Virus record (IMG/VR): IMGVR_UViG_3300046507_000547
DNA: 64,000 bases
Direction: 5' to 3' (one strand)
Source: an uncultured virus (IMG/VR IMGVR_UViG_3300046507_000547)
Taxonomy: Duplodnaviria > Heunggongvirae > Uroviricota > Caudoviricetes
The position numbers were made by a program, and so were the translations under genes. The notes beneath the pieces are model-generated. The model did not search any database, had not been told where the DNA came from, and worked only from the letters and a program-made list of their open reading frames with translations. Position 1 is the first letter of the stretch. Every line of letters starts with the position of its first letter. Of this stretch, positions 1 to 64,000 are shown one piece after another.

Positions 1-149
1 GCCATACCGGCCGCGTCCGGTCAAGATCCACACTCACACGGTCGACCGTAGATAGCCGCAGTACACCGCGCGACCGCAGTACAGTGCGGTTTACTGCGGT
101 ATACCGTGCAATTGCATGACCCCCGCGACCGCGTGAACGGCCCGGGGGC

Positions 150-386
150 GTGGACGACACTGACCGGAGCGTCGACATGAACCACCCTACGGAGCCGCAG
201 CCCGCGGTCCAGACCGCCGACACGATCGACGCCATAGAACCGGCCGGGCCCAGCCCGTGCCGCTGCGGCAGCCGGGATCACGAGGCCATCCGCATCGGCG
301 ACCAGCTGTCGCCCACCGGATCCGCGGTGCGCACCGTCTACGTGTGCCCCGCCGTATCCGCCACCGGCCTGGACGGTGTCCTGTGA
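150..386 (+). CDS. small hypothetical protein (CxC...C motifs)
   Basis: ORF with plausible codon usage; stop overlaps the next GTG. Confidence 0.45.
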   Translation: MDDTDRSVDMNHPTEPQPAVQTADTIDAIEPAGPSPCRCGSRDHEAIRIGDQLSPTGSAVRTVYVCPAVSATGLDGVL

Positions 387-553
387 AGCCGCCGATCGCG
401 AGCCGATCGGCTGCATCCGACGAGGGCATTGCGGGCGCGTGCCGCCTCGGCGAGCACAAGGAGTGTCACGGGAACGTCGACCTGCCGTCCGGCCTCACCC
501 GGATACCTGTCCCGCTGCTGCGCTGCGCGTGCCGCTGCCACAAGCACGGCTGA
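383..553 (+). CDS. small Cys/His-rich hypothetical protein
   Basis: GTGA-coupled ORF: ACRLGEHKECHG...RCACRCHKHG. Confidence 0.45.
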   Translation: MKPPIASRSAASDEGIAGACRLGEHKECHGNVDLPSGLTRIPVPLLRCACRCHKHG

Positions 554-754
554 CCCTCCGCTGGCCGCCTTTGGACTGGACCTCGTTATTGCCTGTCAGG
601 TAAGCCGTGGCCACCGCCTGACCTGCAGCTACGGAAACGTGCCCCGCGCACACAGGTCGCTCACATATATGCGCCTTCCATGCTTCCATCACGGCCTGGC
701 GTGCTGTTGAATCTGGTTCAGTCGCGCGGTCAACCGTTGCGCCATGTAAACCGT

Positions 755-985
755 TTAGCCGTGAAGGAGGTAGGTGACGTGAACCCGCAGTGCGTGAGCG
801 ACGAGCAGCAGGTGGCTGAGTTTCATCTCGCTGCCGGCTTCCATGCGCTGGATCGTCGACCGGTCGAGGCCGCTGGTGTAGGCGAGGGTCTCTTGCGTCA
901 TGTTCTGGCGGAGGCGGCGTATCCGGATGCGGTCGCCGGTGGCTCGGCGGGCGTCGAGGACCCACTCGGGCTGATCGGCTGGCAC
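755..985 (-). CDS. XRE-family HTH transcriptional regulator
   Basis: GDRIRIRRLRQNMTQETLAYTSGLDRSTIQRMEAG is a typical HTH_3 pattern. Confidence 0.85.
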   Translation of the reverse strand: MPADQPEWVLDARRATGDRIRIRRLRQNMTQETLAYTSGLDRSTIQRMEAGSEMKLSHLLLVAHALRVHVTYLLHG

Positions 986-1161
986 CCGGCCAACGCTTTA
1001 CCGACCATGATCATAAGTCAGCAGCAGATTTGCGGCATTCTTCGATCATGAAACTCGCGCGACGGACGGGCCACTCCTCCCCGTAGAACAGGTGGGTGCC
1101 CACCTCGGGTGGCCATGTGACGCACTGGCATATGCCGAAGAGTTGCGGGTAGTGTCAGCCA

Positions 1162-1177
1162 TCGAACGCGTGTTCTA
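1162..1177. promoter_or_regulatory. LexA (SOS) box-like site
   Basis: TCGAAC-GCGT-GTTCTA, one mismatch to the actinobacterial TCGAAC-N4-GTTCGA; TAGTGT -10-like hexamer at 1150-1155. Confidence 0.55.
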
Positions 1178-1409
1178 TGCATGAATGCTTCGGCCCCGCG
1201 GAGACCTGAACGCCGCGGGGCCGAGTGGACCGCCGCCTAGCCGTGTACCCCCGGCCGGGAGGTGGACCAGTGCGGGTGCCGGGGAGTAGTTGCCGGGTAC
1301 CCGTGCGAACGACAGCCGGAGCCGGCCCCCCGCCTCCAAGGGTGCAAAGGGGCCGGCTCCGGCCTGTTGTGTTGTCTACCGCAAGGTCGCACCTGGCGGC
1401 ATCAACCTT

Positions 1410-1693
1410 CAGGCTGACCTGGTCGAGTCCTTGTACAGCCCTGGTTGGGGAAATGGGAAACGAGTGGGATAGGAACGCCCTAACCAGAGCCCAACCAGAA
1501 CGAACTAGAGCCCAACTATCCGCACGAAGTGCCAGGTAGACCGCCTAGTGACTGATGTTGTCGCTGGCGAGGATGGTGGGAAATTCTGGGGGTTCATCTT
1601 CATCTGGAAGTCGGGGGATCGGGCCTATCGATCTCTCTGACCTGCGGATCCCTTGATCCAGTGAGGGGGAGTGGGAAACGAGTGGGAAACGAT
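1410..1693. other. attachment region (attP-like) with integrase arm-type repeats
   Basis: TGGGAAACGAGTGGGA at 1454-1469 and 1672-1687; tandem GAGTGGGAAAC at 1669-1690; phased AACCAG/AACTAG repeats at 1482-1519; lies directly 3' of the integrase. Confidence 0.65.
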
Positions 1694-2980
1694 CTAGCTT
1701 TCCGACCGCCTCAACCGCTCCTGGAGCCCGTCCCAACGCTCCTGCAACGTCTTCATGATGGCACGCTCCATCGGCACCGTCACGCTGCTGTAGATCCCCT
1801 CGACACCCGGCACCTCATGGCCCATCCGGGACTCCACCGCAAACTTGCTGTGGCCGTCCTCGTCCAGCCAGGCCTTCGCTCCATGCCGCAGCAGATACAG
1901 CCGCTTCCCCTTGAAGGTCGCCACCTCAGGAATCTTCGGCCTGGGCTTGCGCACACGCTCTCCATCGCGCGCATCGGCGCCGTCGGCGATGGGCCGCCAG
2001 TACTTGTAGTCGAAGTTCACCGCCCCCAGGCTGCCGCCCTCGATCGCCGGGAACACCCACCGGCTGTCATGCGAGGCGAGCAGCTGCTCCAGCAGCCCGG
2101 CCAGGAACGGCGGCACCACGAGCGTCCGGCTGCTGCCGTACTTCGGCGGGAAGAACCTCAGCTCCCCGTCTGCGTACTGAACTTGGCGTTCAACACGGAT
2201 CGCCGGCATCAGGTCGCCGCCCTTGCCGTAGCGCTCCGCGTCCTCCTCGTACCGCACCTCCTCGTCGGGATCCGCCTTCGGGTCGGAGCCCGGCCAGTTC
2301 GGATGGCAGTACTCACGGGTCAGCCCGTACAGCTCGGCTGGCCGCATGCCGGTCATGGCCATCGTCCACATGAAGACGTAGCCGGACTCGCCGAAGTAGG
2401 TGCGCGCGTTCTGTGCGAGCTGCTCGACGATCTCCGGGCGGACATCCTTCTTCCGCTCTTTCGGCTTCTTCGTGAACTTGCCGCGCCGCCTGGTGCGTTC
2501 GACGGGCGAGGTCTTCATGAGCCGGGGTACGGCGTCGTCGAGGACCATGCCGAGGACCATCATCACGTTCTTCGCGGACCCCGGCCCGACCGCACCGTTG
2601 GCGTACTTGCGGAAGGCCCGGTAGGCGAGGACGTCGATGTCGGCGACCGCGGTGTTCCGCTTCTTGAAGTACGGGCGAATATGGTTCTCGATCACCGACC
2701 GGTAGCCGCGCTCGGTCAGATGCGCGTGGTCCATGGAGGCAAGCCAGTCGTCAAGCCAGTCCGACATCAGGGTCTTGCCGTCGCGATTGGATACGTGATC
2801 GCCGCGCCGGATCTCCGACATCTTGTCGAGGCCGTGCTCGTAGGCGCTGTCCTCGTCGGTGAAACCGCCCTTGGACTCGAACCTTTTGCGGCCGTCGTCG
2901 TGAAACTCGCCGGTCCACCACTTCACGCGGCAGGTACCGCCGCGCCACTCGACATAGACGTCACGCGCTCGTCTGGCCAT
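1694..2980 (-). CDS. int: tyrosine recombinase / phage integrase
   Basis: TGMRPAELYGL (catalytic R), LYLLRHG (HxxR-box variant), RMGH...GIY (catalytic Tyr); N-terminal arm-binding region. Confidence 0.95.
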   Translation of the reverse strand: MARRARDVYVEWRGGTCRVKWWTGEFHDDGRKRFESKGGFTDEDSAYEHGLDKMSEIRRGDHVSNRDGKTLMSDWLDDWLASMDHAHLTERGYRSVIENHIRPYFKKRNTAVADIDVLAYRAFRKYANGAVGPGSAKNVMMVLGMVLDDAVPRLMKTSPVERTRRRGKFTKKPKERKKDVRPEIVEQLAQNARTYFGESGYVFMWTMAMTGMRPAELYGLTREYCHPNWPGSDPKADPDEEVRYEEDAERYGKGGDLMPAIRVERQVQYADGELRFFPPKYGSSRTLVVPPFLAGLLEQLLASHDSRWVFPAIEGGSLGAVNFDYKYWRPIADGADARDGERVRKPRPKIPEVATFKGKRLYLLRHGAKAWLDEDGHSKFAVESRMGHEVPGVEGIYSSVTVPMERAIMKTLQERWDGLQERLRRSES

Positions 2981-3055
2981 CTTCGCCCCTCGGATGCCGG
3001 TGGTGAGCGGACTCGGCGGTACCCCTACCGCCGAGACTCCGCATCACTCATGGTC

Positions 3056-3256
3056 TCAGCCAGCCTTGCCCAGCGGGCAGCCCTGGCATCCTCCGCACTT
3101 GCCACCGAGGCCTTGCACCAGATCGCGCATCGTTTCCTGAACTTCGACACGCCCCCACTGGCAGGGGATCACGCAGACGATCCCGTTGTCGACCTTGACG
3201 GCCTGACCTAGAAAGCCCGGCCCGTAGTCGGCTATGAGTGCGCCTTCTTGCATCAT
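3056..3256 (-). CDS. small Cys-rich hypothetical protein
   Basis: ORF between repressor and integrase; GGGGAG SD-like; C-terminal CGGCQGC. Confidence 0.5.
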   Translation of the reverse strand: MMQEGALIADYGPGFLGQAVKVDNGIVCVIPCQWGRVEVQETMRDLVQGLGGKCGGCQGCPLGKAG

Positions 3257-3416
3257 GGCTCCCCCTGTTAGGGCTTGAAGGGAGCCTCCAAGGGTGTGGC
3301 TTGAACTCTGCCACGTTCAGTGCCGGTTGCAACCACTTGCGTCACAAGAGGCGGGCTAGGTATCGATTACAGGGTCGATAAAGCAAATGGTTGTACGCCA
3401 ATTGAGTGAACTTCAG

Positions 3417-3833
3417 TCAGATCCGGCCACGCTTCTTGAGGTCTTGGACCACCCGATCACTCAGCGCCCGGATCTCATCGGCTGACAGCCCGGTCGTGGC
3501 GATCGCCGCCAGCTGCACGGTCTCGCGCACGTCTTCACTCAGATCCTCCCCCGTGAGGGTCGTCTTCACGGCACCGGGGGCGCCGCCCTCAACCGGCACG
3601 GCTCCTGTCGGATTCTCGCCGCGCAGGATCGCTTCACAGCTTCCGGCCGCCCACTGGAGCGCCGGCTCCATTTTGGCGTAGGTCCCGTCGCGGACCACGA
3701 GGCCGTCCTCGACGCGAGCCCAGGTGTCCTTCGAGATCTCTGCCGCCTTTGCTGCGGCCAGGCGTGACGGGAACAGGACGAGGCGTTGCGCCTTCACGGC
3801 TTTGGCGAGGGCAGCAAGGTCGGGTGTCGACAT
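3417..3833 (-). CDS. probable phage immunity repressor (HTH)
   Basis: SRLAAAKAAEISKDTWARVEDG HTH; divergent from the Cro-like gene; start placed at MSTPDL. Confidence 0.75.
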   Translation of the reverse strand: MSTPDLAALAKAVKAQRLVLFPSRLAAAKAAEISKDTWARVEDGLVVRDGTYAKMEPALQWAAGSCEAILRGENPTGAVPVEGGAPGAVKTTLTGEDLSEDVRETVQLAAIATTGLSADEIRALSDRVVQDLKKRGRI

Positions 3834-3839
3834 GGGGAC

Positions 3840-3999
3840 ATCTTGGCAGGGCCAGCCAGGGCCAGCTAGGACCAGGGGCAACTAAGGCCGAATCCTTGAC
3901 CAGCACGTTTGAGGTAGACCTAACTTCGGCTAGAAACGCAGTCCAATCTGTTCCTAACTAGAGCTAGACATCGAGGCTACTTAAGGCTAACTTCTAGGC
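3840..3999. promoter_or_regulatory. immunity switch: divergent promoters and candidate operators
   Basis: TAGACA(3965)-N17-TAACTT(3988)-N6-ATG; CTAACTnnnGCTAG at 3920-3933 and 3954-3967; GGGCCAGCYA tandem at 3849-3868. Confidence 0.55.
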
Positions 4000-4260
4000 A
4001 TGTACCAACCCCCAACCACCTTCCTGGTGAACGGGCCGAGAGCCCGTGAGCTGCGAAAGAACGCCGGGGTCGAACTCGCAGACATGGCCAGAAGTGCGCT
4101 GATCAGCCGGCGTTACCTCAGCCACATAGAGAACGGCACCCGCAAGCGCATGAGACCGGCCCCGTATCAGCGCCTGCGCAAGGCCCTGGGGGCGAACGAA
4201 ACCGAACTGATCTTGGCCCCACCCGAGACCACACCCCCCGAGGAGAACCCCAGTGCCTAG
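4000..4260 (+). CDS. Cro-like XRE HTH protein
   Basis: RELRKNAGVELADMARSALISRRYLSHIENG. Confidence 0.85.
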   Translation: MYQPPTTFLVNGPRARELRKNAGVELADMARSALISRRYLSHIENGTRKRMRPAPYQRLRKALGANETELILAPPETTPPEENPSA

Positions 4261-4507
4261 CGACAAGTACCTCCGATACGGCCGCCCCACGCCGCCGGCC
4301 GACGTGAACCAGGAGTTCATGACCGTCCAGGAGACGGCCTTCGTCCTGGGCTGCAGCGTCGACACGATCCGGGCGCGCATCAAGGATCTGAGGCTCGCGA
4401 GCAAGCCCGGCCGTCGCGTGATCACCAACAAGTCAGACCGGATGCGCATCCACGCCGCGGGGCGCAAGCCGCGCCCTAAGCCGGCCGAGCTCGCCACCGC
4501 CGCATAA
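4253..4507 (+). CDS. xis: excisionase-like HTH (RDF)
   Basis: FMTVQETAFVLGCSVDTIRARIK, MerR/HTH_17-like; position after cro. Confidence 0.7.
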   Translation: MPSDKYLRYGRPTPPADVNQEFMTVQETAFVLGCSVDTIRARIKDLRLASKPGRRVITNKSDRMRIHAAGRKPRPKPAELATAA

Positions 4508-4594
4508 CGCGGCCCCAACCGCCGGAGTCCAGTCCAGCAGCCGGGGCCACCGCGGCTCACGCCGCGCGATCCACCTCTCACCATCCCGACAGAG

Positions 4595-4852
4595 ATGAGG
4601 CAGACCGTGCCTTCCACTATCCCACCCACTCCCGGCTCCCCGACTCCCGGCGCGTCCCCGCTGGTTGAGCAGTTGCCGTCCAACCTGACCGAGATCCGGA
4701 TCATGCCGGGGTTCGGTAACCGTCTGCAGCTCGTGTACTGCGGCACGGAGGGCATGCCGGAGCCGATGCAGGGCGCGGTCGCCTCGGTGACCGTGTACGG
4801 CGACGGACGCATCTCCTACGAGCCCATCCCGCAGGCGGAGGTGCTGTCGTGA
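4595..4852 (+). CDS. hypothetical phage protein
   Basis: ORF in early operon, GTGA overlap with next gene. Confidence 0.55.
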   Translation: MRQTVPSTIPPTPGSPTPGASPLVEQLPSNLTEIRIMPGFGNRLQLVYCGTEGMPEPMQGAVASVTVYGDGRISYEPIPQAEVLS

Positions 4853-5451
4853 CCGACTACTCCGAGTCCGCCGCCCGGTTCACCCGGGAGACCGCCGCCC
4901 ACGAGCTGACCGTCCTGCACCATGACGGCCTATACCGGCACTTCAAGCTGGCCGACCCGTCTGGCGGCTTCTACCGCTTCGACCTGATCACCTGGCCGCA
5001 CAACCTGTTCCTGCGTGGTGACGGATTCAGCTTTGGCTTCGCCGCCTGGCCGACCGAGGACATGTTCGACGTGTTCCGCGGGTCGCGCAGCGGCGGCATC
5101 AACCCCGGCTACTGGCAGGAGAAGGTCACCGCCGGGCAGGTCAAGGACTGGTCCGAGAGTCTGTTCCGCGCCTGGGTGCTCGACGAGGCCGCGAAGGCCG
5201 AGAGCCGCTTCCCGGGCGCCGTGGAGGCCGTGACCAAGCAGATCCTGCACTCCGACGAGCACAGCACCGAGTACCAGGGCACCGCCGAGTACGCGGTCGC
5301 AGCGTTCAGCCACGGCGACTACCGGCTCCGCATCCCGAACGACTGGGAGAAGTCCTTCGAGGACTACTCGTGGGAGTACCTGTTCGCCTGCCACGCCGTC
5401 CTGTTCGGCATCGCCAAGTACGACGCGCTCTCGAAGGCGGTGGCGGCATGA
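4849..5451 (+). CDS. hypothetical phage protein
   Basis: 200 aa, high GC3, GGAGG SD. Confidence 0.8.
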   Translation: MTDYSESAARFTRETAAHELTVLHHDGLYRHFKLADPSGGFYRFDLITWPHNLFLRGDGFSFGFAAWPTEDMFDVFRGSRSGGINPGYWQEKVTAGQVKDWSESLFRAWVLDEAAKAESRFPGAVEAVTKQILHSDEHSTEYQGTAEYAVAAFSHGDYRLRIPNDWEKSFEDYSWEYLFACHAVLFGIAKYDALSKAVAA

Positions 5452-5840
5452 CCGACTACCCCGAGGTCACGGCGTGGCTGGTGAAGAAGGCCCGCGAGTT
5501 CAGGGCTGAAGGCACACGCGAGGGCCGAGCGCAGGCCGACACGGTGGCGGTGATCGCCTCGAAGATCAGCCGTGGCGCCGTCCGTCCGAACAACCTGCTG
5601 ATGCTGGCCGAGCCGGGCTTCTTCGAGTCCGGACGCACCTACCAGAGCAGCCTGCACGCCGACCTCCGGTTCGAGTGCCTCGCGATCAGCGCGGACCCGG
5701 CCACCCGTGAAACGCAGGCCATCGGTTGGCGGTTCGGTCCGCCCGACGAAGGCGTCCGCAAGCACCGGCTCGCCGCGCTGGACGCCAGCGACTGGTCCTG
5801 CTGCGACTGGACCGACGTCACCGAGGGCGGTGCCTCGTGA
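5448..5840 (+). CDS. hypothetical phage protein
   Basis: ATGA-coupled ORF. Confidence 0.7.
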   Translation: MTDYPEVTAWLVKKAREFRAEGTREGRAQADTVAVIASKISRGAVRPNNLLMLAEPGFFESGRTYQSSLHADLRFECLAISADPATRETQAIGWRFGPPDEGVRKHRLAALDASDWSCCDWTDVTEGGAS

Positions 5841-6223
5841 CCAGCTCGATGGAGTGGATCCGCCGCACCTACGACGTGCCCGCCCGGCACCGGATGCGTA
5901 TCGAGTACGACGGCAAGCCCGCCACGATCGTCGGCACCCGAGGCCCATACCTCGCCTTCCGCGTCGACGGCGAGAAGCGCATCAGGGCCGACCACCCCAC
6001 CTACCGCATCGTCTACCCGGCCGTCCCGACCCCTGCCCGCCCGCGCGGCTGGTGCGAGCACTGCTGCAAGGACCGGGCCATGACTGCAGACGGCGTCATG
6101 GGCGCGCACCGCTGGGGCGGCAAGGACTGGTCCGAGCCGTGCCCCGGCACGGGCAAGCCCCCCTGGAAGCCCGTCCGCAACCAGACCCACCCCGGCGAGC
6201 AGCGTCAGGCGGTGGCCTCATGA
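5837..6223 (+). CDS. hypothetical phage protein
   Basis: GTGA-coupled; C-terminal Cys/His motif. Confidence 0.7.
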   Translation: MTSSMEWIRRTYDVPARHRMRIEYDGKPATIVGTRGPYLAFRVDGEKRIRADHPTYRIVYPAVPTPARPRGWCEHCCKDRAMTADGVMGAHRWGGKDWSEPCPGTGKPPWKPVRNQTHPGEQRQAVAS

Positions 6224-6480
6224 CCGCCATCGACCCGCAACTGGCCGCGAGGGTGGCCGAGCTGGGCGTCCCGCTGTCGGCGGACTGGGCACCGCCGCCC
6301 GCCACCCCCCGCTGGCACCAGCTCCGCACCGAGCTGATCTCCACGTTCCGCCCCTACATGCCGGAGACGGCCGCGACCAAGGCAGTCGACCTGGTGGACG
6401 AGGTGATCGTCGAGGCGCTGCTCGAAGGCGCGAGGAACCCGTCGCCGCTCGGCCTCACCGGCGAGGAGTCGGCCCGATGA
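6220..6480 (+). CDS. hypothetical phage protein
   Basis: ATGA-coupled. Confidence 0.65.
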   Translation: MTAIDPQLAARVAELGVPLSADWAPPPATPRWHQLRTELISTFRPYMPETAATKAVDLVDEVIVEALLEGARNPSPLGLTGEESAR

Positions 6481-6731
6481 CCCGCCCAATCTCCGACCTG
6501 GACGTGCCGCTGACCACCGTGCAGCAGATCGTCGCCCGGCAGCGCAACTGCCAGACGCTGGCCGACGCCGCAGCCCACACGCACTCCCCGTCCGACCGCA
6601 TCGCCTACGCCCACGACGCATGGCTCCTCAGCCACCCCGACGAGGCCTGCGCCACCGACGCCGACTACCCGGCGTGGGCCACCGCTCTTGCCGCCCAGCC
6701 CACCTACTACCGCCCGTTGGAGGCGTCGTGA
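6477..6731 (+). CDS. hypothetical phage protein
   Basis: ATGA-coupled, GAGGAG SD. Confidence 0.65.
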   Translation: MTRPISDLDVPLTTVQQIVARQRNCQTLADAAAHTHSPSDRIAYAHDAWLLSHPDEACATDADYPAWATALAAQPTYYRPLEAS

Positions 6732-6949
6732 ACGACGACCAGACCCGCCTGCTCAACCAGACGCTCGCCCTCGGCGGTAACCCCGACGACGTCCAGATCG
6801 CCGAGCAGTACGGCCACACGCTCATCATCCACGGCACCGTGACGATCGCGGTCAGTCTGTCCAGCCAGGCCGCCCTCGACAAGCTCGCCACGGTCACCGC
6901 GCAGGCCGCCGCCAACAACCGGGCCCGCAGGCTGCGCGAGGTGGCGTGA
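6728..6949 (+). CDS. hypothetical phage protein
   Basis: GTGA-coupled, GGAGG SD. Confidence 0.65.
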   Translation: MNDDQTRLLNQTLALGGNPDDVQIAEQYGHTLIIHGTVTIAVSLSSQAALDKLATVTAQAAANNRARRLREVA

Positions 6950-7122
6950 TGGCCTCCCCGATCCGCCCCGCCGACGTCGTCGAGGACGCCCTCATCCGCG
7001 TCTACACCCAGGCCCACCGCGAGTTCGGCCCCGACGAGCGCAACTGGCTGCCCGGGCAGGTCCGCGAATACGAGCTGCGCCTCGACGCCGCCCGCATGGA
7101 CCCCGAAGCGGCGGTGGCCTGA
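6949..7122 (+). CDS. hypothetical phage protein (57 aa, not in ORF track)
   Basis: TGATG coupling; MASPIRPADVVEDAL... Confidence 0.6.
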   Translation: MASPIRPADVVEDALIRVYTQAHREFGPDERNWLPGQVREYELRLDAARMDPEAAVA

Positions 7123-7292
7123 TGACCACCGCGACACGGCAGACGGCAGCCCCGTCCCTCGACGCGATCCTCACGGCCCCGGCCGTCGTCGTCCCCGGCA
7201 TCGCCCGCTGGCTCGGCTACATCGACGACCGGCAGCCCCTCGACGAGGACTTCGAGGACTACTGCAACCGCATCAGCAAGGAGGGGCAGTGA
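7122..7292 (+). CDS. hypothetical phage protein (56 aa)
   Basis: TGATG coupling. Confidence 0.55.
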   Translation: MTTATRQTAAPSLDAILTAPAVVVPGIARWLGYIDDRQPLDEDFEDYCNRISKEGQ

Positions 7293-7396
7293 AGACCGTC
7301 GCCCTGTGCATCACTCCGGCCGTACTGCTCGCCGTGTTCGCCGTCGCCTTCGTCCGCACCTTCGGCACCGTCGAGACGCCCGAGGAGGAGCAGTGA
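7289..7396 (+). CDS. small membrane protein (35 aa)
   Basis: AGGAGG SD; hydrophobic stretch VALCITPAVLLAVFAVAFV. Confidence 0.5.
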   Translation: MKTVALCITPAVLLAVFAVAFVRTFGTVETPEEEQ

Positions 7397-7878
7397 CGAT
7401 CACCGCGTACCTGCCCCGCCTCGGCCTCCTTGAGCGGCCCGTCCGCAAGCCGCGACACCGTGCGTCCGACGAGGTGGAGACGCTCCGCCTGAAGAAGGTG
7501 TGGGCCGACTCGCTCATCAAAACCCTGCGGGTCCAGCTCGACGACGCGGATGCCCGGCACGCCGAGGTCATCGCCCGCATCGACGAGCGGCACGGCGAGA
7601 TCGTCCGCGGACTCGAAGCGCAGATCGCCGAGTTCGAGCGCCGCCTGGAAATCAGGACCTTCGCCGATGCGGCCGCCGCGCAGACGCAGCCGATCCAGGT
7701 CATCACCCCGGTGCTGCCGCTGCACGAGGCGCCGTTCGCCACCACGAACCCCGGGCGCGTGACGCCGTCGTGGGCCGTGGCCGACGAGCCCGAGGTGGAC
7801 GACAACGAACTCGACGAGGACCACCCGGACTACGCACCGAACCCGCCCTACGACCTGCCCGAGGGGGACTGGCGATGA
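7393..7878 (+). CDS. hypothetical coiled-coil phage protein
   Basis: GTGA-coupled, GAGGAG SD. Confidence 0.7.
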   Translation: MTITAYLPRLGLLERPVRKPRHRASDEVETLRLKKVWADSLIKTLRVQLDDADARHAEVIARIDERHGEIVRGLEAQIAEFERRLEIRTFADAAAAQTQPIQVITPVLPLHEAPFATTNPGRVTPSWAVADEPEVDDNELDEDHPDYAPNPPYDLPEGDWR

Positions 7879-8402
7879 GCACTGCAACCGAAACTCTGGA
7901 GCAGGAGTACGACCGGCTCGCCGACGAGCAGGCGGAGATCAGTGCTCGGCGCCGCACGACAGGAGCGTCCAGCCCGGAAGACGTCGCCCGCTACGTCGTT
8001 GTGACGCGGAGGCTCCGCGAGATCCTCACGACGCCGCCGACCGGATACGGGCTGCCGAAGCCGCTGGCCGACCTCGTCGCCTACGCCGAGGCGCACGGCT
8101 GGCTGACGCTCGTGCAGTGGACGCCGCCTGGCTGGGCCGACGAAGTCTTCGTCAAGACGCAGGTCGGCCGCCGGTTGACCGAGGCCGAGCAGCAGGCCGG
8201 CGACTACTACTCCGACCGCTGGCTGTTCGAGATCACCTATCACTCGCGGGACTGCGCGCCCGGCGCAGTGCGGAAGTTCGGCTCGGGCAGCGGCTACACG
8301 CCGGAGCGGCGGGCGGCCGATCGGAGCCCGGCGCCCTCACTCAAGGCCATTCGCGCCGTCATCGCCGCACACCCGGCACCCGAGGCGGTGAGGGCAGCAT
8401 GA
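7875..8402 (+). CDS. hypothetical phage protein
   Basis: ATGA-coupled. Confidence 0.7.
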   Translation: MSTATETLEQEYDRLADEQAEISARRRTTGASSPEDVARYVVVTRRLREILTTPPTGYGLPKPLADLVAYAEAHGWLTLVQWTPPGWADEVFVKTQVGRRLTEAEQQAGDYYSDRWLFEITYHSRDCAPGAVRKFGSGSGYTPERRAADRSPAPSLKAIRAVIAAHPAPEAVRAA

Positions 8403-8806
8403 CCGTCCGCCCGCCGATAGTCGGCGCCGCCCTGTGGACCGCGGTGATGAAGCGAGCCGAGGGCCGCTGTGAGTGCAAGGGCGTCTGCGGCGCGAAGCAT
8501 GCGGACCGCACCCGGAAGCCGGGGCGCTGCGAGCTCACCAACGACGAGTACGTGTCGAAGCGCAAGTCCCGCATCCACCTGATCGCGACGCCTCGCGACC
8601 CGGTAAACGAGGGCGACTTCGTGACCGCGGCCCAGCTGCCGGCTCGTCGCCTGATCGCCCTGTGCCCCGACTGCTACGACGGCGTCCGCCGGATCTTCAA
8701 GAAGGCCGTGAAGCAGATGGCGCCGCAGGACGAAGGCCTCTTCGACGTCGACGAGTTCTACGTCGACCCGGCCAGCAAGACGCAGGCCGACGTGGGCGCC
8801 GCCTAG
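8399..8806 (+). CDS. HNH-like / Zn-binding protein
   Basis: RAEGRCECKGVCG...LIALCPDCYD resembles a degenerate HNH scaffold. Confidence 0.55.
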   Translation: MTVRPPIVGAALWTAVMKRAEGRCECKGVCGAKHADRTRKPGRCELTNDEYVSKRKSRIHLIATPRDPVNEGDFVTAAQLPARRLIALCPDCYDGVRRIFKKAVKQMAPQDEGLFDVDEFYVDPASKTQADVGAA

Positions 8807-8975
8807 ACCCGCCCCGCCGTCGGATGACACCCGGTCGGCGGCGGGGCGCACAACCACCCAGACCGGTCGCGTCGAGTCCCCCCAACTCCGCGGCCACCAG
8901 GGCGCCTCGCCTCGCACCACCCCCCCCGGTCGGGGCGAGGCGCCCGCCCATCAGCACACCCTGAAACGGAGAGAA

Positions 8976-9230
8976 ATGAGTACCAGCAGCCCCACCATCA
9001 CCCCAGAGACCGCACGCCACGTGCTGTGGACGTTCGGTCACGAGGGCGGCTACCAGCCCGGCACTTTCACGCAGAAGCTCATCGACCTCCTGGCCTACGC
9101 CCCGCCCGTCCAGATGGCGAAGCTGGCCCTCGGTTACCCGGTCGAGGCTGAAGCGGTTCGTCTCGCCAAGTACGACGAGGCTGGCATCGACCGGCTGAAG
9201 ACCATCGCGGCCGGCGGGGTGGCTGCGTGA
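8976..9230 (+). CDS. hypothetical phage protein
   Basis: GGAGA SD; coupled to the YqaJ gene. Confidence 0.7.
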   Translation: MSTSSPTITPETARHVLWTFGHEGGYQPGTFTQKLIDLLAYAPPVQMAKLALGYPVEAEAVRLAKYDEAGIDRLKTIAAGGVAA

Positions 9231-10204
9231 TCACCGACACCTACCCGTCCGGCGCCATCGTGGCCCTCAGCCCCGACGCCCCCCGCGAGGAGTGGCACGC
9301 CGTCCGCAAGAGCGGCATCGGCGGATCCGACATCGCCGCGATCTGCGGCCTCAACCAGTGGACATCCCCGCTGGAGATCTGGCTGAAGAAGACCGGCCAG
9401 CGTGTACCCCCGCGCGAGGACCCGATCCTCAGCGAGGCCGCCGAGATGGGTCACGAACTGGAACCCGTCACCGCCCGCCGCTTCACCAAGAAGACCGGCC
9501 TGCCGATCTACGAGAACCCCGGCACCCTGCGCCTGCCCGACGTCCCCTGGGCCCTGGTCAACCTCGACCGCACCACCGAAGAGGACGGACTGCCGGGCGT
9601 GGTCGAACTGAAGTCCCGCTCGAGCTACGCCCTCGCCGACTGGGAAGACGACACCCCCATCGACGTACAGGTGCAGACCCAGTGGCAACTGCTGCTCACC
9701 GGCTGGTCCTTCGGATACAGCGCAGCCCTCATCGGTGGGCAGCGCACCATCGTCCACCGCATCGAACGCGACGAGCGGCTCATCAACGACCTTCTCGCGA
9801 TCGGCGCCGAGTTCTGGGGCTGGGTCGAAACCGGCACTCAGCCGCCCCTCGACGGCTCCCACGCCACCGGCCAGCTTCTCGACAGGCTGCACGCCAAGCC
9901 CACCCGCAAGGACGTCATCGCGGACGCCGGCGAAGTCGAAAAGTGGCTGACCATCCGGCGCACCGCCAAAGAGCAGGCCGAGGCCGCCGACATCGCCATG
10001 ACCGAGGCCGACAACCACCTCAAGGCCATGGCCGGCGACGGCACCGACGTCTACATCCGCGGCGAACTCGCCTACACGTGGCGGCCCCGAAAAGGCCAGA
10101 TCAGCTGGAAGACCGCCGCCCTCGAGGCCAACCCCGACCTCGACCCCGAGCCCTACCGGGGCGAAGACACCCGCACCCTCAACATCGTCATGGAGCAGCA
10201 GTGA
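9227..10204 (+). CDS. YqaJ / lambda-exonuclease-like recombination nuclease
   Basis: EEWHAVRKSGIGGSDIAAICG, GHELEP, NLDR, VELKS, QTQWQL. Confidence 0.93.
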   Translation: MITDTYPSGAIVALSPDAPREEWHAVRKSGIGGSDIAAICGLNQWTSPLEIWLKKTGQRVPPREDPILSEAAEMGHELEPVTARRFTKKTGLPIYENPGTLRLPDVPWALVNLDRTTEEDGLPGVVELKSRSSYALADWEDDTPIDVQVQTQWQLLLTGWSFGYSAALIGGQRTIVHRIERDERLINDLLAIGAEFWGWVETGTQPPLDGSHATGQLLDRLHAKPTRKDVIADAGEVEKWLTIRRTAKEQAEAADIAMTEADNHLKAMAGDGTDVYIRGELAYTWRPRKGQISWKTAALEANPDLDPEPYRGEDTRTLNIVMEQQ

Positions 10205-11001
10205 CCAACGATGCCCGAAACGCCGTCGCCCGCCGCGCCGAGAACGTCGGCCAGCTCGAGCAGACCGGTGAGCAGCAGAAGCCCACCCTGGCGCAGCAGA
10301 TCGAACGCATGAAGCCGGAGATGGCGCGCGCCCTGCCCAAGCACATGGACGCGGACCGGATGGCCCGTATCGCGCTGACGCTGATCCGCAAGAACCCCGA
10401 CCTGGCCAACTGCACTACCGAGTCGTTCCTCGGCGCGCTGATGACCTGCTCGCAGTTGGGCTTCGAGCCGGGGTCGCCGACGCAGGAGGCGTACATCATC
10501 CCCCGCAAGGGGCAAGCCGAGTTCCAGCTTGGTTACCAGGGCATGGTGACGCTCTTCTACCAGCACCCGATGGCGTCGTCGGTGAAGGTCGAGACCGTCC
10601 GGGAGAACGACTACTTCGAGCACGAGGAAGGCCTCGAGGAGAAGCTCGTCCACCGCCCCTGCCGGACGGGTCCTCGAGGCCAGGCGGTCGCCTACTACTC
10701 GGTGGCCCGCCTGATCAACGGCGGCCGGACCTTCAAGGTCATGTACCCGGCAGAGATCGAAGAGCGGCGCCAGAAGATGCTCTCGAAGAACAGTCCGGCC
10801 TGGCGGGACCACTACGACGAGCAGGCCAAGAAGACCGTCCTGCGGAACCACTTCAAGGCCCTGCCGAAGAGCACCTCGCTCGCGCGCGCCATGGCCCACG
10901 ACGGCACCGTGCGCACGGATCTCTCGACAGACGCCATCGACGTCCCGCCGGAGTACCTGAGCGAGCCGCAGCGCCCCGAACTCAACGCCGGCGGCAACTA
11001 G
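10201..11001 (+). CDS. recT: RecT-family single-strand annealing protein
   Basis: LPKHMDADRMARIA, SFLGALMTCSQLG, FQLGYQG, KKTVLR..FKALP. Confidence 0.93.
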   Translation: MTNDARNAVARRAENVGQLEQTGEQQKPTLAQQIERMKPEMARALPKHMDADRMARIALTLIRKNPDLANCTTESFLGALMTCSQLGFEPGSPTQEAYIIPRKGQAEFQLGYQGMVTLFYQHPMASSVKVETVRENDYFEHEEGLEEKLVHRPCRTGPRGQAVAYYSVARLINGGRTFKVMYPAEIEERRQKMLSKNSPAWRDHYDEQAKKTVLRNHFKALPKSTSLARAMAHDGTVRTDLSTDAIDVPPEYLSEPQRPELNAGGN

Positions 11002-11061
11002 CCCGCACACCGGAGGTCGGCCGCGGGCAGTGCGGCCGACCCCTCACCTCAAGGACATCAC

Positions 11062-11436
11062 ATGACCCGTCGCCTGTCTGTCGCCGAGCGGCTCGCGTCC
11101 ACGGAGAAGGACGCCCTCCTCGACGACATAGCCAAGCACTCCGAATGGGACCGGTTCCTCGTCGAGCAGGCCGTCCTGCACTTCGGGGAGCGCTACGTCA
11201 CCTTCTCCTGCAACCAGATCCGAGAAGTCCTCCCCGACCTCGGGCCCGGCCTGCTCGGCGCCGTCATCAACAGCCTGCGCACCGCAGGGATCATCGCCCA
11301 CACCGGGCAGATGGTGCCGTCCACGCAGGAGAACACGCACGGCCATCGGATCGCCGTCTGGACTTTGACCGGCAAGGGGCGAGTCATCGCCGCCAAGCGT
11401 CACGCCGCCCGCACCCAGCAGAGGCGGGCAGCGTGA
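11062..11436 (+). CDS. winged-helix-like hypothetical protein
   Basis: AAGGA SD; VPSTQENTHGHRIAVW motif. Confidence 0.7.
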   Translation: MTRRLSVAERLASTEKDALLDDIAKHSEWDRFLVEQAVLHFGERYVTFSCNQIREVLPDLGPGLLGAVINSLRTAGIIAHTGQMVPSTQENTHGHRIAVWTLTGKGRVIAAKRHAARTQQRRAA

Positions 11437-11549
11437 TGGACCGCCTCAACCACGCCAACTTGATCTGGGCATACCTCGGCCTCGTCGCCTCCAGCGGGCT
11501 CGGAGTCCTCATCGGCTGGCTGTGCAGCAAGCCCTGGAGGCGGACGTGA
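11436..11549 (+). CDS. small membrane protein
   Basis: TGATG coupling; one hydrophobic helix. Confidence 0.5.
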   Translation: MDRLNHANLIWAYLGLVASSGLGVLIGWLCSKPWRRT

Positions 11550-11827
11550 GGGACAACCTGGCCGCCGTCCTCGAGACCGCCTTCTGGGGCCTGGCCATAT
11601 CCGTGACGGTCCTCGTGGTCACCACGGCCGCGGTCGTCGTCATCGCCGGCTACTGGACTGCCCGCCTCGCCATCTGGGGCGGACAGCGGGCGCGTTACCG
11701 GTCGGACCTGCGGCGCATGCGACGACGCCCCGCACCCCCACGGACCGCCAGCGAACAGGCCGTCCTCGACTACCTCACCATCCGCACCGCCTGGAACCAG
11801 CCCACACGAGAGGAGGCACGACCGTGA
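11546..11827 (+). CDS. membrane protein
   Basis: GGAGG SD; long hydrophobic segment. Confidence 0.6.
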   Translation: MRDNLAAVLETAFWGLAISVTVLVVTTAAVVVIAGYWTARLAIWGGQRARYRSDLRRMRRRPAPPRTASEQAVLDYLTIRTAWNQPTREEARP

Positions 11828-12678
11828 CCACCGCCGTCCGCGAAGCCCCCCACCACCGCAACCTGACCTGCTACACCGACTACCGCTGTCGGCGGCCCGA
11901 ATGCGTCGAGCGCAGGAACCAGTGGCAGCGCGAGCTCCGCCGCAAACAGCGTGAAGGGCAGCCCGCCCGCGTCGACGCCCAGCCCGTCCGCGACCACCTG
12001 TGCCGCCTGCAAGCCGCCGGCATCAGCACCTATCGCGTCGCCCTCATCGCTGGCGTCGACGACTGGACCGTCCGCGCGTTCATGCCGTCCACAACGGGGC
12101 GCCGCGCCCGCAAGCACACCACGTCAGCCGAGATCGCCGCGAAGATCCTCGCCGTTACTCCCGAACAAGGCACCTCCTGCTACGTCGACGGCACCGGAAC
12201 CAGGCGCCGCATCCAAGCCCTCGTCGCCAACGGCTGGCCCATGCGGCGCCTCCCCGAACACCTCGACCTCCACGGCACCTACATCAACGACCTCATCAGC
12301 GGGCGCCAGAAAGACCGGCCCGTCTTCGCCGCCACCGCAGAAAAGATCGCCCGCGCCTACGAGCAGCTGAAGGACCAGAAGCCCGCCCGGCACGGCGTCG
12401 AAGCGCACGTCATCAAACGCACCCGCGGCCTGGCGGCGGCCAAGCGCTGGCCCACCCCGCAGTACTGGGATCAGTACCCGGACGCCATCGGCGACCCGCA
12501 CTTCGAGCCGATGTACGGCCTCACCCGCCGGGAAATCGTCGCCAAGGATGCCAACTGGATCATGCGGACCGCGGGCCTCGACAGGGCCGCCGCCGCGGAA
12601 CGACTCGGCGTCGACAAGTCCTACGTCGACCACGCCTTCCGCGACCACCCCGAGTACGCGATCGAGGTGGCGGCGTGA
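11824..12678 (+). CDS. multi-HTH DNA-binding phage protein
   Basis: N-terminal CRRPEC; GTRRRIQALVANGW; several HTH-like segments. Confidence 0.75.
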   Translation: MTTAVREAPHHRNLTCYTDYRCRRPECVERRNQWQRELRRKQREGQPARVDAQPVRDHLCRLQAAGISTYRVALIAGVDDWTVRAFMPSTTGRRARKHTTSAEIAAKILAVTPEQGTSCYVDGTGTRRRIQALVANGWPMRRLPEHLDLHGTYINDLISGRQKDRPVFAATAEKIARAYEQLKDQKPARHGVEAHVIKRTRGLAAAKRWPTPQYWDQYPDAIGDPHFEPMYGLTRREIVAKDANWIMRTAGLDRAAAAERLGVDKSYVDHAFRDHPEYAIEVAA

Positions 12679-13100
12679 GCACCCGCGACGCGATCGTCAA
12701 GCTCCTCCGCACCGGCGTCGGCAACCTGGCCATCGCCCGCGAAGTCCACGTCGACCGCAGCAAGGTCGCCGCGATCCGCGCGGAACTCGGCCTGCCGCGC
12801 AGCCGACGCAGGTATGTGGCGGCCAGCCCGGAAGCCCTGTTCCGGCAGCGCACCCAGCCGACCGACGGCGGCCACCTCGCGTGGACCGGATACCGCAACA
12901 CCAAAGGCGTGCCCGCCGTCCGCACCGTCGACGGCATGCGCACCGCCTACCGCATCGCGTTCCAGATCCGGCACGGCCGCGAGCCCGTCGGCTACGTCAA
13001 GCCCGGCTGCGAATACGACGGGTGCGTCCACCCCGAGCACGTCGAAGACCAGCCGATGCGCGAGCAGTACGCGGCGATCTTCGGGGCGGTGGCGGCGTGA
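12675..13100 (+). CDS. HTH plus degenerate HNH-like protein
   Basis: NLAIAREVHVDRSKV; HLAWTG...TAYRIAF...GCVHPEHV. Confidence 0.6.
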   Translation: MSTRDAIVKLLRTGVGNLAIAREVHVDRSKVAAIRAELGLPRSRRRYVAASPEALFRQRTQPTDGGHLAWTGYRNTKGVPAVRTVDGMRTAYRIAFQIRHGREPVGYVKPGCEYDGCVHPEHVEDQPMREQYAAIFGAVAA

Positions 13101-13261
13101 CCGAGCAGCGACGGATCACCGTCACCCCGCCGCCCCGCCCCAAGGTCACGCCCGGCCAGTGCGACACCGGCCGGCCCGTCTGCGGCAAACCCGCCCGGCT
13201 GTACCCGGCCGGCTGGCGGTGCGACGGCCACGTGCCGCACGCCCCGAAGCCCGCCGCCTAG
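13097..13261 (+). CDS. small Zn-finger-like protein
   Basis: CDTGRPVCGKPARLYPAGWRCDGH. Confidence 0.55.
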   Translation: MTEQRRITVTPPPRPKVTPGQCDTGRPVCGKPARLYPAGWRCDGHVPHAPKPAA

Positions 13262-13274
13262 CCCGGACACGACG

Positions 13275-13299
13275 AAGCCCCGCCGTACAGGCGGGGCTT
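13275..13299. terminator. bidirectional intrinsic terminator
   Basis: AAGCCCCGCC-GTACA-GGCGGGGCTT between convergent genes. Confidence 0.6.
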
Positions 13300-13322
13300 G
13301 GAGGAAGGAGGAGGACGTGACG

Positions 13323-13499
13323 TCAGTCGGTGGCCGTCTCACGCAGGCGCCGCTTATGGGCTGCGACCTCGCGCTTGATGTACAGGCGCAGGTCGTCGGA
13401 CCGGGAGATGCCCTTCTCCTCGCACGCAGCGCCGTATGCCTCCCAGGTCTCTTTGTCGAGTCGGAAGACACGGTTCGGCATCGGGTCGCGGGTCGCCAT
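13323..13499 (-). CDS. ribbon-helix-helix (Arc/CopG-like) regulator, 58 aa, missing from ORF track
   Basis: Manual translation: MATRDPMPNRVFRLDKETWEAYGAACEEKGISRSDDLRLYIKREVAAHKRRLRETATD. Confidence 0.75.
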   Translation of the reverse strand: MATRDPMPNRVFRLDKETWEAYGAACEEKGISRSDDLRLYIKREVAAHKRRLRETATD

Positions 13500-13696
13500 G
13501 GCAAAAGGCTAGCGGATGTACCCGCACTCCGTCGACCCGACGCGAGCGGGAAGTCTCGCGAATCGCATATGCGTTGCCTATGCGTTTCCCGCGCACTCCT
13601 GGTAGCGTTCTGCATATGCGAATTGGGCTCGCAGGCCAGCCGCACCAAGGGTCCCCTGCGGTCCATCCGGCACGAGTCAACGCATCGGAAGGGCCC

Positions 13697-13864
13697 GTGA
13701 CACGCCACCTCCGCCTCGTCCATGACGAGCCAGAACCCGAGCCCTACGAGGTCACCGCCGCTCCCGGCTGGCCCCCCGTCGCAATACCTGGCCGTCCCGG
13801 CTGGTGGCGGCACTGCATCGACGGCCAGCAAGTCGACCTCCCCACCAACGACCAAACGAACTGA
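13697..13864 (+). CDS. small hypothetical protein
   Basis: GAAGGG SD plus GTG; VAIPGRPGWWRH. Confidence 0.5.
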   Translation: MTRHLRLVHDEPEPEPYEVTAAPGWPPVAIPGRPGWWRHCIDGQQVDLPTNDQTN

Positions 13865-13876
13865 AAGGGGGACCGC

Positions 13877-14626
13877 GTGAACGAGATCGTTCTGACGACT
13901 GAGGAGCAGGCGGACCTCGCCCAACTGGAAGCCGTCATCGAGCGCGGCATGAACACCTTCATCGAGGTCGGCAACGCGCTCGCCGCCATCCAGGAACGGA
14001 AGTTGTACCGGGATGACTACGGCACCTTCGAGGACTACTGCCGCACCAAGTGGGGGTTCAGTCGACAGCGCGCCTACCAACTCACCGCAGCCGCGGAAGC
14101 CGTGACAACAGTTGTTGACAGAGGTCTTCCCGCTCCTTCCAACGAGGCGCAGGCGCGCGAGCTGACCCGAATCCCCGAGCCGCAGCGCGCGGAGGTGTGG
14201 CGCGAGACGGTCGAACGGACCGGCGGCCAGCCGACTGCGGCCGCGGTGCGCGAGACCTACGCCGCCCGCGCCGATGAGGTCGTCGACGCCGAGTTGGTCG
14301 ACGAGCCCGCCCGCCCCGAGCCGCCGAAGCAGAAGCGGCGCCCGCTGCCGGAGGCGTTCACCGACGCCGGCCGCGACCTCACCCGAGCCGCCGAGCGTCT
14401 CGCCCGGCTCACCGAAGACGACCGGTTCGCCAAGAACCGGGAGACCACCCACCACCAGGTGCCCGAACTCCTCGGCGCCCTGGAGCACACCGCCCGCCTC
14501 GTCACGGCCATGAACCTTCCGGCCGCCGAGGCAAGCGAAGAGGCCCGCCGCTGGTGGGCGACGAGCCTCCACAAGATCAGCGACGCCCTGACCGACGTCG
14601 CGAACTCCCTCGAGAAGGAGCTTTAA
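13877..14626 (+). CDS. phage DNA-binding protein (DUF3102-like N-terminus)
   Basis: LEAVIERGMNTFIEVGNALAAIQERKLYR..YGTFEDYC..KWGFSRQRAYQL. Confidence 0.75.
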   Translation: MNEIVLTTEEQADLAQLEAVIERGMNTFIEVGNALAAIQERKLYRDDYGTFEDYCRTKWGFSRQRAYQLTAAAEAVTTVVDRGLPAPSNEAQARELTRIPEPQRAEVWRETVERTGGQPTAAAVRETYAARADEVVDAELVDEPARPEPPKQKRRPLPEAFTDAGRDLTRAAERLARLTEDDRFAKNRETTHHQVPELLGALEHTARLVTAMNLPAAEASEEARRWWATSLHKISDALTDVANSLEKEL

Positions 14627-15457
14627 ATGCCTAGGAACACCGTACCCGCGCAGCGGGCCCCGCAGTACAAGGCCATGGAGATCACGCCCGACCTCGCCGA
14701 GAAGTGGCTCGCCCAGAACACCCACAACCGCAACCTGCGCGACAAGGCAGTCCTCGCCTACGCCCGCGACATGGAAGCCGGGAACTGGGCCGAGAACGGC
14801 GAGGCCGTCAAGTTCGGCAAGGACGGCACTCTCCTCGATGGCCAGCACCGCCTGCAGGCCATCGCGCTGTCCGGCGTCACCATCAAGATGCTCGTCGTCA
14901 CCGGGCTCGAGAGCGGCACGCAGGAAACCATGGACGACGGCCGCAAGCGGACCCTCTCCGACGCCCTGCACCTCCGCAACGAAACCAACTCGGTGATCCT
15001 CGGATCGCTGCTGCGTCGCGCACTGATGTGGGAGATGGGCCAGTACCGCAACACCGGCGCCTACACCCCGACGAACACCGAGTGCCTGACCTACCTGCTG
15101 CACCACCCGGACGTCCGCGCGTCCGCGTCGGCGGCTGCCTCGCTCCGCAAGCCGTCGCGACTGCCCGCGTCGGTGCTGGGCCTGACGCACTGGCTGTTCT
15201 CCCGCCTCGACGACGAGGACGCGGAGTGGTTCTTCGAGCGCCTCGGGTCGGGCGTCGGCCTCGAGCAGTACCACCCCGTCTGGACGCTGCGTAAGCGGGC
15301 CGCGGAGATCGCCGAGAGCTCCGGCCGGGTCCCTGAGGACATGCTCCTCGCCTTCGTCATCAAGGCCTGGAACGCCTACCGCGACGGCGACCAGATGCGT
15401 CTCCTGCGCTTCAAGCCGGGCGGCGCCACGCCGGAGAAGTTCCCCCTCCCGAAGTAG
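14627..15457 (+). CDS. ParB/Srx-like N-terminal domain protein
   Basis: ITPDLAEKWL..NTHNRNL, LLDGQHRLQAI, TMDDGRKR. Confidence 0.8.
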   Translation: MPRNTVPAQRAPQYKAMEITPDLAEKWLAQNTHNRNLRDKAVLAYARDMEAGNWAENGEAVKFGKDGTLLDGQHRLQAIALSGVTIKMLVVTGLESGTQETMDDGRKRTLSDALHLRNETNSVILGSLLRRALMWEMGQYRNTGAYTPTNTECLTYLLHHPDVRASASAAASLRKPSRLPASVLGLTHWLFSRLDDEDAEWFFERLGSGVGLEQYHPVWTLRKRAAEIAESSGRVPEDMLLAFVIKAWNAYRDGDQMRLLRFKPGGATPEKFPLPK

Positions 15458-15527
15458 CCGTACCGCGGGGCCGGTTACGGCCGGCCCCGCCCCTCTCCAC
15501 CTTTCACGCCGTCTGAAAGAAGCCGCG

Positions 15528-16484
15528 ATGCCCTGGTTCAGGATCGATGACAAGGCGCACTCCCACCCGAAGCTGATCAAGGCTGGGAACGCTGCGCTCG
15601 GTCTGTGGCTGCGCTGTGGCGCCTACGCCGCGCAGCACCTGACCGACGGCATCGTGCCCGGCGTCCTGGCCGAGCTGTACGGCACCAAGCCTCAGGCGGC
15701 CAAGCTCGTCAAGGCCGGCCTGTGGCACGAACACGGGCACGACTGCCGCGGCGGCTGCCCTGACCCGGCCCCCGGCGACTACGTCTTCCACGACTTCCTC
15801 GACGACGGCCGCAACACCTCACGGGCCCGCCACGAGGCCGAGAAAAAGAAGGCTCGCGACCGTCAGGCGAAGCACCGCGAGGGGGGTCGCGAGGACGGAA
15901 ACGGCGACCAAAAGCCCGACGAAAAAAACAACTTTACCTTCGATTCTTCCTCGAAAAAAAGTGAAAGTGCTTCGGAAAAATCGCAGAGTTCAGACGAACA
16001 TGCAGGTCAGGAGCAGGTGTCACGGCGTGACGCTTCCGTCACGGGTATCCATGCCGGTGCCACTCCTTACCCCAGTACTTCCTACGGAAGTACTGGTGCT
16101 GCAGGCGAGCAGCGATCGGGCGGACTCCCGGACGCTCTCGCCGACCTGAAGCGCGGCGTCGCCACAGCAGGCCTCGCCGGCGTCGCCTGGGACCTCCGCG
16201 ACTCCGGCCGGGAGTACACCCGCCAGGCCATCGAACGCGTCGGCGTCGCCGCGATGGTCGCCTACGCCGTCAACTCCGCCCGCCTCAAGGGCCAGCCCGC
16301 CGGCGCCTCCGCCTGGGTCCAAGGCTGGCGCTCCCTCGAAGCACCCGAGCAGCAGGACGGCGTCGCCTACCTGCCAGCCGCCGTCGGCCAGACCGGGCCC
16401 GCCACTCGCCAACAGCAGGAAACCAACGACCTCTTCGACCGCGCCATGCAGCGCGCCAAATCCCGAATGCAGGAGGACCAGTGA
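15528..16484 (+). CDS. phage replication initiator (O-like)
   Basis: MPWFRIDDKAHSHPK...AALGLW, YVFHDF, as in actinophage initiators; internal A-rich segment. Confidence 0.75.
   Translation: MPWFRIDDKAHSHPKLIKAGNAALGLWLRCGAYAAQHLTDGIVPGVLAELYGTKPQAAKLVKAGLWHEHGHDCRGGCPDPAPGDYVFHDFLDDGRNTSRARHEAEKKKARDRQAKHREGGREDGNGDQKPDEKNNFTFDSSSKKSESASEKSQSSDEHAGQEQVSRRDASVTGIHAGATPYPSTSYGSTGAAGEQRSGGLPDALADLKRGVATAGLAGVAWDLRDSGREYTRQAIERVGVAAMVAYAVNSARLKGQPAGASAWVQGWRSLEAPEQQDGVAYLPAAVGQTGPATRQQQETNDLFDRAMQRAKSRMQEDQ
15915..16096. other. candidate replication origin inside initiator gene
   Basis: CGAAAAAAA at 15920 and 15952; CGGAAAAA at 15973; GTCACG/CGTGAC palindromes at 16019-16043; 11-bp IR at 16072-16096. 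Confidence 0.5.
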
Positions 16485-17110
16485 CACCCGACGAAACCGT
16501 TGTGCTCGCCCGCTACGTGCGGGCTCTCTGTCCCGGCCAGAAGTTCGACGAGTACACCCCGGACGCCTGGCACGACGTCCTCGCCGACTTCGCCCTCTCT
16601 GACGCCCGAGCAGCTGCCGCCGCGGTGGCCCGCAAGCAGCCGTTCGTCAGCCCGGCCGAGATCATCGCCGAGATCCGCAAGCAGCGCGACGACCGGGCCG
16701 CCGGCTTCCAGGGGCCCGGCCTGTCGGCCGAGGTTCCGGACGCGGACCCGGACGACGTGCAGGCCTACCTATCGGCGCTGCGGGGCCTGCGTACCCGGGC
16801 CGCGGACGGCCTGCCGATGAGGCGCCGTCCCGTCGCCGAGCTGGTGGCCGGCATCGGCCGGGCGGTTCCCGGCGAGGTGGCGGAGGTGAAGCGGCCCGGT
16901 CCGCTGGGGAGCGCCTGCCCGAAGTGCAAGGCGGCGATAGGCCGACCGTGCCGGACGCCGGGCGGAAGCGAGCGAGCAGCTCACACGGCCCGCGTGAGCC
17001 ACACGGACCCGGCGACCAACGACGCGGAGGCCGAGCGGATCAAGGCCGTCGCCGCCCGCCACCTCGCCCGCGAGCAGGCCGACATCTCCGACGAGGAGGC
17101 CGCATCGTGA
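16481..17110 (+). CDS. helicase-loader-like protein with Zn finger
   Basis: N-terminal TPDETVVL..AWHDVL..FVSPAEI; CPKCKAAIGRPC; position after initiator. Confidence 0.6.
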   Translation: MTPDETVVLARYVRALCPGQKFDEYTPDAWHDVLADFALSDARAAAAAVARKQPFVSPAEIIAEIRKQRDDRAAGFQGPGLSAEVPDADPDDVQAYLSALRGLRTRAADGLPMRRRPVAELVAGIGRAVPGEVAEVKRPGPLGSACPKCKAAIGRPCRTPGGSERAAHTARVSHTDPATNDAEAERIKAVAARHLAREQADISDEEAAS

Positions 17111-17514
17111 CCGCTCCCGACTGGACGCCCGCCCCGACCGACATCGCGGCGATCCGTGAAGCCCGCCGCACCGGCAGTCTCCGCGCCCAGCTCCGCCAGC
17201 AGATCGGTGAAGGCCGCGCCCGCCTCGAAGCCGTCCCCGTCCAGCGCTGGTCGAACGGCACCCGCCGTGACCTGAACGGCGTCACCTGCCCGCACTGCCA
17301 GGCCGGCCCCGACCAGCGCTGCCATCTCCGCACGCGGGATCAGACGTTGCCGAAGCCGCATCAGCAGCGCCTCGCCGCCTGGGCGCAGCTGGTCGCCTGC
17401 TGCACCACCTGCCAGGCCGCACCCGGGCAGCGCTGCCACCTCGACGGGATGCCGCTTCCCGCCCACACCGTCCACGCCGCCCGCTACCAGGAAGCCGAGG
17501 AAGTCGCCGCATGA
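17107..17514 (+). CDS. tandem zinc-finger protein
   Basis: CPHCQAGPDQRC...H and CTTCQAAPGQRC...H. Confidence 0.7.
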   Translation: MTAPDWTPAPTDIAAIREARRTGSLRAQLRQQIGEGRARLEAVPVQRWSNGTRRDLNGVTCPHCQAGPDQRCHLRTRDQTLPKPHQQRLAAWAQLVACCTTCQAAPGQRCHLDGMPLPAHTVHAARYQEAEEVAA

Positions 17515-17828
17515 CCCGCATCTGCCGCATCGACGACTGCACCAACCAGGCCAGGCCCGGCCGACGCGTATGCGACCCGTGCCGGGGCCGCCAGTGGCGT
17601 GAGCGCTACCGGCCCTCCATCTGGCGGGACGCCGACGATCACGACGTCGAACTGATCGTCCGCGATCCGCGGCCCGCCGAAGGGCTGACCAAGCTCGAAC
17701 GCGTCATGGTCGCCCGAGGTCTGACGGCACGGGATGTACCGGCCGAGGAGATCGCCCGGATCGTCGGCGTCACCCCGCGCAGCGTCTACCGCTGGCGGTC
17801 CGAGGGATTCAGGCAGGTGGCCGCATGA
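17511..17828 (+). CDS. HTH DNA-binding protein
   Basis: AEEIARIVGVTPRSVYRWR; N-terminal Cys cluster. Confidence 0.75.
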   Translation: MTRICRIDDCTNQARPGRRVCDPCRGRQWRERYRPSIWRDADDHDVELIVRDPRPAEGLTKLERVMVARGLTARDVPAEEIARIVGVTPRSVYRWRSEGFRQVAA

Positions 17829-18781
17829 CCGCCCCCTTCGCCATCCACCTCTTCGCCGGCCCGGGTGGTCTGGAGCACGGTGCCGGACTGCCCGGCATCG
17901 GCATCGAGCTGGACCCGAACGCGGTAGCCACCCGGATCGCCGCCGGCCTGGCCACGGTGCACGGCGACGTCACCCGCTACGGGCCCGCCGACATTCCGGC
18001 AACCGTCCTCACCGGCGGCCCGCCCTGCCAGACGTTCACGATCGCCGGCAACGGCGAAGGCCGCGCCGAGCTGGAGCGGGTCCTCGAAGGCGTCAAACTC
18101 CTCGAGGCCCGCGAGACCGTCGACCCGGGCATGTTCTCCGACCCGCGCACCGCCCTCGTCCTCGAACCCCTCCGCTGGATGCTCGAGGCCATCGACAAGG
18201 GCATCGGCTACAAGGCGATCGTCCTCGAGCAGGTACCGGCCGTCCTGCCCGTCTGGGAGGCCTACGCCGGCGTGCTGCGCCGCGAAGGCTACGGCGTCGC
18301 CACCGGGGTCCTGGCCACCGAGCAGTACGGGCTGCCGCAGACCCGCAAGCGGGCGGTGCTGATCGCCCGGCGCGGGGCCGACGTCGCACTGCCGAAGCCC
18401 ACCCACCGGCCGTACCGCAAAGGCGTCCCGCAGCACGAAGGCGACCCGGGCCTGCTGCCGTGGGTGTCGATGGGGGAGGCGCTCCCGCACCGCGGCCCGT
18501 TCACCGTGATCTCCAACTACGGCACCGGCGGCGACCCGAAGAACCGCGGCCGGCGCACGAGCGCCGAGCCGGCGTTCACCGTCACCGGGAAGATCTCGCG
18601 GCTGCGGCTCATCGACCCCGACGGCCGCGAACTCCCGCGGCTCACCGCCTCGGAGGCCGGAGTGCTGCAGGGCATGCCGGCCGACTGGCCGTGGTCCGGG
18701 AGCGACATAGCCCAGCAGATCGGGAACTTGTGCCCGCCCCCAATCGCCGCAGCCCTCGCACGAGCCGCGACTGCCGTGTGA
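17825..18781 (+). CDS. DNA (cytosine-5) methyltransferase
   Basis: LFAGPGG (motif I), GGPPCQ (IV), EQV (VI variant), YGLPQTRKR (VIII), QQIGN (X). Confidence 0.9.
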   Translation: MTAPFAIHLFAGPGGLEHGAGLPGIGIELDPNAVATRIAAGLATVHGDVTRYGPADIPATVLTGGPPCQTFTIAGNGEGRAELERVLEGVKLLEARETVDPGMFSDPRTALVLEPLRWMLEAIDKGIGYKAIVLEQVPAVLPVWEAYAGVLRREGYGVATGVLATEQYGLPQTRKRAVLIARRGADVALPKPTHRPYRKGVPQHEGDPGLLPWVSMGEALPHRGPFTVISNYGTGGDPKNRGRRTSAEPAFTVTGKISRLRLIDPDGRELPRLTASEAGVLQGMPADWPWSGSDIAQQIGNLCPPPIAAALARAATAV

Positions 18782-18902
18782 CGTCGCCCGTTGTTTGCCG
18801 CCCGACCCTCGGGCCGGGGAAACGGCGCACAGCCGCCCGACCGACAGGCCCGCCCGCAGTAGGCACAAACCCCAGCGAACCGCCCACCGAACGGAGAACC
18901 CC

Positions 18903-19631
18903 ATGACCGACCGACCCGCCCGAACGCCCAACGGCCTCCGAGTCCTCGACACGTACTGCTGCGGCGGCGGTATAGCCATGGGCTACTACCTCGCTGGTTT
19001 CGATGTCGTCGGCGTGGATATCGATCCGCAGCCGAATTATCCGTTCGAGTTCCACCAGGGCGACGCGGTGGAGTTCATCAAGGCCCACGGCCACGAGTTC
19101 GACTTCGGCCACGGCAGCCCGCCGTGCCAGCTGTACACGCCGCTGAACGCGTACAACCACAAGGTCTATCCCGACCTGATCGCCCCGACCCGGGCGGCGT
19201 TCGAGGCGGTCGGCCTGCCCTACGTGATCGAGAACGTGGAAGCGGCGGCGCCCGAGCTGCGGGACCCGACGCTGCTGTGCGGGCCGATGTTCGGCCTGAA
19301 GGTCTACCGGCACCGCCTGTTCGAGACGAACTGGGACCTGGCGGCGCCCGAGCACCCGAGGCACGTCGAGCGCTGCACGAGGAACGGCTACCTGCCCACC
19401 CCGGAGAAGCCGTTCATGTCGATCCACGGCGGCAAGCACTCCCGGGCCTGGCAGCGCGCGGCCTGCGACGCGATGGACATGCCGTGGATCAAGGTCCCGG
19501 AGGACGCCCGCATGGAACGCATCCAGCTCGGCATCCGCGAGGTCTGCGAAGCCATTCCGCCGGCCTATGCCCGGTGGATCGGGGAGCGGGCCGCCGAGCA
19601 CATCGCCGGCCAGCTGCCCGCCGCGGCGTGA
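18903..19631 (+). CDS. short C5-DNA-methyltransferase-like protein
   Basis: VLDTYCCGGG, VVGVDI, HGSPPCQ, YVIENV, RHRLFE, EAIPPAY. Confidence 0.8.
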   Translation: MTDRPARTPNGLRVLDTYCCGGGIAMGYYLAGFDVVGVDIDPQPNYPFEFHQGDAVEFIKAHGHEFDFGHGSPPCQLYTPLNAYNHKVYPDLIAPTRAAFEAVGLPYVIENVEAAAPELRDPTLLCGPMFGLKVYRHRLFETNWDLAAPEHPRHVERCTRNGYLPTPEKPFMSIHGGKHSRAWQRAACDAMDMPWIKVPEDARMERIQLGIREVCEAIPPAYARWIGERAAEHIAGQLPAAA

Positions 19632-19723
19632 CCACGTCTGACCGGACCGGGCGTGTCGTTACCACGCCCGGACCGGCCGCCCCCGACCCTAGCCCGCCCG
19701 CCGGGCATGAACGGAGGAACCCG

Positions 19724-20257
19724 ATGACCAACCAGCCCGACCCTGAGACCGCCGTGTCGATCGGCGGTGATCCATTGACGGAGGCGATCCGCTGCCTCGA
19801 AGCGGACATGGAGCGCTTCTTCGCCGAGTGGCCCGATGAGCCCCGCAACTCGCCCTACGCGCTGGGGCGGAAGGACGTGATCGAGGAACTGCGCCGCATG
19901 GCCAGCGAGGCGCAGCAGCCCGAGACGCAGGCCCGGCGGGACGTCGGCCGCGAGACCGTCGAGTACTTCCTTCAGGCCCAACAGGACGACGGCACCTGGG
20001 AGGACGCCAGCAGCTTCATGGACGCCCTCGACTGGGCAGCCGAACGGCTGGCCGTGAAGCGCGTCAAGTACCCGGACTTCTCCTGGCGGATGGCGGAGCG
20101 CACCACCACGGTCACGGTGCGCCCGCTACCGGACTGCCTCACCTGCCGTCACTGGCGCTGCAACGGGGATGGTCCGTGCGGAGCGCTGCTGGACGCCTGG
20201 CAGCGATGCGCCTGCACCGGGCCCGCCGCCGTGTCCCAGCCCGGCAAGGAGGCCTGA
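19724..20257 (+). CDS. hypothetical phage protein
   Basis: GGAGGA SD. Confidence 0.65.
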   Translation: MTNQPDPETAVSIGGDPLTEAIRCLEADMERFFAEWPDEPRNSPYALGRKDVIEELRRMASEAQQPETQARRDVGRETVEYFLQAQQDDGTWEDASSFMDALDWAAERLAVKRVKYPDFSWRMAERTTTVTVRPLPDCLTCRHWRCNGDGPCGALLDAWQRCACTGPAAVSQPGKEA

Positions 20258-20259
20258 CC

Positions 20260-20634
20260 ATGGGCATCGACTTCTCGCACACAACCGCTCAGTGGTCGTA
20301 CACCGGCTTCGGCGCCTTCCGCCGCGCCCTGGCCTTGTTCGAGGGTTTCGAGCTCGACGACATGAGCGGCTTCGGTGGCGACCGGGATTGGTCCACCGTC
20401 CACACGGATCTCGTCCCGCTGCTCGACCACTCCGACTGCGACGGCGAGTTGACGCCCGACGAGTGCCGCCAGGTCGCTCCGCGGCTGCGGCAGGTGATCG
20501 ACGAGCTGTGGCCCGTCGAGCGCGCCGTCTGGGAGGTCGACCCCGAGGCGCACTTCAACCGCCGCAGCGGGCTCGCGCTCGCCGACGGCATGGACGCCGC
20601 AGCCGCAGCAGGCGAACCACTGCAGTTCTGCTGA
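20260..20634 (+). CDS. hypothetical phage protein
   Basis: AGGAGG SD; WSY.GF..FR, LLDHSDCDGELTP. Confidence 0.75.
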   Translation: MGIDFSHTTAQWSYTGFGAFRRALALFEGFELDDMSGFGGDRDWSTVHTDLVPLLDHSDCDGELTPDECRQVAPRLRQVIDELWPVERAVWEVDPEAHFNRRSGLALADGMDAAAAAGEPLQFC

Positions 20635-20695
20635 CCCCGCCCTGCCGCCCCTGCGCCGTGGGGGCGGCACCCCGCACCGCTGGAAGGAACCACCG

Positions 20696-20893
20696 ATGCC
20701 TGCTCGTGTCCCGCTGGTCTGTCTCGACTTGCCGACGGAAGAGATCTTGCGCCGCTGCTATCCCGACGAGTCCGATCTTGCCGTCCTGGCCCGCGCGGTG
20801 CGGATGCTGGCCACCGCCGACGGCCACCTCGACACGGGCGGGCGGATCAAACGCGGAGCCGGCGGACGGCGCGAAGTGCGGAGGCAGGCGTGA
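20696..20893 (+). CDS. hypothetical protein
   Basis: AAGGA SD. Confidence 0.5.
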   Translation: MPARVPLVCLDLPTEEILRRCYPDESDLAVLARAVRMLATADGHLDTGGRIKRGAGGRREVRRQA

Positions 20894-21231
20894 GCGGGCC
20901 GTCGTCGGCGCCCCGCGGCGAGCGTGCCGGTTCCCCGGGCGCTGGCTGGGAGATGGAACTCCGGTCGCTGGGCGAGCGGTACGTGCCGGACGGCCAGCCG
21001 GAGCCGACGGCGAACCGGGCGGCACGGCGGGCGGCGAGACGGGCGCAGAAGCGCTCAGACGGCCACACAGCGCTTCGGCAGGGTCCGACTGGACCCCGGG
21101 AGGCCCGAGAAGGGCCCCAGGCGGCCGTCTCCGCCCCGAACTCCCCGCAGCGGACCGGAGCCCGCCGGGACGCGCAGATCGGCTCTCAGAGCCCCAACCC
21201 CGCCCCGCCGACCCGAACGGAGACCCGATGA
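20890..21231 (+). CDS. hypothetical protein
   Basis: GTGA-coupled; low complexity. Confidence 0.4.
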   Translation: MSGPSSAPRGERAGSPGAGWEMELRSLGERYVPDGQPEPTANRAARRAARRAQKRSDGHTALRQGPTGPREAREGPQAAVSAPNSPQRTGARRDAQIGSQSPNPAPPTRTETR

Positions 21232-21380
21232 CCCCCGAACCCCCACCCCTCAAGCAGATGTTGCACCTCGTCGACCGGGCCGAACGCGGCGTCATCCTCC
21301 CCGCCGAAGCCGCCCGACTCCGCATCGCCATACGGGCCCTGTACGCCCGCGCCTACCCGCAGGCGGGGGAGGGCCGGTGA
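21228..21380 (+). CDS. hypothetical protein
   Basis: ATGA-coupled; LHLVDRAERGVILPAEA. Confidence 0.5.
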   Translation: MTPEPPPLKQMLHLVDRAERGVILPAEAARLRIAIRALYARAYPQAGEGR

Positions 21381-21386
21381 CCGGCC

Positions 21387-21569
21387 TCAGCTCGAACCCG
21401 GCGGGCCCGCCTCACCGTGGACGTCATCCGGTTCCGCAGGCGTCGGACGAGGCCGCTGCCGTGGCACCTTCTCCCTGGCCACCCCGGCAGCGGCACGGGC
21501 CAACTGCGTCCGCAGCTGGTCGAACGCCTGAGGTCCTGACAGATCCCGCAACCTGCGACTCCTGCTCAT
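21387..21569 (-). CDS. hypothetical protein
   Basis: short reverse ORF convergent with the early operon. Confidence 0.4.
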   Translation of the reverse strand: MSRSRRLRDLSGPQAFDQLRTQLARAAAGVAREKVPRQRPRPTPAEPDDVHGEAGPPGSS

Positions 21570-21736
21570 GCACGACTAACGCCGCACCACACCGTCCGAC
21601 ACCGCAATACGGCCAAATGGGGCAAGTCGTGAACGGCGGCGAGCAGCAGCCGTGACACGGGAACGCCCCCGGCCGGGAAACGGCGGGGGCGCTTCAATCC
21701 GCAACTGTCCGCCGGGCGCTCGGCGAGAACCGGGAG

Positions 21737-22300
21737 ATGCTCATCGGCCAGCTGTCCGCGTTCAGCGCCGACCTCGCCACCGTCCGCGCCAACACCCAGC
21801 CATACGGCGGGGAACGGCCGGCCGAGCCGGACGCCGCGGTGGAGCAGCAGCCCGGCGAGGACGTGGAAGAGGGCAAGGAAGACAAGCACCCGAAACTCCT
21901 CCTCGCCGCAGCCGGAATCTCCGCCGCCGAACTCCGCGTCCACCGCGACACGTGGGCATTCCTCGTCGAACACGCAGGCCAAGACCGCCACTTCCACATC
22001 CCCGGCGGCGTCGAAGAGAAAGACGGCATCGTCAAGGTGCAGGTCTCCGGGCCGTCCCTCGTCGCCGCCCTCACCAGCCTCCAGGCCGTCCACCAGGCCG
22101 CAGACGCCGACCCGGGCACCGCGGCCATCGCCCAGCACGTGTACGGGCGCATCGCCAAGACCGTGAAGGCCGTTGCGAAGGACCCGCACAGCGGCACTGG
22201 CGGCGACCCCGTGGCGATCGTCATCGACGACCGGATCAAGTCGACCGGTGAGCAGGCCGGCGGCAGCGGAATCGACCAGCCGCCGGCCGACGAGGAGTAG
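21737..22300 (+). CDS. hypothetical protein
   Basis: 187 aa, high GC3, followed by a terminator-like hairpin. Confidence 0.6.
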   Translation: MLIGQLSAFSADLATVRANTQPYGGERPAEPDAAVEQQPGEDVEEGKEDKHPKLLLAAAGISAAELRVHRDTWAFLVEHAGQDRHFHIPGGVEEKDGIVKVQVSGPSLVAALTSLQAVHQAADADPGTAAIAQHVYGRIAKTVKAVAKDPHSGTGGDPVAIVIDDRIKSTGEQAGGSGIDQPPADEE

Positions 22301-22356
22301 CAACACGGCGCCCCCGCCCGGATTGCTCCGTGACGGGGGCGCCTTCGTGCGTGCGG

Positions 22357-22656
22357 CTACAACTCCGTCAGCTGGTACAGCTCCGGCAGTGGCCCGAGCG
22401 GTACGCCGACCACCTGTCCGAGCATGGCCCGCGCCACCGTGTCCCGCTCGATGCGTGGCCGGCCCGGCGGCATCGACAGGACCAGGCTGCCGTCCGGCAG
22501 CTGCACCAGGGCGCCGATGAAGCCCGGGTCGGTGATCTGCGACAGGTGGAGCTCGACGTCCAGCTCGAGGAGGAGGTCGTCGAGTGGTGCATCGAGGAGT
22601 CGCTCAACCGTCGTGGTCTTCTGCTGGGGGAGGGTGCAACCCTGCGCTAAGGTCAT
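22357..22656 (-). CDS. hypothetical protein
   Basis: GGAG SD; LVLSMPPGR..IERD..AR.ML. Confidence 0.7.
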   Translation of the reverse strand: MTLAQGCTLPQQKTTTVERLLDAPLDDLLLELDVELHLSQITDPGFIGALVQLPDGSLVLSMPPGRPRIERDTVARAMLGQVVGVPLGPLPELYQLTEL

Positions 22657-22789
22657 GGGAGAACTCCGATTCTGTGGAGACGGGATTGGTGATCAGCGGA
22701 CTGGTATCCGCTGGTGATGAACTGGCCGGGTGTTGACGCACCCGGCCGTTCGCGTATACGGACGCTTACACAAACCGCCAGGTGACCGC

Positions 22790-23263
22790 TTACGTCAGGG
22801 GCAAGCTGGCTCGCATGTATCTCTGCACGGCAGCCCTAGCCGCTTTGGCGCGTTCCGGTGGGTCTTCGATGGCGTGAACCTCGGCTAGTGCAGCCTGGAA
22901 CTCAGATTTAAGTTCGGCCCGGCGCCTGGTCTGGATGGCTATCCGGGCTGCCCTGGTCAGGCGCGTCGACTCGGCGGCTGCCATCCACGGCGTCTCTTCG
23001 ATAGCCGCGCGGATTGTGGGGACTGGGTCGCTGATGAAAGTGAACCACTCGCCATGCGATCGGAGCTCTGCGAAGTGGCGGTGGAGGTTAGTCTCCAACT
23101 CGCTGCCGCCCGGGTGCGTCCAGAGGATCTCCAGCGGGACGGGTGACATCGTCCGAATGTCGGCGAACCTCTTCTCGAGATTCACGGTGCGCCCGATTTT
23201 CACAGTGTTGCTGCCGGGAGTGCCGAAGACGTAGACGACCTCGGCCAGTTGAGGTTTGGGCAT
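22790..23263 (-). CDS. GIY-YIG (T5orf172/MUG113-like) nuclease-domain protein
   Basis: VVYVFG..NTVKIGRT.NLEKR...LETNLHRHF...GEWF. Confidence 0.8.
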   Translation of the reverse strand: MPKPQLAEVVYVFGTPGSNTVKIGRTVNLEKRFADIRTMSPVPLEILWTHPGGSELETNLHRHFAELRSHGEWFTFISDPVPTIRAAIEETPWMAAAESTRLTRAARIAIQTRRRAELKSEFQAALAEVHAIEDPPERAKAARAAVQRYMRASLPLT

Positions 23264-23406
23264 GCCGCTCCTAACTGAGGGTGTGGCGTAGGCCACTCTC
23301 GGGAGCGACTGTAAGAGGTTTGTTGAGAGGTTCGCAACCCTCTCGTTTGCATCCAGATGCAACGAAGCCCCGACGCCGTCTGCGTCGGGGCTGGTGGGCG
23401 GCCTGA

Positions 23407-24168
23407 TCAGAACTCGTACTCCAGCTCGTACAGATGACCCGCCTTGATCATGAACTCTGCCTGGATGGGGCGATCGTCCACGCTGTACGTCACGCGGAAC
23501 TGGCGCAGCACTGGCAGCTTCGTCGGCATCTTCAGCGCCCTCTGCTGCTGCGGAGTTGGCCACCGGGCAGCCACCTTGTCCACGCAACGGAGGGACGGGA
23601 GCCCCGCCTCGGCCAGCACTCGCCCCGCGCCGCCCTTGATGCGTCGACGTTCGGCGATCGGCGTTCCCCTGGCCAAGCCGAGGGGGAAGTAGACCTCCAC
23701 CAACTCGCAAGGCTCGTCGTCGAGGTACATCACCTGGCGGCGCAAAATCACGGTCTCGCCCTCGCCGAGTCCGAATGCCTCGCGCACGAGATGTGGCGGG
23801 ACAACCTCTTCGACGTCCAGGAGTTCCGAACGGCCCGTGAACCCCTTGCGCTCTGCGGCGGTGATCCACTGATACTTCCCGCCGTCGGCCGGAGGGTTCT
23901 TGTACTCGGCGGGCGTCATGGTCCGCTGGCGGTGCTCCCGGGCGTAGATCCCGGCGCCTCTGCGCGTGAAGACGAGGCCCTCCTTCTCCAGGATGCCCAT
24001 CGCGTTCTTGATCGTCTGAGCTGCGGCGCCGAACTCCTCGTTCAGCTTGCGGCTGGAGGGGAGCGGCTTGCCGGGCGGGAAGTCGCCGTTCAGGATGCCG
24101 TCGCGAAGGTAGGCGGCGATCTGGTCTTGAACGGGCCAGATGGATTCCTCTTCGTGCTGCTCTGCCAT
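23407..24168 (-). CDS. GntR/HutC-family (UTRA) repressor, KorSA/TraR-like
   Basis: QIAAYLRDGILNGDFPPGKPLPS wHTH plus UTRA domain; divergent from the transfer genes. Confidence 0.9.
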   Translation of the reverse strand: MAEQHEEESIWPVQDQIAAYLRDGILNGDFPPGKPLPSSRKLNEEFGAAAQTIKNAMGILEKEGLVFTRRGAGIYAREHRQRTMTPAEYKNPPADGGKYQWITAAERKGFTGRSELLDVEEVVPPHLVREAFGLGEGETVILRRQVMYLDDEPCELVEVYFPLGLARGTPIAERRRIKGGAGRVLAEAGLPSLRCVDKVAARWPTPQQQRALKMPTKLPVLRQFRVTYSVDDRPIQAEFMIKAGHLYELEYEF

Positions 24169-24169
24169 G

Positions 24170-24706
24170 TCAGTCGACCTTCATTGAGTAGTGGAGCCGC
24201 CCAATGCGGCCGGGGCTGACCATGACTGACACCTCGTAGGGGCGACCGTCGGGGGTTGCGATCGTGCGAGTTAGGGCCAGTACCCATTCGCTGTTGTCGG
24301 TGAGTTGCAGGGCTTCCGCTTCCTCCTTCGTCGGGGGCCTGGTCTGGACGTCCTCGGTGACCGCGCCGGGTTTGTAGCCGAGCTCGGCGAGGAGGGTCAC
24401 GGCGCCGCCGCGGACCCTGCCGGTGCCGGCCAGGGGTGTATCGGCGGCGACGTTGACGGGCCAATAGGAGCGCGCGACTTCGATCGGCTGCCCGTCGAGC
24501 AGGATCAATCGCTGTCGGGCTACGACGGGCGTGCCGGGTTGCTGCTCCAGCGCTTCGGCGACCGCGAGCGGTGCTGGCTCCTGGCCTGCGCTGAGGATGC
24601 GCTGGGTTCCCGAGCGGCCTTGCTGGGCCGCCTCTTTACCCCAGGCGTCACCCTGGCCGCTCTCGATGTACGGCGTCGATGAGCCGGCCCATCGGTTCTC
24701 CGTCAC
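24170..24706 (-). CDS. stand-alone UTRA-domain protein
   Basis: aligns by eye with the C-terminal domain of the adjacent GntR (RQRLILLDGQPIEV, TPLAGTGRVRGG); no HTH. Confidence 0.85.
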   Translation of the reverse strand: MTENRWAGSSTPYIESGQGDAWGKEAAQQGRSGTQRILSAGQEPAPLAVAEALEQQPGTPVVARQRLILLDGQPIEVARSYWPVNVAADTPLAGTGRVRGGAVTLLAELGYKPGAVTEDVQTRPPTKEEAEALQLTDNSEWVLALTRTIATPDGRPYEVSVMVSPGRIGRLHYSMKVD

Positions 24707-24893
24707 TCCAGCTCCTCCAGTGCGCGACTTCTCCTGAGGCGTCTAGCAATTTCTCCAACCATAAGCCCACGTCAAGCAGGGCCGCGGGGCATACGAGACC
24801 GCTTCGATCGGGCGAGAGGATTGATACCTCTCAAGAGACGTGTCACAGTAGGGCTCGTCAGAACAACCCCCGACTCCAGGATTGGAGAGCCCG

Positions 24894-25115
24894 ATGCTGC
24901 CTGCGGCCAAAAAGCTGCTGACCGTGCGAGAGGCCGCGACCGTACTGCGCGTCTCCAAGCCGACGATCTATCGCTGGATCGACGCCGGAGACCTTCCGGC
25001 CATCCGCTACGGCCAGCCCCGGCCGGAAGGCGACACGAGGCGCGGGGGAGCCATCCGTATCCCCGAGGCCGCCGTCCTGGCGTACCTCGACCTCGCTACC
25101 GAGGAGGCGGCATGA
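24894..25115 (+). CDS. excisionase-family HTH (HTH_17)
   Basis: LLTVREAATVLRVSKPTIYRWIDAGDLPAIRYG...IRIP. Confidence 0.85.
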   Translation: MLPAAKKLLTVREAATVLRVSKPTIYRWIDAGDLPAIRYGQPRPEGDTRRGGAIRIPEAAVLAYLDLATEEAA

Positions 25116-25669
25116 CCACCGCGACCCGCACCCCCCGCCCCACCTCCCCGCTTCCGCCGGCCGCCACCGCGGCGATGGCCCGCATCGAGCACGCCCTCGC
25201 CGCCCCGCAGCGCGAGCTGGCCGCCAAGGTCGGTGCCGCGCTCGGCTTCCGCAACGGCTGGCAGCCCCGCGAGCACCTCGGCGAGACCGCGACCCGCCTC
25301 ACCGTCTGGTCGCAGGTCGAGCTGAACGACGTCTTCGAGCGGGTCGGCGGCACCGTCACCAGCCGACAGGTCGAGCGCAGCACCTCGGACGGCGGCTCCA
25401 CCTGGACCGCCACCGAGATCACGCTCGCCGTGGACGTGCCGGGGGTCGGCCCCGTCCAGGTCTCCACCGACCTGGAGGTGGAGTCCGCGGTCTACCCCAC
25501 GGACCTGCCCGTCGTTGCCCTCGCCCGCTACCGCGCCGCCGTCGTCCACTACCGGGCACTCGCCGCGGACGGCGACTACGAGGGCTGCGAGTACGTCCGC
25601 GACGAGATGGCGATGTGCCGCTGCCAGCTCCAGGCCGCCGGCCGCCTCGACCTGATCGAGGTGTCGTGA
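25112..25669 (+). CDS. hypothetical protein
   Basis: ATGA-coupled, GAGGAGG SD. Confidence 0.7.
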   Translation: MTTATRTPRPTSPLPPAATAAMARIEHALAAPQRELAAKVGAALGFRNGWQPREHLGETATRLTVWSQVELNDVFERVGGTVTSRQVERSTSDGGSTWTATEITLAVDVPGVGPVQVSTDLEVESAVYPTDLPVVALARYRAAVVHYRALAADGDYEGCEYVRDEMAMCRCQLQAAGRLDLIEVS

Positions 25670-25836
25670 TGCCGCAGCAGATCCTCGCCGCTACCCCGGC
25701 CGGCCACCCCCGCGGCCAGTTCCCCGCGGAGGAGCAGGCGCAGCAGTTCCGCGACCAGGGCATCCCGGTGACCGTCGTGCAGGACTTGCCCAGCGACCGG
25801 TTCCTCGTCGTCACGGACGAGGGCGATGCGTCGTGA
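25669..25836 (+). CDS. small hypothetical protein
   Basis: TGATG-coupled. Confidence 0.6.
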   Translation: MPQQILAATPAGHPRGQFPAEEQAQQFRDQGIPVTVVQDLPSDRFLVVTDEGDAS

Positions 25837-26023
25837 GCCCCGCCGACTACGAAGAGATGCTCCGCAAGCTGCGCGAGAAGAACGACCGCAGCGAGCACCC
25901 CACCCGCTAGACCCCCAAGACCGCCGCGGGCGGATCGACACCCCCCCGTCTCCGCCCGCGGTGCCCCACCTCTGCACCACCCCCACCCACCTTCTGTGAT
26001 CCCGAGAGGATCTGTGATCCCCC

Positions 26024-26254
26024 ATGTCTCCGTACCTGTTCTCCGCCGATCTTGGCGCCACCGAGCTCGGCCGGAAGGCCCGCGCGAACACCACGGTTGC
26101 CGAGGCCACCGTCCTGTCGATCACCGACCTGTTTGGCGAGTACGCCAAGGCCCGCGGCTCCGGTGATCTGGCCCGCATGCGGCAGATCCGCCTCGTCGCC
26201 GACGCCGACCTGCTCGACGAGTTCGACGGCTTCGACTACCCGGCCGCCGCCTGA
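26024..26254 (+). CDS. hypothetical protein
   Basis: ORF, high GC3. Confidence 0.6.
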   Translation: MSPYLFSADLGATELGRKARANTTVAEATVLSITDLFGEYAKARGSGDLARMRQIRLVADADLLDEFDGFDYPAAA

Positions 26255-26286
26255 CTTCCACCCCCCCCGAACGGAAGGGACACCCA

Positions 26287-26547
26287 ATGAGCCTGACCGC
26301 CCACTACGTCAGCGACAGCCGACAGGTGATCGCCGAGGTCGAAGCCGCCGACATCACCAACCCCGACCTGCCCCGCGTCGACGTGGTGGTCCTCGTGACC
26401 CGGCTCACCGAGACGCTGCGCACCACGGCCACCCACGCCGAACGCCTCGGTCAGTCCAACACCCAGCTGCGCAACGAGATCGCCGAACTGGAGAGCCAGG
26501 TGCGCGCCCTGCATGAGGCCCTCCGCGACACCCAGGCCGCGGCCTGA
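26287..26547 (+). CDS. coiled-coil hypothetical protein
   Basis: AAGGGA SD. Confidence 0.65.
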   Translation: MSLTAHYVSDSRQVIAEVEAADITNPDLPRVDVVVLVTRLTETLRTTATHAERLGQSNTQLRNEIAELESQVRALHEALRDTQAAA

Positions 26548-26690
26548 CCCCCTGATCGCCGTGGCGGCGGGATTCGTCCCCCGCGGCCCCGCCGCCACGG
26601 CCCAGCCCCGGTCCGGTCACCACGGACGTAGCCGCGAAGGCGACCCGGGGCGCGCACCACCACCCGTCCACCGCATCGAAGGAGATCTTC

Positions 26691-26846
26691 ATGCCCATCA
26701 GGGAGACCTTCGTCCCCAGCGAGACCCCCCGCGTGCTGCGGGCCGAGTACCGCGTCGAGGGCGACTCCCCGTTCCGCTCCTACTCGACCAGGGAGGCCGC
26801 CGAGGAACGCGAGGCCGAGCTCGCCGGCGACAGCAGCGACCACTAA
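26691..26846 (+). CDS. small hypothetical protein
   Basis: AAGGAG SD; 51 aa. Confidence 0.55.
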   Translation: MPIRETFVPSETPRVLRAEYRVEGDSPFRSYSTREAAEEREAELAGDSSDH

Positions 26847-26883
26847 CCGATCCACCCACCTCACCCCGAGAGGACTGATCCAC

Positions 26884-27090
26884 ATGCGCAGCAATCTGAC
26901 CAAGGCCGAGAAGGACGCCCTGTACACGGCGGCTATCGGACTCGAGATGAAGGCGGGCCGGGAGGCCGACGGGCGTCCGCTCGTCGGGTTCGAGCTGGCC
27001 GGTTTCAACGCCGACCAGGCCGCCGCCCGGCTCCTCGGCTTCACCGACGCCGACATCCGCGCCTACCAGCGCAGCCTCCCGGCGGCGTGA
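26884..27090 (+). CDS. hypothetical protein
   Basis: GAGGA SD. Confidence 0.6.
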   Translation: MRSNLTKAEKDALYTAAIGLEMKAGREADGRPLVGFELAGFNADQAAARLLGFTDADIRAYQRSLPAA

Positions 27091-27129
27091 CCGTCCGTTC
27101 TGCCACCGCCTGAACCCAAGGAGATCGAC

Positions 27130-27393
27130 ATGAAGAAGTACTGCGTGAACTGGCCGATCCGCCCGTTCGGCATCCACACCGTCCTGGTTCGCGCCGCGGA
27201 TCCGACCGATGCGGTGCGCGTTGCCGCCGAGCGGGAGCTGTCGACCGTCGACGGCTTCTCGATCGCCTTCGACTACGAGCCGGAAGTTTGGCGTCTGTGC
27301 CGCCTGCGTAGCCGGCTGTCCCGGCACGTCGCGGGGCCGTTCTTCGACGACGCCGTGCGCGGCTTCGTGCCGTTCATGCCGGTGCCGCGGTAG
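27130..27393 (+). CDS. hypothetical protein
   Basis: AAGGAG SD. Confidence 0.6.
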   Translation: MKKYCVNWPIRPFGIHTVLVRAADPTDAVRVAAERELSTVDGFSIAFDYEPEVWRLCRLRSRLSRHVAGPFFDDAVRGFVPFMPVPR

Positions 27394-27417
27394 CGGGTTC
27401 GCCGCAGTGGCGGGGCG

Positions 27418-27600
27418 GTGACCGGGATGCCGACCTGGATCCTCACCGCGACCTCCCGTATCGGCGCGAAGGTCGACCCGGTCTCCGGCGCTTCGTTCGA
27501 CTCGGTCGCGGTCTACGACCAGGACGACCTCGACCAGCGGATCGCCGCCGCCAGGACCGACCCGCGCGACCTGATCGTCACCGTCGACCGCATCGACTGA
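27418..27600 (+). CDS. hypothetical protein
   Basis: ORF in operon; start uncertain. Confidence 0.5.
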   Translation: MTGMPTWILTATSRIGAKVDPVSGASFDSVAVYDQDDLDQRIAAARTDPRDLIVTVDRID

Positions 27601-27623
27601 CCACCCGAGAGGACCGAAATCCC

Positions 27624-27758
27624 ATGACCGACAACAAGAAGCCCAACTGCTGGATCTGTGGCCAGCCGGGAGCCGAGCCGGAGCGGACGCTCCTCGGCTT
27701 CAAGAAGCCCATCTGCCCTCCCGGCAAGGGCTGCTCCCGGCCCCGCATTAAGCGCTAA
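27624..27758 (+). CDS. small Cys-rich protein (44 aa)
   Basis: GAGGA SD; MTDNKKPNCWICG...ICPPGKGC. Confidence 0.5.
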   Translation: MTDNKKPNCWICGQPGAEPERTLLGFKKPICPPGKGCSRPRIKR

Positions 27759-27814
27759 CCCCCACTGCGAGCCACCCCGTACCCACACCGAGTCCAGGAA
27801 GGACACCCAGCGCC

Positions 27815-29197
27815 ATGACTGCCAGTCCGCCGAAGGTGAACGGCCACACCCGGCCGCCTGCCCCGCTTGTGTTGGGGGACTGGCAGCCCATAGTGGCCAC
27901 CCCCACCCAGGCCGAAACCCCGACACCCCCCACCCCCGAGCCGACCGTCGAGTCCGACGTGGTCGCCCAGGCCAAGGCCGAGGCCATCCGCGCCGAAGCG
28001 TGGGCCAAGTCCGAAGAGCAGCGCATCGCCGCCGAAGCCGACGCCGAGGGGCGCCGCATCAAGGCGGAGGCCGACGCGAAGGCCACGGTCATCAAGGCCG
28101 AGGAGGATGCGCGCAAGCAGCGCATCGCCAACGACCGGGCCGAGGCCCGCTTCGAGGAAGAGCAGGCCGCCCGCGACGCCCGCATCGCCAAGTCCAATAA
28201 GGAGCGCAAGGAGACCGAGCGCGCGGAAGCCGACGCCGCCGTGCAGGACAAGATCGACAAGAAGGCCGCGGCGGAGTCCGCGAAGGTCGTCGCCAAGGCC
28301 GACAAGAAGTGGCGCGGCTGGGCCATCGCCTTCTACACCCTGTGCGCCACGGTCGCCCTCCCCGTCCAGATCTCCGCGTTCTGGAACCCGAACAAGCCGT
28401 GGATGGCCGGCGCCCCCGTCCTGCTGGAGATCGCGGCACTCGTCGTCGCGTTCGGTACGGCCGCGGCGGTGGCGAACCAGCGCCCGCACTGGCACTTCCG
28501 CCTGATCACCTGGGTGCTCGCGTTCATCGCCGCCAGCGTGAACTTCGGGCACGGCATCACCGAGTTCGACCTCGCGACCGCCATCGGTACCGCACTCGCC
28601 TCCATTTTCGGCCCTGGCGTGTGGGACCTGCACGAGCACGGCCGGATCCGCAAGCGCGACGGCATCCTGACGCGCCGCGAGCGCAAGGCGGCCAAGAAGG
28701 AAGCCGAGCAAATCGCCAAGGAGAAGGCCGCCGCGGAGGCGTCTCGCAAGGCCGAGAAGGAAGCCACCGACAAGGCCGCGGCCGAGGCGGCGAAGCAGCT
28801 CGCGGAGACTCGCGCCAAGGAGTTCCCGAAGGTGTGGGAGCACGCGCGAAAGCTGGCCGCAGACCTCGGCGAGACGACCATCACCGAGGCCATCTGGAAG
28901 CGCGCCAAACTCGACGTCGACGGGGCGCTCCCGGGTGAGTCGGCGGAGATCTTCCGCATGCGGAACGTAGCCCAGGCGCGCGTCGAATCTGCGCGCACCG
29001 GCGCCCCCGTCAACACCCTCAGCAAGACCACGAACGCGCAGCGTGCTGCTCAAATGCCCCCCGGTCCGAACCGGGTGCTGAAGACGCGAGCCACGCGCCG
29101 TCCCGGAGACACCCCGAAGTACGCGGGAGCCGCCCGGAAGCAGGCTGCCATCGCCGCCAAGAACGCCGCCAAGAACTCCCGCCCGAGCGACAACTAA
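27815..29197 (+). CDS. SpdB2/DUF2637-like membrane spread protein
   Basis: long N-terminal coiled coil, about 4 TM helices, C-terminal coiled coil; upstream of the TraB-like gene. Confidence 0.65.
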   Translation: MTASPPKVNGHTRPPAPLVLGDWQPIVATPTQAETPTPPTPEPTVESDVVAQAKAEAIRAEAWAKSEEQRIAAEADAEGRRIKAEADAKATVIKAEEDARKQRIANDRAEARFEEEQAARDARIAKSNKERKETERAEADAAVQDKIDKKAAAESAKVVAKADKKWRGWAIAFYTLCATVALPVQISAFWNPNKPWMAGAPVLLEIAALVVAFGTAAAVANQRPHWHFRLITWVLAFIAASVNFGHGITEFDLATAIGTALASIFGPGVWDLHEHGRIRKRDGILTRRERKAAKKEAEQIAKEKAAAEASRKAEKEATDKAAAEAAKQLAETRAKEFPKVWEHARKLAADLGETTITEAIWKRAKLDVDGALPGESAEIFRMRNVAQARVESARTGAPVNTLSKTTNAQRAAQMPPGPNRVLKTRATRRPGDTPKYAGAARKQAAIAAKNAAKNSRPSDN

Positions 29198-29220
29198 CCC
29201 ACCCCTCAGGAGAGATCGTC

Positions 29221-29814
29221 ATGAACCCGACCATTCGCCGGATCGCCGTCTCGGGCAGCGCGGCCGTAGCCCTCCTCGGAGGCGCCGCCGCCATCACCAC
29301 CGCGACCGCGCCGTCCACGCCCGCCGCCGAAATGCAGACCGTCATCGATCGGGCCACCGGCGCTCCGGTGAACATGCCGGACGGCCGCGTCGTCCACGTC
29401 CGCGGCATGGACGCCGCCGCCTACAAGGCCAGCCCCGAGCAGCACTCCGTGATCGTCCAGGCCGCCGCCAAGGCGGACACCACCGACCCGGCCGGTATCA
29501 CCACCGGGCTCACCGCCGACGGCGGGCAGGGCGCCGCCATCCAGAACCCCGTCACCGGCCAGCAGACCGGCTACAACCAGCAGATCACCACTCAGTCTGG
29601 TGGCGGCGTTGCGATCGGCGCGGGCGCCTTCGCGATGGTCGTGCTCGGACTGGTCGTCTTCTTCAAGATCAAGCACGGCAGCATCAAGGTCGGCGACGCC
29701 GTCCTCGTCGCATTCCTCGGTGTAGCGCTCAGCGGAACGGTCTTCGGCGTACTCGCCGGCAACCTCACCAACTCTGGCGCCACCACCGTCGGCAATCTCG
29801 TCAGCGGCCTCTGA
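29221..29814 (+). CDS. exported/membrane protein, Spd-like
   Basis: signal peptide plus two C-terminal hydrophobic helices (IKVGDAVLVAFLGVAL). Confidence 0.65.
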   Translation: MNPTIRRIAVSGSAAVALLGGAAAITTATAPSTPAAEMQTVIDRATGAPVNMPDGRVVHVRGMDAAAYKASPEQHSVIVQAAAKADTTDPAGITTGLTADGGQGAAIQNPVTGQQTGYNQQITTQSGGGVAIGAGAFAMVVLGLVVFFKIKHGSIKVGDAVLVAFLGVALSGTVFGVLAGNLTNSGATTVGNLVSGL

Positions 29815-29871
29815 TCCCCCGGGGCCCGCACCCGCGGGCCCCTCCGCCCCTCACTGAAAGGACTGCGGCCA

Positions 29872-32109
29872 GTGGCCACCGAAACTCACCAGCCCGACGA
29901 GAACATCAAGGCGCCCAGCGCGGACGCCGGGCGCTGGGACACGCACAAGGCGAAGGCCAAGTCCGCCTACGGCCAGCAGAAGCAGAACGCCTGGAAGCGG
30001 CTCGACGCCTTCTTCACCACCGCCGACATCGACGACCACCGCCTCGCAGAACAGGTCGTCGAAGCCAAGCGGCGCAAAGCACAGCAGCAGGACGACCACC
30101 TGCTGCGCGAGGTCGCCAGCATCAACGGCAGGCTCGCCAACGCCCGCGTTCACGCGGCCCAGCAGGGCAAGGAGACCACCCCGCAGGTAGAGCGGATTCG
30201 CGGAGAACTCGCCGCGGCGCAGGCCCGCGTCGAGACCCGAGCGGCCGAGGGCCCGTTGATCGCCGTCGTGCCCCCGACCCACAAGGAAGTTGACCGCGCC
30301 CGCTGGACGAAGAAGGCCACCCGCGTCGCAGCAGTTTTGGCCGGCGGCTACGGCTACCTGCAGGGCATCTTCGTCGAGCCCGGACTAATCCTCCTTTCCA
30401 TCCCCGCCGCGGGCTTCGGCTGGTGGTACCTGTCCCGCCCGCACGTCGAGGAGCCCGCGGAGACCGAGGTCCCTTTCGGTCTGACCCCGGCCAGCCTGCC
30501 CGCCACGTTCCAGGCGGATCCGGCCGGGGAAGCGACGCCGATCGTCGGCGGGAACGTCGTCATGTCCGTCGAGCAGCTGCCCGAAGGCGCCAAGCCGTTC
30601 CCGATTCGGGGAGCGCGCACCCCTGACCAGCTCGCCCAGTGCGTGCTGCTGGCCGCAAAGTCCGAGAGCGTGCCGATCGTCGAGGTGTCGGACGTGCGAC
30701 GGCAGCCGTGGGGCTGGCAGTGCGTTGTCCGCGTAAGCGAAGGCACCCCCGAAGCGCTCATTACGAAGAGCGGCGACCTTGAGACCCGCTTCGACCTGCC
30801 CACCAATGGGGTCCGGCCGCAGCCGATCAAGGCCCGGCGGGCGTGCGCCATCCTGCGCCTGGTCGACGGCGACCCGTTCGCCACCGCCCCCGGTCTGTCG
30901 TACCGCGCCCCCAAGTCGATGTCGATCACCGACAAGTTCCGCATCGGCACATCCGTCGGCGGCGACCCACTGGAGCTGTCCCTGGCCGGCGTGATGGGCC
31001 TGTGGGTGGCAGCCTCAGGGGGCGGCAAGACGGGCATCCTTCAGGCGCTCGCCGAGGGAACGGCCGCCTGCTATGACAACATCACCATCGACCTCGACCC
31101 GCACGGTGACGGACTGGAGGATCTCGGCGACTGCGTGCGGATCACCGCGCGGACCAATGAGCAGATCGAGGCCGTACTGCTGTTCTTCCTGGTCATGTCG
31201 AAGGCGCGCGCTCGTCTGCGGCAGAAGCTGGGCATGGGTAAGAAGTGGAAGGCCAGCGCCAAGCACCCCGCGGTCACGATCTTCTTTGACGAGTTCCCGA
31301 AGGCCACCGACCTTGCGAAGAAGCTGGCGTTCGACCTGCTGCTCGTCGGCCGCAAGGAGCTCATTGAGGTGGAGATCGCCTCGCAGGGTGGGCAGAAGGG
31401 GTATCTCGGCGAGAACTTCGCGCAGATGGTCGCCTTGAAGGCCGTTGGCCCGTGCAAGGTCGGCGACACTCGCGCCGTGTTCGGCGACGGCTCCGTCAAC
31501 GAGGGCTACCTGCCGCACAAACTGTCCCCGGCCACCGACACCGACCCCAAGGACGCCGGCCACATCTACCTTCAGGGCGTTCCCGGCCGACCCGACGAGC
31601 CGATCGAGTACGCCATCCACGAGACGCCGTCGGCGACCCTGCGGAAGCTCGCCGAGGAGCGCCTCGAAGCCGGTCTGGTCGAGCCCGACCAGGACAGTCT
31701 CGACGCGATGCGCGGCGTGGACCTGCCCGAATATGTCGAGGCCACCTACGACAACGACGGCAACATCAAGAAGGACGCCCCGGTCGAACTCCTCACCTGG
31801 GATCAGCTGCTGCGACTGTGTGGCGCCCAGCCTATTGAGCGCGGACCGCTCGAGGACGGGGCTCCTAGGCGGGCGGTCGAGGATTCAGTCGCGGTCATGG
31901 AGAAGGCGGACGTCGACCGGATGAAGACCGAGACGCTCCTCGCCGCCGTGCAGGAGTACGACCTTGACGTCTACGGCCTGATGACGGCCGAGGAGTTCAA
32001 GGCGCTGATGAAGAAGGCCGGCGCCGGGGCCCCGATCACGCTCGGTCCGATCGGCGAGGAGAAGAGTCCGCGCGGCTTCAAGCGTGATCGGCTCCGCCAC
32101 CTGCTGTGA
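29872..32109 (+). CDS. FtsK/SpoIIIE-family DNA translocase, TraB-like conjugal transfer protein
   Basis: two TM segments, Walker A AASGGGKT, Walker B IFFDE, LVGRK..SQ, C-terminal wHTH-like domain; followed by an 8-bp repeat array. Confidence 0.8.
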   Translation: MATETHQPDENIKAPSADAGRWDTHKAKAKSAYGQQKQNAWKRLDAFFTTADIDDHRLAEQVVEAKRRKAQQQDDHLLREVASINGRLANARVHAAQQGKETTPQVERIRGELAAAQARVETRAAEGPLIAVVPPTHKEVDRARWTKKATRVAAVLAGGYGYLQGIFVEPGLILLSIPAAGFGWWYLSRPHVEEPAETEVPFGLTPASLPATFQADPAGEATPIVGGNVVMSVEQLPEGAKPFPIRGARTPDQLAQCVLLAAKSESVPIVEVSDVRRQPWGWQCVVRVSEGTPEALITKSGDLETRFDLPTNGVRPQPIKARRACAILRLVDGDPFATAPGLSYRAPKSMSITDKFRIGTSVGGDPLELSLAGVMGLWVAASGGGKTGILQALAEGTAACYDNITIDLDPHGDGLEDLGDCVRITARTNEQIEAVLLFFLVMSKARARLRQKLGMGKKWKASAKHPAVTIFFDEFPKATDLAKKLAFDLLLVGRKELIEVEIASQGGQKGYLGENFAQMVALKAVGPCKVGDTRAVFGDGSVNEGYLPHKLSPATDTDPKDAGHIYLQGVPGRPDEPIEYAIHETPSATLRKLAEERLEAGLVEPDQDSLDAMRGVDLPEYVEATYDNDGNIKKDAPVELLTWDQLLRLCGAQPIERGPLEDGAPRRAVEDSVAVMEKADVDRMKTETLLAAVQEYDLDVYGLMTAEEFKALMKKAGAGAPITLGPIGEEKSPRGFKRDRLRHLL

Positions 32110-32131
32110 CCGGTACGCGAACTATGTACCC

Positions 32132-32300
32132 CTGATCAGGGCCTGCTCAGCTCTGCTCACGCCGCAAAGCCGCAGGTCACAGCTGCTCAGCCTACTGCTC
32201 AGGGCCTGCTCAACGACTGCTCTGAGCAGCGTGTGAGCAGCTCCCTGAGCAGCCCTGACCTGCACGTTTACCCGCTGAGCAGGCCTGAGCAGTAAGAGCA
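32132..32300. repeat. clt-like locus: mirror-symmetric array of CTGCTCAG 8-mers
   Basis: forward copies (some with 1-2 mismatches) start at 32143, 32153, 32183, 32195, 32206, 32217; reverse copies end at 32229, 32240, 32252, 32282, 32292. Confidence 0.8.
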
Positions 32301-32329
32301 AACCCCAACAAACCGAACGGAACCCCTCC

Positions 32330-32515
32330 ATGCCCCAGAACCTGCACCACCAGATCATCACCGCCTACGAGCGCACCGTCGAGCCCTACATGGCCCGCGG
32401 CGACAAGAAGGCGGCGGCCCGCGGGATCCAGGCCCTCGTCAACCGGTACGGAACCGACGCCGTCGAGACGGCCCTCGAAGACCTGGTCCTCCAGTACGAG
32501 CTCAAGGGCCTCTAA
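32330..32515 (+). CDS. hypothetical protein
   Basis: ORF, high GC3. Confidence 0.6.
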   Translation: MPQNLHHQIITAYERTVEPYMARGDKKAAARGIQALVNRYGTDAVETALEDLVLQYELKGL

Positions 32516-32538
32516 CCCCAACCCGAAGGAGATCTGCC

Positions 32539-32940
32539 ATGCCCAAGACCTGGAGTCCTGGCGACGCGAAGAGGTTCGCGCGTCAGGTACAGCTCGGCAA
32601 GACCTACTACACGGTCAACGCGCACGCCCGGAACCTCGGCGCCTACGAGGACACCCACACCTACAGCGAGCATGTCTTCGACTCCCGGCGCCCGTTCACC
32701 GGCACCCCGTGCTCCGGTGCGGTCGACGCGGTCACCCTGTGCCAGCGCTTCGGCCCCGTGTACGAGCAGCCGCCCCGCGGCCTCCGCAACCTCGCCGGGC
32801 CCGCCCCACAGGTTGCGAGCCCTCTCGGCGACAACTACGACGCGCCCCTCGACGAGCTCGAACTTCGCGGCTTGGAGAAGCACGTCGGCCAGACCCTGAG
32901 CCCCCGCCAGCGCCGCGCCCTCAACGCCCGACGCCCGTAA
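32539..32940 (+). CDS. hypothetical protein
   Basis: AAGGAG SD. Confidence 0.7.
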   Translation: MPKTWSPGDAKRFARQVQLGKTYYTVNAHARNLGAYEDTHTYSEHVFDSRRPFTGTPCSGAVDAVTLCQRFGPVYEQPPRGLRNLAGPAPQVASPLGDNYDAPLDELELRGLEKHVGQTLSPRQRRALNARRP

Positions 32941-32949
32941 GGAGAACCC

Positions 32950-33102
32950 GTGAACTTCATTCGCTACCGCGTCGAGGGCCCCGACGGCGAGTTCCTCGAC
33001 GAGTTCAGCACCAACGCCCCGGACTTCGCCAAGGAGCGCATCGATCGCATCCGGAAGTACGTGCCCGGCCTCACGGTCACCGAGAAGCCGGACAACCGCT
33101 AG
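32950..33102 (+). CDS. small hypothetical protein
   Basis: AAGGAG SD plus GTG. Confidence 0.55.
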   Translation: MNFIRYRVEGPDGEFLDEFSTNAPDFAKERIDRIRKYVPGLTVTEKPDNR

Positions 33103-33190
33103 TTCAGCCGGGGCGCCCCTCGAATGCCTGGAAGCGACCAGGGGCGCCCCTCCACCCACCACACGCGAACGCGCAGAAGGGCACGCAGAT

Positions 33191-33703
33191 ATGACCACGC
33201 TCGCCCCCGTGCAGGCAAGCCCGCCCGCCACCGTCACCCCGGTCGAACTCGACCTCGACGCGCGGATGGCGCTCACCCTCGCCGAAATGGACGGACGCTG
33301 CACCACCGCCGTCCTCGCCGTCGACATCAACAGCGCCCACATCGCCACCGACACCCACGAGATCACGGCGCCCCTGCCGCTCACCCCCACCCTGGCGCCC
33401 AACCCATACCGGACGCCGATCGCCGGCCTGCTCCACCGGGCACGCAACCGGATCGTCGCCGACGGATGGTGCCGCGACGCCCTCCACGACGACCAAGGCG
33501 CCATCTGCCCGATCCGGGCCATCCGCCTCGAAGCCGCCAGCAGGCGTGAAGCCGATGACGCCTGCGTGACCCTCCTCGAATCCATCCAGCGTCACTGGCA
33601 GGCGGAGACGATCCCGTCCTGGAACGCCGCCCAGACCAGCGCCGCGCCCGTGCTGCTCGCCTTCGACCGCGCCGCCGAACTCGCCCACAACCGCAGCCTC
33701 TAA
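33191..33703 (+). CDS. hypothetical protein
   Basis: GWCR..L....GAICPI.AI...IPSWN motif. Confidence 0.7.
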   Translation: MTTLAPVQASPPATVTPVELDLDARMALTLAEMDGRCTTAVLAVDINSAHIATDTHEITAPLPLTPTLAPNPYRTPIAGLLHRARNRIVADGWCRDALHDDQGAICPIRAIRLEAASRREADDACVTLLESIQRHWQAETIPSWNAAQTSAAPVLLAFDRAAELAHNRSL

Positions 33704-33718
33704 CCCGAAAGGATCCGC

Positions 33719-34021
33719 ATGGGAATCAGCATCAGCCACGGCGTCCCCTCCACCCGGTCCGCCCTCACCATCAGCAATCTCGGCCAGCACCTCGCCCACG
33801 CCCTCACCGGCAGCGAATGGCGGGAGCTCGCCCACCTCTTCGACGGTCGCCTCTACACCCCGGTGCACACGCCGCCCGCCGAAGCCGGACGCATCGGCGA
33901 CCTCCTCCACAAAGCCGCTGGACACCGCGCCATGGAACCCGGCTGGGGAGACCTCGCGGTGCTCCTCGGCGACTCCGCCAACCGGGCAGCCCGCGCCGGC
34001 CAGACGTGGGAATGGAGCTGA
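33719..34021 (+). CDS. hypothetical protein
   Basis: AAAGGA SD; MGISISHG...AARAGQTWEWS. Confidence 0.7.
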   Translation: MGISISHGVPSTRSALTISNLGQHLAHALTGSEWRELAHLFDGRLYTPVHTPPAEAGRIGDLLHKAAGHRAMEPGWGDLAVLLGDSANRAARAGQTWEWS

Positions 34022-34219
34022 TGTCCGACGTCGACCAGCGCAACGTCCACAGCAGCACCCGCGGCGTGTGGGCCAAGACCAACAACCGGCAGTAGGAGGA
34101 GCGCCCCGGCCGATCCGGCTGGGGGCGTTCTGCTCGATCCGGCGGAATATCCGGCATCCCGCCGCCCACCAGCATCAACCGCCGATAGCCTGCCGACACC
34201 GCACATCCCTGGGGGGACC

Positions 34220-34582
34220 ATGACGAACGACCTGCCGCCGATGCCCGACACCCCGCCGCTGCCCGCGCACGCACCGAAGCCCGCCGGGAAGAAGCGCCGC
34301 ACCCTGATCGTCGCCGCCGTCCTGGCGGTCGCCCTCGCTATCGGCGGAACCGTCTACTGGATCAGCCGGCCGTCCTACGACGAGATCGTGAAGGGCTGTC
34401 AGAAGGCGCTCGCCGTGCAGTCGAAGGCTGGCGGGAAGGGCAAGCCGTCCGCCTGTAATGACGTGAAGAAGGACGACTATGACGCGCTCGTTATCGCCAG
34501 CGTGATCGACGGCATGTCCAAGAAGGATCGGGACCTGCTCGACTACTACGACGACGGTTCGATCGACGGCAGTATCGGCTGA
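34220..34582 (+). CDS. membrane-anchored exported protein (moron-like)
   Basis: TM helix, then a Cys pair (KGC...PSAC); flanked by hairpins. Confidence 0.7.
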   Translation: MTNDLPPMPDTPPLPAHAPKPAGKKRRTLIVAAVLAVALAIGGTVYWISRPSYDEIVKGCQKALAVQSKAGGKGKPSACNDVKKDDYDALVIASVIDGMSKKDRDLLDYYDDGSIDGSIG

Positions 34583-34630
34583 CGGATTGCAGCGAGGGCC
34601 CGCTCCCGGATATCGGGGGCGGGCCCTTCG

Positions 34631-34819
34631 TCATGCAGTGGGTTCCGCGGCCGGGGCCTTCGTTGTGCGGGCGGGGACGGCGCGGGCGACCCAGTCGCGA
34701 CCGGCCGCGTCCGTCGGGCTCGTCACCGGTACCGCCCCCATGCGCTCGCAGATCAGGTCCAGTTCCCGCTGGCAGGAGGCCTCGCTCTTCGCGCGCACCA
34801 TGTAGACGACGTCGCTCAT
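34631..34819 (-). CDS. hypothetical protein
   Basis: reverse ORF ending at a bidirectional hairpin. Confidence 0.6.
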   Translation of the reverse strand: MSDVVYMVRAKSEASCQRELDLICERMGAVPVTSPTDAAGRDWVARAVPARTTKAPAAEPTA

Positions 34820-34873
34820 ACCCGCAGTGTGCCCGGGGTGGTGGGGGAGGAGGGGTGGAATGCGGGAAGCGGG

Positions 34874-35152
34874 CTACTCGGTCTCGGGCAGCGCCGCCTT
34901 GCGGGCACGGAGGCGCTCGGCGCGCTCCTGGTAGCGGGGGTCGACGGGCACGTCGGCCTTCCGTGCCTTGCGGCGGAACACCTCGGGGAGCATTCCGGTC
35001 TCGGCCGCGAGATGGGCGATGGTCGCACCGTTGGCGAGGTCTTCCTCCGCCATGGCGTCGACGAGCGGCTTCAGTTCTTTGACGGTTGCGTGCGCCTTGC
35101 GATAGCGGGCGTAGATCTCGGCTCGTTTCTGCGGCTCGGCAGGGGTGTCCAT
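34874..35152 (-). CDS. HTH regulator
   Basis: GATIAHLAAETGMLPEVFRRKAR; divergent from 35298 across a palindromic region. Confidence 0.65.
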   Translation of the reverse strand: MDTPAEPQKRAEIYARYRKAHATVKELKPLVDAMAEEDLANGATIAHLAAETGMLPEVFRRKARKADVPVDPRYQERAERLRARKAALPETE

Positions 35153-35297
35153 GGGGCCATGTTCGCACGGCGGTAGCACTACGGATAGTGCACCGCGTAG
35201 CCCTACGCAAAGAATCATGGAGCGCTACGCGTAGGGCTATTGCATCACTACGTGTAGGGGTGGATGATGGAGTCATCGCCAAGCAGGGGAGACGGAA

Positions 35298-35663
35298 ATG
35301 AACGCAGGTCAGCGGGTCACCGGATACATCACGAACCGCGACCTCGGGCGCGTCGACTTCGCTGGCACCGTCACCGACACCTACCGCTCCGGCTCCGACA
35401 CCCTGCTCACCGTCGCCTGCGACGACGGCCAAGAGCGCACCGCCCGCGAGGAGAACATCCAGACAGTGCCGACTCCCAAGCTCACCCCGAAGATGCAGGA
35501 CGCCCTGGAGAAGATCCTGGCGAACGGCGGACGAGTCGGAAACGGTCTGCGCGCCTACGCCGCACTCGGCGTCAACGCCCACTCCGTCCGCGGCCTTGAG
35601 GACCGCGGGCTGCTGAAGCACCGCTACGAGGACGGGATCAGCTGGCTCTACATCGCCGCCTGA
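35298..35663 (+). CDS. hypothetical protein
   Basis: GGGGAG SD; upstream TTGCAT-N17-GATGAT. Confidence 0.7.
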   Translation: MNAGQRVTGYITNRDLGRVDFAGTVTDTYRSGSDTLLTVACDDGQERTAREENIQTVPTPKLTPKMQDALEKILANGGRVGNGLRAYAALGVNAHSVRGLEDRGLLKHRYEDGISWLYIAA

Positions 35664-35769
35664 CCCGCCCCGCCCGGCCTTTCGGGGCCGGGCTTCACCA
35701 CCGAACCACCGCAAGCCTGCCTACCGCATCGTGGCCCCGCGCCTCGCGCCCGCCGCCTAGGAGATCGCC

Positions 35770-36099
35770 ATGCCCGCCCCATTCACCCAGGCCGCCGGCG
35801 GATTCGTCATCACCCGTCGCCTCACAGACGGCCGCACCCTCATCGAGGGCTTCGTCCTCGACGAGACGCCCTTCGACCGCGGCGCCCCTCATCACGCGAT
35901 CGTCTACAGCCAGATCGCCGCCACCGAGGAAGAGGCTGTGGGTCTGGTCGACGAGTTCGTGAGCGACCTCGTCGCTCCCCTCACCTCCGCGACGGTGATC
36001 GGCATCGACGACGACGCCAGCCTCGCCCTCCCCGACTACTGGGTCGACCGCGACCGGGGCGGCGAATACGGCGACCCGTCCGACCACTACTACTGCTGA
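35770..36099 (+). CDS. hypothetical acidic protein
   Basis: AGGAG SD. Confidence 0.65.
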   Translation: MPAPFTQAAGGFVITRRLTDGRTLIEGFVLDETPFDRGAPHHAIVYSQIAATEEEAVGLVDEFVSDLVAPLTSATVIGIDDDASLALPDYWVDRDRGGEYGDPSDHYYC

Positions 36100-36108
36100 G
36101 GAATCCCC

Positions 36109-36279
36109 ATGCAGGTGATCAAAGTTGCCGACGACGGCATCGTCACCATCGAACTCACCGCCCGCGACGTGCGAGACGTCCACCGCGACCTGGAAGAGAT
36201 CCCCTGGCCTGACCTGTCGCTGGCCAGCCAGAACCTGCGGCGACACCTCGAGGCGCTGCAGGCTGGAGGCAGGGCGTGA
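36109..36279 (+). CDS. small hypothetical protein
   Basis: GAGGA SD. Confidence 0.5.
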   Translation: MQVIKVADDGIVTIELTARDVRDVHRDLEEIPWPDLSLASQNLRRHLEALQAGGRA

Positions 36280-36590
36280 GCGCCCGCCGACCCATGTCCG
36301 CGAAGCGCGCCGCCGCCATCATCGGCGGCGCGCAGCTCGTCAAAGCGCCCGACTGGCGAGACACCCGCCACTGGCACGTCGTATCCGGCGGGAACGTCCT
36401 CGTCACCATCGCCCCCTCCTACGGCGGGGTCTCCCGCAGCGGGCGGAACGGCTGGCAGTGGTGGATCGCCGACCTCGGCCCCGGCATCGGACCCGCCGTC
36501 GGCAGCCGACCCGAAACCACCCGCGAGCAGGCCGCCGTCGCCGGACTCGCCGCCTGGCAGCGCTGGGCCACCACCGCGGACCGCCGATGA
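36276..36590 (+). CDS. hypothetical protein
   Basis: GTGA-coupled. Confidence 0.6.
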   Translation: MSARRPMSAKRAAAIIGGAQLVKAPDWRDTRHWHVVSGGNVLVTIAPSYGGVSRSGRNGWQWWIADLGPGIGPAVGSRPETTREQAAVAGLAAWQRWATTADRR

Positions 36591-36723
36591 ACCGCACCGC
36601 ATAGGGCCCGCCTCAGTCTGGGGCGGGCCTTCGCTATGCCATCTCCCCGCCGTGTCAACCCTCTCGTGCACAATTGGCTCAGTAGTGCCCACGCTTCCCG
36701 TACCACCGCCGAGGAGCCGCACC

Positions 36724-37377
36724 ATGCACGACCACGCCCCTGTTGACGACGGCTACATCTGGCCGGTCTGCGACCCCTGCGGACGGGACCTCCGCCACGA
36801 CGAACTCGGCCGCCGCGCCTGCCGGCTGTGCCAGGACCGTGTCGACCTCGCGCTCCGCCAACTGCCCGGACCCGACGGCCTATACGCCCAACTTGCCACC
36901 CGGCTCACCCCCGGCAGCGGTGGCGGCATCGGCCCCGTCTCCGGATCCCGCACCGCACCGCTCCCGCTCCGACTGGAACCCCTGTCGCTCATGGCCCGCG
37001 GCGGTGTCGTCACCGTCCTGCAGGCCTGGCAGGTCGACTGGCACGAGCTCCTCGGCTGGCCCCATCCGCGATGGCAGGGCGACCTCCAGCAGCAACTCGA
37101 CAACGTGGTCAGGGCCTTGCGCGTCAACCTCGAATGGGCGGCCACCGAACACCCCGCCTTCGGTGACTTCGCTCGGGAGACCGTCAGTCTGGTCCGGCAG
37201 TGCGAACGTCAGGTCACCGGTGAACGCAAGGAGCGACCCATCCCCGTTGCCTGCCCGTGTGGAACCGTCCTGCACGTCACCGTGTCCATGCCTGGAATGC
37301 GCTGTCGAGGCTGTAGCGCGCAGTACACGCGCACCGAAGCCTTCGACCTGCCGCTTGCCACCCGCGCCGCAGCCTGA
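36724..37377 (+). CDS. Zn-finger protein, putative late-gene activator/antiterminator
   Basis: CxxC clusters at both ends; position just before the late promoter. Confidence 0.65.
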   Translation: MHDHAPVDDGYIWPVCDPCGRDLRHDELGRRACRLCQDRVDLALRQLPGPDGLYAQLATRLTPGSGGGIGPVSGSRTAPLPLRLEPLSLMARGGVVTVLQAWQVDWHELLGWPHPRWQGDLQQQLDNVVRALRVNLEWAATEHPAFGDFARETVSLVRQCERQVTGERKERPIPVACPCGTVLHVTVSMPGMRCRGCSAQYTRTEAFDLPLATRAAA

Positions 37378-37397
37378 ACAGAACCCTCAACGACAAC

Positions 37398-37479
37398 TTG
37401 ACAGTTCACCTGCACCGAAGCGATGATCTGCTCAAATAGCCTTCGTGCGCTTGAGGCCCACCAACACTGGTGGGCCTCA
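37398..37479 (+). promoter_or_regulatory. late promoter followed by leader hairpin
   Basis: TTGACA(37398)-N18-GATGAT(37422); hairpin TGAGGCCCACCA-ACAC-TGGTGGGCCTCA at 37452-37479. Confidence 0.55.
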
Positions 37480-37500
37480 GTCATATCCAGGGGGTGAACG

Positions 37501-37728
37501 ATGCCCCTCGCACTCGTCTCCGCAGAAGACGCCGCCTGGTACACGGGGCGGCCCGTAGGCACGATCTGGCGGTGGGCGTCCGAAGGTCGCATCGGCCGAT
37601 ACGGCACCGGCAAAGCCGTGCGCTACAACGTGCACGAACTACCCGGCAGGACAGTCGACGAACTCACCGGCGAAGTCCACCTCGGCGATCCGCCACCCAT
37701 GCCGCAGCGTGCACCCAAGGCCGCCTGA
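37501..37728 (+). CDS. MerR/Xis-like HTH protein
   Basis: VSAEDAAWYTGRPVGTIWRWASEGRI. Confidence 0.7.
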   Translation: MPLALVSAEDAAWYTGRPVGTIWRWASEGRIGRYGTGKAVRYNVHELPGRTVDELTGEVHLGDPPPMPQRAPKAA

Positions 37729-37813
37729 GACCGGGGCGGTCCGTTCATGCCGTCCCGATGCCCCGTCGCCCTTCGCCCCCGTGGGGCGGCGGGGCTTCAC
37801 TCCGGAGGTGCCC

Positions 37814-37960
37814 ATGCTGGAAGTGTTCTGCTACACGGTCGGCTTCGTGCTCCTCGCACTGGCCGCCCTGCTTCCCGCCACCGCCCCGCGCGACCGCATC
37901 GCCTACGCGGGGCTTGCGTTCCGGCTGCTGCCCACCACAGTGCACGCACTGCAGAGGTAG
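37814..37960 (+). CDS. small two-TM membrane protein
   Basis: GGAGG SD; hydrophobic. Confidence 0.55.
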   Translation: MLEVFCYTVGFVLLALAALLPATAPRDRIAYAGLAFRLLPTTVHALQR

Positions 37961-37962
37961 CT

Positions 37963-38250
37963 GTGGCGTACAGCAAAGGCCGCGCTGGTACCGCGTGGAA
38001 CAAGCTGCGCGCCCAGGTCTTCGCTGAGGAGACGCACTGCTGGTGGTGTAACGAGTACGTCGACCAGGAGCTGCCGCGTACTCATCCCATGAGTCGCACC
38101 GTCGACCACGTTGTCGAGCTGTGGCAGGGCGGCGATCCGCTCGACCGGGCCAACTGCCGCCTCAGTCACCGCAGATGTAATACGCGCAAGTCCAATCAGA
38201 TGCGTGCCAGGCCGAAGCCTCGCTTCACGGTCCAGGCGTCAGGGCTGTAG
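37963..38250 (+). CDS. HNH endonuclease (packaging-associated, HK97 gp74-like position)
   Basis: CWWC...TVDHVV...NCRLSHRRCN. Confidence 0.85.
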   Translation: MAYSKGRAGTAWNKLRAQVFAEETHCWWCNEYVDQELPRTHPMSRTVDHVVELWQGGDPLDRANCRLSHRRCNTRKSNQMRARPKPRFTVQASGL

Positions 38251-38345
38251 CAGCCCACCCCACATAGACACCCTGCGGCCAGCTACCGCAGGCAGGAAGC
38301 CCCGAGTCTCCCGGCTCGGGGCTTCCGCATTTCCGGGAGAAGGCC

Positions 38346-39338
38346 ATGGCGAAGAAGCCAGACACCCCGTGCGCTGGAGGATGCGGCAAGCTCCTGTGGA
38401 GCGGACGTACATCCCTTCCAGCAGGACAGCGCAGATGCCGGGACTGCCGGAGAAGCGCACAATCGACCGCCACCACGCAGAAGTGCGGCAGGTGCAAACA
38501 GATGCTGCCGCTCGAATCGTTCACCCGATCCAGCCTGGGACAGCCGGGTGCCTGGTGCAGGCTGTGTCGCATTCAGTACACGCGGGCCCGCTACTGCGCA
38601 ACAGCAGGGCTGAACCCGCGCATGCGGCCGTGCAGTGACTGCGATGGGGCGACGACCCGTCGCGCTACGGCATACGGCAGGCTATGTGCAGAGTGTGCAG
38701 AGGTCCGCCGTAGAACGCGCAACTCAAGGAAGCACAGCAAGCGGCGGACTGCTCAACGCTTCACGGACATAACCGCGGCGTTCGAACGTCAGCTGAGGAA
38801 ACAGGCACAGTGCTGCCCGCTATGCGCCACACGGTTGACTGACGCACCCCGCCAACCGAACAGCAAGAACCTAGACCACATCGTCCCCATCTGCGTGGGT
38901 GGCACGCACACCATGGGGAACGTGCGGATCATCTGCAGGACATGCAATCTGACTCGCCCTAAGGACGGATCGGATGTCACTGATGGTCAGCTAGAGCAGT
39001 GGGCTCGGGACGTCCAGTGTGTCGATGAGATCACGGCGAGGATCAGGGCGAGCATCGAGACGAGGGCAGCAAGCAAGACGTGCCGATGCGGAAGGCTGAT
39101 GGTCAAGCAGTCCTGCCCGGAGTGCCCCATCCGCCTCGAAGCCCAGAGGCGGCGATCCCAACTCGGGCGTGACGCTGCTCGATTGAGGGCCGAGGGTCTG
39201 AAGTGGCGTGAGATCAGTCAGGCCCTGCGGCTGAGCGGCACGGGGACCACGTACCAGTTGGCCTGGCAGTACGGAGCCCCCGAAGTGAGGGCGCAGTGGC
39301 CCAGGGATCGCAGATGGATCACAGCAGAAGCCGCCTGA
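38346..39338 (+). CDS. HNH homing endonuclease with Zn ribbons and C-terminal HTH
   Basis: LDHIVPICVGGTHTMGNVRIICRTCN; atypical codon usage. Confidence 0.85.
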   Translation: MAKKPDTPCAGGCGKLLWSGRTSLPAGQRRCRDCRRSAQSTATTQKCGRCKQMLPLESFTRSSLGQPGAWCRLCRIQYTRARYCATAGLNPRMRPCSDCDGATTRRATAYGRLCAECAEVRRRTRNSRKHSKRRTAQRFTDITAAFERQLRKQAQCCPLCATRLTDAPRQPNSKNLDHIVPICVGGTHTMGNVRIICRTCNLTRPKDGSDVTDGQLEQWARDVQCVDEITARIRASIETRAASKTCRCGRLMVKQSCPECPIRLEAQRRRSQLGRDAARLRAEGLKWREISQALRLSGTGTTYQLAWQYGAPEVRAQWPRDRRWITAEAA

Positions 39339-39339
39339 C

Positions 39340-39460
39340 CTGCGGAAACGTGCTCGCATGTCCGGGATGTCCGTTTTTTGATTTGATCATGGTTTGACCC
39401 GACCCCCACCTGAATCCCCCCTCCCCCCGCTGTTTTTTCACAGGGCAAGATGATCATGGG
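39340..39460. other. candidate cos/packaging site
   Basis: intergenic region upstream of terS with T-tracts flanking a C-rich core; abrupt switch to G/T-rich + strand. Confidence 0.45.
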
Positions 39461-39470
39461 GTGGTGGGTA

Positions 39471-39860
39471 ATGCCTTCAGATTTCCCGCCTGGTCTCGGT
39501 GAACGAGGTTCCCGGCTCTGGCGGGAGGCTTCGGCGTCTTGGTCTCTGACTCCAGCGCACTCGGTGCTATTGGAGGAGGCTTGCCGTATCGCCGACCGGC
39601 TCGATGTGCTCAACTCCATAATCCTGCGGGTGTCTTCGCAGGTCAATGGGGATGACGACGAGTCTTCGGGTGAATCCGTAGACATCTCGGGGGTATTGGC
39701 GGAGTCCCGGCAGCAGGCGACTGCTCTTCGGGGTCTTATCGCCGAGATTCGGCAGGGCCAGAAGGGCACTACTGCGGTTCCGGCAGAGACGTCTGGGGGT
39801 TCGGGTGTCTCGGACCTCTCGGCGCGAATCGCGGAAAGGCGCAAGCAAGCCCAGGGTTGA
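39471..39860 (+). CDS. terS: terminase small subunit
   Basis: PPGLGERGSRLW..LLEEACRIADRLD; position before terL. Confidence 0.75.
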   Translation: MPSDFPPGLGERGSRLWREASASWSLTPAHSVLLEEACRIADRLDVLNSIILRVSSQVNGDDDESSGESVDISGVLAESRQQATALRGLIAEIRQGQKGTTAVPAETSGGSGVSDLSARIAERRKQAQG

Positions 39861-41337
39861 GCTGTCGCCGCCTTACGAGTACACGCTCGGCCCGGAGGCG
39901 TGCGAGCTGGCGAAGCGAGCCGGCCTGGTCGCGGATCCGTGGCAGGCGGATGCGGTGAATCTGATGCTGGCCTGCCGCGATGACGGCAAGTGGGCGTGTT
40001 ACGAGTACGGGGAGATCGTGGCCCGGCAGAACGGAAAGGGCTCGATCCTCGAGATCCGGGCTCTGGCCGGGTTTCTGCTGCTGGGCGAGCAGCTGATCAT
40101 GTGGTCGGCGCACGAGTACAAGACGTCGATGGAGGCGTTCCGGCGGTGTCGGACGCTGCTGCGGCGACTGGGCAAGCAGGTCAACCCGAATAACGAGAAC
40201 CTGTGGGACGTCGACGGTGTTCTCGTCAAGGTCGTCAACACGAACGGCGAGGAAGGCTTCGAGCGTCTCGACACTGAGGCCCGCATCAAGTTCGTGGCCC
40301 GCAGCAAGGGTTCGGGCCGTGGCTTCTCCGGTGACCTGGTCATCATCGACGAGTCGTTCGCATTCACGGCGGAGCAGCAGGACGCGCTGATGCCCGCGAT
40401 GGCGGCCCGCCCGAACGCGCAGATCATCTACACCTCGTCGCCGCCGCTGAACGGCGAGTCCGGCGAGGTCATGTTCAACCTGAAGCGCCGGGCGGATGCG
40501 GGCGGCGACGACAGTCTGGGCTGGCGGGACTGGGGCATCGAGGGCGACCTCGACCATCTCGATGACCTGGACTTGGACGACCGCAGTTTGTGGGCGGCGT
40601 CGAATCCGGCGCTGGGGATGCGGCTGACGGAGGAGACGATCCTGCGTGAGCGCCGCTCGATGGGCAACGCAGGCTTTGCGCGGGAGCGGCTGTGTATCTG
40701 GCCGAAGATCTCGCAGGGCAACACGGTCGTGGATCCGGCGGCGTGGGCGCGACTGACGGATGGCGGGTCGCAGCGCGATCGCGAGGGCGGCGTAGCGCTC
40801 GGCATCGACATCTCGCCGCTCAGGGATTACGCCGCGGTGTGCGTGTACGGGCTGCGCGAGGACGGTCTCGGCCATGTGCAGCTCGCGGACTATCGGCCGG
40901 GTACGAAGTGGCTGATCCCGCGGCTGGTGGAGCTGCGGGAGGCTCTGGAGCCGGTGGCGCTCGCGATGGGGCGCGGCACGTTCGCGTTCCTGGAGACGGC
41001 CCTGGATAAGGCGGGGTTTCAGCGGCCGGAGGATTCGGAGGCGCCGGCATCGGGCGATCTGGCGGTGACGAACGCGGTCGACATGGCCGCGGCGGCCGGC
41101 CAGTTGCTGGAGGCGGTCCGCGAGGAGTCGTTCCGTGTGGTGCCGAACCGGCATCTGGACGTGTCGGTCGCCTCGGCGAAGACCAGGACGACCGGCGAGA
41201 CGATCGCGTGGACGACGAAGGGCGTGGAGGGCGACATCAGCCCCCTTGTGGCGATGACGCTTGCCCGCTGGTCCTACATGACCCGCTCCCACCTGCTTGA
41301 GGGCAGCCAGTACGACGTTCTGCAATCGGTGTTCTGA
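39805..41337 (+). CDS. terL: terminase large subunit
   Basis: DPWQ, VARQNGKG (Walker A), LVIIDES (Walker B), SNPALG, FARERL, DISPLVA; start approximate. Confidence 0.93.
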   Translation: MSRTSRRESRKGASKPRVELSPPYEYTLGPEACELAKRAGLVADPWQADAVNLMLACRDDGKWACYEYGEIVARQNGKGSILEIRALAGFLLLGEQLIMWSAHEYKTSMEAFRRCRTLLRRLGKQVNPNNENLWDVDGVLVKVVNTNGEEGFERLDTEARIKFVARSKGSGRGFSGDLVIIDESFAFTAEQQDALMPAMAARPNAQIIYTSSPPLNGESGEVMFNLKRRADAGGDDSLGWRDWGIEGDLDHLDDLDLDDRSLWAASNPALGMRLTEETILRERRSMGNAGFARERLCIWPKISQGNTVVDPAAWARLTDGGSQRDREGGVALGIDISPLRDYAAVCVYGLREDGLGHVQLADYRPGTKWLIPRLVELREALEPVALAMGRGTFAFLETALDKAGFQRPEDSEAPASGDLAVTNAVDMAAAAGQLLEAVREESFRVVPNRHLDVSVASAKTRTTGETIAWTTKGVEGDISPLVAMTLARWSYMTRSHLLEGSQYDVLQSVF

Positions 41338-41352
41338 CGGAGGGGGTACATC

Positions 41353-42597
41353 ATGCGCAATCCCCTTCGTGGGCTGTTGCGGCGCGACGGCGAGAAGCGG
41401 GCGATCGACTCGTCCACGGTGTCGTGGCCGTCGGATCCGCTCGCCTCGCCGGCGGCTCTCAATGAGGACGGCGCACTGCGGCTCGGCCCGGTGCTCGCGG
41501 CTGGCCGGCTGCTGGCGGCGACGATTTCCGGGATGCCGCTGTGTGTGTACCGGCAGATGGGGGACGCGAAGCAGGCGCTGTCGCTGCCGAGTCTGTTCAC
41601 GCAGCCGTGCGCGCAGGGCACGCTGCATGACTGGGTGTTCCGGGCGGTGACGTCGCTCGCCTACCGCGGCAACGCTGTCGGTGTGATCACCGCGCGGGAC
41701 TATCTGGAGTATCCGGTCGAGATCGAGTGGCTGGACCCGGCGTTCGTGCTGTGCGAGGACCGGATGGCGTCGATGGGCGAGCCTGGCTCGTTCACGAACC
41801 CGAAGTTCTCGTACCTGGGGGAGCGGCTGCCGAACGAGGATGTCGTGCACATCCCGTGGTTTCAGCTTCCGGGCCGAGTGTGGGGGCTCAGCCCGATCGG
41901 TGCTTACGCGACGACCGTGTCGACGGGCTTGGCGGCGCAGCAATTCTCGGACGACTGGTTTCGTAGCGGCGGTGTTCCGCCGGGCCGTTTCAAGAGCACG
42001 ACGCAGACCGTCGACCAGTCGGAAGCCAACATCATCAAGCGGCGGCTGGTGCAGTCGATCCGGTCGCACGAGCCGATCGTGTACGGCAAGGACTGGGACT
42101 ACGAGCCGGTCACCGTCAGTCCGAACGAGGCGCAGTTCGTGCAGACGATGCGCCTGACCGCGTCGACGATCGCCTCGATCTACGGGATCCCGCCGGAGAT
42201 GATCGGCGGCGAGACCGGCGGATCGATGTCCTACAGCTCGCCCGAGCAGCGGCAGATCGAACTCGTGCAGTTCAGCCTGCTGCCGTGGCTGGCCCTGCTG
42301 GAGTCGCACCTGTCGACCCTGCTGCCCCGCGGCCAGTACGTGAAGTTCGACCCCGACGTGCTCATCCGTGCCGACCTGGCGACCCGGTTCGAAGTCCACG
42401 AGAAGAAGCGCCTCATCGGCTGGGACAACATCGACGGCCTGCGCGCCCTGGAGGACGAGCCGCCGCTCCCGAACGGCGCCGGATCCGACTACACGCCGCT
42501 GCCGATTGCCGCCGGCGCCACGATCTCGCCTCCTGCTATCCGCAGTGATGACCCGGGGCCGTTGCGCCTCATCCGAAAGGACGGCACCGATGGTTGA
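41353..42597 (+). CDS. HK97-family portal protein
   Basis: YRGNA, GLSPI, AQFVQT...IASIYGIPPEMIG, LLPWL. Confidence 0.95.
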   Translation: MRNPLRGLLRRDGEKRAIDSSTVSWPSDPLASPAALNEDGALRLGPVLAAGRLLAATISGMPLCVYRQMGDAKQALSLPSLFTQPCAQGTLHDWVFRAVTSLAYRGNAVGVITARDYLEYPVEIEWLDPAFVLCEDRMASMGEPGSFTNPKFSYLGERLPNEDVVHIPWFQLPGRVWGLSPIGAYATTVSTGLAAQQFSDDWFRSGGVPPGRFKSTTQTVDQSEANIIKRRLVQSIRSHEPIVYGKDWDYEPVTVSPNEAQFVQTMRLTASTIASIYGIPPEMIGGETGGSMSYSSPEQRQIELVQFSLLPWLALLESHLSTLLPRGQYVKFDPDVLIRADLATRFEVHEKKRLIGWDNIDGLRALEDEPPLPNGAGSDYTPLPIAAGATISPPAIRSDDPGPLRLIRKDGTDG

Positions 42598-43636
42598 CCG
42601 GCACCAGCTGCGTGATTCGCCCGAGCGGCGTTCAATCGCCGCGGACGGCTTCGAGATCCGCAGCACGGGCGATGGCTTGACGCTCACTGGGTACGCGTCC
42701 GTCTTCGACAACGGCTACGAGGTCCTCGGCGGTCCTCCCTATGGGTGGGTTGAGCGGGTCGACAAGCGGGCGTTCAACACCACGCTGGCCGCGAAGCCGG
42801 ACCTGCACCTGCTCATCAACCACGAGGGCATGCCTCTCGCGAGGACGAAGAGCGGCACGCTGCGCCTGTCCACCGACTCCAAGGGCCTCCTCGTGGAGGC
42901 GGACCTGGACCGCCGGGACCCGGACGTGCAGCGTCTGGAGACCAAGATGGAACGTGGCGACATGGACGAGATGTCGTTCGCGTTCCGCGTGAAGGCCGAC
43001 CAGTGGTCGGACGACGACACCGAGCGGACCCTGACCGAGGTGTCCCTCCACAAGGGCGACGTCAGCGTCGTGAATTTCGGCGCTAACCCGGCCACCAGCG
43101 CGCAGCTCAACAGCGCGGCCGACGCCCTTGAGGTGCTCGCCAAGCTCGACCCTGAGGCGGCCATGGCCGAGCTTCGCTCCGGCGGAGTCGACCTGGAACG
43201 CCTGACCCGAGCCCGCGACAACGTGGCGGCGATGCACCGGCAGATGAAGCCGGAACGCAGGGCGCCCGGACGGCTGTCGCTGGCCGAGGCGCGCGCCATC
43301 GCGGACGGCGACGTCTCGGTGCAGTTCTCCCCGCAGATCCCGGCCCATCGGACGGATGTTTCCACCGAGCCCGGCTTCGACCGCCGCGGCGCCGCGGCAG
43401 GTGCGGCTGGAAACCCGACCGTCCTTCGCTACATGCACGCCTGGGTCGACCCCAGCGGCGATCCGGAGTCCCCGGACTCCTACCGGTTTGCTCACCATGA
43501 GCCGCGCATCGGCGCGCCGGCGAACCTGCCTGCGGTTCGGCATGCGCTGTCGCTGCTGCCGCAGGCCGACATGGACGCCGATCAGAAGGCGGCCATCGAG
43601 CGGCACCTGCGGCGTCACCTCGAAGAAGCCGGCTGA
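42590..43636 (+). CDS. HK97-family prohead protease with C-terminal extension
   Basis: GYASVF, LLINH, MSFAF, DVSVVNFGANPAT. Confidence 0.92.
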   Translation: MVDRHQLRDSPERRSIAADGFEIRSTGDGLTLTGYASVFDNGYEVLGGPPYGWVERVDKRAFNTTLAAKPDLHLLINHEGMPLARTKSGTLRLSTDSKGLLVEADLDRRDPDVQRLETKMERGDMDEMSFAFRVKADQWSDDDTERTLTEVSLHKGDVSVVNFGANPATSAQLNSAADALEVLAKLDPEAAMAELRSGGVDLERLTRARDNVAAMHRQMKPERRAPGRLSLAEARAIADGDVSVQFSPQIPAHRTDVSTEPGFDRRGAAAGAAGNPTVLRYMHAWVDPSGDPESPDSYRFAHHEPRIGAPANLPAVRHALSLLPQADMDADQKAAIERHLRRHLEEAG

Positions 43637-43780
43637 GTCCGGCGTATCTCTCTGATCTTTCCGTGATCTGGCACTGATCACGGCTGCTGTCGCGCGCCTG
43701 GCACTGGCGGTCCGACGGCTCATCACGGCCCGGCACGGGCCGCCGTCACGATCCACCACATCCAGGAATGGAGACTCGTC

Positions 43781-45175
43781 ATGGCTGACGAGCGTTTCAA
43801 GCGGCTGGTCGCCAAGCGCGAGCAGACTGCCCGCGAGCGCGAGGAGATCCTCGCCAAGCGGAAGGCCATCACCGACCTCGCCGAGGAGGAGGCCCGCGAG
43901 GACCTCCTTCCCGAAGAGGACACCGAGTTCCGCGAGTTCACGGCCCAGGTTGCCACACTGGACGAGCAGCTTCGGGCCCTCGACGAGCGCATCAAGGAAC
44001 TGTCCGACGAGGCGGAGCGCTCGCGCACCGTCACCGAGGGCGCCGCCGCGGTCAAGCGGGCCCGCGCCCGCGTCGAGACCGTCAGCGAGGCCCGCACCTA
44101 CGAGCGCGGCAACGGCCGCTCCTACCTGCAGGACCTCGCCCGCGTCCAGCTCAACATGGACGCAGACGGCGGCGCCCGCGAGCGGCTGCAGCGGCACGCG
44201 CAGGACGTGGCCACCGGCCAGGAGTACCGCGACCTCACCCGCACCGACGGCAACGGCGGCTACTTCGTCCCGCCGCTGTGGCTGATGAACCAGTACGTGG
44301 ACCTGGCCCGTGCGGGCCGTGCCTACGCGAACATCGTCAACAACCAGCCGCTGCCCGGCGGTACGGACAGCATCAACATTCCGAAGGTCGCCACCGGCAC
44401 CGCCACGGCCGTCCAGACCGCGGACAACGGCGCGGTTCAGGAAACGGACCTGACGGACACGTTCATCAATGCGCCGGTTCGCACGATCGCTGGCCAGCAG
44501 GACGTGGCCATTCAGCTCCTCGACCAGAGTCCCGTCAGCTTCGACGAGGTCATCTTCCGGGACCTGGTGGCGGACCACGCGACGAAGACCGACCTGCAGG
44601 TCATCTCCGGTTCGGGTTCGGCGGGTCAGGTGACGGGTGTCCGGGCCACGTCCGGTATCACCACGATCACCTACACGGACGCGACGCCGACCGTTGCGAA
44701 GCTGTACAGCAAGATCGCGGATGCGGTGCAGCGGGTTCACACCCTGCGCTTCATGGCGCCGACCGCGATCGTGATGCACCCGCGCCGGTGGGCGTACCTG
44801 CTGGCCGCGTCGGACGGCAACGGGCGCCCGCTTGTCGTCCCGGACGCCGGGAACCCGCAGAACGCGGTGGCCACGCTCGGGTCGGTCGCCTCGCAGCAGG
44901 TCGTCGGACAGATGCACGGCCTGCCGGTCATCACCGACCCGTCCATGCCGACCACGCTGGGTGCGGGCACGAACGAGGATGTCGTTCACGTTCTGCGGGC
45001 GAGTGACGTCCTGCTGTACGAGTCGGGCCTGCGTTCCCGGGTGCTGCCCGACGTCGGCTCGGGCACCCTGACGGTCCGCCTGCAGGTGTACGGCTACCTC
45101 GCGTTCACGGCGGCCCGCTACCCCGCGAGCGTCGTCGAGGTGACGGGAACCGGTCTCGTCGCACCCACATTCTAG
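43781..45175 (+). CDS. HK97-fold major capsid protein (with delta/scaffold coiled coil)
   Basis: N-terminal coiled coil, GGYFVPP, IVMHPRRW, GLPVITD. Confidence 0.95.
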   Translation: MADERFKRLVAKREQTAREREEILAKRKAITDLAEEEAREDLLPEEDTEFREFTAQVATLDEQLRALDERIKELSDEAERSRTVTEGAAAVKRARARVETVSEARTYERGNGRSYLQDLARVQLNMDADGGARERLQRHAQDVATGQEYRDLTRTDGNGGYFVPPLWLMNQYVDLARAGRAYANIVNNQPLPGGTDSINIPKVATGTATAVQTADNGAVQETDLTDTFINAPVRTIAGQQDVAIQLLDQSPVSFDEVIFRDLVADHATKTDLQVISGSGSAGQVTGVRATSGITTITYTDATPTVAKLYSKIADAVQRVHTLRFMAPTAIVMHPRRWAYLLAASDGNGRPLVVPDAGNPQNAVATLGSVASQQVVGQMHGLPVITDPSMPTTLGAGTNEDVVHVLRASDVLLYESGLRSRVLPDVGSGTLTVRLQVYGYLAFTAARYPASVVEVTGTGLVAPTF

Positions 45176-45235
45176 GCCATATCGGAAATGTGAGATGGGG
45201 TCGGATCGGCGGGTCCGGCCCCTGACGGGGGTGCC

Positions 45236-45736
45236 ATGCAGGACGAGAAGCAGTTCACGCCGCACGCCGAACTCGGCTGGCTGTCGTGGGACGAGTGGTC
45301 GCCAGAGCAGGACTTCTGCCGCTTCGTCGGCATGCTCCAGCGCATGCTGCAGCCGGCGGTTGTCGTCGAGACCGGTGTCGGCGTGGGCCGCATTACGGAG
45401 CATCTCGACCTGGACGGCTGCCAGTTTCACGGGTTCGAGTCGGATCCAGCATGGCGCAGGCCACCAGCCGACCCCGTGCTGGAGACGCCGAGCTGGATGT
45501 ACATGACGAGCGCCGACTTGGTGATCCTCGACTCGGATCCGAATTTCCGGTTCGCCGAGCTCGAACTGTGGGTCGAGCACGGCAAGGCGGGTTCTGTGGT
45601 CGTCGTTCACGATGCGGGAAACGGCCACGATCCGGCGACGCTGCATTCCCGGATCGGCTTCGCGTGCGCCTGCACCAGCATGCCGGGCGTCTTCCTGAAG
45701 AATCCGCGCGGCGGCTGGATGGGGGTACACCTGTGA
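45236..45736 (+). CDS. class I SAM-dependent methyltransferase-like protein
   Basis: PAVVVETGVGVG, DLVILDS, GSVVVVHDA. Confidence 0.7.
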   Translation: MQDEKQFTPHAELGWLSWDEWSPEQDFCRFVGMLQRMLQPAVVVETGVGVGRITEHLDLDGCQFHGFESDPAWRRPPADPVLETPSWMYMTSADLVILDSDPNFRFAELELWVEHGKAGSVVVVHDAGNGHDPATLHSRIGFACACTSMPGVFLKNPRGGWMGVHL

Positions 45737-46419
45737 GAATCATCGGGCTGCTGTCCTGGTACGAGGAGCCCGCGTCGTGGCTCGCCGAGTGTGTGGCCAG
45801 CGCGGCACGCCTATGCGACCACCTGATCGCGGTCGACGGCCCCTACGCGCTGTTCCCTGGCGCGGTGCGCAAGCCCGCCTCGGGCGGCGAGCAGGCGGAG
45901 ACGATCGCCCACACGGCCGCTGGCGCCGGGATGGGCTGCACGATCCATACGTCACGGCAGCCGTGGTGGGGCAACGAGGTCGAGAAGCGCGACTTCATGT
46001 TCCGCCTCGCCTCGACGATGGCGGAACCGGGGGACTGGTTCCTGCGGATCGATGCCGACGAGGTGCTCACGCGGGTGCCCGCTGATACGCGGACGCTGCT
46101 GGCGGCGACGGCGCTGGACGTTGCCGAGGTCACCATGTGGGAGCGCGACGACCTCGACAGCCAGTTCCCGCTGCGGGTCCTGTTCCGTGCCCTCCCCGGC
46201 ATCGGCATCCAGCAGGCCCACTACGTGGTGACTGCCCCCGGCGAGTCCGGGACGCGGGTGCTGTGCGGCAACGACATCAAGCATCGCGCGGAGCCGGCCG
46301 AGTCGCTGTGGGACGTGCGAATGGAGCACCGGACCCGGCAGCGGTCGCCGCTGCGCAGGCGGCTCAAAGACGACTACTACGCGAAGCTGCCGGAGATCGA
46401 GCAGGTGAGGGAGCTATGA
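45733..46419 (+). CDS. GT-A/GT2-like glycosyltransferase
   Basis: DHLIAVDG, EKRD, DWFLRIDADE (DxD), MEH. Confidence 0.75.
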   Translation: MRIIGLLSWYEEPASWLAECVASAARLCDHLIAVDGPYALFPGAVRKPASGGEQAETIAHTAAGAGMGCTIHTSRQPWWGNEVEKRDFMFRLASTMAEPGDWFLRIDADEVLTRVPADTRTLLAATALDVAEVTMWERDDLDSQFPLRVLFRALPGIGIQQAHYVVTAPGESGTRVLCGNDIKHRAEPAESLWDVRMEHRTRQRSPLRRRLKDDYYAKLPEIEQVREL

Positions 46420-46694
46420 GGGACATCGAAGCCGCCTACAAGGACGCCCTGGTCGAGGAGTACGAGGCCTACGTGCGCGCCAACCGAAAGGCAGACGCCG
46501 AGCAGGTTGCCGCAGTACTGAAGGATCGGTACGACCACGACGTCGCCGAGCAGGACAGCGACACCGAGGAGAAGAAGCCTTCGCCGGCGCCGGAGCGCGC
46601 GGACGCCGAGAAGGCGCCGGAGAACACGGCCGAGCCGAAGCCTCGTCGCACGCCGCGCGCGAAGACCGCCTCGGACGACAAGGCCGGCAGCTGA
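46416..46694 (+). CDS. hypothetical virion-region protein
   Basis: ATGA-coupled. Confidence 0.7.
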   Translation: MRDIEAAYKDALVEEYEAYVRANRKADAEQVAAVLKDRYDHDVAEQDSDTEEKKPSPAPERADAEKAPENTAEPKPRRTPRAKTASDDKAGS

Positions 46695-46804
46695 TGGGCG
46701 GCCAGGTGTTCGTTCTGACCGTCGAGGCGTCGGGCGAGGTCACGCCCGCACCCGAGCCCGAGGCTGACGAACCTTCCGACGAGGAGGAGCTGAGCGATGG
46801 CTGA
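46694..46804 (+). CDS. small acidic protein
   Basis: TGATG-coupled, 36 aa. Confidence 0.45.
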   Translation: MGGQVFVLTVEASGEVTPAPEPEADEPSDEEELSDG

Positions 46805-47195
46805 AGGGCTGTCCACCACCCTGGTGAGCAACTGGCTGAACACCTTGCGGGCCGCTGGCGCGGCGTTCGGTCCGGTTGCTGCGCAGTACGCGCAGCTGCA
46901 CACCGCCAACCCTGGTGCTGCGGGTACGACCGCCATCTCTGCGGGCTCCAACACTCGCGTGATCTTCACACATGCCGCGTCGTCTGGCGGGTCGGCGCTT
47001 GCGCTCACCGGTACGAACCCGGCGTGGACCAACGGCGGCACCAGCGAGACGCTGACCGACATCTCCGTGTGGACCGCGTCGTCGGGCGGCACGTTCCTGT
47101 ACTCGGTGGCGCTCACCACATCGAAGGCGTGGGCGTCGGGCGACACGTTCACATTGACCGCCCATACCGTAAGCCTGTCGCCCCAAGCTGCCTGA
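46797..47195 (+). CDS. virion structural protein
   Basis: YAQLHTANPGAAGT...SVWTASSGGTFL..GDTFT. Confidence 0.8.
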   Translation: MAEGLSTTLVSNWLNTLRAAGAAFGPVAAQYAQLHTANPGAAGTTAISAGSNTRVIFTHAASSGGSALALTGTNPAWTNGGTSETLTDISVWTASSGGTFLYSVALTTSKAWASGDTFTLTAHTVSLSPQAA

Positions 47196-47210
47196 TCGGG
47201 GAGGGACCGC

Positions 47211-47669
47211 ATGGCCCGCTACAGCGTGGCTGCTGCCGCAGTGAAAGCGTCCGTGAGCGCGACGGACAAGGCGATGTGGAACGTGAAGGCCGGGGCCACC
47301 AAGTCGCTGGCGATCTACGAGATCGGCGTGTTCCTGGAGTCCGGCACCGCCGCGGCGATCGGCTTCGCGCTGCTGCGGATGCTTGCCGTCGGCACGGGTG
47401 CCATCACCTCCGACACACCGACCGCGGAGGATCCCGCCCTCGGCGCGGCCAGTGCGGTCCTGGAGAAGACGTGGGCCACCACCGACCCGACGACGACGGG
47501 CAACGCGCTGCGGCGCGGCACCACCCCGGCGACGCTCGGTACCGGATTCATCTGGGTCTTCCCTGCTCCGGGACTGATTGTTCCGGCGGCGGGCGGTCTG
47601 GTGATTGCTCAGACGGCGGCGGCGACCACGGCGAACCTGCGTTGCTACGTCGGCCTCGACGAGAACTGA
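47211..47669 (+). CDS. virion structural protein
   Basis: Ala/Thr-rich, beta-type protein. Confidence 0.7.
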   Translation: MARYSVAAAAVKASVSATDKAMWNVKAGATKSLAIYEIGVFLESGTAAAIGFALLRMLAVGTGAITSDTPTAEDPALGAASAVLEKTWATTDPTTTGNALRRGTTPATLGTGFIWVFPAPGLIVPAAGGLVIAQTAAATTANLRCYVGLDEN

Positions 47670-47672
47670 CCC

Positions 47673-49064
47673 ATGGCTGCGGGGCGCGTCGGCGCGAGCG
47701 GCTTCGCCACCGCGGGCGGCACCTCGCGGACCGGAATGCGGTCGCGGATCGTTCAGAGTCCACCTTCACAGGCCGGCCCGGGATGGATGGGCGGCCCGGC
47801 CGCCAGGGTGTCGCCGAGGATGCCCGGCTCCGACATTGCGGCCGTCGGGCTCGCGCTCGGCTCCTTCACGGACTCCTTCGATGACAACTTCACGGATCCG
47901 GCGCTGTGGCCGAACTCCTTCGGCAACTACTCGGAGACGGGCGGCAGGGCTCGCGTCTCTTGCGATGCGGGCTTCAATGCCTACTCGTCGGCGCTCACCT
48001 ACCGGCTTGCCGAGTCGTCCATGTTCCTGCGGGTGTACCCGCCGGCGGCTGGTGGCGCGACGACCGAGGCGTGGACGCAGATCCTGATCAAACAGCAGAC
48101 GAACGGTACCGACCTCGGATTCGAGATCTCGCCGCTGTCCGGGAACCTGACGATGTTCTCCCGCACCGGCTTCTTCGATGCGGGCGCGGTCGCCATCACC
48201 TACGATCCGGCCGCGCACGCGTGGCTGCGAGTCCGCGAGACAGGCGGCACGGTCTACTGGGACACCAGCCCGGACACGCTCACTTGGACGAACCAGCGGA
48301 CGCTGACCAGCCCGACATGGGTGAACGACCCGAACCTCGAATATCAGCTGATCGCGCACCGCTCAGACGGCACCGCCGACTTCGCCGAGTACGACAACCT
48401 CAACACGCCAGTCAACGTGGTGCAGGGGCAAGCGTCCTTGACCACGTCGGCGTCCCTTACGGCCGGCGGCGCAGTTTCGGCCGCAGGTTCGGCGAGTCTT
48501 GCGGGCACGGCAGGGCTGTCGGCGGCGGGGACCCGGGCCGCTTCCGGTGGCGCCACCCTGGCCGCGACGGCATCCGTGACAGCCAGTGGCGTGCGGGCGG
48601 CAACCTCTGCGGCGACCTTGGCTGCGGCAGCGTCGGTAAGCGCTGCGGGCAGCACGGGTACCTCTGGTTCTGCGGTCCTTGCGGCTTCGGGGTCGCTCAC
48701 TGCGGATGGTGCTGTGCAGAAGGCGTCGTCGGCTACCGCGGCAGGCACGGCAGCGCTGACTGCGAATGGGCAGTTGGGTGCGGCTGGCACTGCTGGAGCG
48801 ACGGTCAGCGTCACGGCTGTGGCCGCGGGCGCGGCAGGCCGGGCACTGAGCGGAGTGCTGACGGGCGCCGCGGGTTTTGCGGCAGACGGCTCGCTGGCGG
48901 CGGTGAGCGGCGGCGCTGTGGCGGCTTCGGTCCTGCTGCAGGCGTCCGGACAGGTGACGGCGCCCGTGGTGGCGGGGAAGGCGCGCGCAGGAGTCGGCGG
49001 AGGTCCGTCGGCGAGGGGTGGAGTTCCGGCGGTGGCAATGGCGAGGGCTGGAGGCGGATCGTGA
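47673..49064 (+). CDS. fibre/decoration-like protein (globular domain plus Ala/Gly/Ser repeats)
   Basis: about 20-aa repeats GxAxLAxTASVTAxG; start could be 47820. Confidence 0.7.
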   Translation: MAAGRVGASGFATAGGTSRTGMRSRIVQSPPSQAGPGWMGGPAARVSPRMPGSDIAAVGLALGSFTDSFDDNFTDPALWPNSFGNYSETGGRARVSCDAGFNAYSSALTYRLAESSMFLRVYPPAAGGATTEAWTQILIKQQTNGTDLGFEISPLSGNLTMFSRTGFFDAGAVAITYDPAAHAWLRVRETGGTVYWDTSPDTLTWTNQRTLTSPTWVNDPNLEYQLIAHRSDGTADFAEYDNLNTPVNVVQGQASLTTSASLTAGGAVSAAGSASLAGTAGLSAAGTRAASGGATLAATASVTASGVRAATSAATLAAAASVSAAGSTGTSGSAVLAASGSLTADGAVQKASSATAAGTAALTANGQLGAAGTAGATVSVTAVAAGAAGRALSGVLTGAAGFAADGSLAAVSGGAVAASVLLQASGQVTAPVVAGKARAGVGGGPSARGGVPAVAMARAGGGS

Positions 49065-49867
49065 TCGACCTGGGGTCCGTCTATCAGATAGCAGTCGACG
49101 TCCTGGACGCTTCGGGCAGTCCTGCCGACCCGTCGTCGTCGACGCTGACTATCACCCTTCCGGACGGGACCACGGCCACGCCGACGGTCCCGGCGCCGGC
49201 CACGGCGGGGCAACTGCGGGTCGACTACGTGACGTCGCAGGTGGGCCGCCACGCCTGGCGGATGGTCACGGTCGGCCCCACCACGGCCTATACGGACGTC
49301 TTCGATGTGCGGCCCGCGATTCCGGGCGGCATCGTGTCGCTGGCGGATGCGCGCGCTCAGCTCAACATGGGTGCCACGGAGACCGCGGACGATGACGAGC
49401 TGCGCGGGTTCATCGGGGCGGCGACTGGGGCGGTGGAGCGGGCGCTGGGGCGGACGGTGGTCCGGCGCTCGTTCACCGACCGATTCGAAGTCGGTGGGGG
49501 GACCGCGGAGTTGCTGCTGCGGAATGTTCCGGTGCTGTCGCTCACCTCGGTCGCCTCGGCGGACGGCACCACGACCTGGAGTACGGCGAACTTGCGGGTG
49601 GATAGCGAGACGGGCCTGGTGACGGTCGTCTCCGGCGCTGCACTCACCGGCGCCGTGGACGTCACGTATCAGGCGGGCGACACGGTGATCCGAGAGGACT
49701 ACCGGCTCGCTGCCCTGATCATCGTGCAGCATCTGTGGGAAACGCAGCGCGGCACCATGGGCGTGCAGCTCGGCGGCGACAACGAGCCCTACGTCGCAGG
49801 CCGCGGGTTCGCGATCCCGCGGCGGGCCCTGGAGTTGCTGGATACCCAGCTGCCGGGGGTGGCCTGA
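49061..49867 (+). CDS. head-tail connector/adaptor
   Basis: IVSLADARAQLN..DDDELRGFI.AA; ALIIVQHLWETQR. Confidence 0.85.
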   Translation: MIDLGSVYQIAVDVLDASGSPADPSSSTLTITLPDGTTATPTVPAPATAGQLRVDYVTSQVGRHAWRMVTVGPTTAYTDVFDVRPAIPGGIVSLADARAQLNMGATETADDDELRGFIGAATGAVERALGRTVVRRSFTDRFEVGGGTAELLLRNVPVLSLTSVASADGTTTWSTANLRVDSETGLVTVVSGAALTGAVDVTYQAGDTVIREDYRLAALIIVQHLWETQRGTMGVQLGGDNEPYVAGRGFAIPRRALELLDTQLPGVA

Positions 49868-50328
49868 TGGTGTGGACGTCCCGTCTACCCGCCGCCATGG
49901 ATGCCCTCGTTGCCGCTTTCAACGCCGCGCCTGAACTGGCGGGCGTGACAGTGCGAGACGGGCCGTCGACGTCACAGGCGACTGTCCGGGAGGTGATCTC
50001 GGTCGGCTACACGGGCACCGAGGGCGAGTCTGATGCGGAATCCCAGCTAATGACCGAGGGGCTTGGCGGTTCCTCGGATCGGGAGCAGTTCACCATCCGG
50101 TGTGCGGCAGCCGCATTGCGCGGCACCACCGATCTACCGGCGGCCCGGCAGCGGGCTTACGAGCTGCTGTCAGCTGCCGGTGCGGCCATCGCCCGGGACC
50201 GCACGCTGGGCGGGGCGGTCATGCGCGCCATGGTCGGCTCGCACTCGCTCACTCAGGGACAGACCAACGATGGCGCGCAGGCAGTCGTCGTGTTCGAGGT
50301 GTCCTGCGACTCCTACAGTGGCATCTAG
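49867..50328 (+). CDS. tail completion/terminator-like protein
   Basis: TGATG-coupled; DRTLGG motif. Confidence 0.7.
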   Translation: MVWTSRLPAAMDALVAAFNAAPELAGVTVRDGPSTSQATVREVISVGYTGTEGESDAESQLMTEGLGGSSDREQFTIRCAAAALRGTTDLPAARQRAYELLSAAGAAIARDRTLGGAVMRAMVGSHSLTQGQTNDGAQAVVVFEVSCDSYSGI

Positions 50329-50564
50329 GGCTGCTCGTCTCGGGCTCGTGCCTCGCGAGCTCCTCGGATGACGCCGCGGCCCACGTGCCTGCCAGCCCAT
50401 GCGAGGAGCCGGTACCCGCATCCGACCACGAGCAGCGTGACCGTGGCGTAGGCGAGCGCCATCAAGGTCAGCAGGACCAGGCCGCCGAGGCTCTTCCAGT
50501 GCGATCCCACGAGATGCCAGCCCCATACGGGCACGGTCACGAACCACCACTTCAGGACAGTCAT
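50325..50564 (-). CDS. small reverse-strand membrane protein
   Basis: Trp-rich, TM helix; antisense within the structural operon. Confidence 0.55.
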   Translation of the reverse strand: MTVLKWWFVTVPVWGWHLVGSHWKSLGGLVLLTLMALAYATVTLLVVGCGYRLLAWAGRHVGRGVIRGAREARARDEQP

Positions 50565-50618
50565 GCGCGGATCGTCCTCGCGTGCTGATGACACGTCAAT
50601 CAGAACAGGAGCACGCGG

Positions 50619-50960
50619 ATGACCGCGCTCGTCACCCAAGCCGTCCCGAATGTGGGCGTCGATATCTCCACCTCGCTCGTCGCTGCCGCCAATGGCGACA
50701 CCGCGGCATGCGGGCCTGGCACGTTCCTGCTGGTCAAGAACGCCAGCGGCGCGGGCATCACCGTCACGCTGACGACACCCGGCCAGATCGACGGCCGGCT
50801 CGCCATCGCGGACAGCACATCGCCGAGCATCGCGCTGACCACCGGGCTCGGCGTCATCCCGCTCATCGCTTCGCTGTACGCGGATCCGACGACCGGGCTG
50901 GCGAGCATCGCCTACTCGGCCACCGGTTCGGTGACTGTCGCGGTGGTGAGGGTCCCGTGA
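50619..50960 (+). CDS. virion protein
   Basis: AGGAG SD; FLLVKNASG. Confidence 0.75.
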   Translation: MTALVTQAVPNVGVDISTSLVAAANGDTAACGPGTFLLVKNASGAGITVTLTTPGQIDGRLAIADSTSPSIALTTGLGVIPLIASLYADPTTGLASIAYSATGSVTVAVVRVP

Positions 50961-51235
50961 GCACCGTCATCCTCCGGCACCCGACTCTGCCGGAAACCCA
51001 GGAGATCGAAGTCGACGCCGACGCCCTGCCGCACTACACGGGCGCGGGCTGGCAGCAGGTCCCAGCCGACGAGCTCGAGCAGCGTGCCGCGCTGAAGGCG
51101 CAGGCAGCCGAGGAAACGGACCGGGCGGCCGAGACCGCAGACGAGCCGGAGCAGTCGGAGCCGGCGGAACCCACCGACAGGCCGGCGCGGTCGCGCACCA
51201 AGACGGCCGCCAAGAAGAACGAAGAGGAGAGCTGA
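50957..51235 (+). CDS. hypothetical protein
   Basis: GTGA-coupled; LRHPTLP..GW. Confidence 0.65.
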   Translation: MSTVILRHPTLPETQEIEVDADALPHYTGAGWQQVPADELEQRAALKAQAAEETDRAAETADEPEQSEPAEPTDRPARSRTKTAAKKNEEES

Positions 51236-51238
51236 CCC

Positions 51239-51718
51239 ATGGTGGCCACGCCGATCGCTGCAACGTCCCGGTACATCCCGCCGGGTACGACCCGCTACTA
51301 CTGGGTCGCGACCATCTCCAACTATCTGTCGCCGAGCCGTGCGGAACTGAACGCTGGCTCCGACCTGACGGCCGAGGTTCAGGCCGTATCTGGCTTCGCA
51401 ACGAGCAGTGACCAGCAGGACACCCCGGACCTCGGCACGCGCTTCGTGTCGAAGATCCCGGGCCGTATCACCGCCGACGACTCTTCAGTCACGCTGTATG
51501 CGTCGTCCAACTCGGCGGACGCGCGAACCCTGATGCCGCGTGATGCTGCCGGATTCATCGTCATCTTCCCCGAGGGGGACGTGACCAGCCAGAAGATGGA
51601 CGTGTTCCCGGTGAAGGTCACGGGCGTCCCGAAGTCACGGGACGTGGAGAACCCGGCCACGATGACGTTCCAGTATGCGATCACCAAGGTGCCCGCTGAG
51701 AACGTCACGATTCCGTAG
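51239..51718 (+). CDS. major tail (tube) protein
   Basis: PSRAELNAGSDLT, DTPDLGTRFVSKIPGR, DVFPVKV. Confidence 0.85.
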   Translation: MVATPIAATSRYIPPGTTRYYWVATISNYLSPSRAELNAGSDLTAEVQAVSGFATSSDQQDTPDLGTRFVSKIPGRITADDSSVTLYASSNSADARTLMPRDAAGFIVIFPEGDVTSQKMDVFPVKVTGVPKSRDVENPATMTFQYAITKVPAENVTIP

Positions 51719-51814
51719 GCGACATGGGCGCTCACCTGCGACAATAGAGGAAGCCGCTCGGCGCCTACCGAACGGCTTCCAACCCACCTTCTCGACGGTA
51801 CCGAGAGGCGAGCC

Positions 51815-52435
51815 ATGCCCCAGATTATCTGCTCCGTTGACGAGTGCGAGCGTCCAGTCCTGGTTAAGTCGCGTGGATGGTGCAGGATGCACTACCTGCG
51901 ATGGCGAAAGACTGGCGACCTCGGGCCCGCTCAAAGCTTGAAGCTCAAGAACGGGAGCGAATGCGCGGTCGATGGCTGCGTCGGCCAGCCACGGAAACGC
52001 GGCATGTGCGAGATGCACTATCGCCGACGGCGCATCCATGGCGACCCGGGCCAGGCCGCGAAGCTGTGCCAGCGGAATCCCACTGAGTGCACCATGGACG
52101 ACTGCACCCGAACACCAAAGGCCCGCGGCCTATGTGAAATGCACTATGTGCGCCAGTGGAAGCATGGCGATCCGAATCGCGTCGACCAGACGAGCGGTAA
52201 CTTCCGCGGCGACAACATCGGCTACTCCGGAATTCACATGCGTGTTCGGTCACTGCGGGGTCCGGCAACACAGCACCACTGCCGTCACTGTGGCGATGGC
52301 GCCGAGCAGTGGGCATACGACCACGGCGACTCCAACGAGCGTCGCGATGACGAGGGTCGGCTGTACAGCACAGAGGCAAGCCACTACATGCCGCTCTGCG
52401 TCCCTTGTCATCGGGAGCTTGACGGCCTGCCGTAG
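51815..52435 (+). CDS. HNH-like homing endonuclease with three Cys-rich repeats
   Basis: three C.VD.C......RG.C.MHY.R....GD repeats; C-terminal YSGIH.RV...CRHC...DH...LCVPCH. Confidence 0.7.
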   Translation: MPQIICSVDECERPVLVKSRGWCRMHYLRWRKTGDLGPAQSLKLKNGSECAVDGCVGQPRKRGMCEMHYRRRRIHGDPGQAAKLCQRNPTECTMDDCTRTPKARGLCEMHYVRQWKHGDPNRVDQTSGNFRGDNIGYSGIHMRVRSLRGPATQHHCRHCGDGAEQWAYDHGDSNERRDDEGRLYSTEASHYMPLCVPCHRELDGLP

Positions 52436-52450
52436 GGAGGTGGATGCGTA

Positions 52451-52930
52451 ATGGCAGGGGAGTGGGGGCTGCGTCACGGCAATGACCTGCGGCGCATCTC
52501 CCGCGAATTGCGCGGCATGGACAACAAAGAGATCAAGAAGCGGTTCGCCAAGGAACTACGGGCCGCCGCCAAGCCGCTCGTGCCCGTGGTCCGCAACTCG
52601 ATCCGCTCCATCCCGTCGAAGCGCGCCTACAGCGCGTCCGGCCTGCGCGGGAATCTGTCGCGCGCCACGAAGCTCGAGGTCCGCACCGTCGGCCGGCAGG
52701 CGGGCATCGCGATCCGCGTCGACGGCCGCAAAATGCCCACCCACATGAAGGGCCTACCGAAGGCTGTCGAGGGTACGAAGCGCTGGCGTCACCCCGTCTT
52801 CGGCCACCGTGACCGGTGGGTCAACCAGCCGAAACAGCCCTACTTCTTCCACGTCGTGCGACCTCTCGGCCCCGCCTCACGCAAAGCGGTCAACCGCGTC
52901 CTCGACGGCATCTCACGAGACATCCGCTAG
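52451..52930 (+). CDS. HK97 gp10-like tail/neck protein
   Basis: basic; WRHPVFG..WVNQ..PYF. Confidence 0.7.
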   Translation: MAGEWGLRHGNDLRRISRELRGMDNKEIKKRFAKELRAAAKPLVPVVRNSIRSIPSKRAYSASGLRGNLSRATKLEVRTVGRQAGIAIRVDGRKMPTHMKGLPKAVEGTKRWRHPVFGHRDRWVNQPKQPYFFHVVRPLGPASRKAVNRVLDGISRDIR

Positions 52931-52937
52931 GAGAACC

Positions 52938-53375
52938 ATGGCCCTGTCCCGAGACGGCATCCTCGGAGCCGTAGACGTCCAGACCGAGAAAGTCTTCGTC
53001 AAGGAGTGGGGGGACGACGTCATCGTCCGTGGCCTCACCGGCGACGAGCTCGACGCCTTCCAGGGTTCGGTCCGGCAGTTCCGGCCCACCTTCGACGGCA
53101 AGGGCATGGAAGCTGTCCTCGTCCAGGAAGGCATGCGGGCCAAGCTCCTCGTGAAGTGCCTCATTGACGAGTCCGGGGAGCGGCTGTTCACCGACCAGGA
53201 CGCGTCCGCGCTCGGCGCGAAGAACGGTGCCGTCATCGACAAGCTGTACGACGTCGCTTCCCGCCTGTCCGGCCTGTCCGAGGAGGAGAAGGCTGAGCTG
53301 GAGGGAAACTCCGATCCGGCGGAGAGCGCCGGTTCTACTTCTTCCTCGCCCGACGCGTCTTCCACTGCTCTGTAG
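52938..53375 (+). CDS. tail assembly chaperone (G)
   Basis: LSRDGIL...VKEWG...VRGLTG; EGN slippery site. Confidence 0.85.
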   Translation: MALSRDGILGAVDVQTEKVFVKEWGDDVIVRGLTGDELDAFQGSVRQFRPTFDGKGMEAVLVQEGMRAKLLVKCLIDESGERLFTDQDASALGAKNGAVIDKLYDVASRLSGLSEEEKAELEGNSDPAESAGSTSSSPDASSTAL

Positions 53376-53503
53376 CGGAGATGCTCCGACGGGTTTCCGC
53401 CCGGGAGCTCACCGAGTGGGAGATCTATTTCCGCCTCGAAGACGAGGACCGCGAGGCCGCCGAGAACGAGGCTGCTGAGCCCCGCCACCGCAACTGGCCC
53501 TGA
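53303..53503 (+). CDS. tail assembly chaperone -1 frameshift extension (GT)
   Basis: G GGA AAC at 53303-53309; -1 frame reads KLRSGGERRFYFFLAR...SARELTEWEIYF...NWP*. Confidence 0.8.
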   Translation, partial: GKLRSGGERRFYFFLARRVFHCSVAEMLRRVSARELTEWEIYFRLEDEDREAAENEAAEPRHRNWP

Positions 53504-53528
53504 CCACCCGTGAGTGAGGGGAGGCGTC

Positions 53529-56500
53529 ATGACCAGTTCCAGCATCGTCTACCGGCTCATCGCCCACGACAGCGCATCCCGCACCTTCAATACCGTGGGC
53601 CGGTCGGCGAGCAGCACGGAGCGCACGCTCGCGAAGCTCGGCCAGACCGCCGTCAAGGCGGGCGCGGCCATGGCTGCCGGGCTCGCGGTGGGACTGGGTG
53701 AGTCGGCGAAGAAGGCAGCCGAGTTCCAGTCCGAGATGACTCGGATCTCGACGCAGGCCGGCGGCACCGCGAAGGACGTCAAAGTCCTGTCGGATCAGGT
53801 GCTGAAGCTGGGCACGTCTACCCAGCAGGGTCCGCAGCACCTCGCCGAATCGCTGTACCACCTGAAGAGCGTCGGCATGGACAACGTGTCGGCGATGAAG
53901 GCGCTGAAGGAGTCCGCGGACCTGGCCGCGGTCGGCCACGCCAACCTTGAGGAGACCACCAACGCCCTGGCGGGCGCCTGGCGTACCGGCATCAAGGGCG
54001 CCACCTCGTTCCACGAGGCTGTCTCCACGGTCAACGCGATCATCGGCGCGGGCAACATGAGCATGGACGCTTTCAACGCGGCCATCGGTACCGGCATCCT
54101 GCCCTCGGCGAAGACGTTCGGCCTGTCGATGAAGCAAGTCGGTGCCGCCTTGGCCCTGATGACGGACGAGGGTATCGACTCTGCGTCGGCCGCTACCCGG
54201 CTGCGCATGAGCTTCTCGCTGCTCGGCGCCCCGTCTAAGGCGGCAGAAAAGCAGCTCGGGAAAATCGGGCTCACCGGCCTGAACTTGGCCGACGCGATGC
54301 GCGGCCCCAAGGGTTTGATCGGCGCCATCGGACTGTTGAAGGAGCACCTCGACAAGTCGGGGCTGTCCGCATCGAAGCAGTCCCAGCTGCTGTCCCGCGC
54401 GTTCGGCGGGGGCCGTTCCTCGAGCGGCATCCTGCTCATGCTCAACAACCTCGACGTGCTCGAGAAGAAGCAGGAGCAGATCAACCGATCGACGGGCAAG
54501 TTCGACGACGCGGTCAAGATGCAGCGCAAGACCGCCGAGGCCCAATGGCACCTGCTCACCTCGAACCTCGAAGTAATGGGCATCCGGGTCGGCACGAAGG
54601 TGCTGCCCCCGGTCACCAGCTTCATCCACTTCCTGGCCACCGATGCGATGCCGACCGCCGCGCGCTTCGGCCGCGCCATGGCCGCGATCGTTCCCGTGGA
54701 TCAGATCAAGCAAGGATTCTCCCAAGCGCAGGGCATGGTCGGAGACTTCCTCAAGGGCTTCTCCGGGACCAAGAAGGCCACCTCGGATCTTCTGGGCGGC
54801 CTGTTCGATACATCGCCACACCTGGGCAGCAGCAAGGCGTCCGTGGCCTCCAAGGGGCCCGCGTTGGCGCCGATGCCGCACTTCGGCGTGGGTCAGGTGG
54901 CGCCCACCACCGGTGTGCAGGGGCCTGCCCTGGCGCCTATGCCGCACGGTGGGTCGGGGCTGGTGGCCTCGCTCGTGTCGCCGAAGGCGAAGCCGCCCAA
55001 GAGTGCTGCTCAGAAGATCGGCGAGACGATTCGCCGGGCCATCTCTGGCGGCTTCAAGGACATCAACTGGGGCAACCTGGGCTCGATCCTCGGCAAGGGC
55101 CTCGGGGATGCGATCGGCTGGGTCGGGAAGCACACCGCCGACTTCACCAAGAAGATCGCGAAGGTCTTCGCTGGCCTGGACTTCGTCGAGATCGGCAAGG
55201 GCTTCGGGGCGTCCGCGATTCCGCTCGCGATCGGCTTCATCAAGTCGGTGTTCGACCCCCTGTTCAGCCTCGACTTCTGGAAGAAGCACTGGCTCGACAC
55301 GATCCTTGCGGTCATCTCGATCATCCCGATCGGTCGCGTCGCCGGAGTACTCGGCAAGGTCTTCGAGCACATCCCGTTCCTGAAGGTCTTCGAGCCGCTA
55401 CTCAAGGGCGTCGGGAAGCTCGGCGGCTGGATCGAGAAGGCCTTCGGCAAGGCCGTGAAGTTCTTCGGTACGAACCTGTGGAGGGGGCTCGCCAAGGTCT
55501 TCCCTGAGGCCGCAAGCGTCGTTGAACGCGAAAGCGGGCTGCTCACCACGCGCATCGGCGTGTGGGGCATCAAGCTGATGGACAAGGGCAAGGCCGCCAT
55601 CCACTTCCTGGGCAACGGCATCCGTGATGGAGCCGGCTGGGTCATTGCGAAAGTCGGCGAGATCGTCGGCCTCGTCGTGAAGCCTTTCGTCAAGGCTGGC
55701 GGCTGGCTGATCCGCAAGGGTGCCGACGTCGCGCGGGGCTTCGGCGGCGGTATCGCCCGGGGCGGCCGGAGCATTGGCGGCTTCGCCAAGAAGTGGGTCA
55801 TCGACCCGGTTGTTGGCGCCTTCTCGCGTGCCGGGTCGTGGCTGCTGTCCAAGGGGCGTGCGCTCGTCTCCGGTTTCAGGGGCGGCGTGAGTGCTGGCGC
55901 GAAGGCGATCGGGGGCTGGGTGTTCGACCGCATCTTGGTGCCCGTCGCCAACTGGATGGCCAGATCCGGAAGGTGGCTGATCGGCAAGGGCAGTGCGCTG
56001 GTGTCCGGCTTCAAGTCGGGCGTCAGCGCCGGGGCCAAGGTGATCGGGAGCTGGACGATTTCGCACATCGTCAGCCCGGTTCTGAGCCGCTTCACCAAGG
56101 CGGGCGGCTGGCTCGTGAGCAAGGGCGGCTCGCTGATCTCCGGCTTCAAGAGCGGGATCGTCGGAACGATGAAGGGCATCGGCTCTTGGATCAAGAAGAC
56201 CATGGTCGATCCCGTCGTCAACGCGGTGAAGCACTTCTTCGGCATCCGCTCGCCCAGCCGCGTTTTCATGGGCATCGGCGGCCACATCGTCTCCGGCCTC
56301 ATGAAGGGCATGGCGAAGACCAGCGGCACGGCCATCGCGAAGAAGGTCTTCGGCAGCTTGCCCAAGGCCCTCGGATCGATCGTCAAGAAGGGCTTGGTCA
56401 GCATCACCAAACTGCCCGGGAAGGCCCTCAAGGCGCTCGGTGGGCTGGGCGGCGACGTTCTCGGTCTCCTTGGTCTGGGCGGGAGCGGCGGCGGCTCGTC

Positions 56501-58193
56501 GGCCAACCAGAAGATCGGCGAGGCTCTGGCCGCAGCCCGGGGCTGGTCCGGCCCGCAGTGGGCTGCCCTGAAGAACCTGTGGAATGGGGAGTCCGGCTGG
56601 AACGAGCGGGCCCTGAACAAGTCGTCGGGCGCGTATGGCATCCCGCAGTCGCTGCCCGCGAGCAAGATGGGCTCGGCCGGCTCGGACTGGAAGACGAACG
56701 CGTCCACGCAGATCAAGTGGGGTCTGTCGTACATCAAGTCCGTGTACGGCAATCCGCTGAACGCCTACTCGCAGTGGCTCGCCCGCTCTCCGCACTGGTA
56801 CGCCCAAGGCACGGGCGGCGCGGCCAGGGGCCTGGCCTGGGTCGGCGAAAAGGGTCCTGAGCTGGTCAATTTCAAGGGCGGCGAGGACGTGATGTCCAAC
56901 CCGCAGTCGATGGCGTTCGCCAAGGCCAACAACATCAAGCTGCCCGGTTACGCCTCGGGCACCATCACCAACGCGGCGGACCGGGTGCGGCGCGACCACC
57001 AGCGCGTCCAAGACGCGAAGGACGATGTGGCGCGCGCCAAGCGGCGACACAAGGGCGTCCAGGCGGCGGAGACCCGGCTCCGGGCGGCGCAGAAGGAGCT
57101 GCAGGCGGCGAACATCGCGCTGAAGAACGCGCAGCGGTCGGCGAAGACGTCGATCGCCAACACGATCGCCACCGGCCTGCTCAAGACCCTGAGCACGGGC
57201 ACCTCGTCGGCTATCGCATCGGCGATCAAGAGCCTGGCGACGAAGCTGCTGAACGCGGGCTACAACCGCACCGCCGCCAGCATGCAGAAGAAGGGCGGTC
57301 GGCTGGAGAAGCTCGCCGACAAGCGGGCCAGTGTGCAGAAGACCATTGCCGCGGCCAACCAGTACGCGAGCGACCAGGCCTCCACCATCAAGGACTTCCT
57401 GAGCATCAGCGGGACGTCGGCCACCGACATCGGCGGCCTCATCTCGCAGATGAGCGGCCAGCAGAAGACGGCGAGCAGCTTCGTGGGTCTGACCCGGTCG
57501 CTGAAGGCTCGTGGCGCTTCGAAGGACTTGCTCCAGCAGCTGTCCGACGCAGGTCCGGGCAGCCAGCTCGCGACCATCCTCGGTCAGAGGAACGTCACCA
57601 CCCAGGACATCAGCAAGCTCAACGGCCTGGTGGCCAGCGGCGGGAAGCTGGCGACGTCCTTCGGCAAGGACATGGCCGACCTGATGTACGACACCGGGAA
57701 GCATGCCGGAGAAGGCTTCCTTGCCGGACTGAAGGCCACGGAGAAGGATCTCCAGAAGCAGATCGACAAGCTCGCCAAGGGCCTGATTGCGGCGATCAAG
57801 AAGGCGCTGAAGATCAAGAGCCCGTCGGTCGTCATGCGCGACGAGATCGGCAAGAACGTCGTCCTCGGCTGGGTCGCCGGAATGGACATGCACAGCCACC
57901 TCGTCGGCGGCGCAGCCCAGCGTCTCGCCGACACCGCGTCCGGCGTGTCCGTGCGCCGCCGCTACGTCCCGACCGTTGCCAGTCAGGGTGGCGCCCGCGA
58001 AGACGCGCTGTGGGAGCGGCTTGCAAGCGCACTCGAGCAGCAGGCCAGCCGGGACAGTCACCTCACCGGCGAACTGCGCCTCGACTCCGGCGAACTGCTC
58101 GGAGTCATCCAGGGCGCCGTGAAGCCGCAAATCAAGGCCTCCGCGAACATGCAGGCCTACCGGGCCAAGGTCGGGCGGAGGAGCGGCGGATGA
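53529..58193 (+). CDS. tape measure protein with lytic transglycosylase-like domain
   Basis: about 1550 aa after the chaperones; W/F repeats; ESGWNERALNKSSGAYGIPQSLP. Confidence 0.95.
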   Translation: MTSSSIVYRLIAHDSASRTFNTVGRSASSTERTLAKLGQTAVKAGAAMAAGLAVGLGESAKKAAEFQSEMTRISTQAGGTAKDVKVLSDQVLKLGTSTQQGPQHLAESLYHLKSVGMDNVSAMKALKESADLAAVGHANLEETTNALAGAWRTGIKGATSFHEAVSTVNAIIGAGNMSMDAFNAAIGTGILPSAKTFGLSMKQVGAALALMTDEGIDSASAATRLRMSFSLLGAPSKAAEKQLGKIGLTGLNLADAMRGPKGLIGAIGLLKEHLDKSGLSASKQSQLLSRAFGGGRSSSGILLMLNNLDVLEKKQEQINRSTGKFDDAVKMQRKTAEAQWHLLTSNLEVMGIRVGTKVLPPVTSFIHFLATDAMPTAARFGRAMAAIVPVDQIKQGFSQAQGMVGDFLKGFSGTKKATSDLLGGLFDTSPHLGSSKASVASKGPALAPMPHFGVGQVAPTTGVQGPALAPMPHGGSGLVASLVSPKAKPPKSAAQKIGETIRRAISGGFKDINWGNLGSILGKGLGDAIGWVGKHTADFTKKIAKVFAGLDFVEIGKGFGASAIPLAIGFIKSVFDPLFSLDFWKKHWLDTILAVISIIPIGRVAGVLGKVFEHIPFLKVFEPLLKGVGKLGGWIEKAFGKAVKFFGTNLWRGLAKVFPEAASVVERESGLLTTRIGVWGIKLMDKGKAAIHFLGNGIRDGAGWVIAKVGEIVGLVVKPFVKAGGWLIRKGADVARGFGGGIARGGRSIGGFAKKWVIDPVVGAFSRAGSWLLSKGRALVSGFRGGVSAGAKAIGGWVFDRILVPVANWMARSGRWLIGKGSALVSGFKSGVSAGAKVIGSWTISHIVSPVLSRFTKAGGWLVSKGGSLISGFKSGIVGTMKGIGSWIKKTMVDPVVNAVKHFFGIRSPSRVFMGIGGHIVSGLMKGMAKTSGTAIAKKVFGSLPKALGSIVKKGLVSITKLPGKALKALGGLGGDVLGLLGLGGSGGGSSANQKIGEALAAARGWSGPQWAALKNLWNGESGWNERALNKSSGAYGIPQSLPASKMGSAGSDWKTNASTQIKWGLSYIKSVYGNPLNAYSQWLARSPHWYAQGTGGAARGLAWVGEKGPELVNFKGGEDVMSNPQSMAFAKANNIKLPGYASGTITNAADRVRRDHQRVQDAKDDVARAKRRHKGVQAAETRLRAAQKELQAANIALKNAQRSAKTSIANTIATGLLKTLSTGTSSAIASAIKSLATKLLNAGYNRTAASMQKKGGRLEKLADKRASVQKTIAAANQYASDQASTIKDFLSISGTSATDIGGLISQMSGQQKTASSFVGLTRSLKARGASKDLLQQLSDAGPGSQLATILGQRNVTTQDISKLNGLVASGGKLATSFGKDMADLMYDTGKHAGEGFLAGLKATEKDLQKQIDKLAKGLIAAIKKALKIKSPSVVMRDEIGKNVVLGWVAGMDMHSHLVGGAAQRLADTASGVSVRRRYVPTVASQGGAREDALWERLASALEQQASRDSHLTGELRLDSGELLGVIQGAVKPQIKASANMQAYRAKVGRRSGG

Positions 58194-59656
58194 CCATCTC
58201 GTATGTCGGGGCCGGCGCCTCAGCCAGCGGCACCACCAGCGTCACCTTGGCATACCCAGCCGGCGCCACCGCGGGCCGGCTGGCCGTGCTGCAGGTGATG
58301 TCCGGCGGGAGCGGGGACCCGATGCCCTCGACCCCGTCCGGGTGGACGCTGGCTGGCTCCCTCACTGGAGGCGGCGGCGCCTTCGGTTCCGGCACCGGTC
58401 CTCGGCGCCTGACCTGGTTCATGCGGGAACTCGTCGGCAGCGACTCCACCCCCAGCACGTCCATTCCGTCCAGCACGGGCTCGGTGATCGGCGGGGAGAT
58501 CTTTGTGCTCTCCCGCACGGCCGGGACCGGCTGGCGGTGGGCCGCGGCCTTCGGTGAGGACACCGTCGCGGGCACTGGGTTCAGCGCACCCTGCCAGTCC
58601 GGGCTGACCTTCGCCGCCGGGGACTTCATCGCCCTCGGCTACAGCCTCGCCCTGAGCACGTCGTCGATCGGCACCGAGAGCGCCACCGCGTCTGGTGTCA
58701 CGTTCGGCACCTTCACCCACCAGATCAACGTCAGCGTTGCGACGGGCAACGGCGGCAGGCTCGGCATGGCATGGGCCACCGTCACTACCGGGGCCAGCAC
58801 GCCCACGCCAACCGTCACCGCCACGCTGAGCGCCGCCACGATCGGTGTGGCCGGAGTGCTGCGGATCCGCGAAGCCAGCTCGGACGTCAACGCATCCCCA
58901 CAGTCCGTTTTCCCGCCCCGCAACCTGGTGTCGGCAACTGGACTGACCGGCGACGACATCGTCACCGCGACCCTGTACCGGCAGGTCGACACCACGCTCA
59001 CGCCGGTGCGCGCAGCCAGCAGTATCGATGTGACTGGGCAAGCCTCGCTCCTGCGGGTGGATGCAGAGCAGCCGTTCGGGATCAGCGTGACCTACGCGGC
59101 CGTCCTCACTGACGTCAACGGGGTCCAGTGGACGGTGTTCTCCGGACCGATCACGTCGACCGTGGCCAGCGACGTCGTGTCCGACGCGATCCGCGGCGTC
59201 GGCGCCGCCGTAAAAATCGAGTCTCCGCTGGAGTGGAAACGAGACCGCGACAGCAGCCAGTTCAACATCAACGGCCGGATCGTCGTCGTGGGCAAGCCGA
59301 GGTCGTCCCGGTCCGGCACGCTCACCGTCCGCACGGAAACCGACGATGACGGCGACGCGATGAACGAGCTCCTCGACAGTGCGACTGAGGGCACGATCCT
59401 CGTGCGCAAGCAGGTGTCGCTGTCCCGTCTCGACGGCACGTACTCCCTGATTGACGACACCGAGAGCCCGAACTGGTACGACGAGTTCCGCTGGTTCGCC
59501 TTGACCGTCGTCAAGTCGGACGACTGGCCGGACGTGATGGAGGCTGCCGGGTTCACCCTCCAGGACATCGCGAACAACTTCTCGATCCTTAGCGACATCA
59601 GCGCGTTTTTCACTGGCACTTTGCTGTCCATCGCCCAGTATGACTTTGGACCCTGA
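58190..59656 (+). CDS. minor tail protein (distal tail region)
   Basis: ATGA-coupled to the tape measure gene. Confidence 0.8.
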   Translation: MTISYVGAGASASGTTSVTLAYPAGATAGRLAVLQVMSGGSGDPMPSTPSGWTLAGSLTGGGGAFGSGTGPRRLTWFMRELVGSDSTPSTSIPSSTGSVIGGEIFVLSRTAGTGWRWAAAFGEDTVAGTGFSAPCQSGLTFAAGDFIALGYSLALSTSSIGTESATASGVTFGTFTHQINVSVATGNGGRLGMAWATVTTGASTPTPTVTATLSAATIGVAGVLRIREASSDVNASPQSVFPPRNLVSATGLTGDDIVTATLYRQVDTTLTPVRAASSIDVTGQASLLRVDAEQPFGISVTYAAVLTDVNGVQWTVFSGPITSTVASDVVSDAIRGVGAAVKIESPLEWKRDRDSSQFNINGRIVVVGKPRSSRSGTLTVRTETDDDGDAMNELLDSATEGTILVRKQVSLSRLDGTYSLIDDTESPNWYDEFRWFALTVVKSDDWPDVMEAAGFTLQDIANNFSILSDISAFFTGTLLSIAQYDFGP

Positions 59657-59657
59657 C

Positions 59658-60743
59658 ATGCTCGATATGTCGACCACCGCGCTCGCCGTCGTCCAAGGCT
59701 CGTACACCATGGACATCCGCGCCGAGTCCTGGCTCGGCGGCCTGCTGCTCGCCGACAGCATCCCGATCTCCGACGGCGGCGAGAACCGCGACCGCTCCCT
59801 GGCCGTCCCCGAACAGATCACCCTCACCGTGCCCCGCCGCGACGGCGGCTTCGACTGGGACCCCGGCACCGACCCGGCGCACCCGCTCGCCGCATACGGG
59901 CAGATGCTCCGCATCGACTACGGCGTCGACGTCGGCGGCCACATGGAGTGGATCAATAGGGGTTGGTTCCTCATCACCGAAAGCTCGACCGACGGCGACA
60001 CCGTATCCGTCAGCTGCCAGGGCCTGCTGACGCTCATCGCCGAGGCCAACCTCATCTCGCCGTTCCAGCCGTCCAGCAGCGACACCCTCGTCTCCGTGAT
60101 CCGCGCGCTCGTCGAGCCCGCCCTCACCGTGTCGTTCGACGGAACACTCGTCGACCGGGCTGTACCGCTCGGCATGCAGTGGGACAGCGACCGGCTTGGC
60201 GCCGTCACCGAAGTCCTCACTGCGTGGGGAGCGGCCGAACGGGTCACCGAAGACGGCTACCTCCTCATCGAACCCGTCAGCGACGCCGGAGCATCCGTCC
60301 TGTCCATCAGCGACGACCCGGAGACCGGCACCGTCGTCCGCTGGCAGGGCAACACCACCAGAGACGGCGCCTTCAACGTCGTCGTCGCCCAAGGCGAGGA
60401 CGCGTCCGGCAACCAGATCCAGGGCGTCGCCTACGACTCGGACGGCACCAGTCCCTACCAGTACGGCGGTTCCTTCAACCCGCTGCCCGTGCCGTTCCCA
60501 TACCAGTCGTCACTCCTCACGACCGTCGCCCAGTGCCGGACCACGGCCGCCGCCCAGCTGAAGCTGCTGCGTCGGCAGGCCTTCCGGAAACTCCAGGTCA
60601 CGATGGTTCCGCACCCCGGCCTGGTCACCGGCGACATCGTGTCCGTCACCGGTGCCGGCCTCACCAGCGCCCGCTGCGCGATCGAGTCCCTGTCGCTGCC
60701 CTACTCGCCTGGCGAGCAGAGTCTGACCGTCCGAGTGCTGTAG
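59658..60743 (+). CDS. minor tail protein (hub-like)
   Basis: PLAAYGQMLRI, WDSDR, FNVVVAQGE, PHPGL. Confidence 0.8.
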   Translation: MLDMSTTALAVVQGSYTMDIRAESWLGGLLLADSIPISDGGENRDRSLAVPEQITLTVPRRDGGFDWDPGTDPAHPLAAYGQMLRIDYGVDVGGHMEWINRGWFLITESSTDGDTVSVSCQGLLTLIAEANLISPFQPSSSDTLVSVIRALVEPALTVSFDGTLVDRAVPLGMQWDSDRLGAVTEVLTAWGAAERVTEDGYLLIEPVSDAGASVLSISDDPETGTVVRWQGNTTRDGAFNVVVAQGEDASGNQIQGVAYDSDGTSPYQYGGSFNPLPVPFPYQSSLLTTVAQCRTTAAAQLKLLRRQAFRKLQVTMVPHPGLVTGDIVSVTGAGLTSARCAIESLSLPYSPGEQSLTVRVL

Positions 60744-60752
60744 GGGGAGCGG

Positions 60753-61565
60753 ATGCCCGACTTCGCCGATACTCGCGTGTCGCTCGCCGGAACAGGAGTC
60801 GTGCGCGGCATCGCGCAGACCGCGGTCTCCTCGAACGCCTGCCTGGTCACCGTCGGCGGGATCACTGTCACCGCCCGGGTCGCGACCGGCCTGACCGTGA
60901 CAGCCGGCTCGATCCTGCTGATGGCCCGGCTCGGCAGCCTCTACTACGTCACCAGCGTCATCCCGGCCGCGCCGACATCAACGCCGGCGACACCGCCCCC
61001 GGCCGACAGTGCACCCCCGGACACCGGGGACCCACCCCCGCCGCCCAAGCCCCTCACCCGGACCGGCACCCTGACGTGCGTACCGACGGCCACCGCCTGC
61101 TACCGCGACGGCAGTTGGCGCTCCGACGGCGACCCGACGAACTCGTTCGATCTCTTCCAGGGGCGGTACGGCGGCAGCAGCTACGGCCGGAACACCGGCG
61201 CCGCGTTCTACGGCTCCAAGCCGCACACGCTGAGCGGCGCCACCTGCACCAAGGCCACGGTGAAGATCAAGCGCCTGAGCGCCGGCGACTTCTCCGCGCG
61301 GTCGGCAACCCTGCGGCTCGTCTCGCAGACCAGCCGACCAGGCGGCGCCCCCACTCTCAACGAGTCCACCGGCGGCCCCAGCTTGAAGATCAACGACTCA
61401 ACCACGTTCACGCTGCCGACGAGCTGGGGTCAGGCCATGATCGACGGCACCCGCGGAGGCATCGCCATCAGCATCGGCAGCGACGACCCGTACATCCAAC
61501 TCGCAGGCCGCGGCTCCTGGTCCGCCGCCATGACCCTCGCAATCTCCTGGAGGCGCACCTCATGA
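60753..61565 (+). CDS. minor tail protein
   Basis: N-terminal beta-rich domain, Pro-rich linker, GAAFYG. Confidence 0.75.
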   Translation: MPDFADTRVSLAGTGVVRGIAQTAVSSNACLVTVGGITVTARVATGLTVTAGSILLMARLGSLYYVTSVIPAAPTSTPATPPPADSAPPDTGDPPPPPKPLTRTGTLTCVPTATACYRDGSWRSDGDPTNSFDLFQGRYGGSSYGRNTGAAFYGSKPHTLSGATCTKATVKIKRLSAGDFSARSATLRLVSQTSRPGGAPTLNESTGGPSLKINDSTTFTLPTSWGQAMIDGTRGGIAISIGSDDPYIQLAGRGSWSAAMTLAISWRRTS

Positions 61566-62323
61566 CCGCCAACACCTCCAAGGGCATCACCTATCCACAG
61601 TCCACGGACCACACCCGACTGTGGGAGCACTTCCAGACCCTCGCCAACTCCGCCGACGGCATCATCATCGGCAACAAGGATGTCCAAATTTTCACCAGCT
61701 CCGGCACGTGGACGCGGCCCGCAAACGCGATCCTCGTCGACGTCCAAGTGCAGGCCGGAGGTGGCGGCTCCGGGGGCTGCGCGGCCACCGTCGCGGGCCA
61801 GGCATCGTGCGCACCAGGCGCCGGCGGAGGCGAGTACGCCAAGGGTGTCTACCTGCCCGCAACAGTCGGCGCGAGCGTCGCCGTCACCGTCGGTACCGGA
61901 GGCGCGGGAGGCACCGCCGGAGCGAACTCGGGCGCCACCGGCGGTGCCTCGTCGTTCGGCGCGCTCATCACCTGCAATGGGGGCTTCGGTGGCCAGGGTG
62001 GCACCGCCACGTCGACGGCTGTCAGCCTCGGCGCGGCAAATGGCGGCACCGGCGGCACCGGCGGAGACATTCACATCAACGGCGGCGATGGCGGCAACGG
62101 GCAAGTCATCAGCGCCACGCCGATCAAGTTCAACAATGGCGGCAACGCGTTTCTGGCAAGCACCACGCGCTCGTCCGGTGTCGCTGCCACCACTACCGGC
62201 GGCTTCGTCGGCTACCCCTACGGCGGTGGCGCATCTGGTCCCTCCAACGGCGCCTCGCAGAGCGCGGTCGCCGGGTCAGCAGGCGCTGGCGGCGTCGTCA
62301 TCGTGACCACTTACACCGCATAG
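61562..62323 (+). CDS. glycine-rich tail fibre protein
   Basis: IFTSSGTWTRP, GGGGSGG, GAGGVVIVTTY. Confidence 0.8.
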   Translation: MTANTSKGITYPQSTDHTRLWEHFQTLANSADGIIIGNKDVQIFTSSGTWTRPANAILVDVQVQAGGGGSGGCAATVAGQASCAPGAGGGEYAKGVYLPATVGASVAVTVGTGGAGGTAGANSGATGGASSFGALITCNGGFGGQGGTATSTAVSLGAANGGTGGTGGDIHINGGDGGNGQVISATPIKFNNGGNAFLASTTRSSGVAATTTGGFVGYPYGGGASGPSNGASQSAVAGSAGAGGVVIVTTYTA

Positions 62324-62330
62324 GAGCACC

Positions 62331-62570
62331 ATGCCTCTCGACTCGCCCGAAAGTTCGAACAGCGACACCACCTGGGTCATCAACGGCCGCCTGAACGCCA
62401 GCTCGGGCACTGGCTTCCAGACGACCATCACCACTGAGGGCCCTGCTACCGAAGCAGAGGGCGACGCGCTCCTACAGGATCTCGTCGACCTGCTGTCGAC
62501 CCGCTACTACAGCGTCACCGGCACCAAGGGCTACACGTCGTACACGACACGGAACATGACCCGGTCCTGA
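62331..62570 (+). CDS. hypothetical protein
   Basis: AGGAG SD. Confidence 0.65.
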   Translation: MPLDSPESSNSDTTWVINGRLNASSGTGFQTTITTEGPATEAEGDALLQDLVDLLSTRYYSVTGTKGYTSYTTRNMTRS

Positions 62571-62591
62571 CCAGCCCTCCACCGCCACCCA

Positions 62592-62614
62592 CGCCCCGCT
62601 CCCGGGGCGTTTTT
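62592..62614 (+). terminator. intrinsic terminator
   Basis: CGCCCCG-CTCC-CGGGGCG followed by TTTTT. Confidence 0.7.
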
Positions 62615-62631
62615 CATGCCCGGGAGGGGCT

Positions 62632-63519
62632 TTGACGTTCACCTTTCACGGCGGGAAGCTGCCCGCCCAGCCAGCCCGGTCGCAGCTGCGGCTGTCCGCG
62701 GTCCTCGGGGAGCGGCTTGCCGCGCCGCCCGCGGCCGTCGATTGGCAGGACGACCGCATCGTCTGGCCGATGTACGCCAACGACGAGGTCGGCGACTGCA
62801 CGTGCGCCGGGGTCGGCCACCTCGTCAACCAGCTGACCTACTACGGCTCGGGCAGCGAAGTGCAGCCCACCGATTCGTCGGTGCTCGGCATGTACTCGGC
62901 GATCACCGGCTACGACCCGGCCAAGCCAGCATCGGACACCGGCGCCTACTGCCAAGACGTCCTCGCCTACTGGCGAAAGACCGGCCTCGAAGGCCACAAG
63001 ATCACGGCCTACGCGTCGCTCGACGTCTCGAACCTTGTCGAGGTCAAGCAGGCCATCGCACTGTTCGGGACCGTCTACGTCGGGCTCAGCTTCCCTGACA
63101 GCGCGATGAAGCAGTTCAACGGCGACCAGCCGTGGGACGTCGTCCGCGGCGCCAGGATCGAAGGCGGGCACTGTGTCATCGTCGGCGCCTACGGCAGCGG
63201 CAAGCTCGGCCTCGTCACCTGGGGCGCCGAGACCACGATGACCGAAGCGTTCTGGAAGAAGTACGTCGACGAAGCGTGGGTCGTCCTCGACGCAGACGGG
63301 CTGACGAAGGCCGCCGCATATTTCACCGGGGCGGCCTCCTTCTATGCGCTCGGCCAGCAGTTCGCGGCGCTCACCAGCGAGAAGAACCCGATCCCCGCGC
63401 CGAAGCCGACCCCTACCCCTCCTCCGGCGCCCACGCCTTCTCCAGTGGATCCTCGCCTTGCTCAGGCGCTGGCTCTGATGACGGCGTGGGGCCGCGACAA
63501 CCATGTGACGGGAGCCTGA
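62632..63519 (+). CDS. papain-like (C1-type) cysteine peptidase
   Basis: GDCTCAG (Cys), GGHCVIVGAY (His), VTWG. Confidence 0.7.
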   Translation: MTFTFHGGKLPAQPARSQLRLSAVLGERLAAPPAAVDWQDDRIVWPMYANDEVGDCTCAGVGHLVNQLTYYGSGSEVQPTDSSVLGMYSAITGYDPAKPASDTGAYCQDVLAYWRKTGLEGHKITAYASLDVSNLVEVKQAIALFGTVYVGLSFPDSAMKQFNGDQPWDVVRGARIEGGHCVIVGAYGSGKLGLVTWGAETTMTEAFWKKYVDEAWVVLDADGLTKAAAYFTGAASFYALGQQFAALTSEKNPIPAPKPTPTPPPAPTPSPVDPRLAQALALMTAWGRDNHVTGA

Positions 63520-63523
63520 GCTG

Positions 63524-64000
63524 ATGATCCACGGCATTGACGTCTCGGCATACCAGTCGGCGACGTACAGCACGGCAGGCCTCGACTTCGTCTTCGTGAA
63601 GGCCACCGAGGGTGTCTCCTACACCAACCCACGGATGGCCGCGCAGGCCAAGCGGGCACGCGACGCTGGGCTCGTCGTCGGCTACTACCACTACCCGCAC
63701 ATGGCCAACGACCCCGTTCAGGAAGCCAACTACTTCCTGAAGCAGGTCGCCTGGCAGCCGGGGGACATCATCGTCTTCGACTGGGAGGGCTACGACGCCG
63801 CCAACAAGAGTGTGCCGAAGTCCCGGCAGCTCGCCTACCGCGACGCCTGGCTGAAGTACGTCAAGGGCAAGATGGCCGCCCACCGGGTCGGCATGTACTG
63901 CAACACCGACTACTGGCTGAACGTCGACAAGACCGGCACCTGCGGTGACTTCCTCTGGATCGCCACCGGCGGCAAGCCGGCCGGGCAGCCGGGCATCAAG
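63524..64000 (+). CDS. GH25 muramidase endolysin (partial)
   Basis: MIHGIDVSAYQ, FVFVKATEG, VGYYHY, FDWE; runs off the window. Confidence 0.9.
   Translation, partial: MIHGIDVSAYQSATYSTAGLDFVFVKATEGVSYTNPRMAAQAKRARDAGLVVGYYHYPHMANDPVQEANYFLKQVAWQPGDIIVFDWEGYDAANKSVPKSRQLAYRDAWLKYVKGKMAAHRVGMYCNTDYWLNVDKTGTCGDFLWIATGGKPAGQPGIK

Follow-up and report, generated by a model that had tools for sequence, protein, structure and literature searches.

Conjugation in Streptomyces moves uncut double-stranded DNA by means of a single FtsK-like pump, and both the loading of the pump ring and the direction of pumping are unsettled. The TraB protein of pSVH1 reads repeated 8-bp motifs through helix α3 of the winged helix-turn-helix (wHTH) fold found at its C terminus (PMC3583192, PMC4447253, PMC4170104), and the 8-bp clt repeats of the pSVH1/pJV1 type have been described as direct in orientation (PMC4447253). 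In pWTY27 the clt runs into the end of traA, and its 7-bp repeats carry the footprints of TraA; the Tra protein binds this clt specifically in vitro, and transfer requires it (PMC3583192). Inverted repeats are also found in the clt of pIJ101, pJV1, and pWTY27 (PMC3583192), and therefore direct orientation is not strictly a defining feature of these sites. Another repeat locus of pWTY27, the RepA iteron IR2, is a long discontinuous inverted repeat in which five 8-bp repeats are opposed by five copies of their complement (PMC3583192).

The DNA analyzed here (the window) is a stretch of 64,000 nucleotides from an uncultured virus, a Streptomyces prophage, in which a gap of ∼220 bp, reaching from the stop codon at 32109 of a TraB-like pump gene to the gene that follows at 32330, is filled by an array of 12 units, each of 8 bp and resembling CTG[C/A]TCAG, within 161 bp (32132-32292). 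The initial annotation took the array for a clt-like site, a reading that gains support at the level of sequence from the position of such arrays after TraB-like genes, the covariation of the repeated word with the wing of the pump, and the conservation of the units. We consider it probable (roughly 65%) that the array is a cis-acting, clt-like docking site of the prophage's own TraB-like double-stranded DNA pump. Most likely a familiar type of site is here arranged in a new way, with mirrored arms plus fixed bracket words. Among the papers listed in literature searches on Streptomyces transfer, none described the mirrored design or the bracket words, and by their listing those that matched the words were unrelated.

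The array shares with described clt loci a non-coding position beside the end of a tra gene and a cluster of short repeats (7–9 bp), whereas the direct orientation is replaced by inverted arms. The clt of pWTY27 is similarly non-coding, adjoins or overlaps the 3′ end of tra, spans ∼160–175 bp, and holds 7-bp repeats together with inverted repeats. It differs in having four direct copies of one word and a second word, with neither a 7+5 mirror nor brackets in the available description; moreover, binding has been demonstrated in pWTY27, whereas the window array is a candidate site compared by description. The pSVH1 system resembles the predicted one in its hexameric FtsK-like pump with a C-terminal winged helix reading 8-bp words on its own element, but its repeats are direct, and the pump in the window is too divergent for the Pfam FtsK_SpoIIIE model. 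The pSVH1 word, which we take to be GACCCGGA, is unrelated to the CTGCTCAG of the window. The likeness to IR2 of pWTY27 lies in the opposed sets of 8-mers, between which the IR2 spacers are unprotected; IR2, however, is located beside repA and bound by RepA, whereas the constant neighbor here is the pump gene. The Streptomyces plasmid-phage pZL12 is autonomous and reportedly combines tailed-phage genes with a tra locus; the window element differs in carrying an integrase gene (1694-2980) within the gene set of an integrating prophage.

Geometry of the Array and Its Bracket Words

The array starts 23 bp past the pump stop codon. At ≤1 mismatch it comprises seven forward units, starting at 32132, 32143, 32153, 32183, 32195, 32206, and 32217, and five reverse units, starting at 32222, 32233 (GTGAGCAG), 32245, 32275, and 32285. 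The unit start-to-start spacings are 11, 10, 19, 11, 12, 11, and 11 bp on the left, 5 bp at the dyad, and 11, 12, 11, 19, and 10 bp on the right. The outer left units (32132..32160, + strand) are the palindrome CTGATCAG at 32132, CTGCTCAG at 32143, and CTGCTCAC at 32153, and among 20 related arrays a sequence agreeing with CTGMTCAG at ≥7 of 8 positions fills these slots in 20, 19, and 18, respectively. Next to them is an empty slot (32162..32171), a conserved CAAA tract adjoining the left bracket word (consensus CCGCAAAC from 20 arrays), which scores as a unit in none of the 20 arrays and is mirrored by a TTT tract at 32264-32274. The inner left units (32183..32224, + strand) are CTGCTCAG at 32183, CTGCTCAG at 32195, CTGCTCAA at 32206, and CTGCTCTG at 32217, the last of which overlaps the first reverse unit, and these slots are occupied in 15, 18, 18, and 17 of the 20 arrays. 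On the − strand the three inner right units (32222..32252) are occupied in 16, 18, and 16 arrays and the two outer right units (32275..32292) in 18 each. The following slot at 32296 is not a unit in any of the 20, and a conserved CAAAC-rich leader (32296..32329, + strand; consensus GAaCAAACCAccaCAAAcc from 21 arrays) leads from the array to the next gene and is also present in distant relatives, e.g. L035, L037, and L050.

The dyad axis at 32217..32218 is common to five unit pairs and to the bracket pair; each of the five pairs named in the initial annotation sums to 64435, as does GCAGGTCA (32172) with TGACCTGC (end 32263). This dyad is dominant, with 16 six-mer inverted pairs compared with 7 for the next best. 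The site had been called precisely mirror-symmetric, which is accurate for the five pairs on the one dyad but not for the array as a whole, as seven forward units face five reverse units and those at 32132 and 32217 have no mirror partner. The five forward and five reverse 8-mers on which that description was built are correctly placed, although two of the former and one of the latter match at only 7 of 8 positions.

CTGCTCAG occurs exactly eight times in the 64-kb window, with seven copies in 32143-32292 (three on the + and four on the − strand) and one at 55006. Dinucleotide-shuffled windows contain a mean of 2.59 copies, and one of 100 shuffles reached eight. A count of the word elsewhere in phage and host had been proposed at the outset, and it returns this single further copy in the window and 494 copies in G001, a related 11-Mb genome that stands in for the host in word counts, below the 571 of the reversed-word control. 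The G001 count predicts 0.0067 copies per 150 bp, and with this value as λ the chance of seven exact copies in 150 bp is ∼1e-19 (Poisson, λ^7/7!). By codon position the stretch is non-coding, the overlapping open reading frames having a GC3 of 0.62–0.76 compared with 0.88–0.95 for the flanking genes, and its G+C content is 0.63 compared with 0.68 for the window.

Polar 8-bp words termed KOPS or SRS are read by the γ domains of FtsK/SpoIIIE, and KOPS are dispersed along entire replichores with a strand skew, with opposite direction on either side of a fixed point. The array shares with them 8-bp polar words and, by prediction, a winged-helix tail on a hexameric double-stranded DNA pump. By contrast, the window words are neither enriched nor skewed in the related host chromosome: no KOPS/SRS-type enrichment or strand skew was found in G001 for CTGCTCAG (251 forward and 243 reverse; control 298/273) or GCAGGTCA (445/487; control 413/360). 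KOPS-like polarity of the bracket word was rejected, the 400 kb of right arm holding 15 forward and 20 reverse copies.

The bracket words are GCAGGTCA on the left (32172..32179, + strand), found in 18 of 20 main-group arrays, and TGACCTGC on the right (32256..32263, − strand), at a distance of 84 bp centre to centre. Of the 49 distinct arrays, 33 retain the hexamer pair GCAGGT…ACCTGC, usually at a distance of 84 bp and in other lineages of about 96 or 105 bp. At the exact gap of the window the pair is present in 69 IMG/VR stretches, compared with nine at an off-phase control gap; a TraB-like gene is found in 27 of these 69 and also in 13 protein-based loci. The pair had been reported as one more symmetric pair of the site; it does lie on the common dyad, but it is a separate element that is fixed while the repeated word varies by lineage. 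As the bracket words remain fixed although the pump tail diverges to 30–35% identity, the variable part of the tail does not explain them, and the sequences leave room for a second factor that may read them. A promoter role for the bracket words was rejected, with no sigma-70-like site in a scan and no well-spaced −10 by eye, as was identity with the SpdA2-bound sps, which is described as a 12-bp palindrome inside or beside spdA (PMC4170104).

Recurrence of the Layout and Symmetry of the Arms

The 49 distinct arrays were drawn from genome loci, viral contigs, and a set of 401 Streptomyces genomes. An array of repeated 6–7-mers comes after the stop codon of the TraB-like reading frame at 14 genome loci, 13 viral-contig loci, and 25 loci from 24 of the 401 genomes. 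In every relative examined the array directly follows the TraB-like gene. A blastn search against the phage collection gave no match. The layout is conserved across Streptomyces prophages, chromosomes, and plasmids, and the repeated word depends on the lineage, with CTG[CA]TCAG, CTGCTCG, CTGCTA/GCTA, GGGTGCT, GTGACG, GCTCTAC, TGCGTCC, and CCCGGAC all represented. Over the 49 arrays the orientations are segregated (149 forward and 23 reverse units on the left, 38 forward and 149 reverse on the right), such that the repeats are direct within an arm and inverted between the arms. The helical-phase spacing proposed at first is borne out by the 10–12-bp distances between units in the window and by phasing across the 49 arrays, where 261 same-strand neighbor distances include 123 at 10–12 bp, 34 at 20–23 bp, 31 at 30–33 bp, 17 at 40–44 bp, and 15 at 50–54 bp.

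The strand of the array folds as one long imperfect hairpin, with −92.4 kcal/mol (z −6.0) as RNA and −52.4 kcal/mol (z −5.5) as DNA, and 0 of 200 shuffles fold as well. The left and right words also change together between lineages, resembling compensation. A structured RNA or single-stranded DNA hairpin that acts at the 3′ end of the pump transcript as a tail-less terminator or stabilizer, or that serves transfer or replication in single-stranded form, is nevertheless very improbable. In the window, complementarity across the dyad holds for 45 of 48 positions within units compared with 6 of 27 within spacers, as the initial annotation had noted in calling the spacers mostly non-complementary. 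In 20 distinct close arrays pairing is seen in 87% of the 960 cells that belong to units and in 35% of the 500 that belong to spacers, the spacer value being the same as in 20 slid-dyad controls (21–42%), and mirror-partner units are identical in just 3–9 of the 20. Chance-level pairing of the spacers together with uncompensated unit variants indicates that protein sites in duplex DNA are conserved and not a hairpin; selection acts on each unit and its position in the duplex and not on pairing of arm with arm. In addition, a hairpin does not require the same word in every stem segment, helical-phase spacing would be meaningless for it, and no T-run or terminator-like site follows the stem on the + strand. 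On the array alignment and the arm-pairing statistics a hairpin or cruciform was rejected as the selected feature.

Opposed sets of 8-mers with non-pairing spacers are equally the architecture of IR2 in the available account of pWTY27 (PMC3583192), raising the alternative that the mirrored units are initiator binding sites of an iteron-type replication origin. The helical phasing of the units and the lower G+C content of the array would suit such an origin. The conserved neighbor in all 49 arrays is, however, a TraB-like gene and not a rep gene. In addition, the word classes track the pump tail, and the array follows tra in plasmid pFP1 too, whose replication locus is of the repA/iteron type in the part of the report available (PMC3583192). 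No initiator family was recognized in the adjacent open reading frames, a weak argument as frames without a family could hide one. An origin is judged quite improbable, and the docking site for the pump is retained as the preferred reading.

The TraB-like Pump, Its Tail, and the Surrounding Genes

The pump gene (29872..32109, + strand) encodes 745 amino acids with a divergent P-loop motor of the FtsK/SpoIIIE type and a C-terminal winged helix, the latter predicted. Walker A (ASGGGKTG) and DEF Walker B motifs are present in the sequence, and a hydrophobic stretch is apparent by eye around residues 150–190. The protein matches PHROG 12531 "FtsK/SpoIIIE-like" at 6.4e-66. An hhalign comparison of a diverse family profile (A3) with the motor of a host FtsK gives a probability of 81.7% and an E value of 1.1e-5 over 225 columns, running from Walker A past Walker B. 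The best PDB profile matches are FtsK and EccC (E 0.002–0.008), and among named clusters of the ESM Atlas the closest are those with PF01580 (score 0.96). The Pfam model PF01580 (FtsK_SpoIIIE) does not match the pump, nor does any Pfam family even at E ≤ 5, and a scan of G001 with PF01580 did not match the homologous pump gene there. Kinship to FtsK was not detected with a single protein or the narrow profile A2, and the diverse profile alone succeeded; on these sequence comparisons the kinship of the motor to FtsK is remote.

The last 105 residues (31792..32106, + strand) consist of a flexible linker and the predicted winged helix. An AlphaFold2 model based on 33 sequences (mean pLDDT 86.9) has the order H1-β1-H2-H3-β2-wing-β3-H4, and its nearest folds are all winged-helix domains, the best with a Z-score of 6.8 and the others with 5–5.9. 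FtsK γ is absent from the fold neighbors among those listed, and Foldseek gave no match to the modeled tail at E ≤ 0.001. By this model the C terminus of the pump is a winged helix.

The β2/wing segment of the tail differs between the classes of repeat word. Tails with TLG[PQ]IG go with CTG[CA]TCA arrays, SLGPLD and PLGPMG with CTGCTCG arrays, QLGA[WFM] with GCTA-type words, and SIGAVDG with GGGTGCT arrays. At locus L013 the protein resembles the others up to the linker, after which the tail is replaced (27% identity compared with 70% overall), and the array is replaced as well, by CCCGGAC without bracket words; a search of plasmids with this tail gave no match. In the close group near-identical tails are found beside arrays rich in CTGCTCAG or CTGATCG (L002 compared with L018), and no single-residue specificity rule separating CTGCTCAG from CTGATCAG arrays emerged from the tail comparison. 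The covariation of tail and array is confounded, the two being neighbors on the DNA that recombination moves together regardless of interaction, and the classes of tail and word also track phylogeny.

A GntR/UTRA-family regulator gene (23407..24168, − strand; Pfam GntR 2.8e-16, UTRA 5.9e-17) heads the transfer-type module and is Kor/TraR-like by position. It is accompanied by a gene for a 460-amino acid protein (27815..29197, + strand), which is distantly related to the DUF2637 membrane protein encoded ahead of tra in pFP1 (27% identity over 149 amino acids, E 2e-9, BLASTP), and by a 197-amino acid reading frame with a GC3 of 0.90 (29221..29814, + strand) between this membrane-protein gene and the pump gene. 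Two small genes, for 61 and 133 amino acids, lie downstream of the array (32330..32940, + strand). None of these four products, the regulator apart, matches a family in Pfam, NCBIfam, or PHROG. The 61-amino acid frame is missing in most relatives, the majority of which begin directly with a gene of the MPKTW type.

The conjugative plasmid pFP1 (NC_006912.1) has the same order of genes as the window (GntR, DUF2637-like, tra, array). Its pump is homologous, with 35% identity over the motor, and its GntR product is 28% identical to the window regulator (E 4e-12). After its tra stop codon follow GCAGGTCA, four copies of CTCTAC, GTAGAG, TGACCTGC, and GTAGAG, an array whose design and bracket words are those of the window, and 7 of the 13 CTCTAC/GTAGAG copies of the whole plasmid are concentrated in this ∼120-bp stretch (27713-27831). 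The differences are the unit CTCTAC, the bracket spacing of 106 bp (measured between the starts of the 8-mers), and the nature of the element, a plasmid with no phage structural gene annotated in its record. The same design occurs in a 24-kb linear plasmid, of which a 6.4-kb stretch was examined and has no annotated phage structural gene. The plasmid carrying L001 was not matched in a search of plasmids with the major capsid protein, and for this reason it is not called a phage-plasmid.

Terminases can recognize arrays of short repeats, and the window element is a tailed prophage with a TerL gene (39805-41337), which brings a pac or cos packaging signal read by the small terminase into consideration. 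The array is, however, located 7.5 kb upstream of TerL, and its design recurs in pFP1 and the 24-kb linear plasmid, where phage structural genes are unannotated in the parts examined; a packaging role is extremely improbable. Another protein of the element or host could bind the array as a partition centromere or as the operator of downstream late or spread genes, with no part played by the pump tail, as such arrays typically consist of phased short repeats in both orientations. A conserved reader, at least of the bracket words, is possible given that these are invariant across very different pump tails, and the conserved leader that follows the array would also fit. We regard this alternative as unlikely: no sigma-70-like promoter was found in 31800-32700, the downstream gene varies among relatives while array and pump gene stay together, and the unit classes follow the pump tail. 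The candidate ParB-like gene named in the initial annotation is 17 kb away and has no counterpart beside the array of pFP1, a plasmid in which 16 kb separate the ParA gene from the array.

A Candidate Docking Site and Its Possible Mechanism

Under the preferred reading as a docking site, the winged-helix tails of the pump subunits would read the units, by analogy with the published work on TraB of pSVH1 and TraA of pWTY27. As the units share one face of the helix, numerous tails could bind next to one another, which may nucleate assembly of the ring around uncut duplex. The arms offer sites in opposite polarity, and judged by the symmetry alone rings could be placed on the DNA in both directions, a possibility that the initial annotation had raised along with wrapping in a bent nucleoprotein complex.

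A more specific proposal, which we regard as possible but doubtful, is that two opposed pump hexamers load on the array, which would serve them as a platform of two-fold symmetry. The 12 units would correspond to the winged-helix tails of two rings, likewise 12 in number, and the brackets, separated by 84 bp or eight helical turns and hence on the same face, would set the rings in register, possibly by means of a host factor or some conserved portion of the pump. The opposed rings might then reel in both flanks and pass the uncut circular or integrated duplex through the septum as a loop. If true, the proposal would explain the transfer of covalently closed double-stranded DNA by Streptomyces elements and the dragging of chromosomal DNA in both directions by an integrated element, and the design would be a family-wide rule of pFP1-type transfer systems in plasmids and tailed prophages.

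The array family presents a clean and testable design of 12 phased units, opposed arms, lineage-specific words, and brackets an integral number of turns apart. The idea that actinophage DNA may spread without virions appears in the available portion of the published work only as a remark on SpdB2 homologues on actinophages (PMC4447253). The presence of the candidate site together with its pump inside complete tailed prophages supports the idea that the DNA of some temperate actinophages can spread virion-free through the mycelium.

Layout of the mirrored array

The window represents a tailed prophage of a Streptomyces-like host and encodes a terminase large subunit, portal, major capsid and tape-measure proteins together with an integrase (1694-2980, minus strand), a RecE-like exonuclease and two DNA methyltransferases. 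The methyltransferase genes adjoin each other in the early region (17825-19631), one matching the Pfam C-5 cytosine methylase model and the other PHROG methyltransferase families only. The array is located in the 220-bp gap between the 745-amino acid ORF (29872-32109), a TraB-like protein termed the pump, and the next gene. Because the ORFs overlapping the array have a GC3 of 0.62-0.76 compared with 0.88-0.95 in the genuine flanking genes, it is non-coding.

With one mismatch to CTGCTCAG allowed, seven forward 8-bp units start at 32132, 32143, 32153, 32183, 32195, 32206 and 32217 and five reverse units at 32222, 32233, 32245, 32275 and 32285, and a word distinct from the units forms an inverted pair, GCAGGTCA at 32172 and TGACCTGC at 32256, termed the bracket words. 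Spacings are 11, 10, 19, 11, 12, 11, 11, then 5, then 11, 12, 11, 19, 10. Five unit pairs and the bracket pair share the dyad 32217/32218, confirming the mirrored array of 8-mers described in the initial annotation. Its exact five-plus-five symmetry holds for these pairs on the one dyad but leaves two extra forward units unpaired, and all ten of its copies are present although three match at only 7 of 8 positions. Exact copies of CTGCTCAG number seven in 32143-32292.

In the close group of relatives, the bases from the stop codon to the first unit (32110-32131) form a conserved left flank, CCG-TA-G-GAA-TATGTACCC, which contains two TATG/ATGT words. On the other side, the array is separated from the ribosome-binding site of the following gene by a conserved CAAAC-rich leader, GAACAAACCACCACAAACC, at 32296-32329, which is retained even in relatives of 30-56% identity. 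The 61-amino acid ORF directly 3' of the array (32330-32515) is found in the window and a few relatives only (L008 and L016); in most relatives an MPKTW-type gene comes next.

Relatives of the pump at 60-79% identity were retrieved from Streptomyces genomes (14 loci) and from viral contigs of IMG/VR (13), and 24 of 401 sampled Streptomyces genomes contain a match at E ≤ 1e-40, with identity down to 30%. A tblastn search of plasmids returns 44 records, each below 60% identity. One relative, L001 (CP042280.1, an unannotated 92.6-kb circular Streptomyces plasmid), has a homologous array of CTGCTCG units after a TraB-like frame that seems broken into two ORFs (locus positions 2075-3733 and 3529-4134). 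Taking the 330 bases 3' of each TraB-like stop codon and removing identical copies gives 49 distinct arrays, nearly all with forward copies of a short word followed by reverse copies about one dominant dyad. The word itself varies by lineage, being CTG[CA]TCAG in the close group, CTGCTCG in L001, L003, L004 and L032, CTGCTA/GCTA-type in L033, L037, L028 and part of L010, GGGTGCT in L035 and L036, GTGACG/GGGCGTGA in L039, L041 and L042, GCTCTAC in L046, TGCGTCC in L052 and CCCGGAC in L013. Across the 49 arrays 149 forward words lie left of the dyad and 38 right, compared with 23 and 149 for reverse words, the exceptions including near-palindromic CTGATC words and arrays with a poor automatic dyad.

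The helical phasing noted initially, with copies 10-12 bp apart, is borne out by 123 of 261 same-strand neighbor distances in the 49 arrays; a further 34 fall at 20-23, 31 at 30-33, 17 at 40-44 and 15 at 50-54 bp. Such distances are whole numbers of helical turns, which places the units along a single face of the duplex. Slot occupancy, scored at ≥7/8 matches to CTGMTCAG in 20 distinct arrays of the close group, is 20, 19 and 18 for the three outer-left slots, 15, 18, 18 and 17 for the four inner-left, 16, 18 and 16 for the three inner-right, and 18 each for the two outer-right. Next to each bracket word one slot is filled by a conserved CAAA/TTT tract and not by a unit, so that the close-group array comprises 12 units and two bracket words.

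Bracket words

Of the 49 arrays, 33 contain GCAGGT...ACCTGC as a hexamer pair, and in 16 one or both words are absent. The starts of the two hexamers are 86 apart in 23 arrays, 87-90 apart in six, 98 in three and 107 in one, from which centre-to-centre distances of the 8-mer words are computed as 84, about 96 and 105 bp, near 8, 9 and 10 helical turns at 10.5 bp per turn. The words survive where the repeated word and the pump tail differ strongly. A packaging signal is one rival function in a tailed prophage; the same words also frame a repeat in the Streptomyces conjugative plasmid pFP1, where the tra stop codon is followed by GCAGGTCA, four CTCTAC, GTAGAG, TGACCTGC and GTAGAG, with 7 of the 13 plasmid copies of CTCTAC/GTAGAG in a stretch of ~120 bp (27713-27831). 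A 24-kb linear plasmid differs in having a mirrored CCGATCA array with the right bracket word only.

Searching IMG/VR with the bracket pair alone gives 69 stretches at a 76-nt gap compared with 9 at a control gap of 71 nt. Of these, 27 have a TraB-like ORF (tblastn E < 1e-5) that points at the near word and ends 45-92 bp before it; three (L077, L086 and L132) have mirrored arrays and lack a tblastn match, and the other 39 resemble unrelated coding sequence or different repeat families. Five IMG/VR loci (L083, L090, L133, L136 and L144) carry several GCAGGTCAGAG/CTGACCTGC copies beside a GGATTCCGGAATCC palindrome, a separate repeat family with no TraB-like gene within 2.6 kb, in which another type of element may use the same word.

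Neither word behaves as a chromosome-wide polar signal. Counting CTGCTCAG in phage and host, as suggested in the initial annotation, gives one copy outside the array in the 64 kb and 494 in a related 11-Mb genome (reversed-word control 571), and GCAGGTCA has 932 copies in that genome (control 773). An apparent skew of GCAGGTCA, with 100 plus-strand copies in succession, is an artefact of listing order, as 400 kb of the other arm contains 15 forward and 20 reverse copies. The window holds 14 copies of GCAGGTCA, seven per strand, where shuffles give 2.4 and the rate in the related genome predicts about 5. Twelve lie outside the array (619, 1638, 5136, 10442, 11864, 16002, 35304, 39336, 39638, 40176, 44596 and 52483), some near gene ends, such as those next to the integrase gene (1638) and immediately ahead of the terminase gene (39638). 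They may be further sites of whatever reads the bracket words, or mere codon usage (GAC-CTG).

Duplex sites and the pump tail

As a single strand the array folds into a long imperfect hairpin (z -6.0 for RNA, -5.5 for DNA), and a hairpin in RNA or single-stranded DNA is a rival explanation. The folding is accounted for by the repeated complementary words alone. In the window 45 of 48 unit positions are complementary across the dyad and 6 of 27 spacer positions. Across the 20 close arrays, pairing is seen in 87% of 960 cells of the unit columns and in 35% of 500 cells of the spacer columns, the latter within the 21-42% given by 20 slid-dyad controls, in keeping with the earlier remark that spacers are mostly not complementary. 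Of the 20 arrays, those with identical mirror partners number only 9, 3, 6, 5 and 3 for the respective five unit pairs, against 14 for the bracket pair. Unit variants such as CTGATCAG or CTGCTCAC occur in one arm with no matching change opposite; therefore each unit is held near the word individually and the positions are held too, as the initial annotation proposed in placing position above hairpin pairing. Neither a terminator-like site on the plus strand 3' of the array nor a sigma-70-like promoter around it was found. Contigs of related populations differ from the window in at least eight places in 32143-32292, and among the eight listed, six fall in spacers, one in a unit (32276) and one on the base that opens the right bracket word (32256), a weak hint that variation is placed mostly in spacers. 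Conserved units and positions are what recognition of duplex DNA by a protein predicts, and judged by sequence comparison the array is a real, conserved, putative protein-binding array.

The pump matches the PHROGs family 'FtsK/SpoIIIE-like protein' (6.4e-66). Pfam assigns it no family even at E ≤ 5, a PF01580 scan of a related genome did not detect the homologous gene, and phmmer and a narrow family profile found no solved relative. With the profile A3, which includes relatives of 30-45% identity, EccC and FtsK top the list of PDB profiles (E 0.002-0.008), hhalign to the motor of a host FtsK spans 225 columns that start at Walker A and run beyond Walker B (probability 81.7%, E 1.1e-5), and the nearest named ESM Atlas clusters bear PF01580. 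These alignments and clusters therefore identify the pump as a very divergent FtsK/SpoIIIE-type motor. The transfer-type genes of the window stand in the same order as in pFP1; the 460-amino acid upstream product is 27% identical to the pFP1 DUF2637 protein (E 2e-9) and the GntR/UTRA regulator 28% identical to pFP1 GntR (E 4e-12). A 33-bp tandem repeat of 2.2 copies (28031-28103) lies in the Ala/Lys/Glu-rich part of the DUF2637-like gene.

The predicted fold of the last 105 residues (33 sequences, pLDDT 86.9) shows a low-confidence linker followed by H1-b1-H2-H3-b2-wing-b3-H4, termed the tail. Foldseek returns nothing at E ≤ 0.001 for this model, although its top rows are winged-helix proteins, and an exhaustive structural aligner retrieves winged-helix domains only (best Z 6.8, the rest 5-5.9). 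The β2/wing segment falls into classes that match the repeat word, TLG[PQ]IG with CTG[CA]TCA, SLGPLD/PLGPMG with CTGCTCG, QLGA[WFM] with GCTA-type words on three backbones of 56-66% overall identity, and SIGAVDG with GGGTGCT. The L013 pump follows the family as far as the linker and is 70% identical overall but only 27% from the linker onward (last ~95 codons). The following 200 bp lack the bracket words and contain CCCGGAC/GTCCGGG words within an inverted pair of CCGATAT type. Tail and array look to have been replaced together by a swap of modules at the edge of the domain. This co-variation is suggestive of the tail reading the units but not decisive, because the tail-coding DNA adjoins the array and both travel together anyway. 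Near-identical tails also accompany CTGCTCAG-rich or CTGATCG-rich arrays (L002 compared with L018), no single-residue specificity rule was found, and the variable part of the tail does not explain the bracket words. A site for another protein is a rival explanation.

Proposed docking of the pump

Sites of the clt type, the cis-acting loci for transfer by Tra/TraB, are already known and the array is not new in kind. As described in PMC3583192, PMC4447253 and PMC4170104, helix α3 in the winged helix at the C terminus of pSVH1 TraB recognizes repeated 8-bp motifs and the protein forms hexameric pores, pWTY27 TraA footprints 7-bp repeats in its clt, a 175-bp locus that takes in the final 16 bp of traA, and the pIJ101 and pJV1 clt loci mix direct and inverted repeats. 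The array is probably the clt-like site at which the element's own pump docks, with a probability of roughly 0.65. The pWTY27 RepA site described in PMC3583192 has a similar mirrored 5+5 layout and speaks for an iteron-type replication origin as the rival. In docking, the phased units would let many pump tails bind along a single face of the duplex and seed the formation of a ring on uncut DNA, and because the two arms are opposite in polarity, rings could be loaded in both directions.

Literature searches found no description of a fixed frame of two opposed phased arms, of invariant bracket words integral turns apart common to pFP1-type plasmids and tailed prophages, or of dozens of viral contigs with such an array, although the pFP1 paper may already map the site. 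A more specific and rather unlikely version of docking assigns the 12 units to the tails of two hexameric rings, with bracket words 8 turns apart setting their register. It agrees with the bidirectional mobilization scenario drawn for integrated elements in PMC11571958 and, if true, closed or integrated duplex could pass as a loop.
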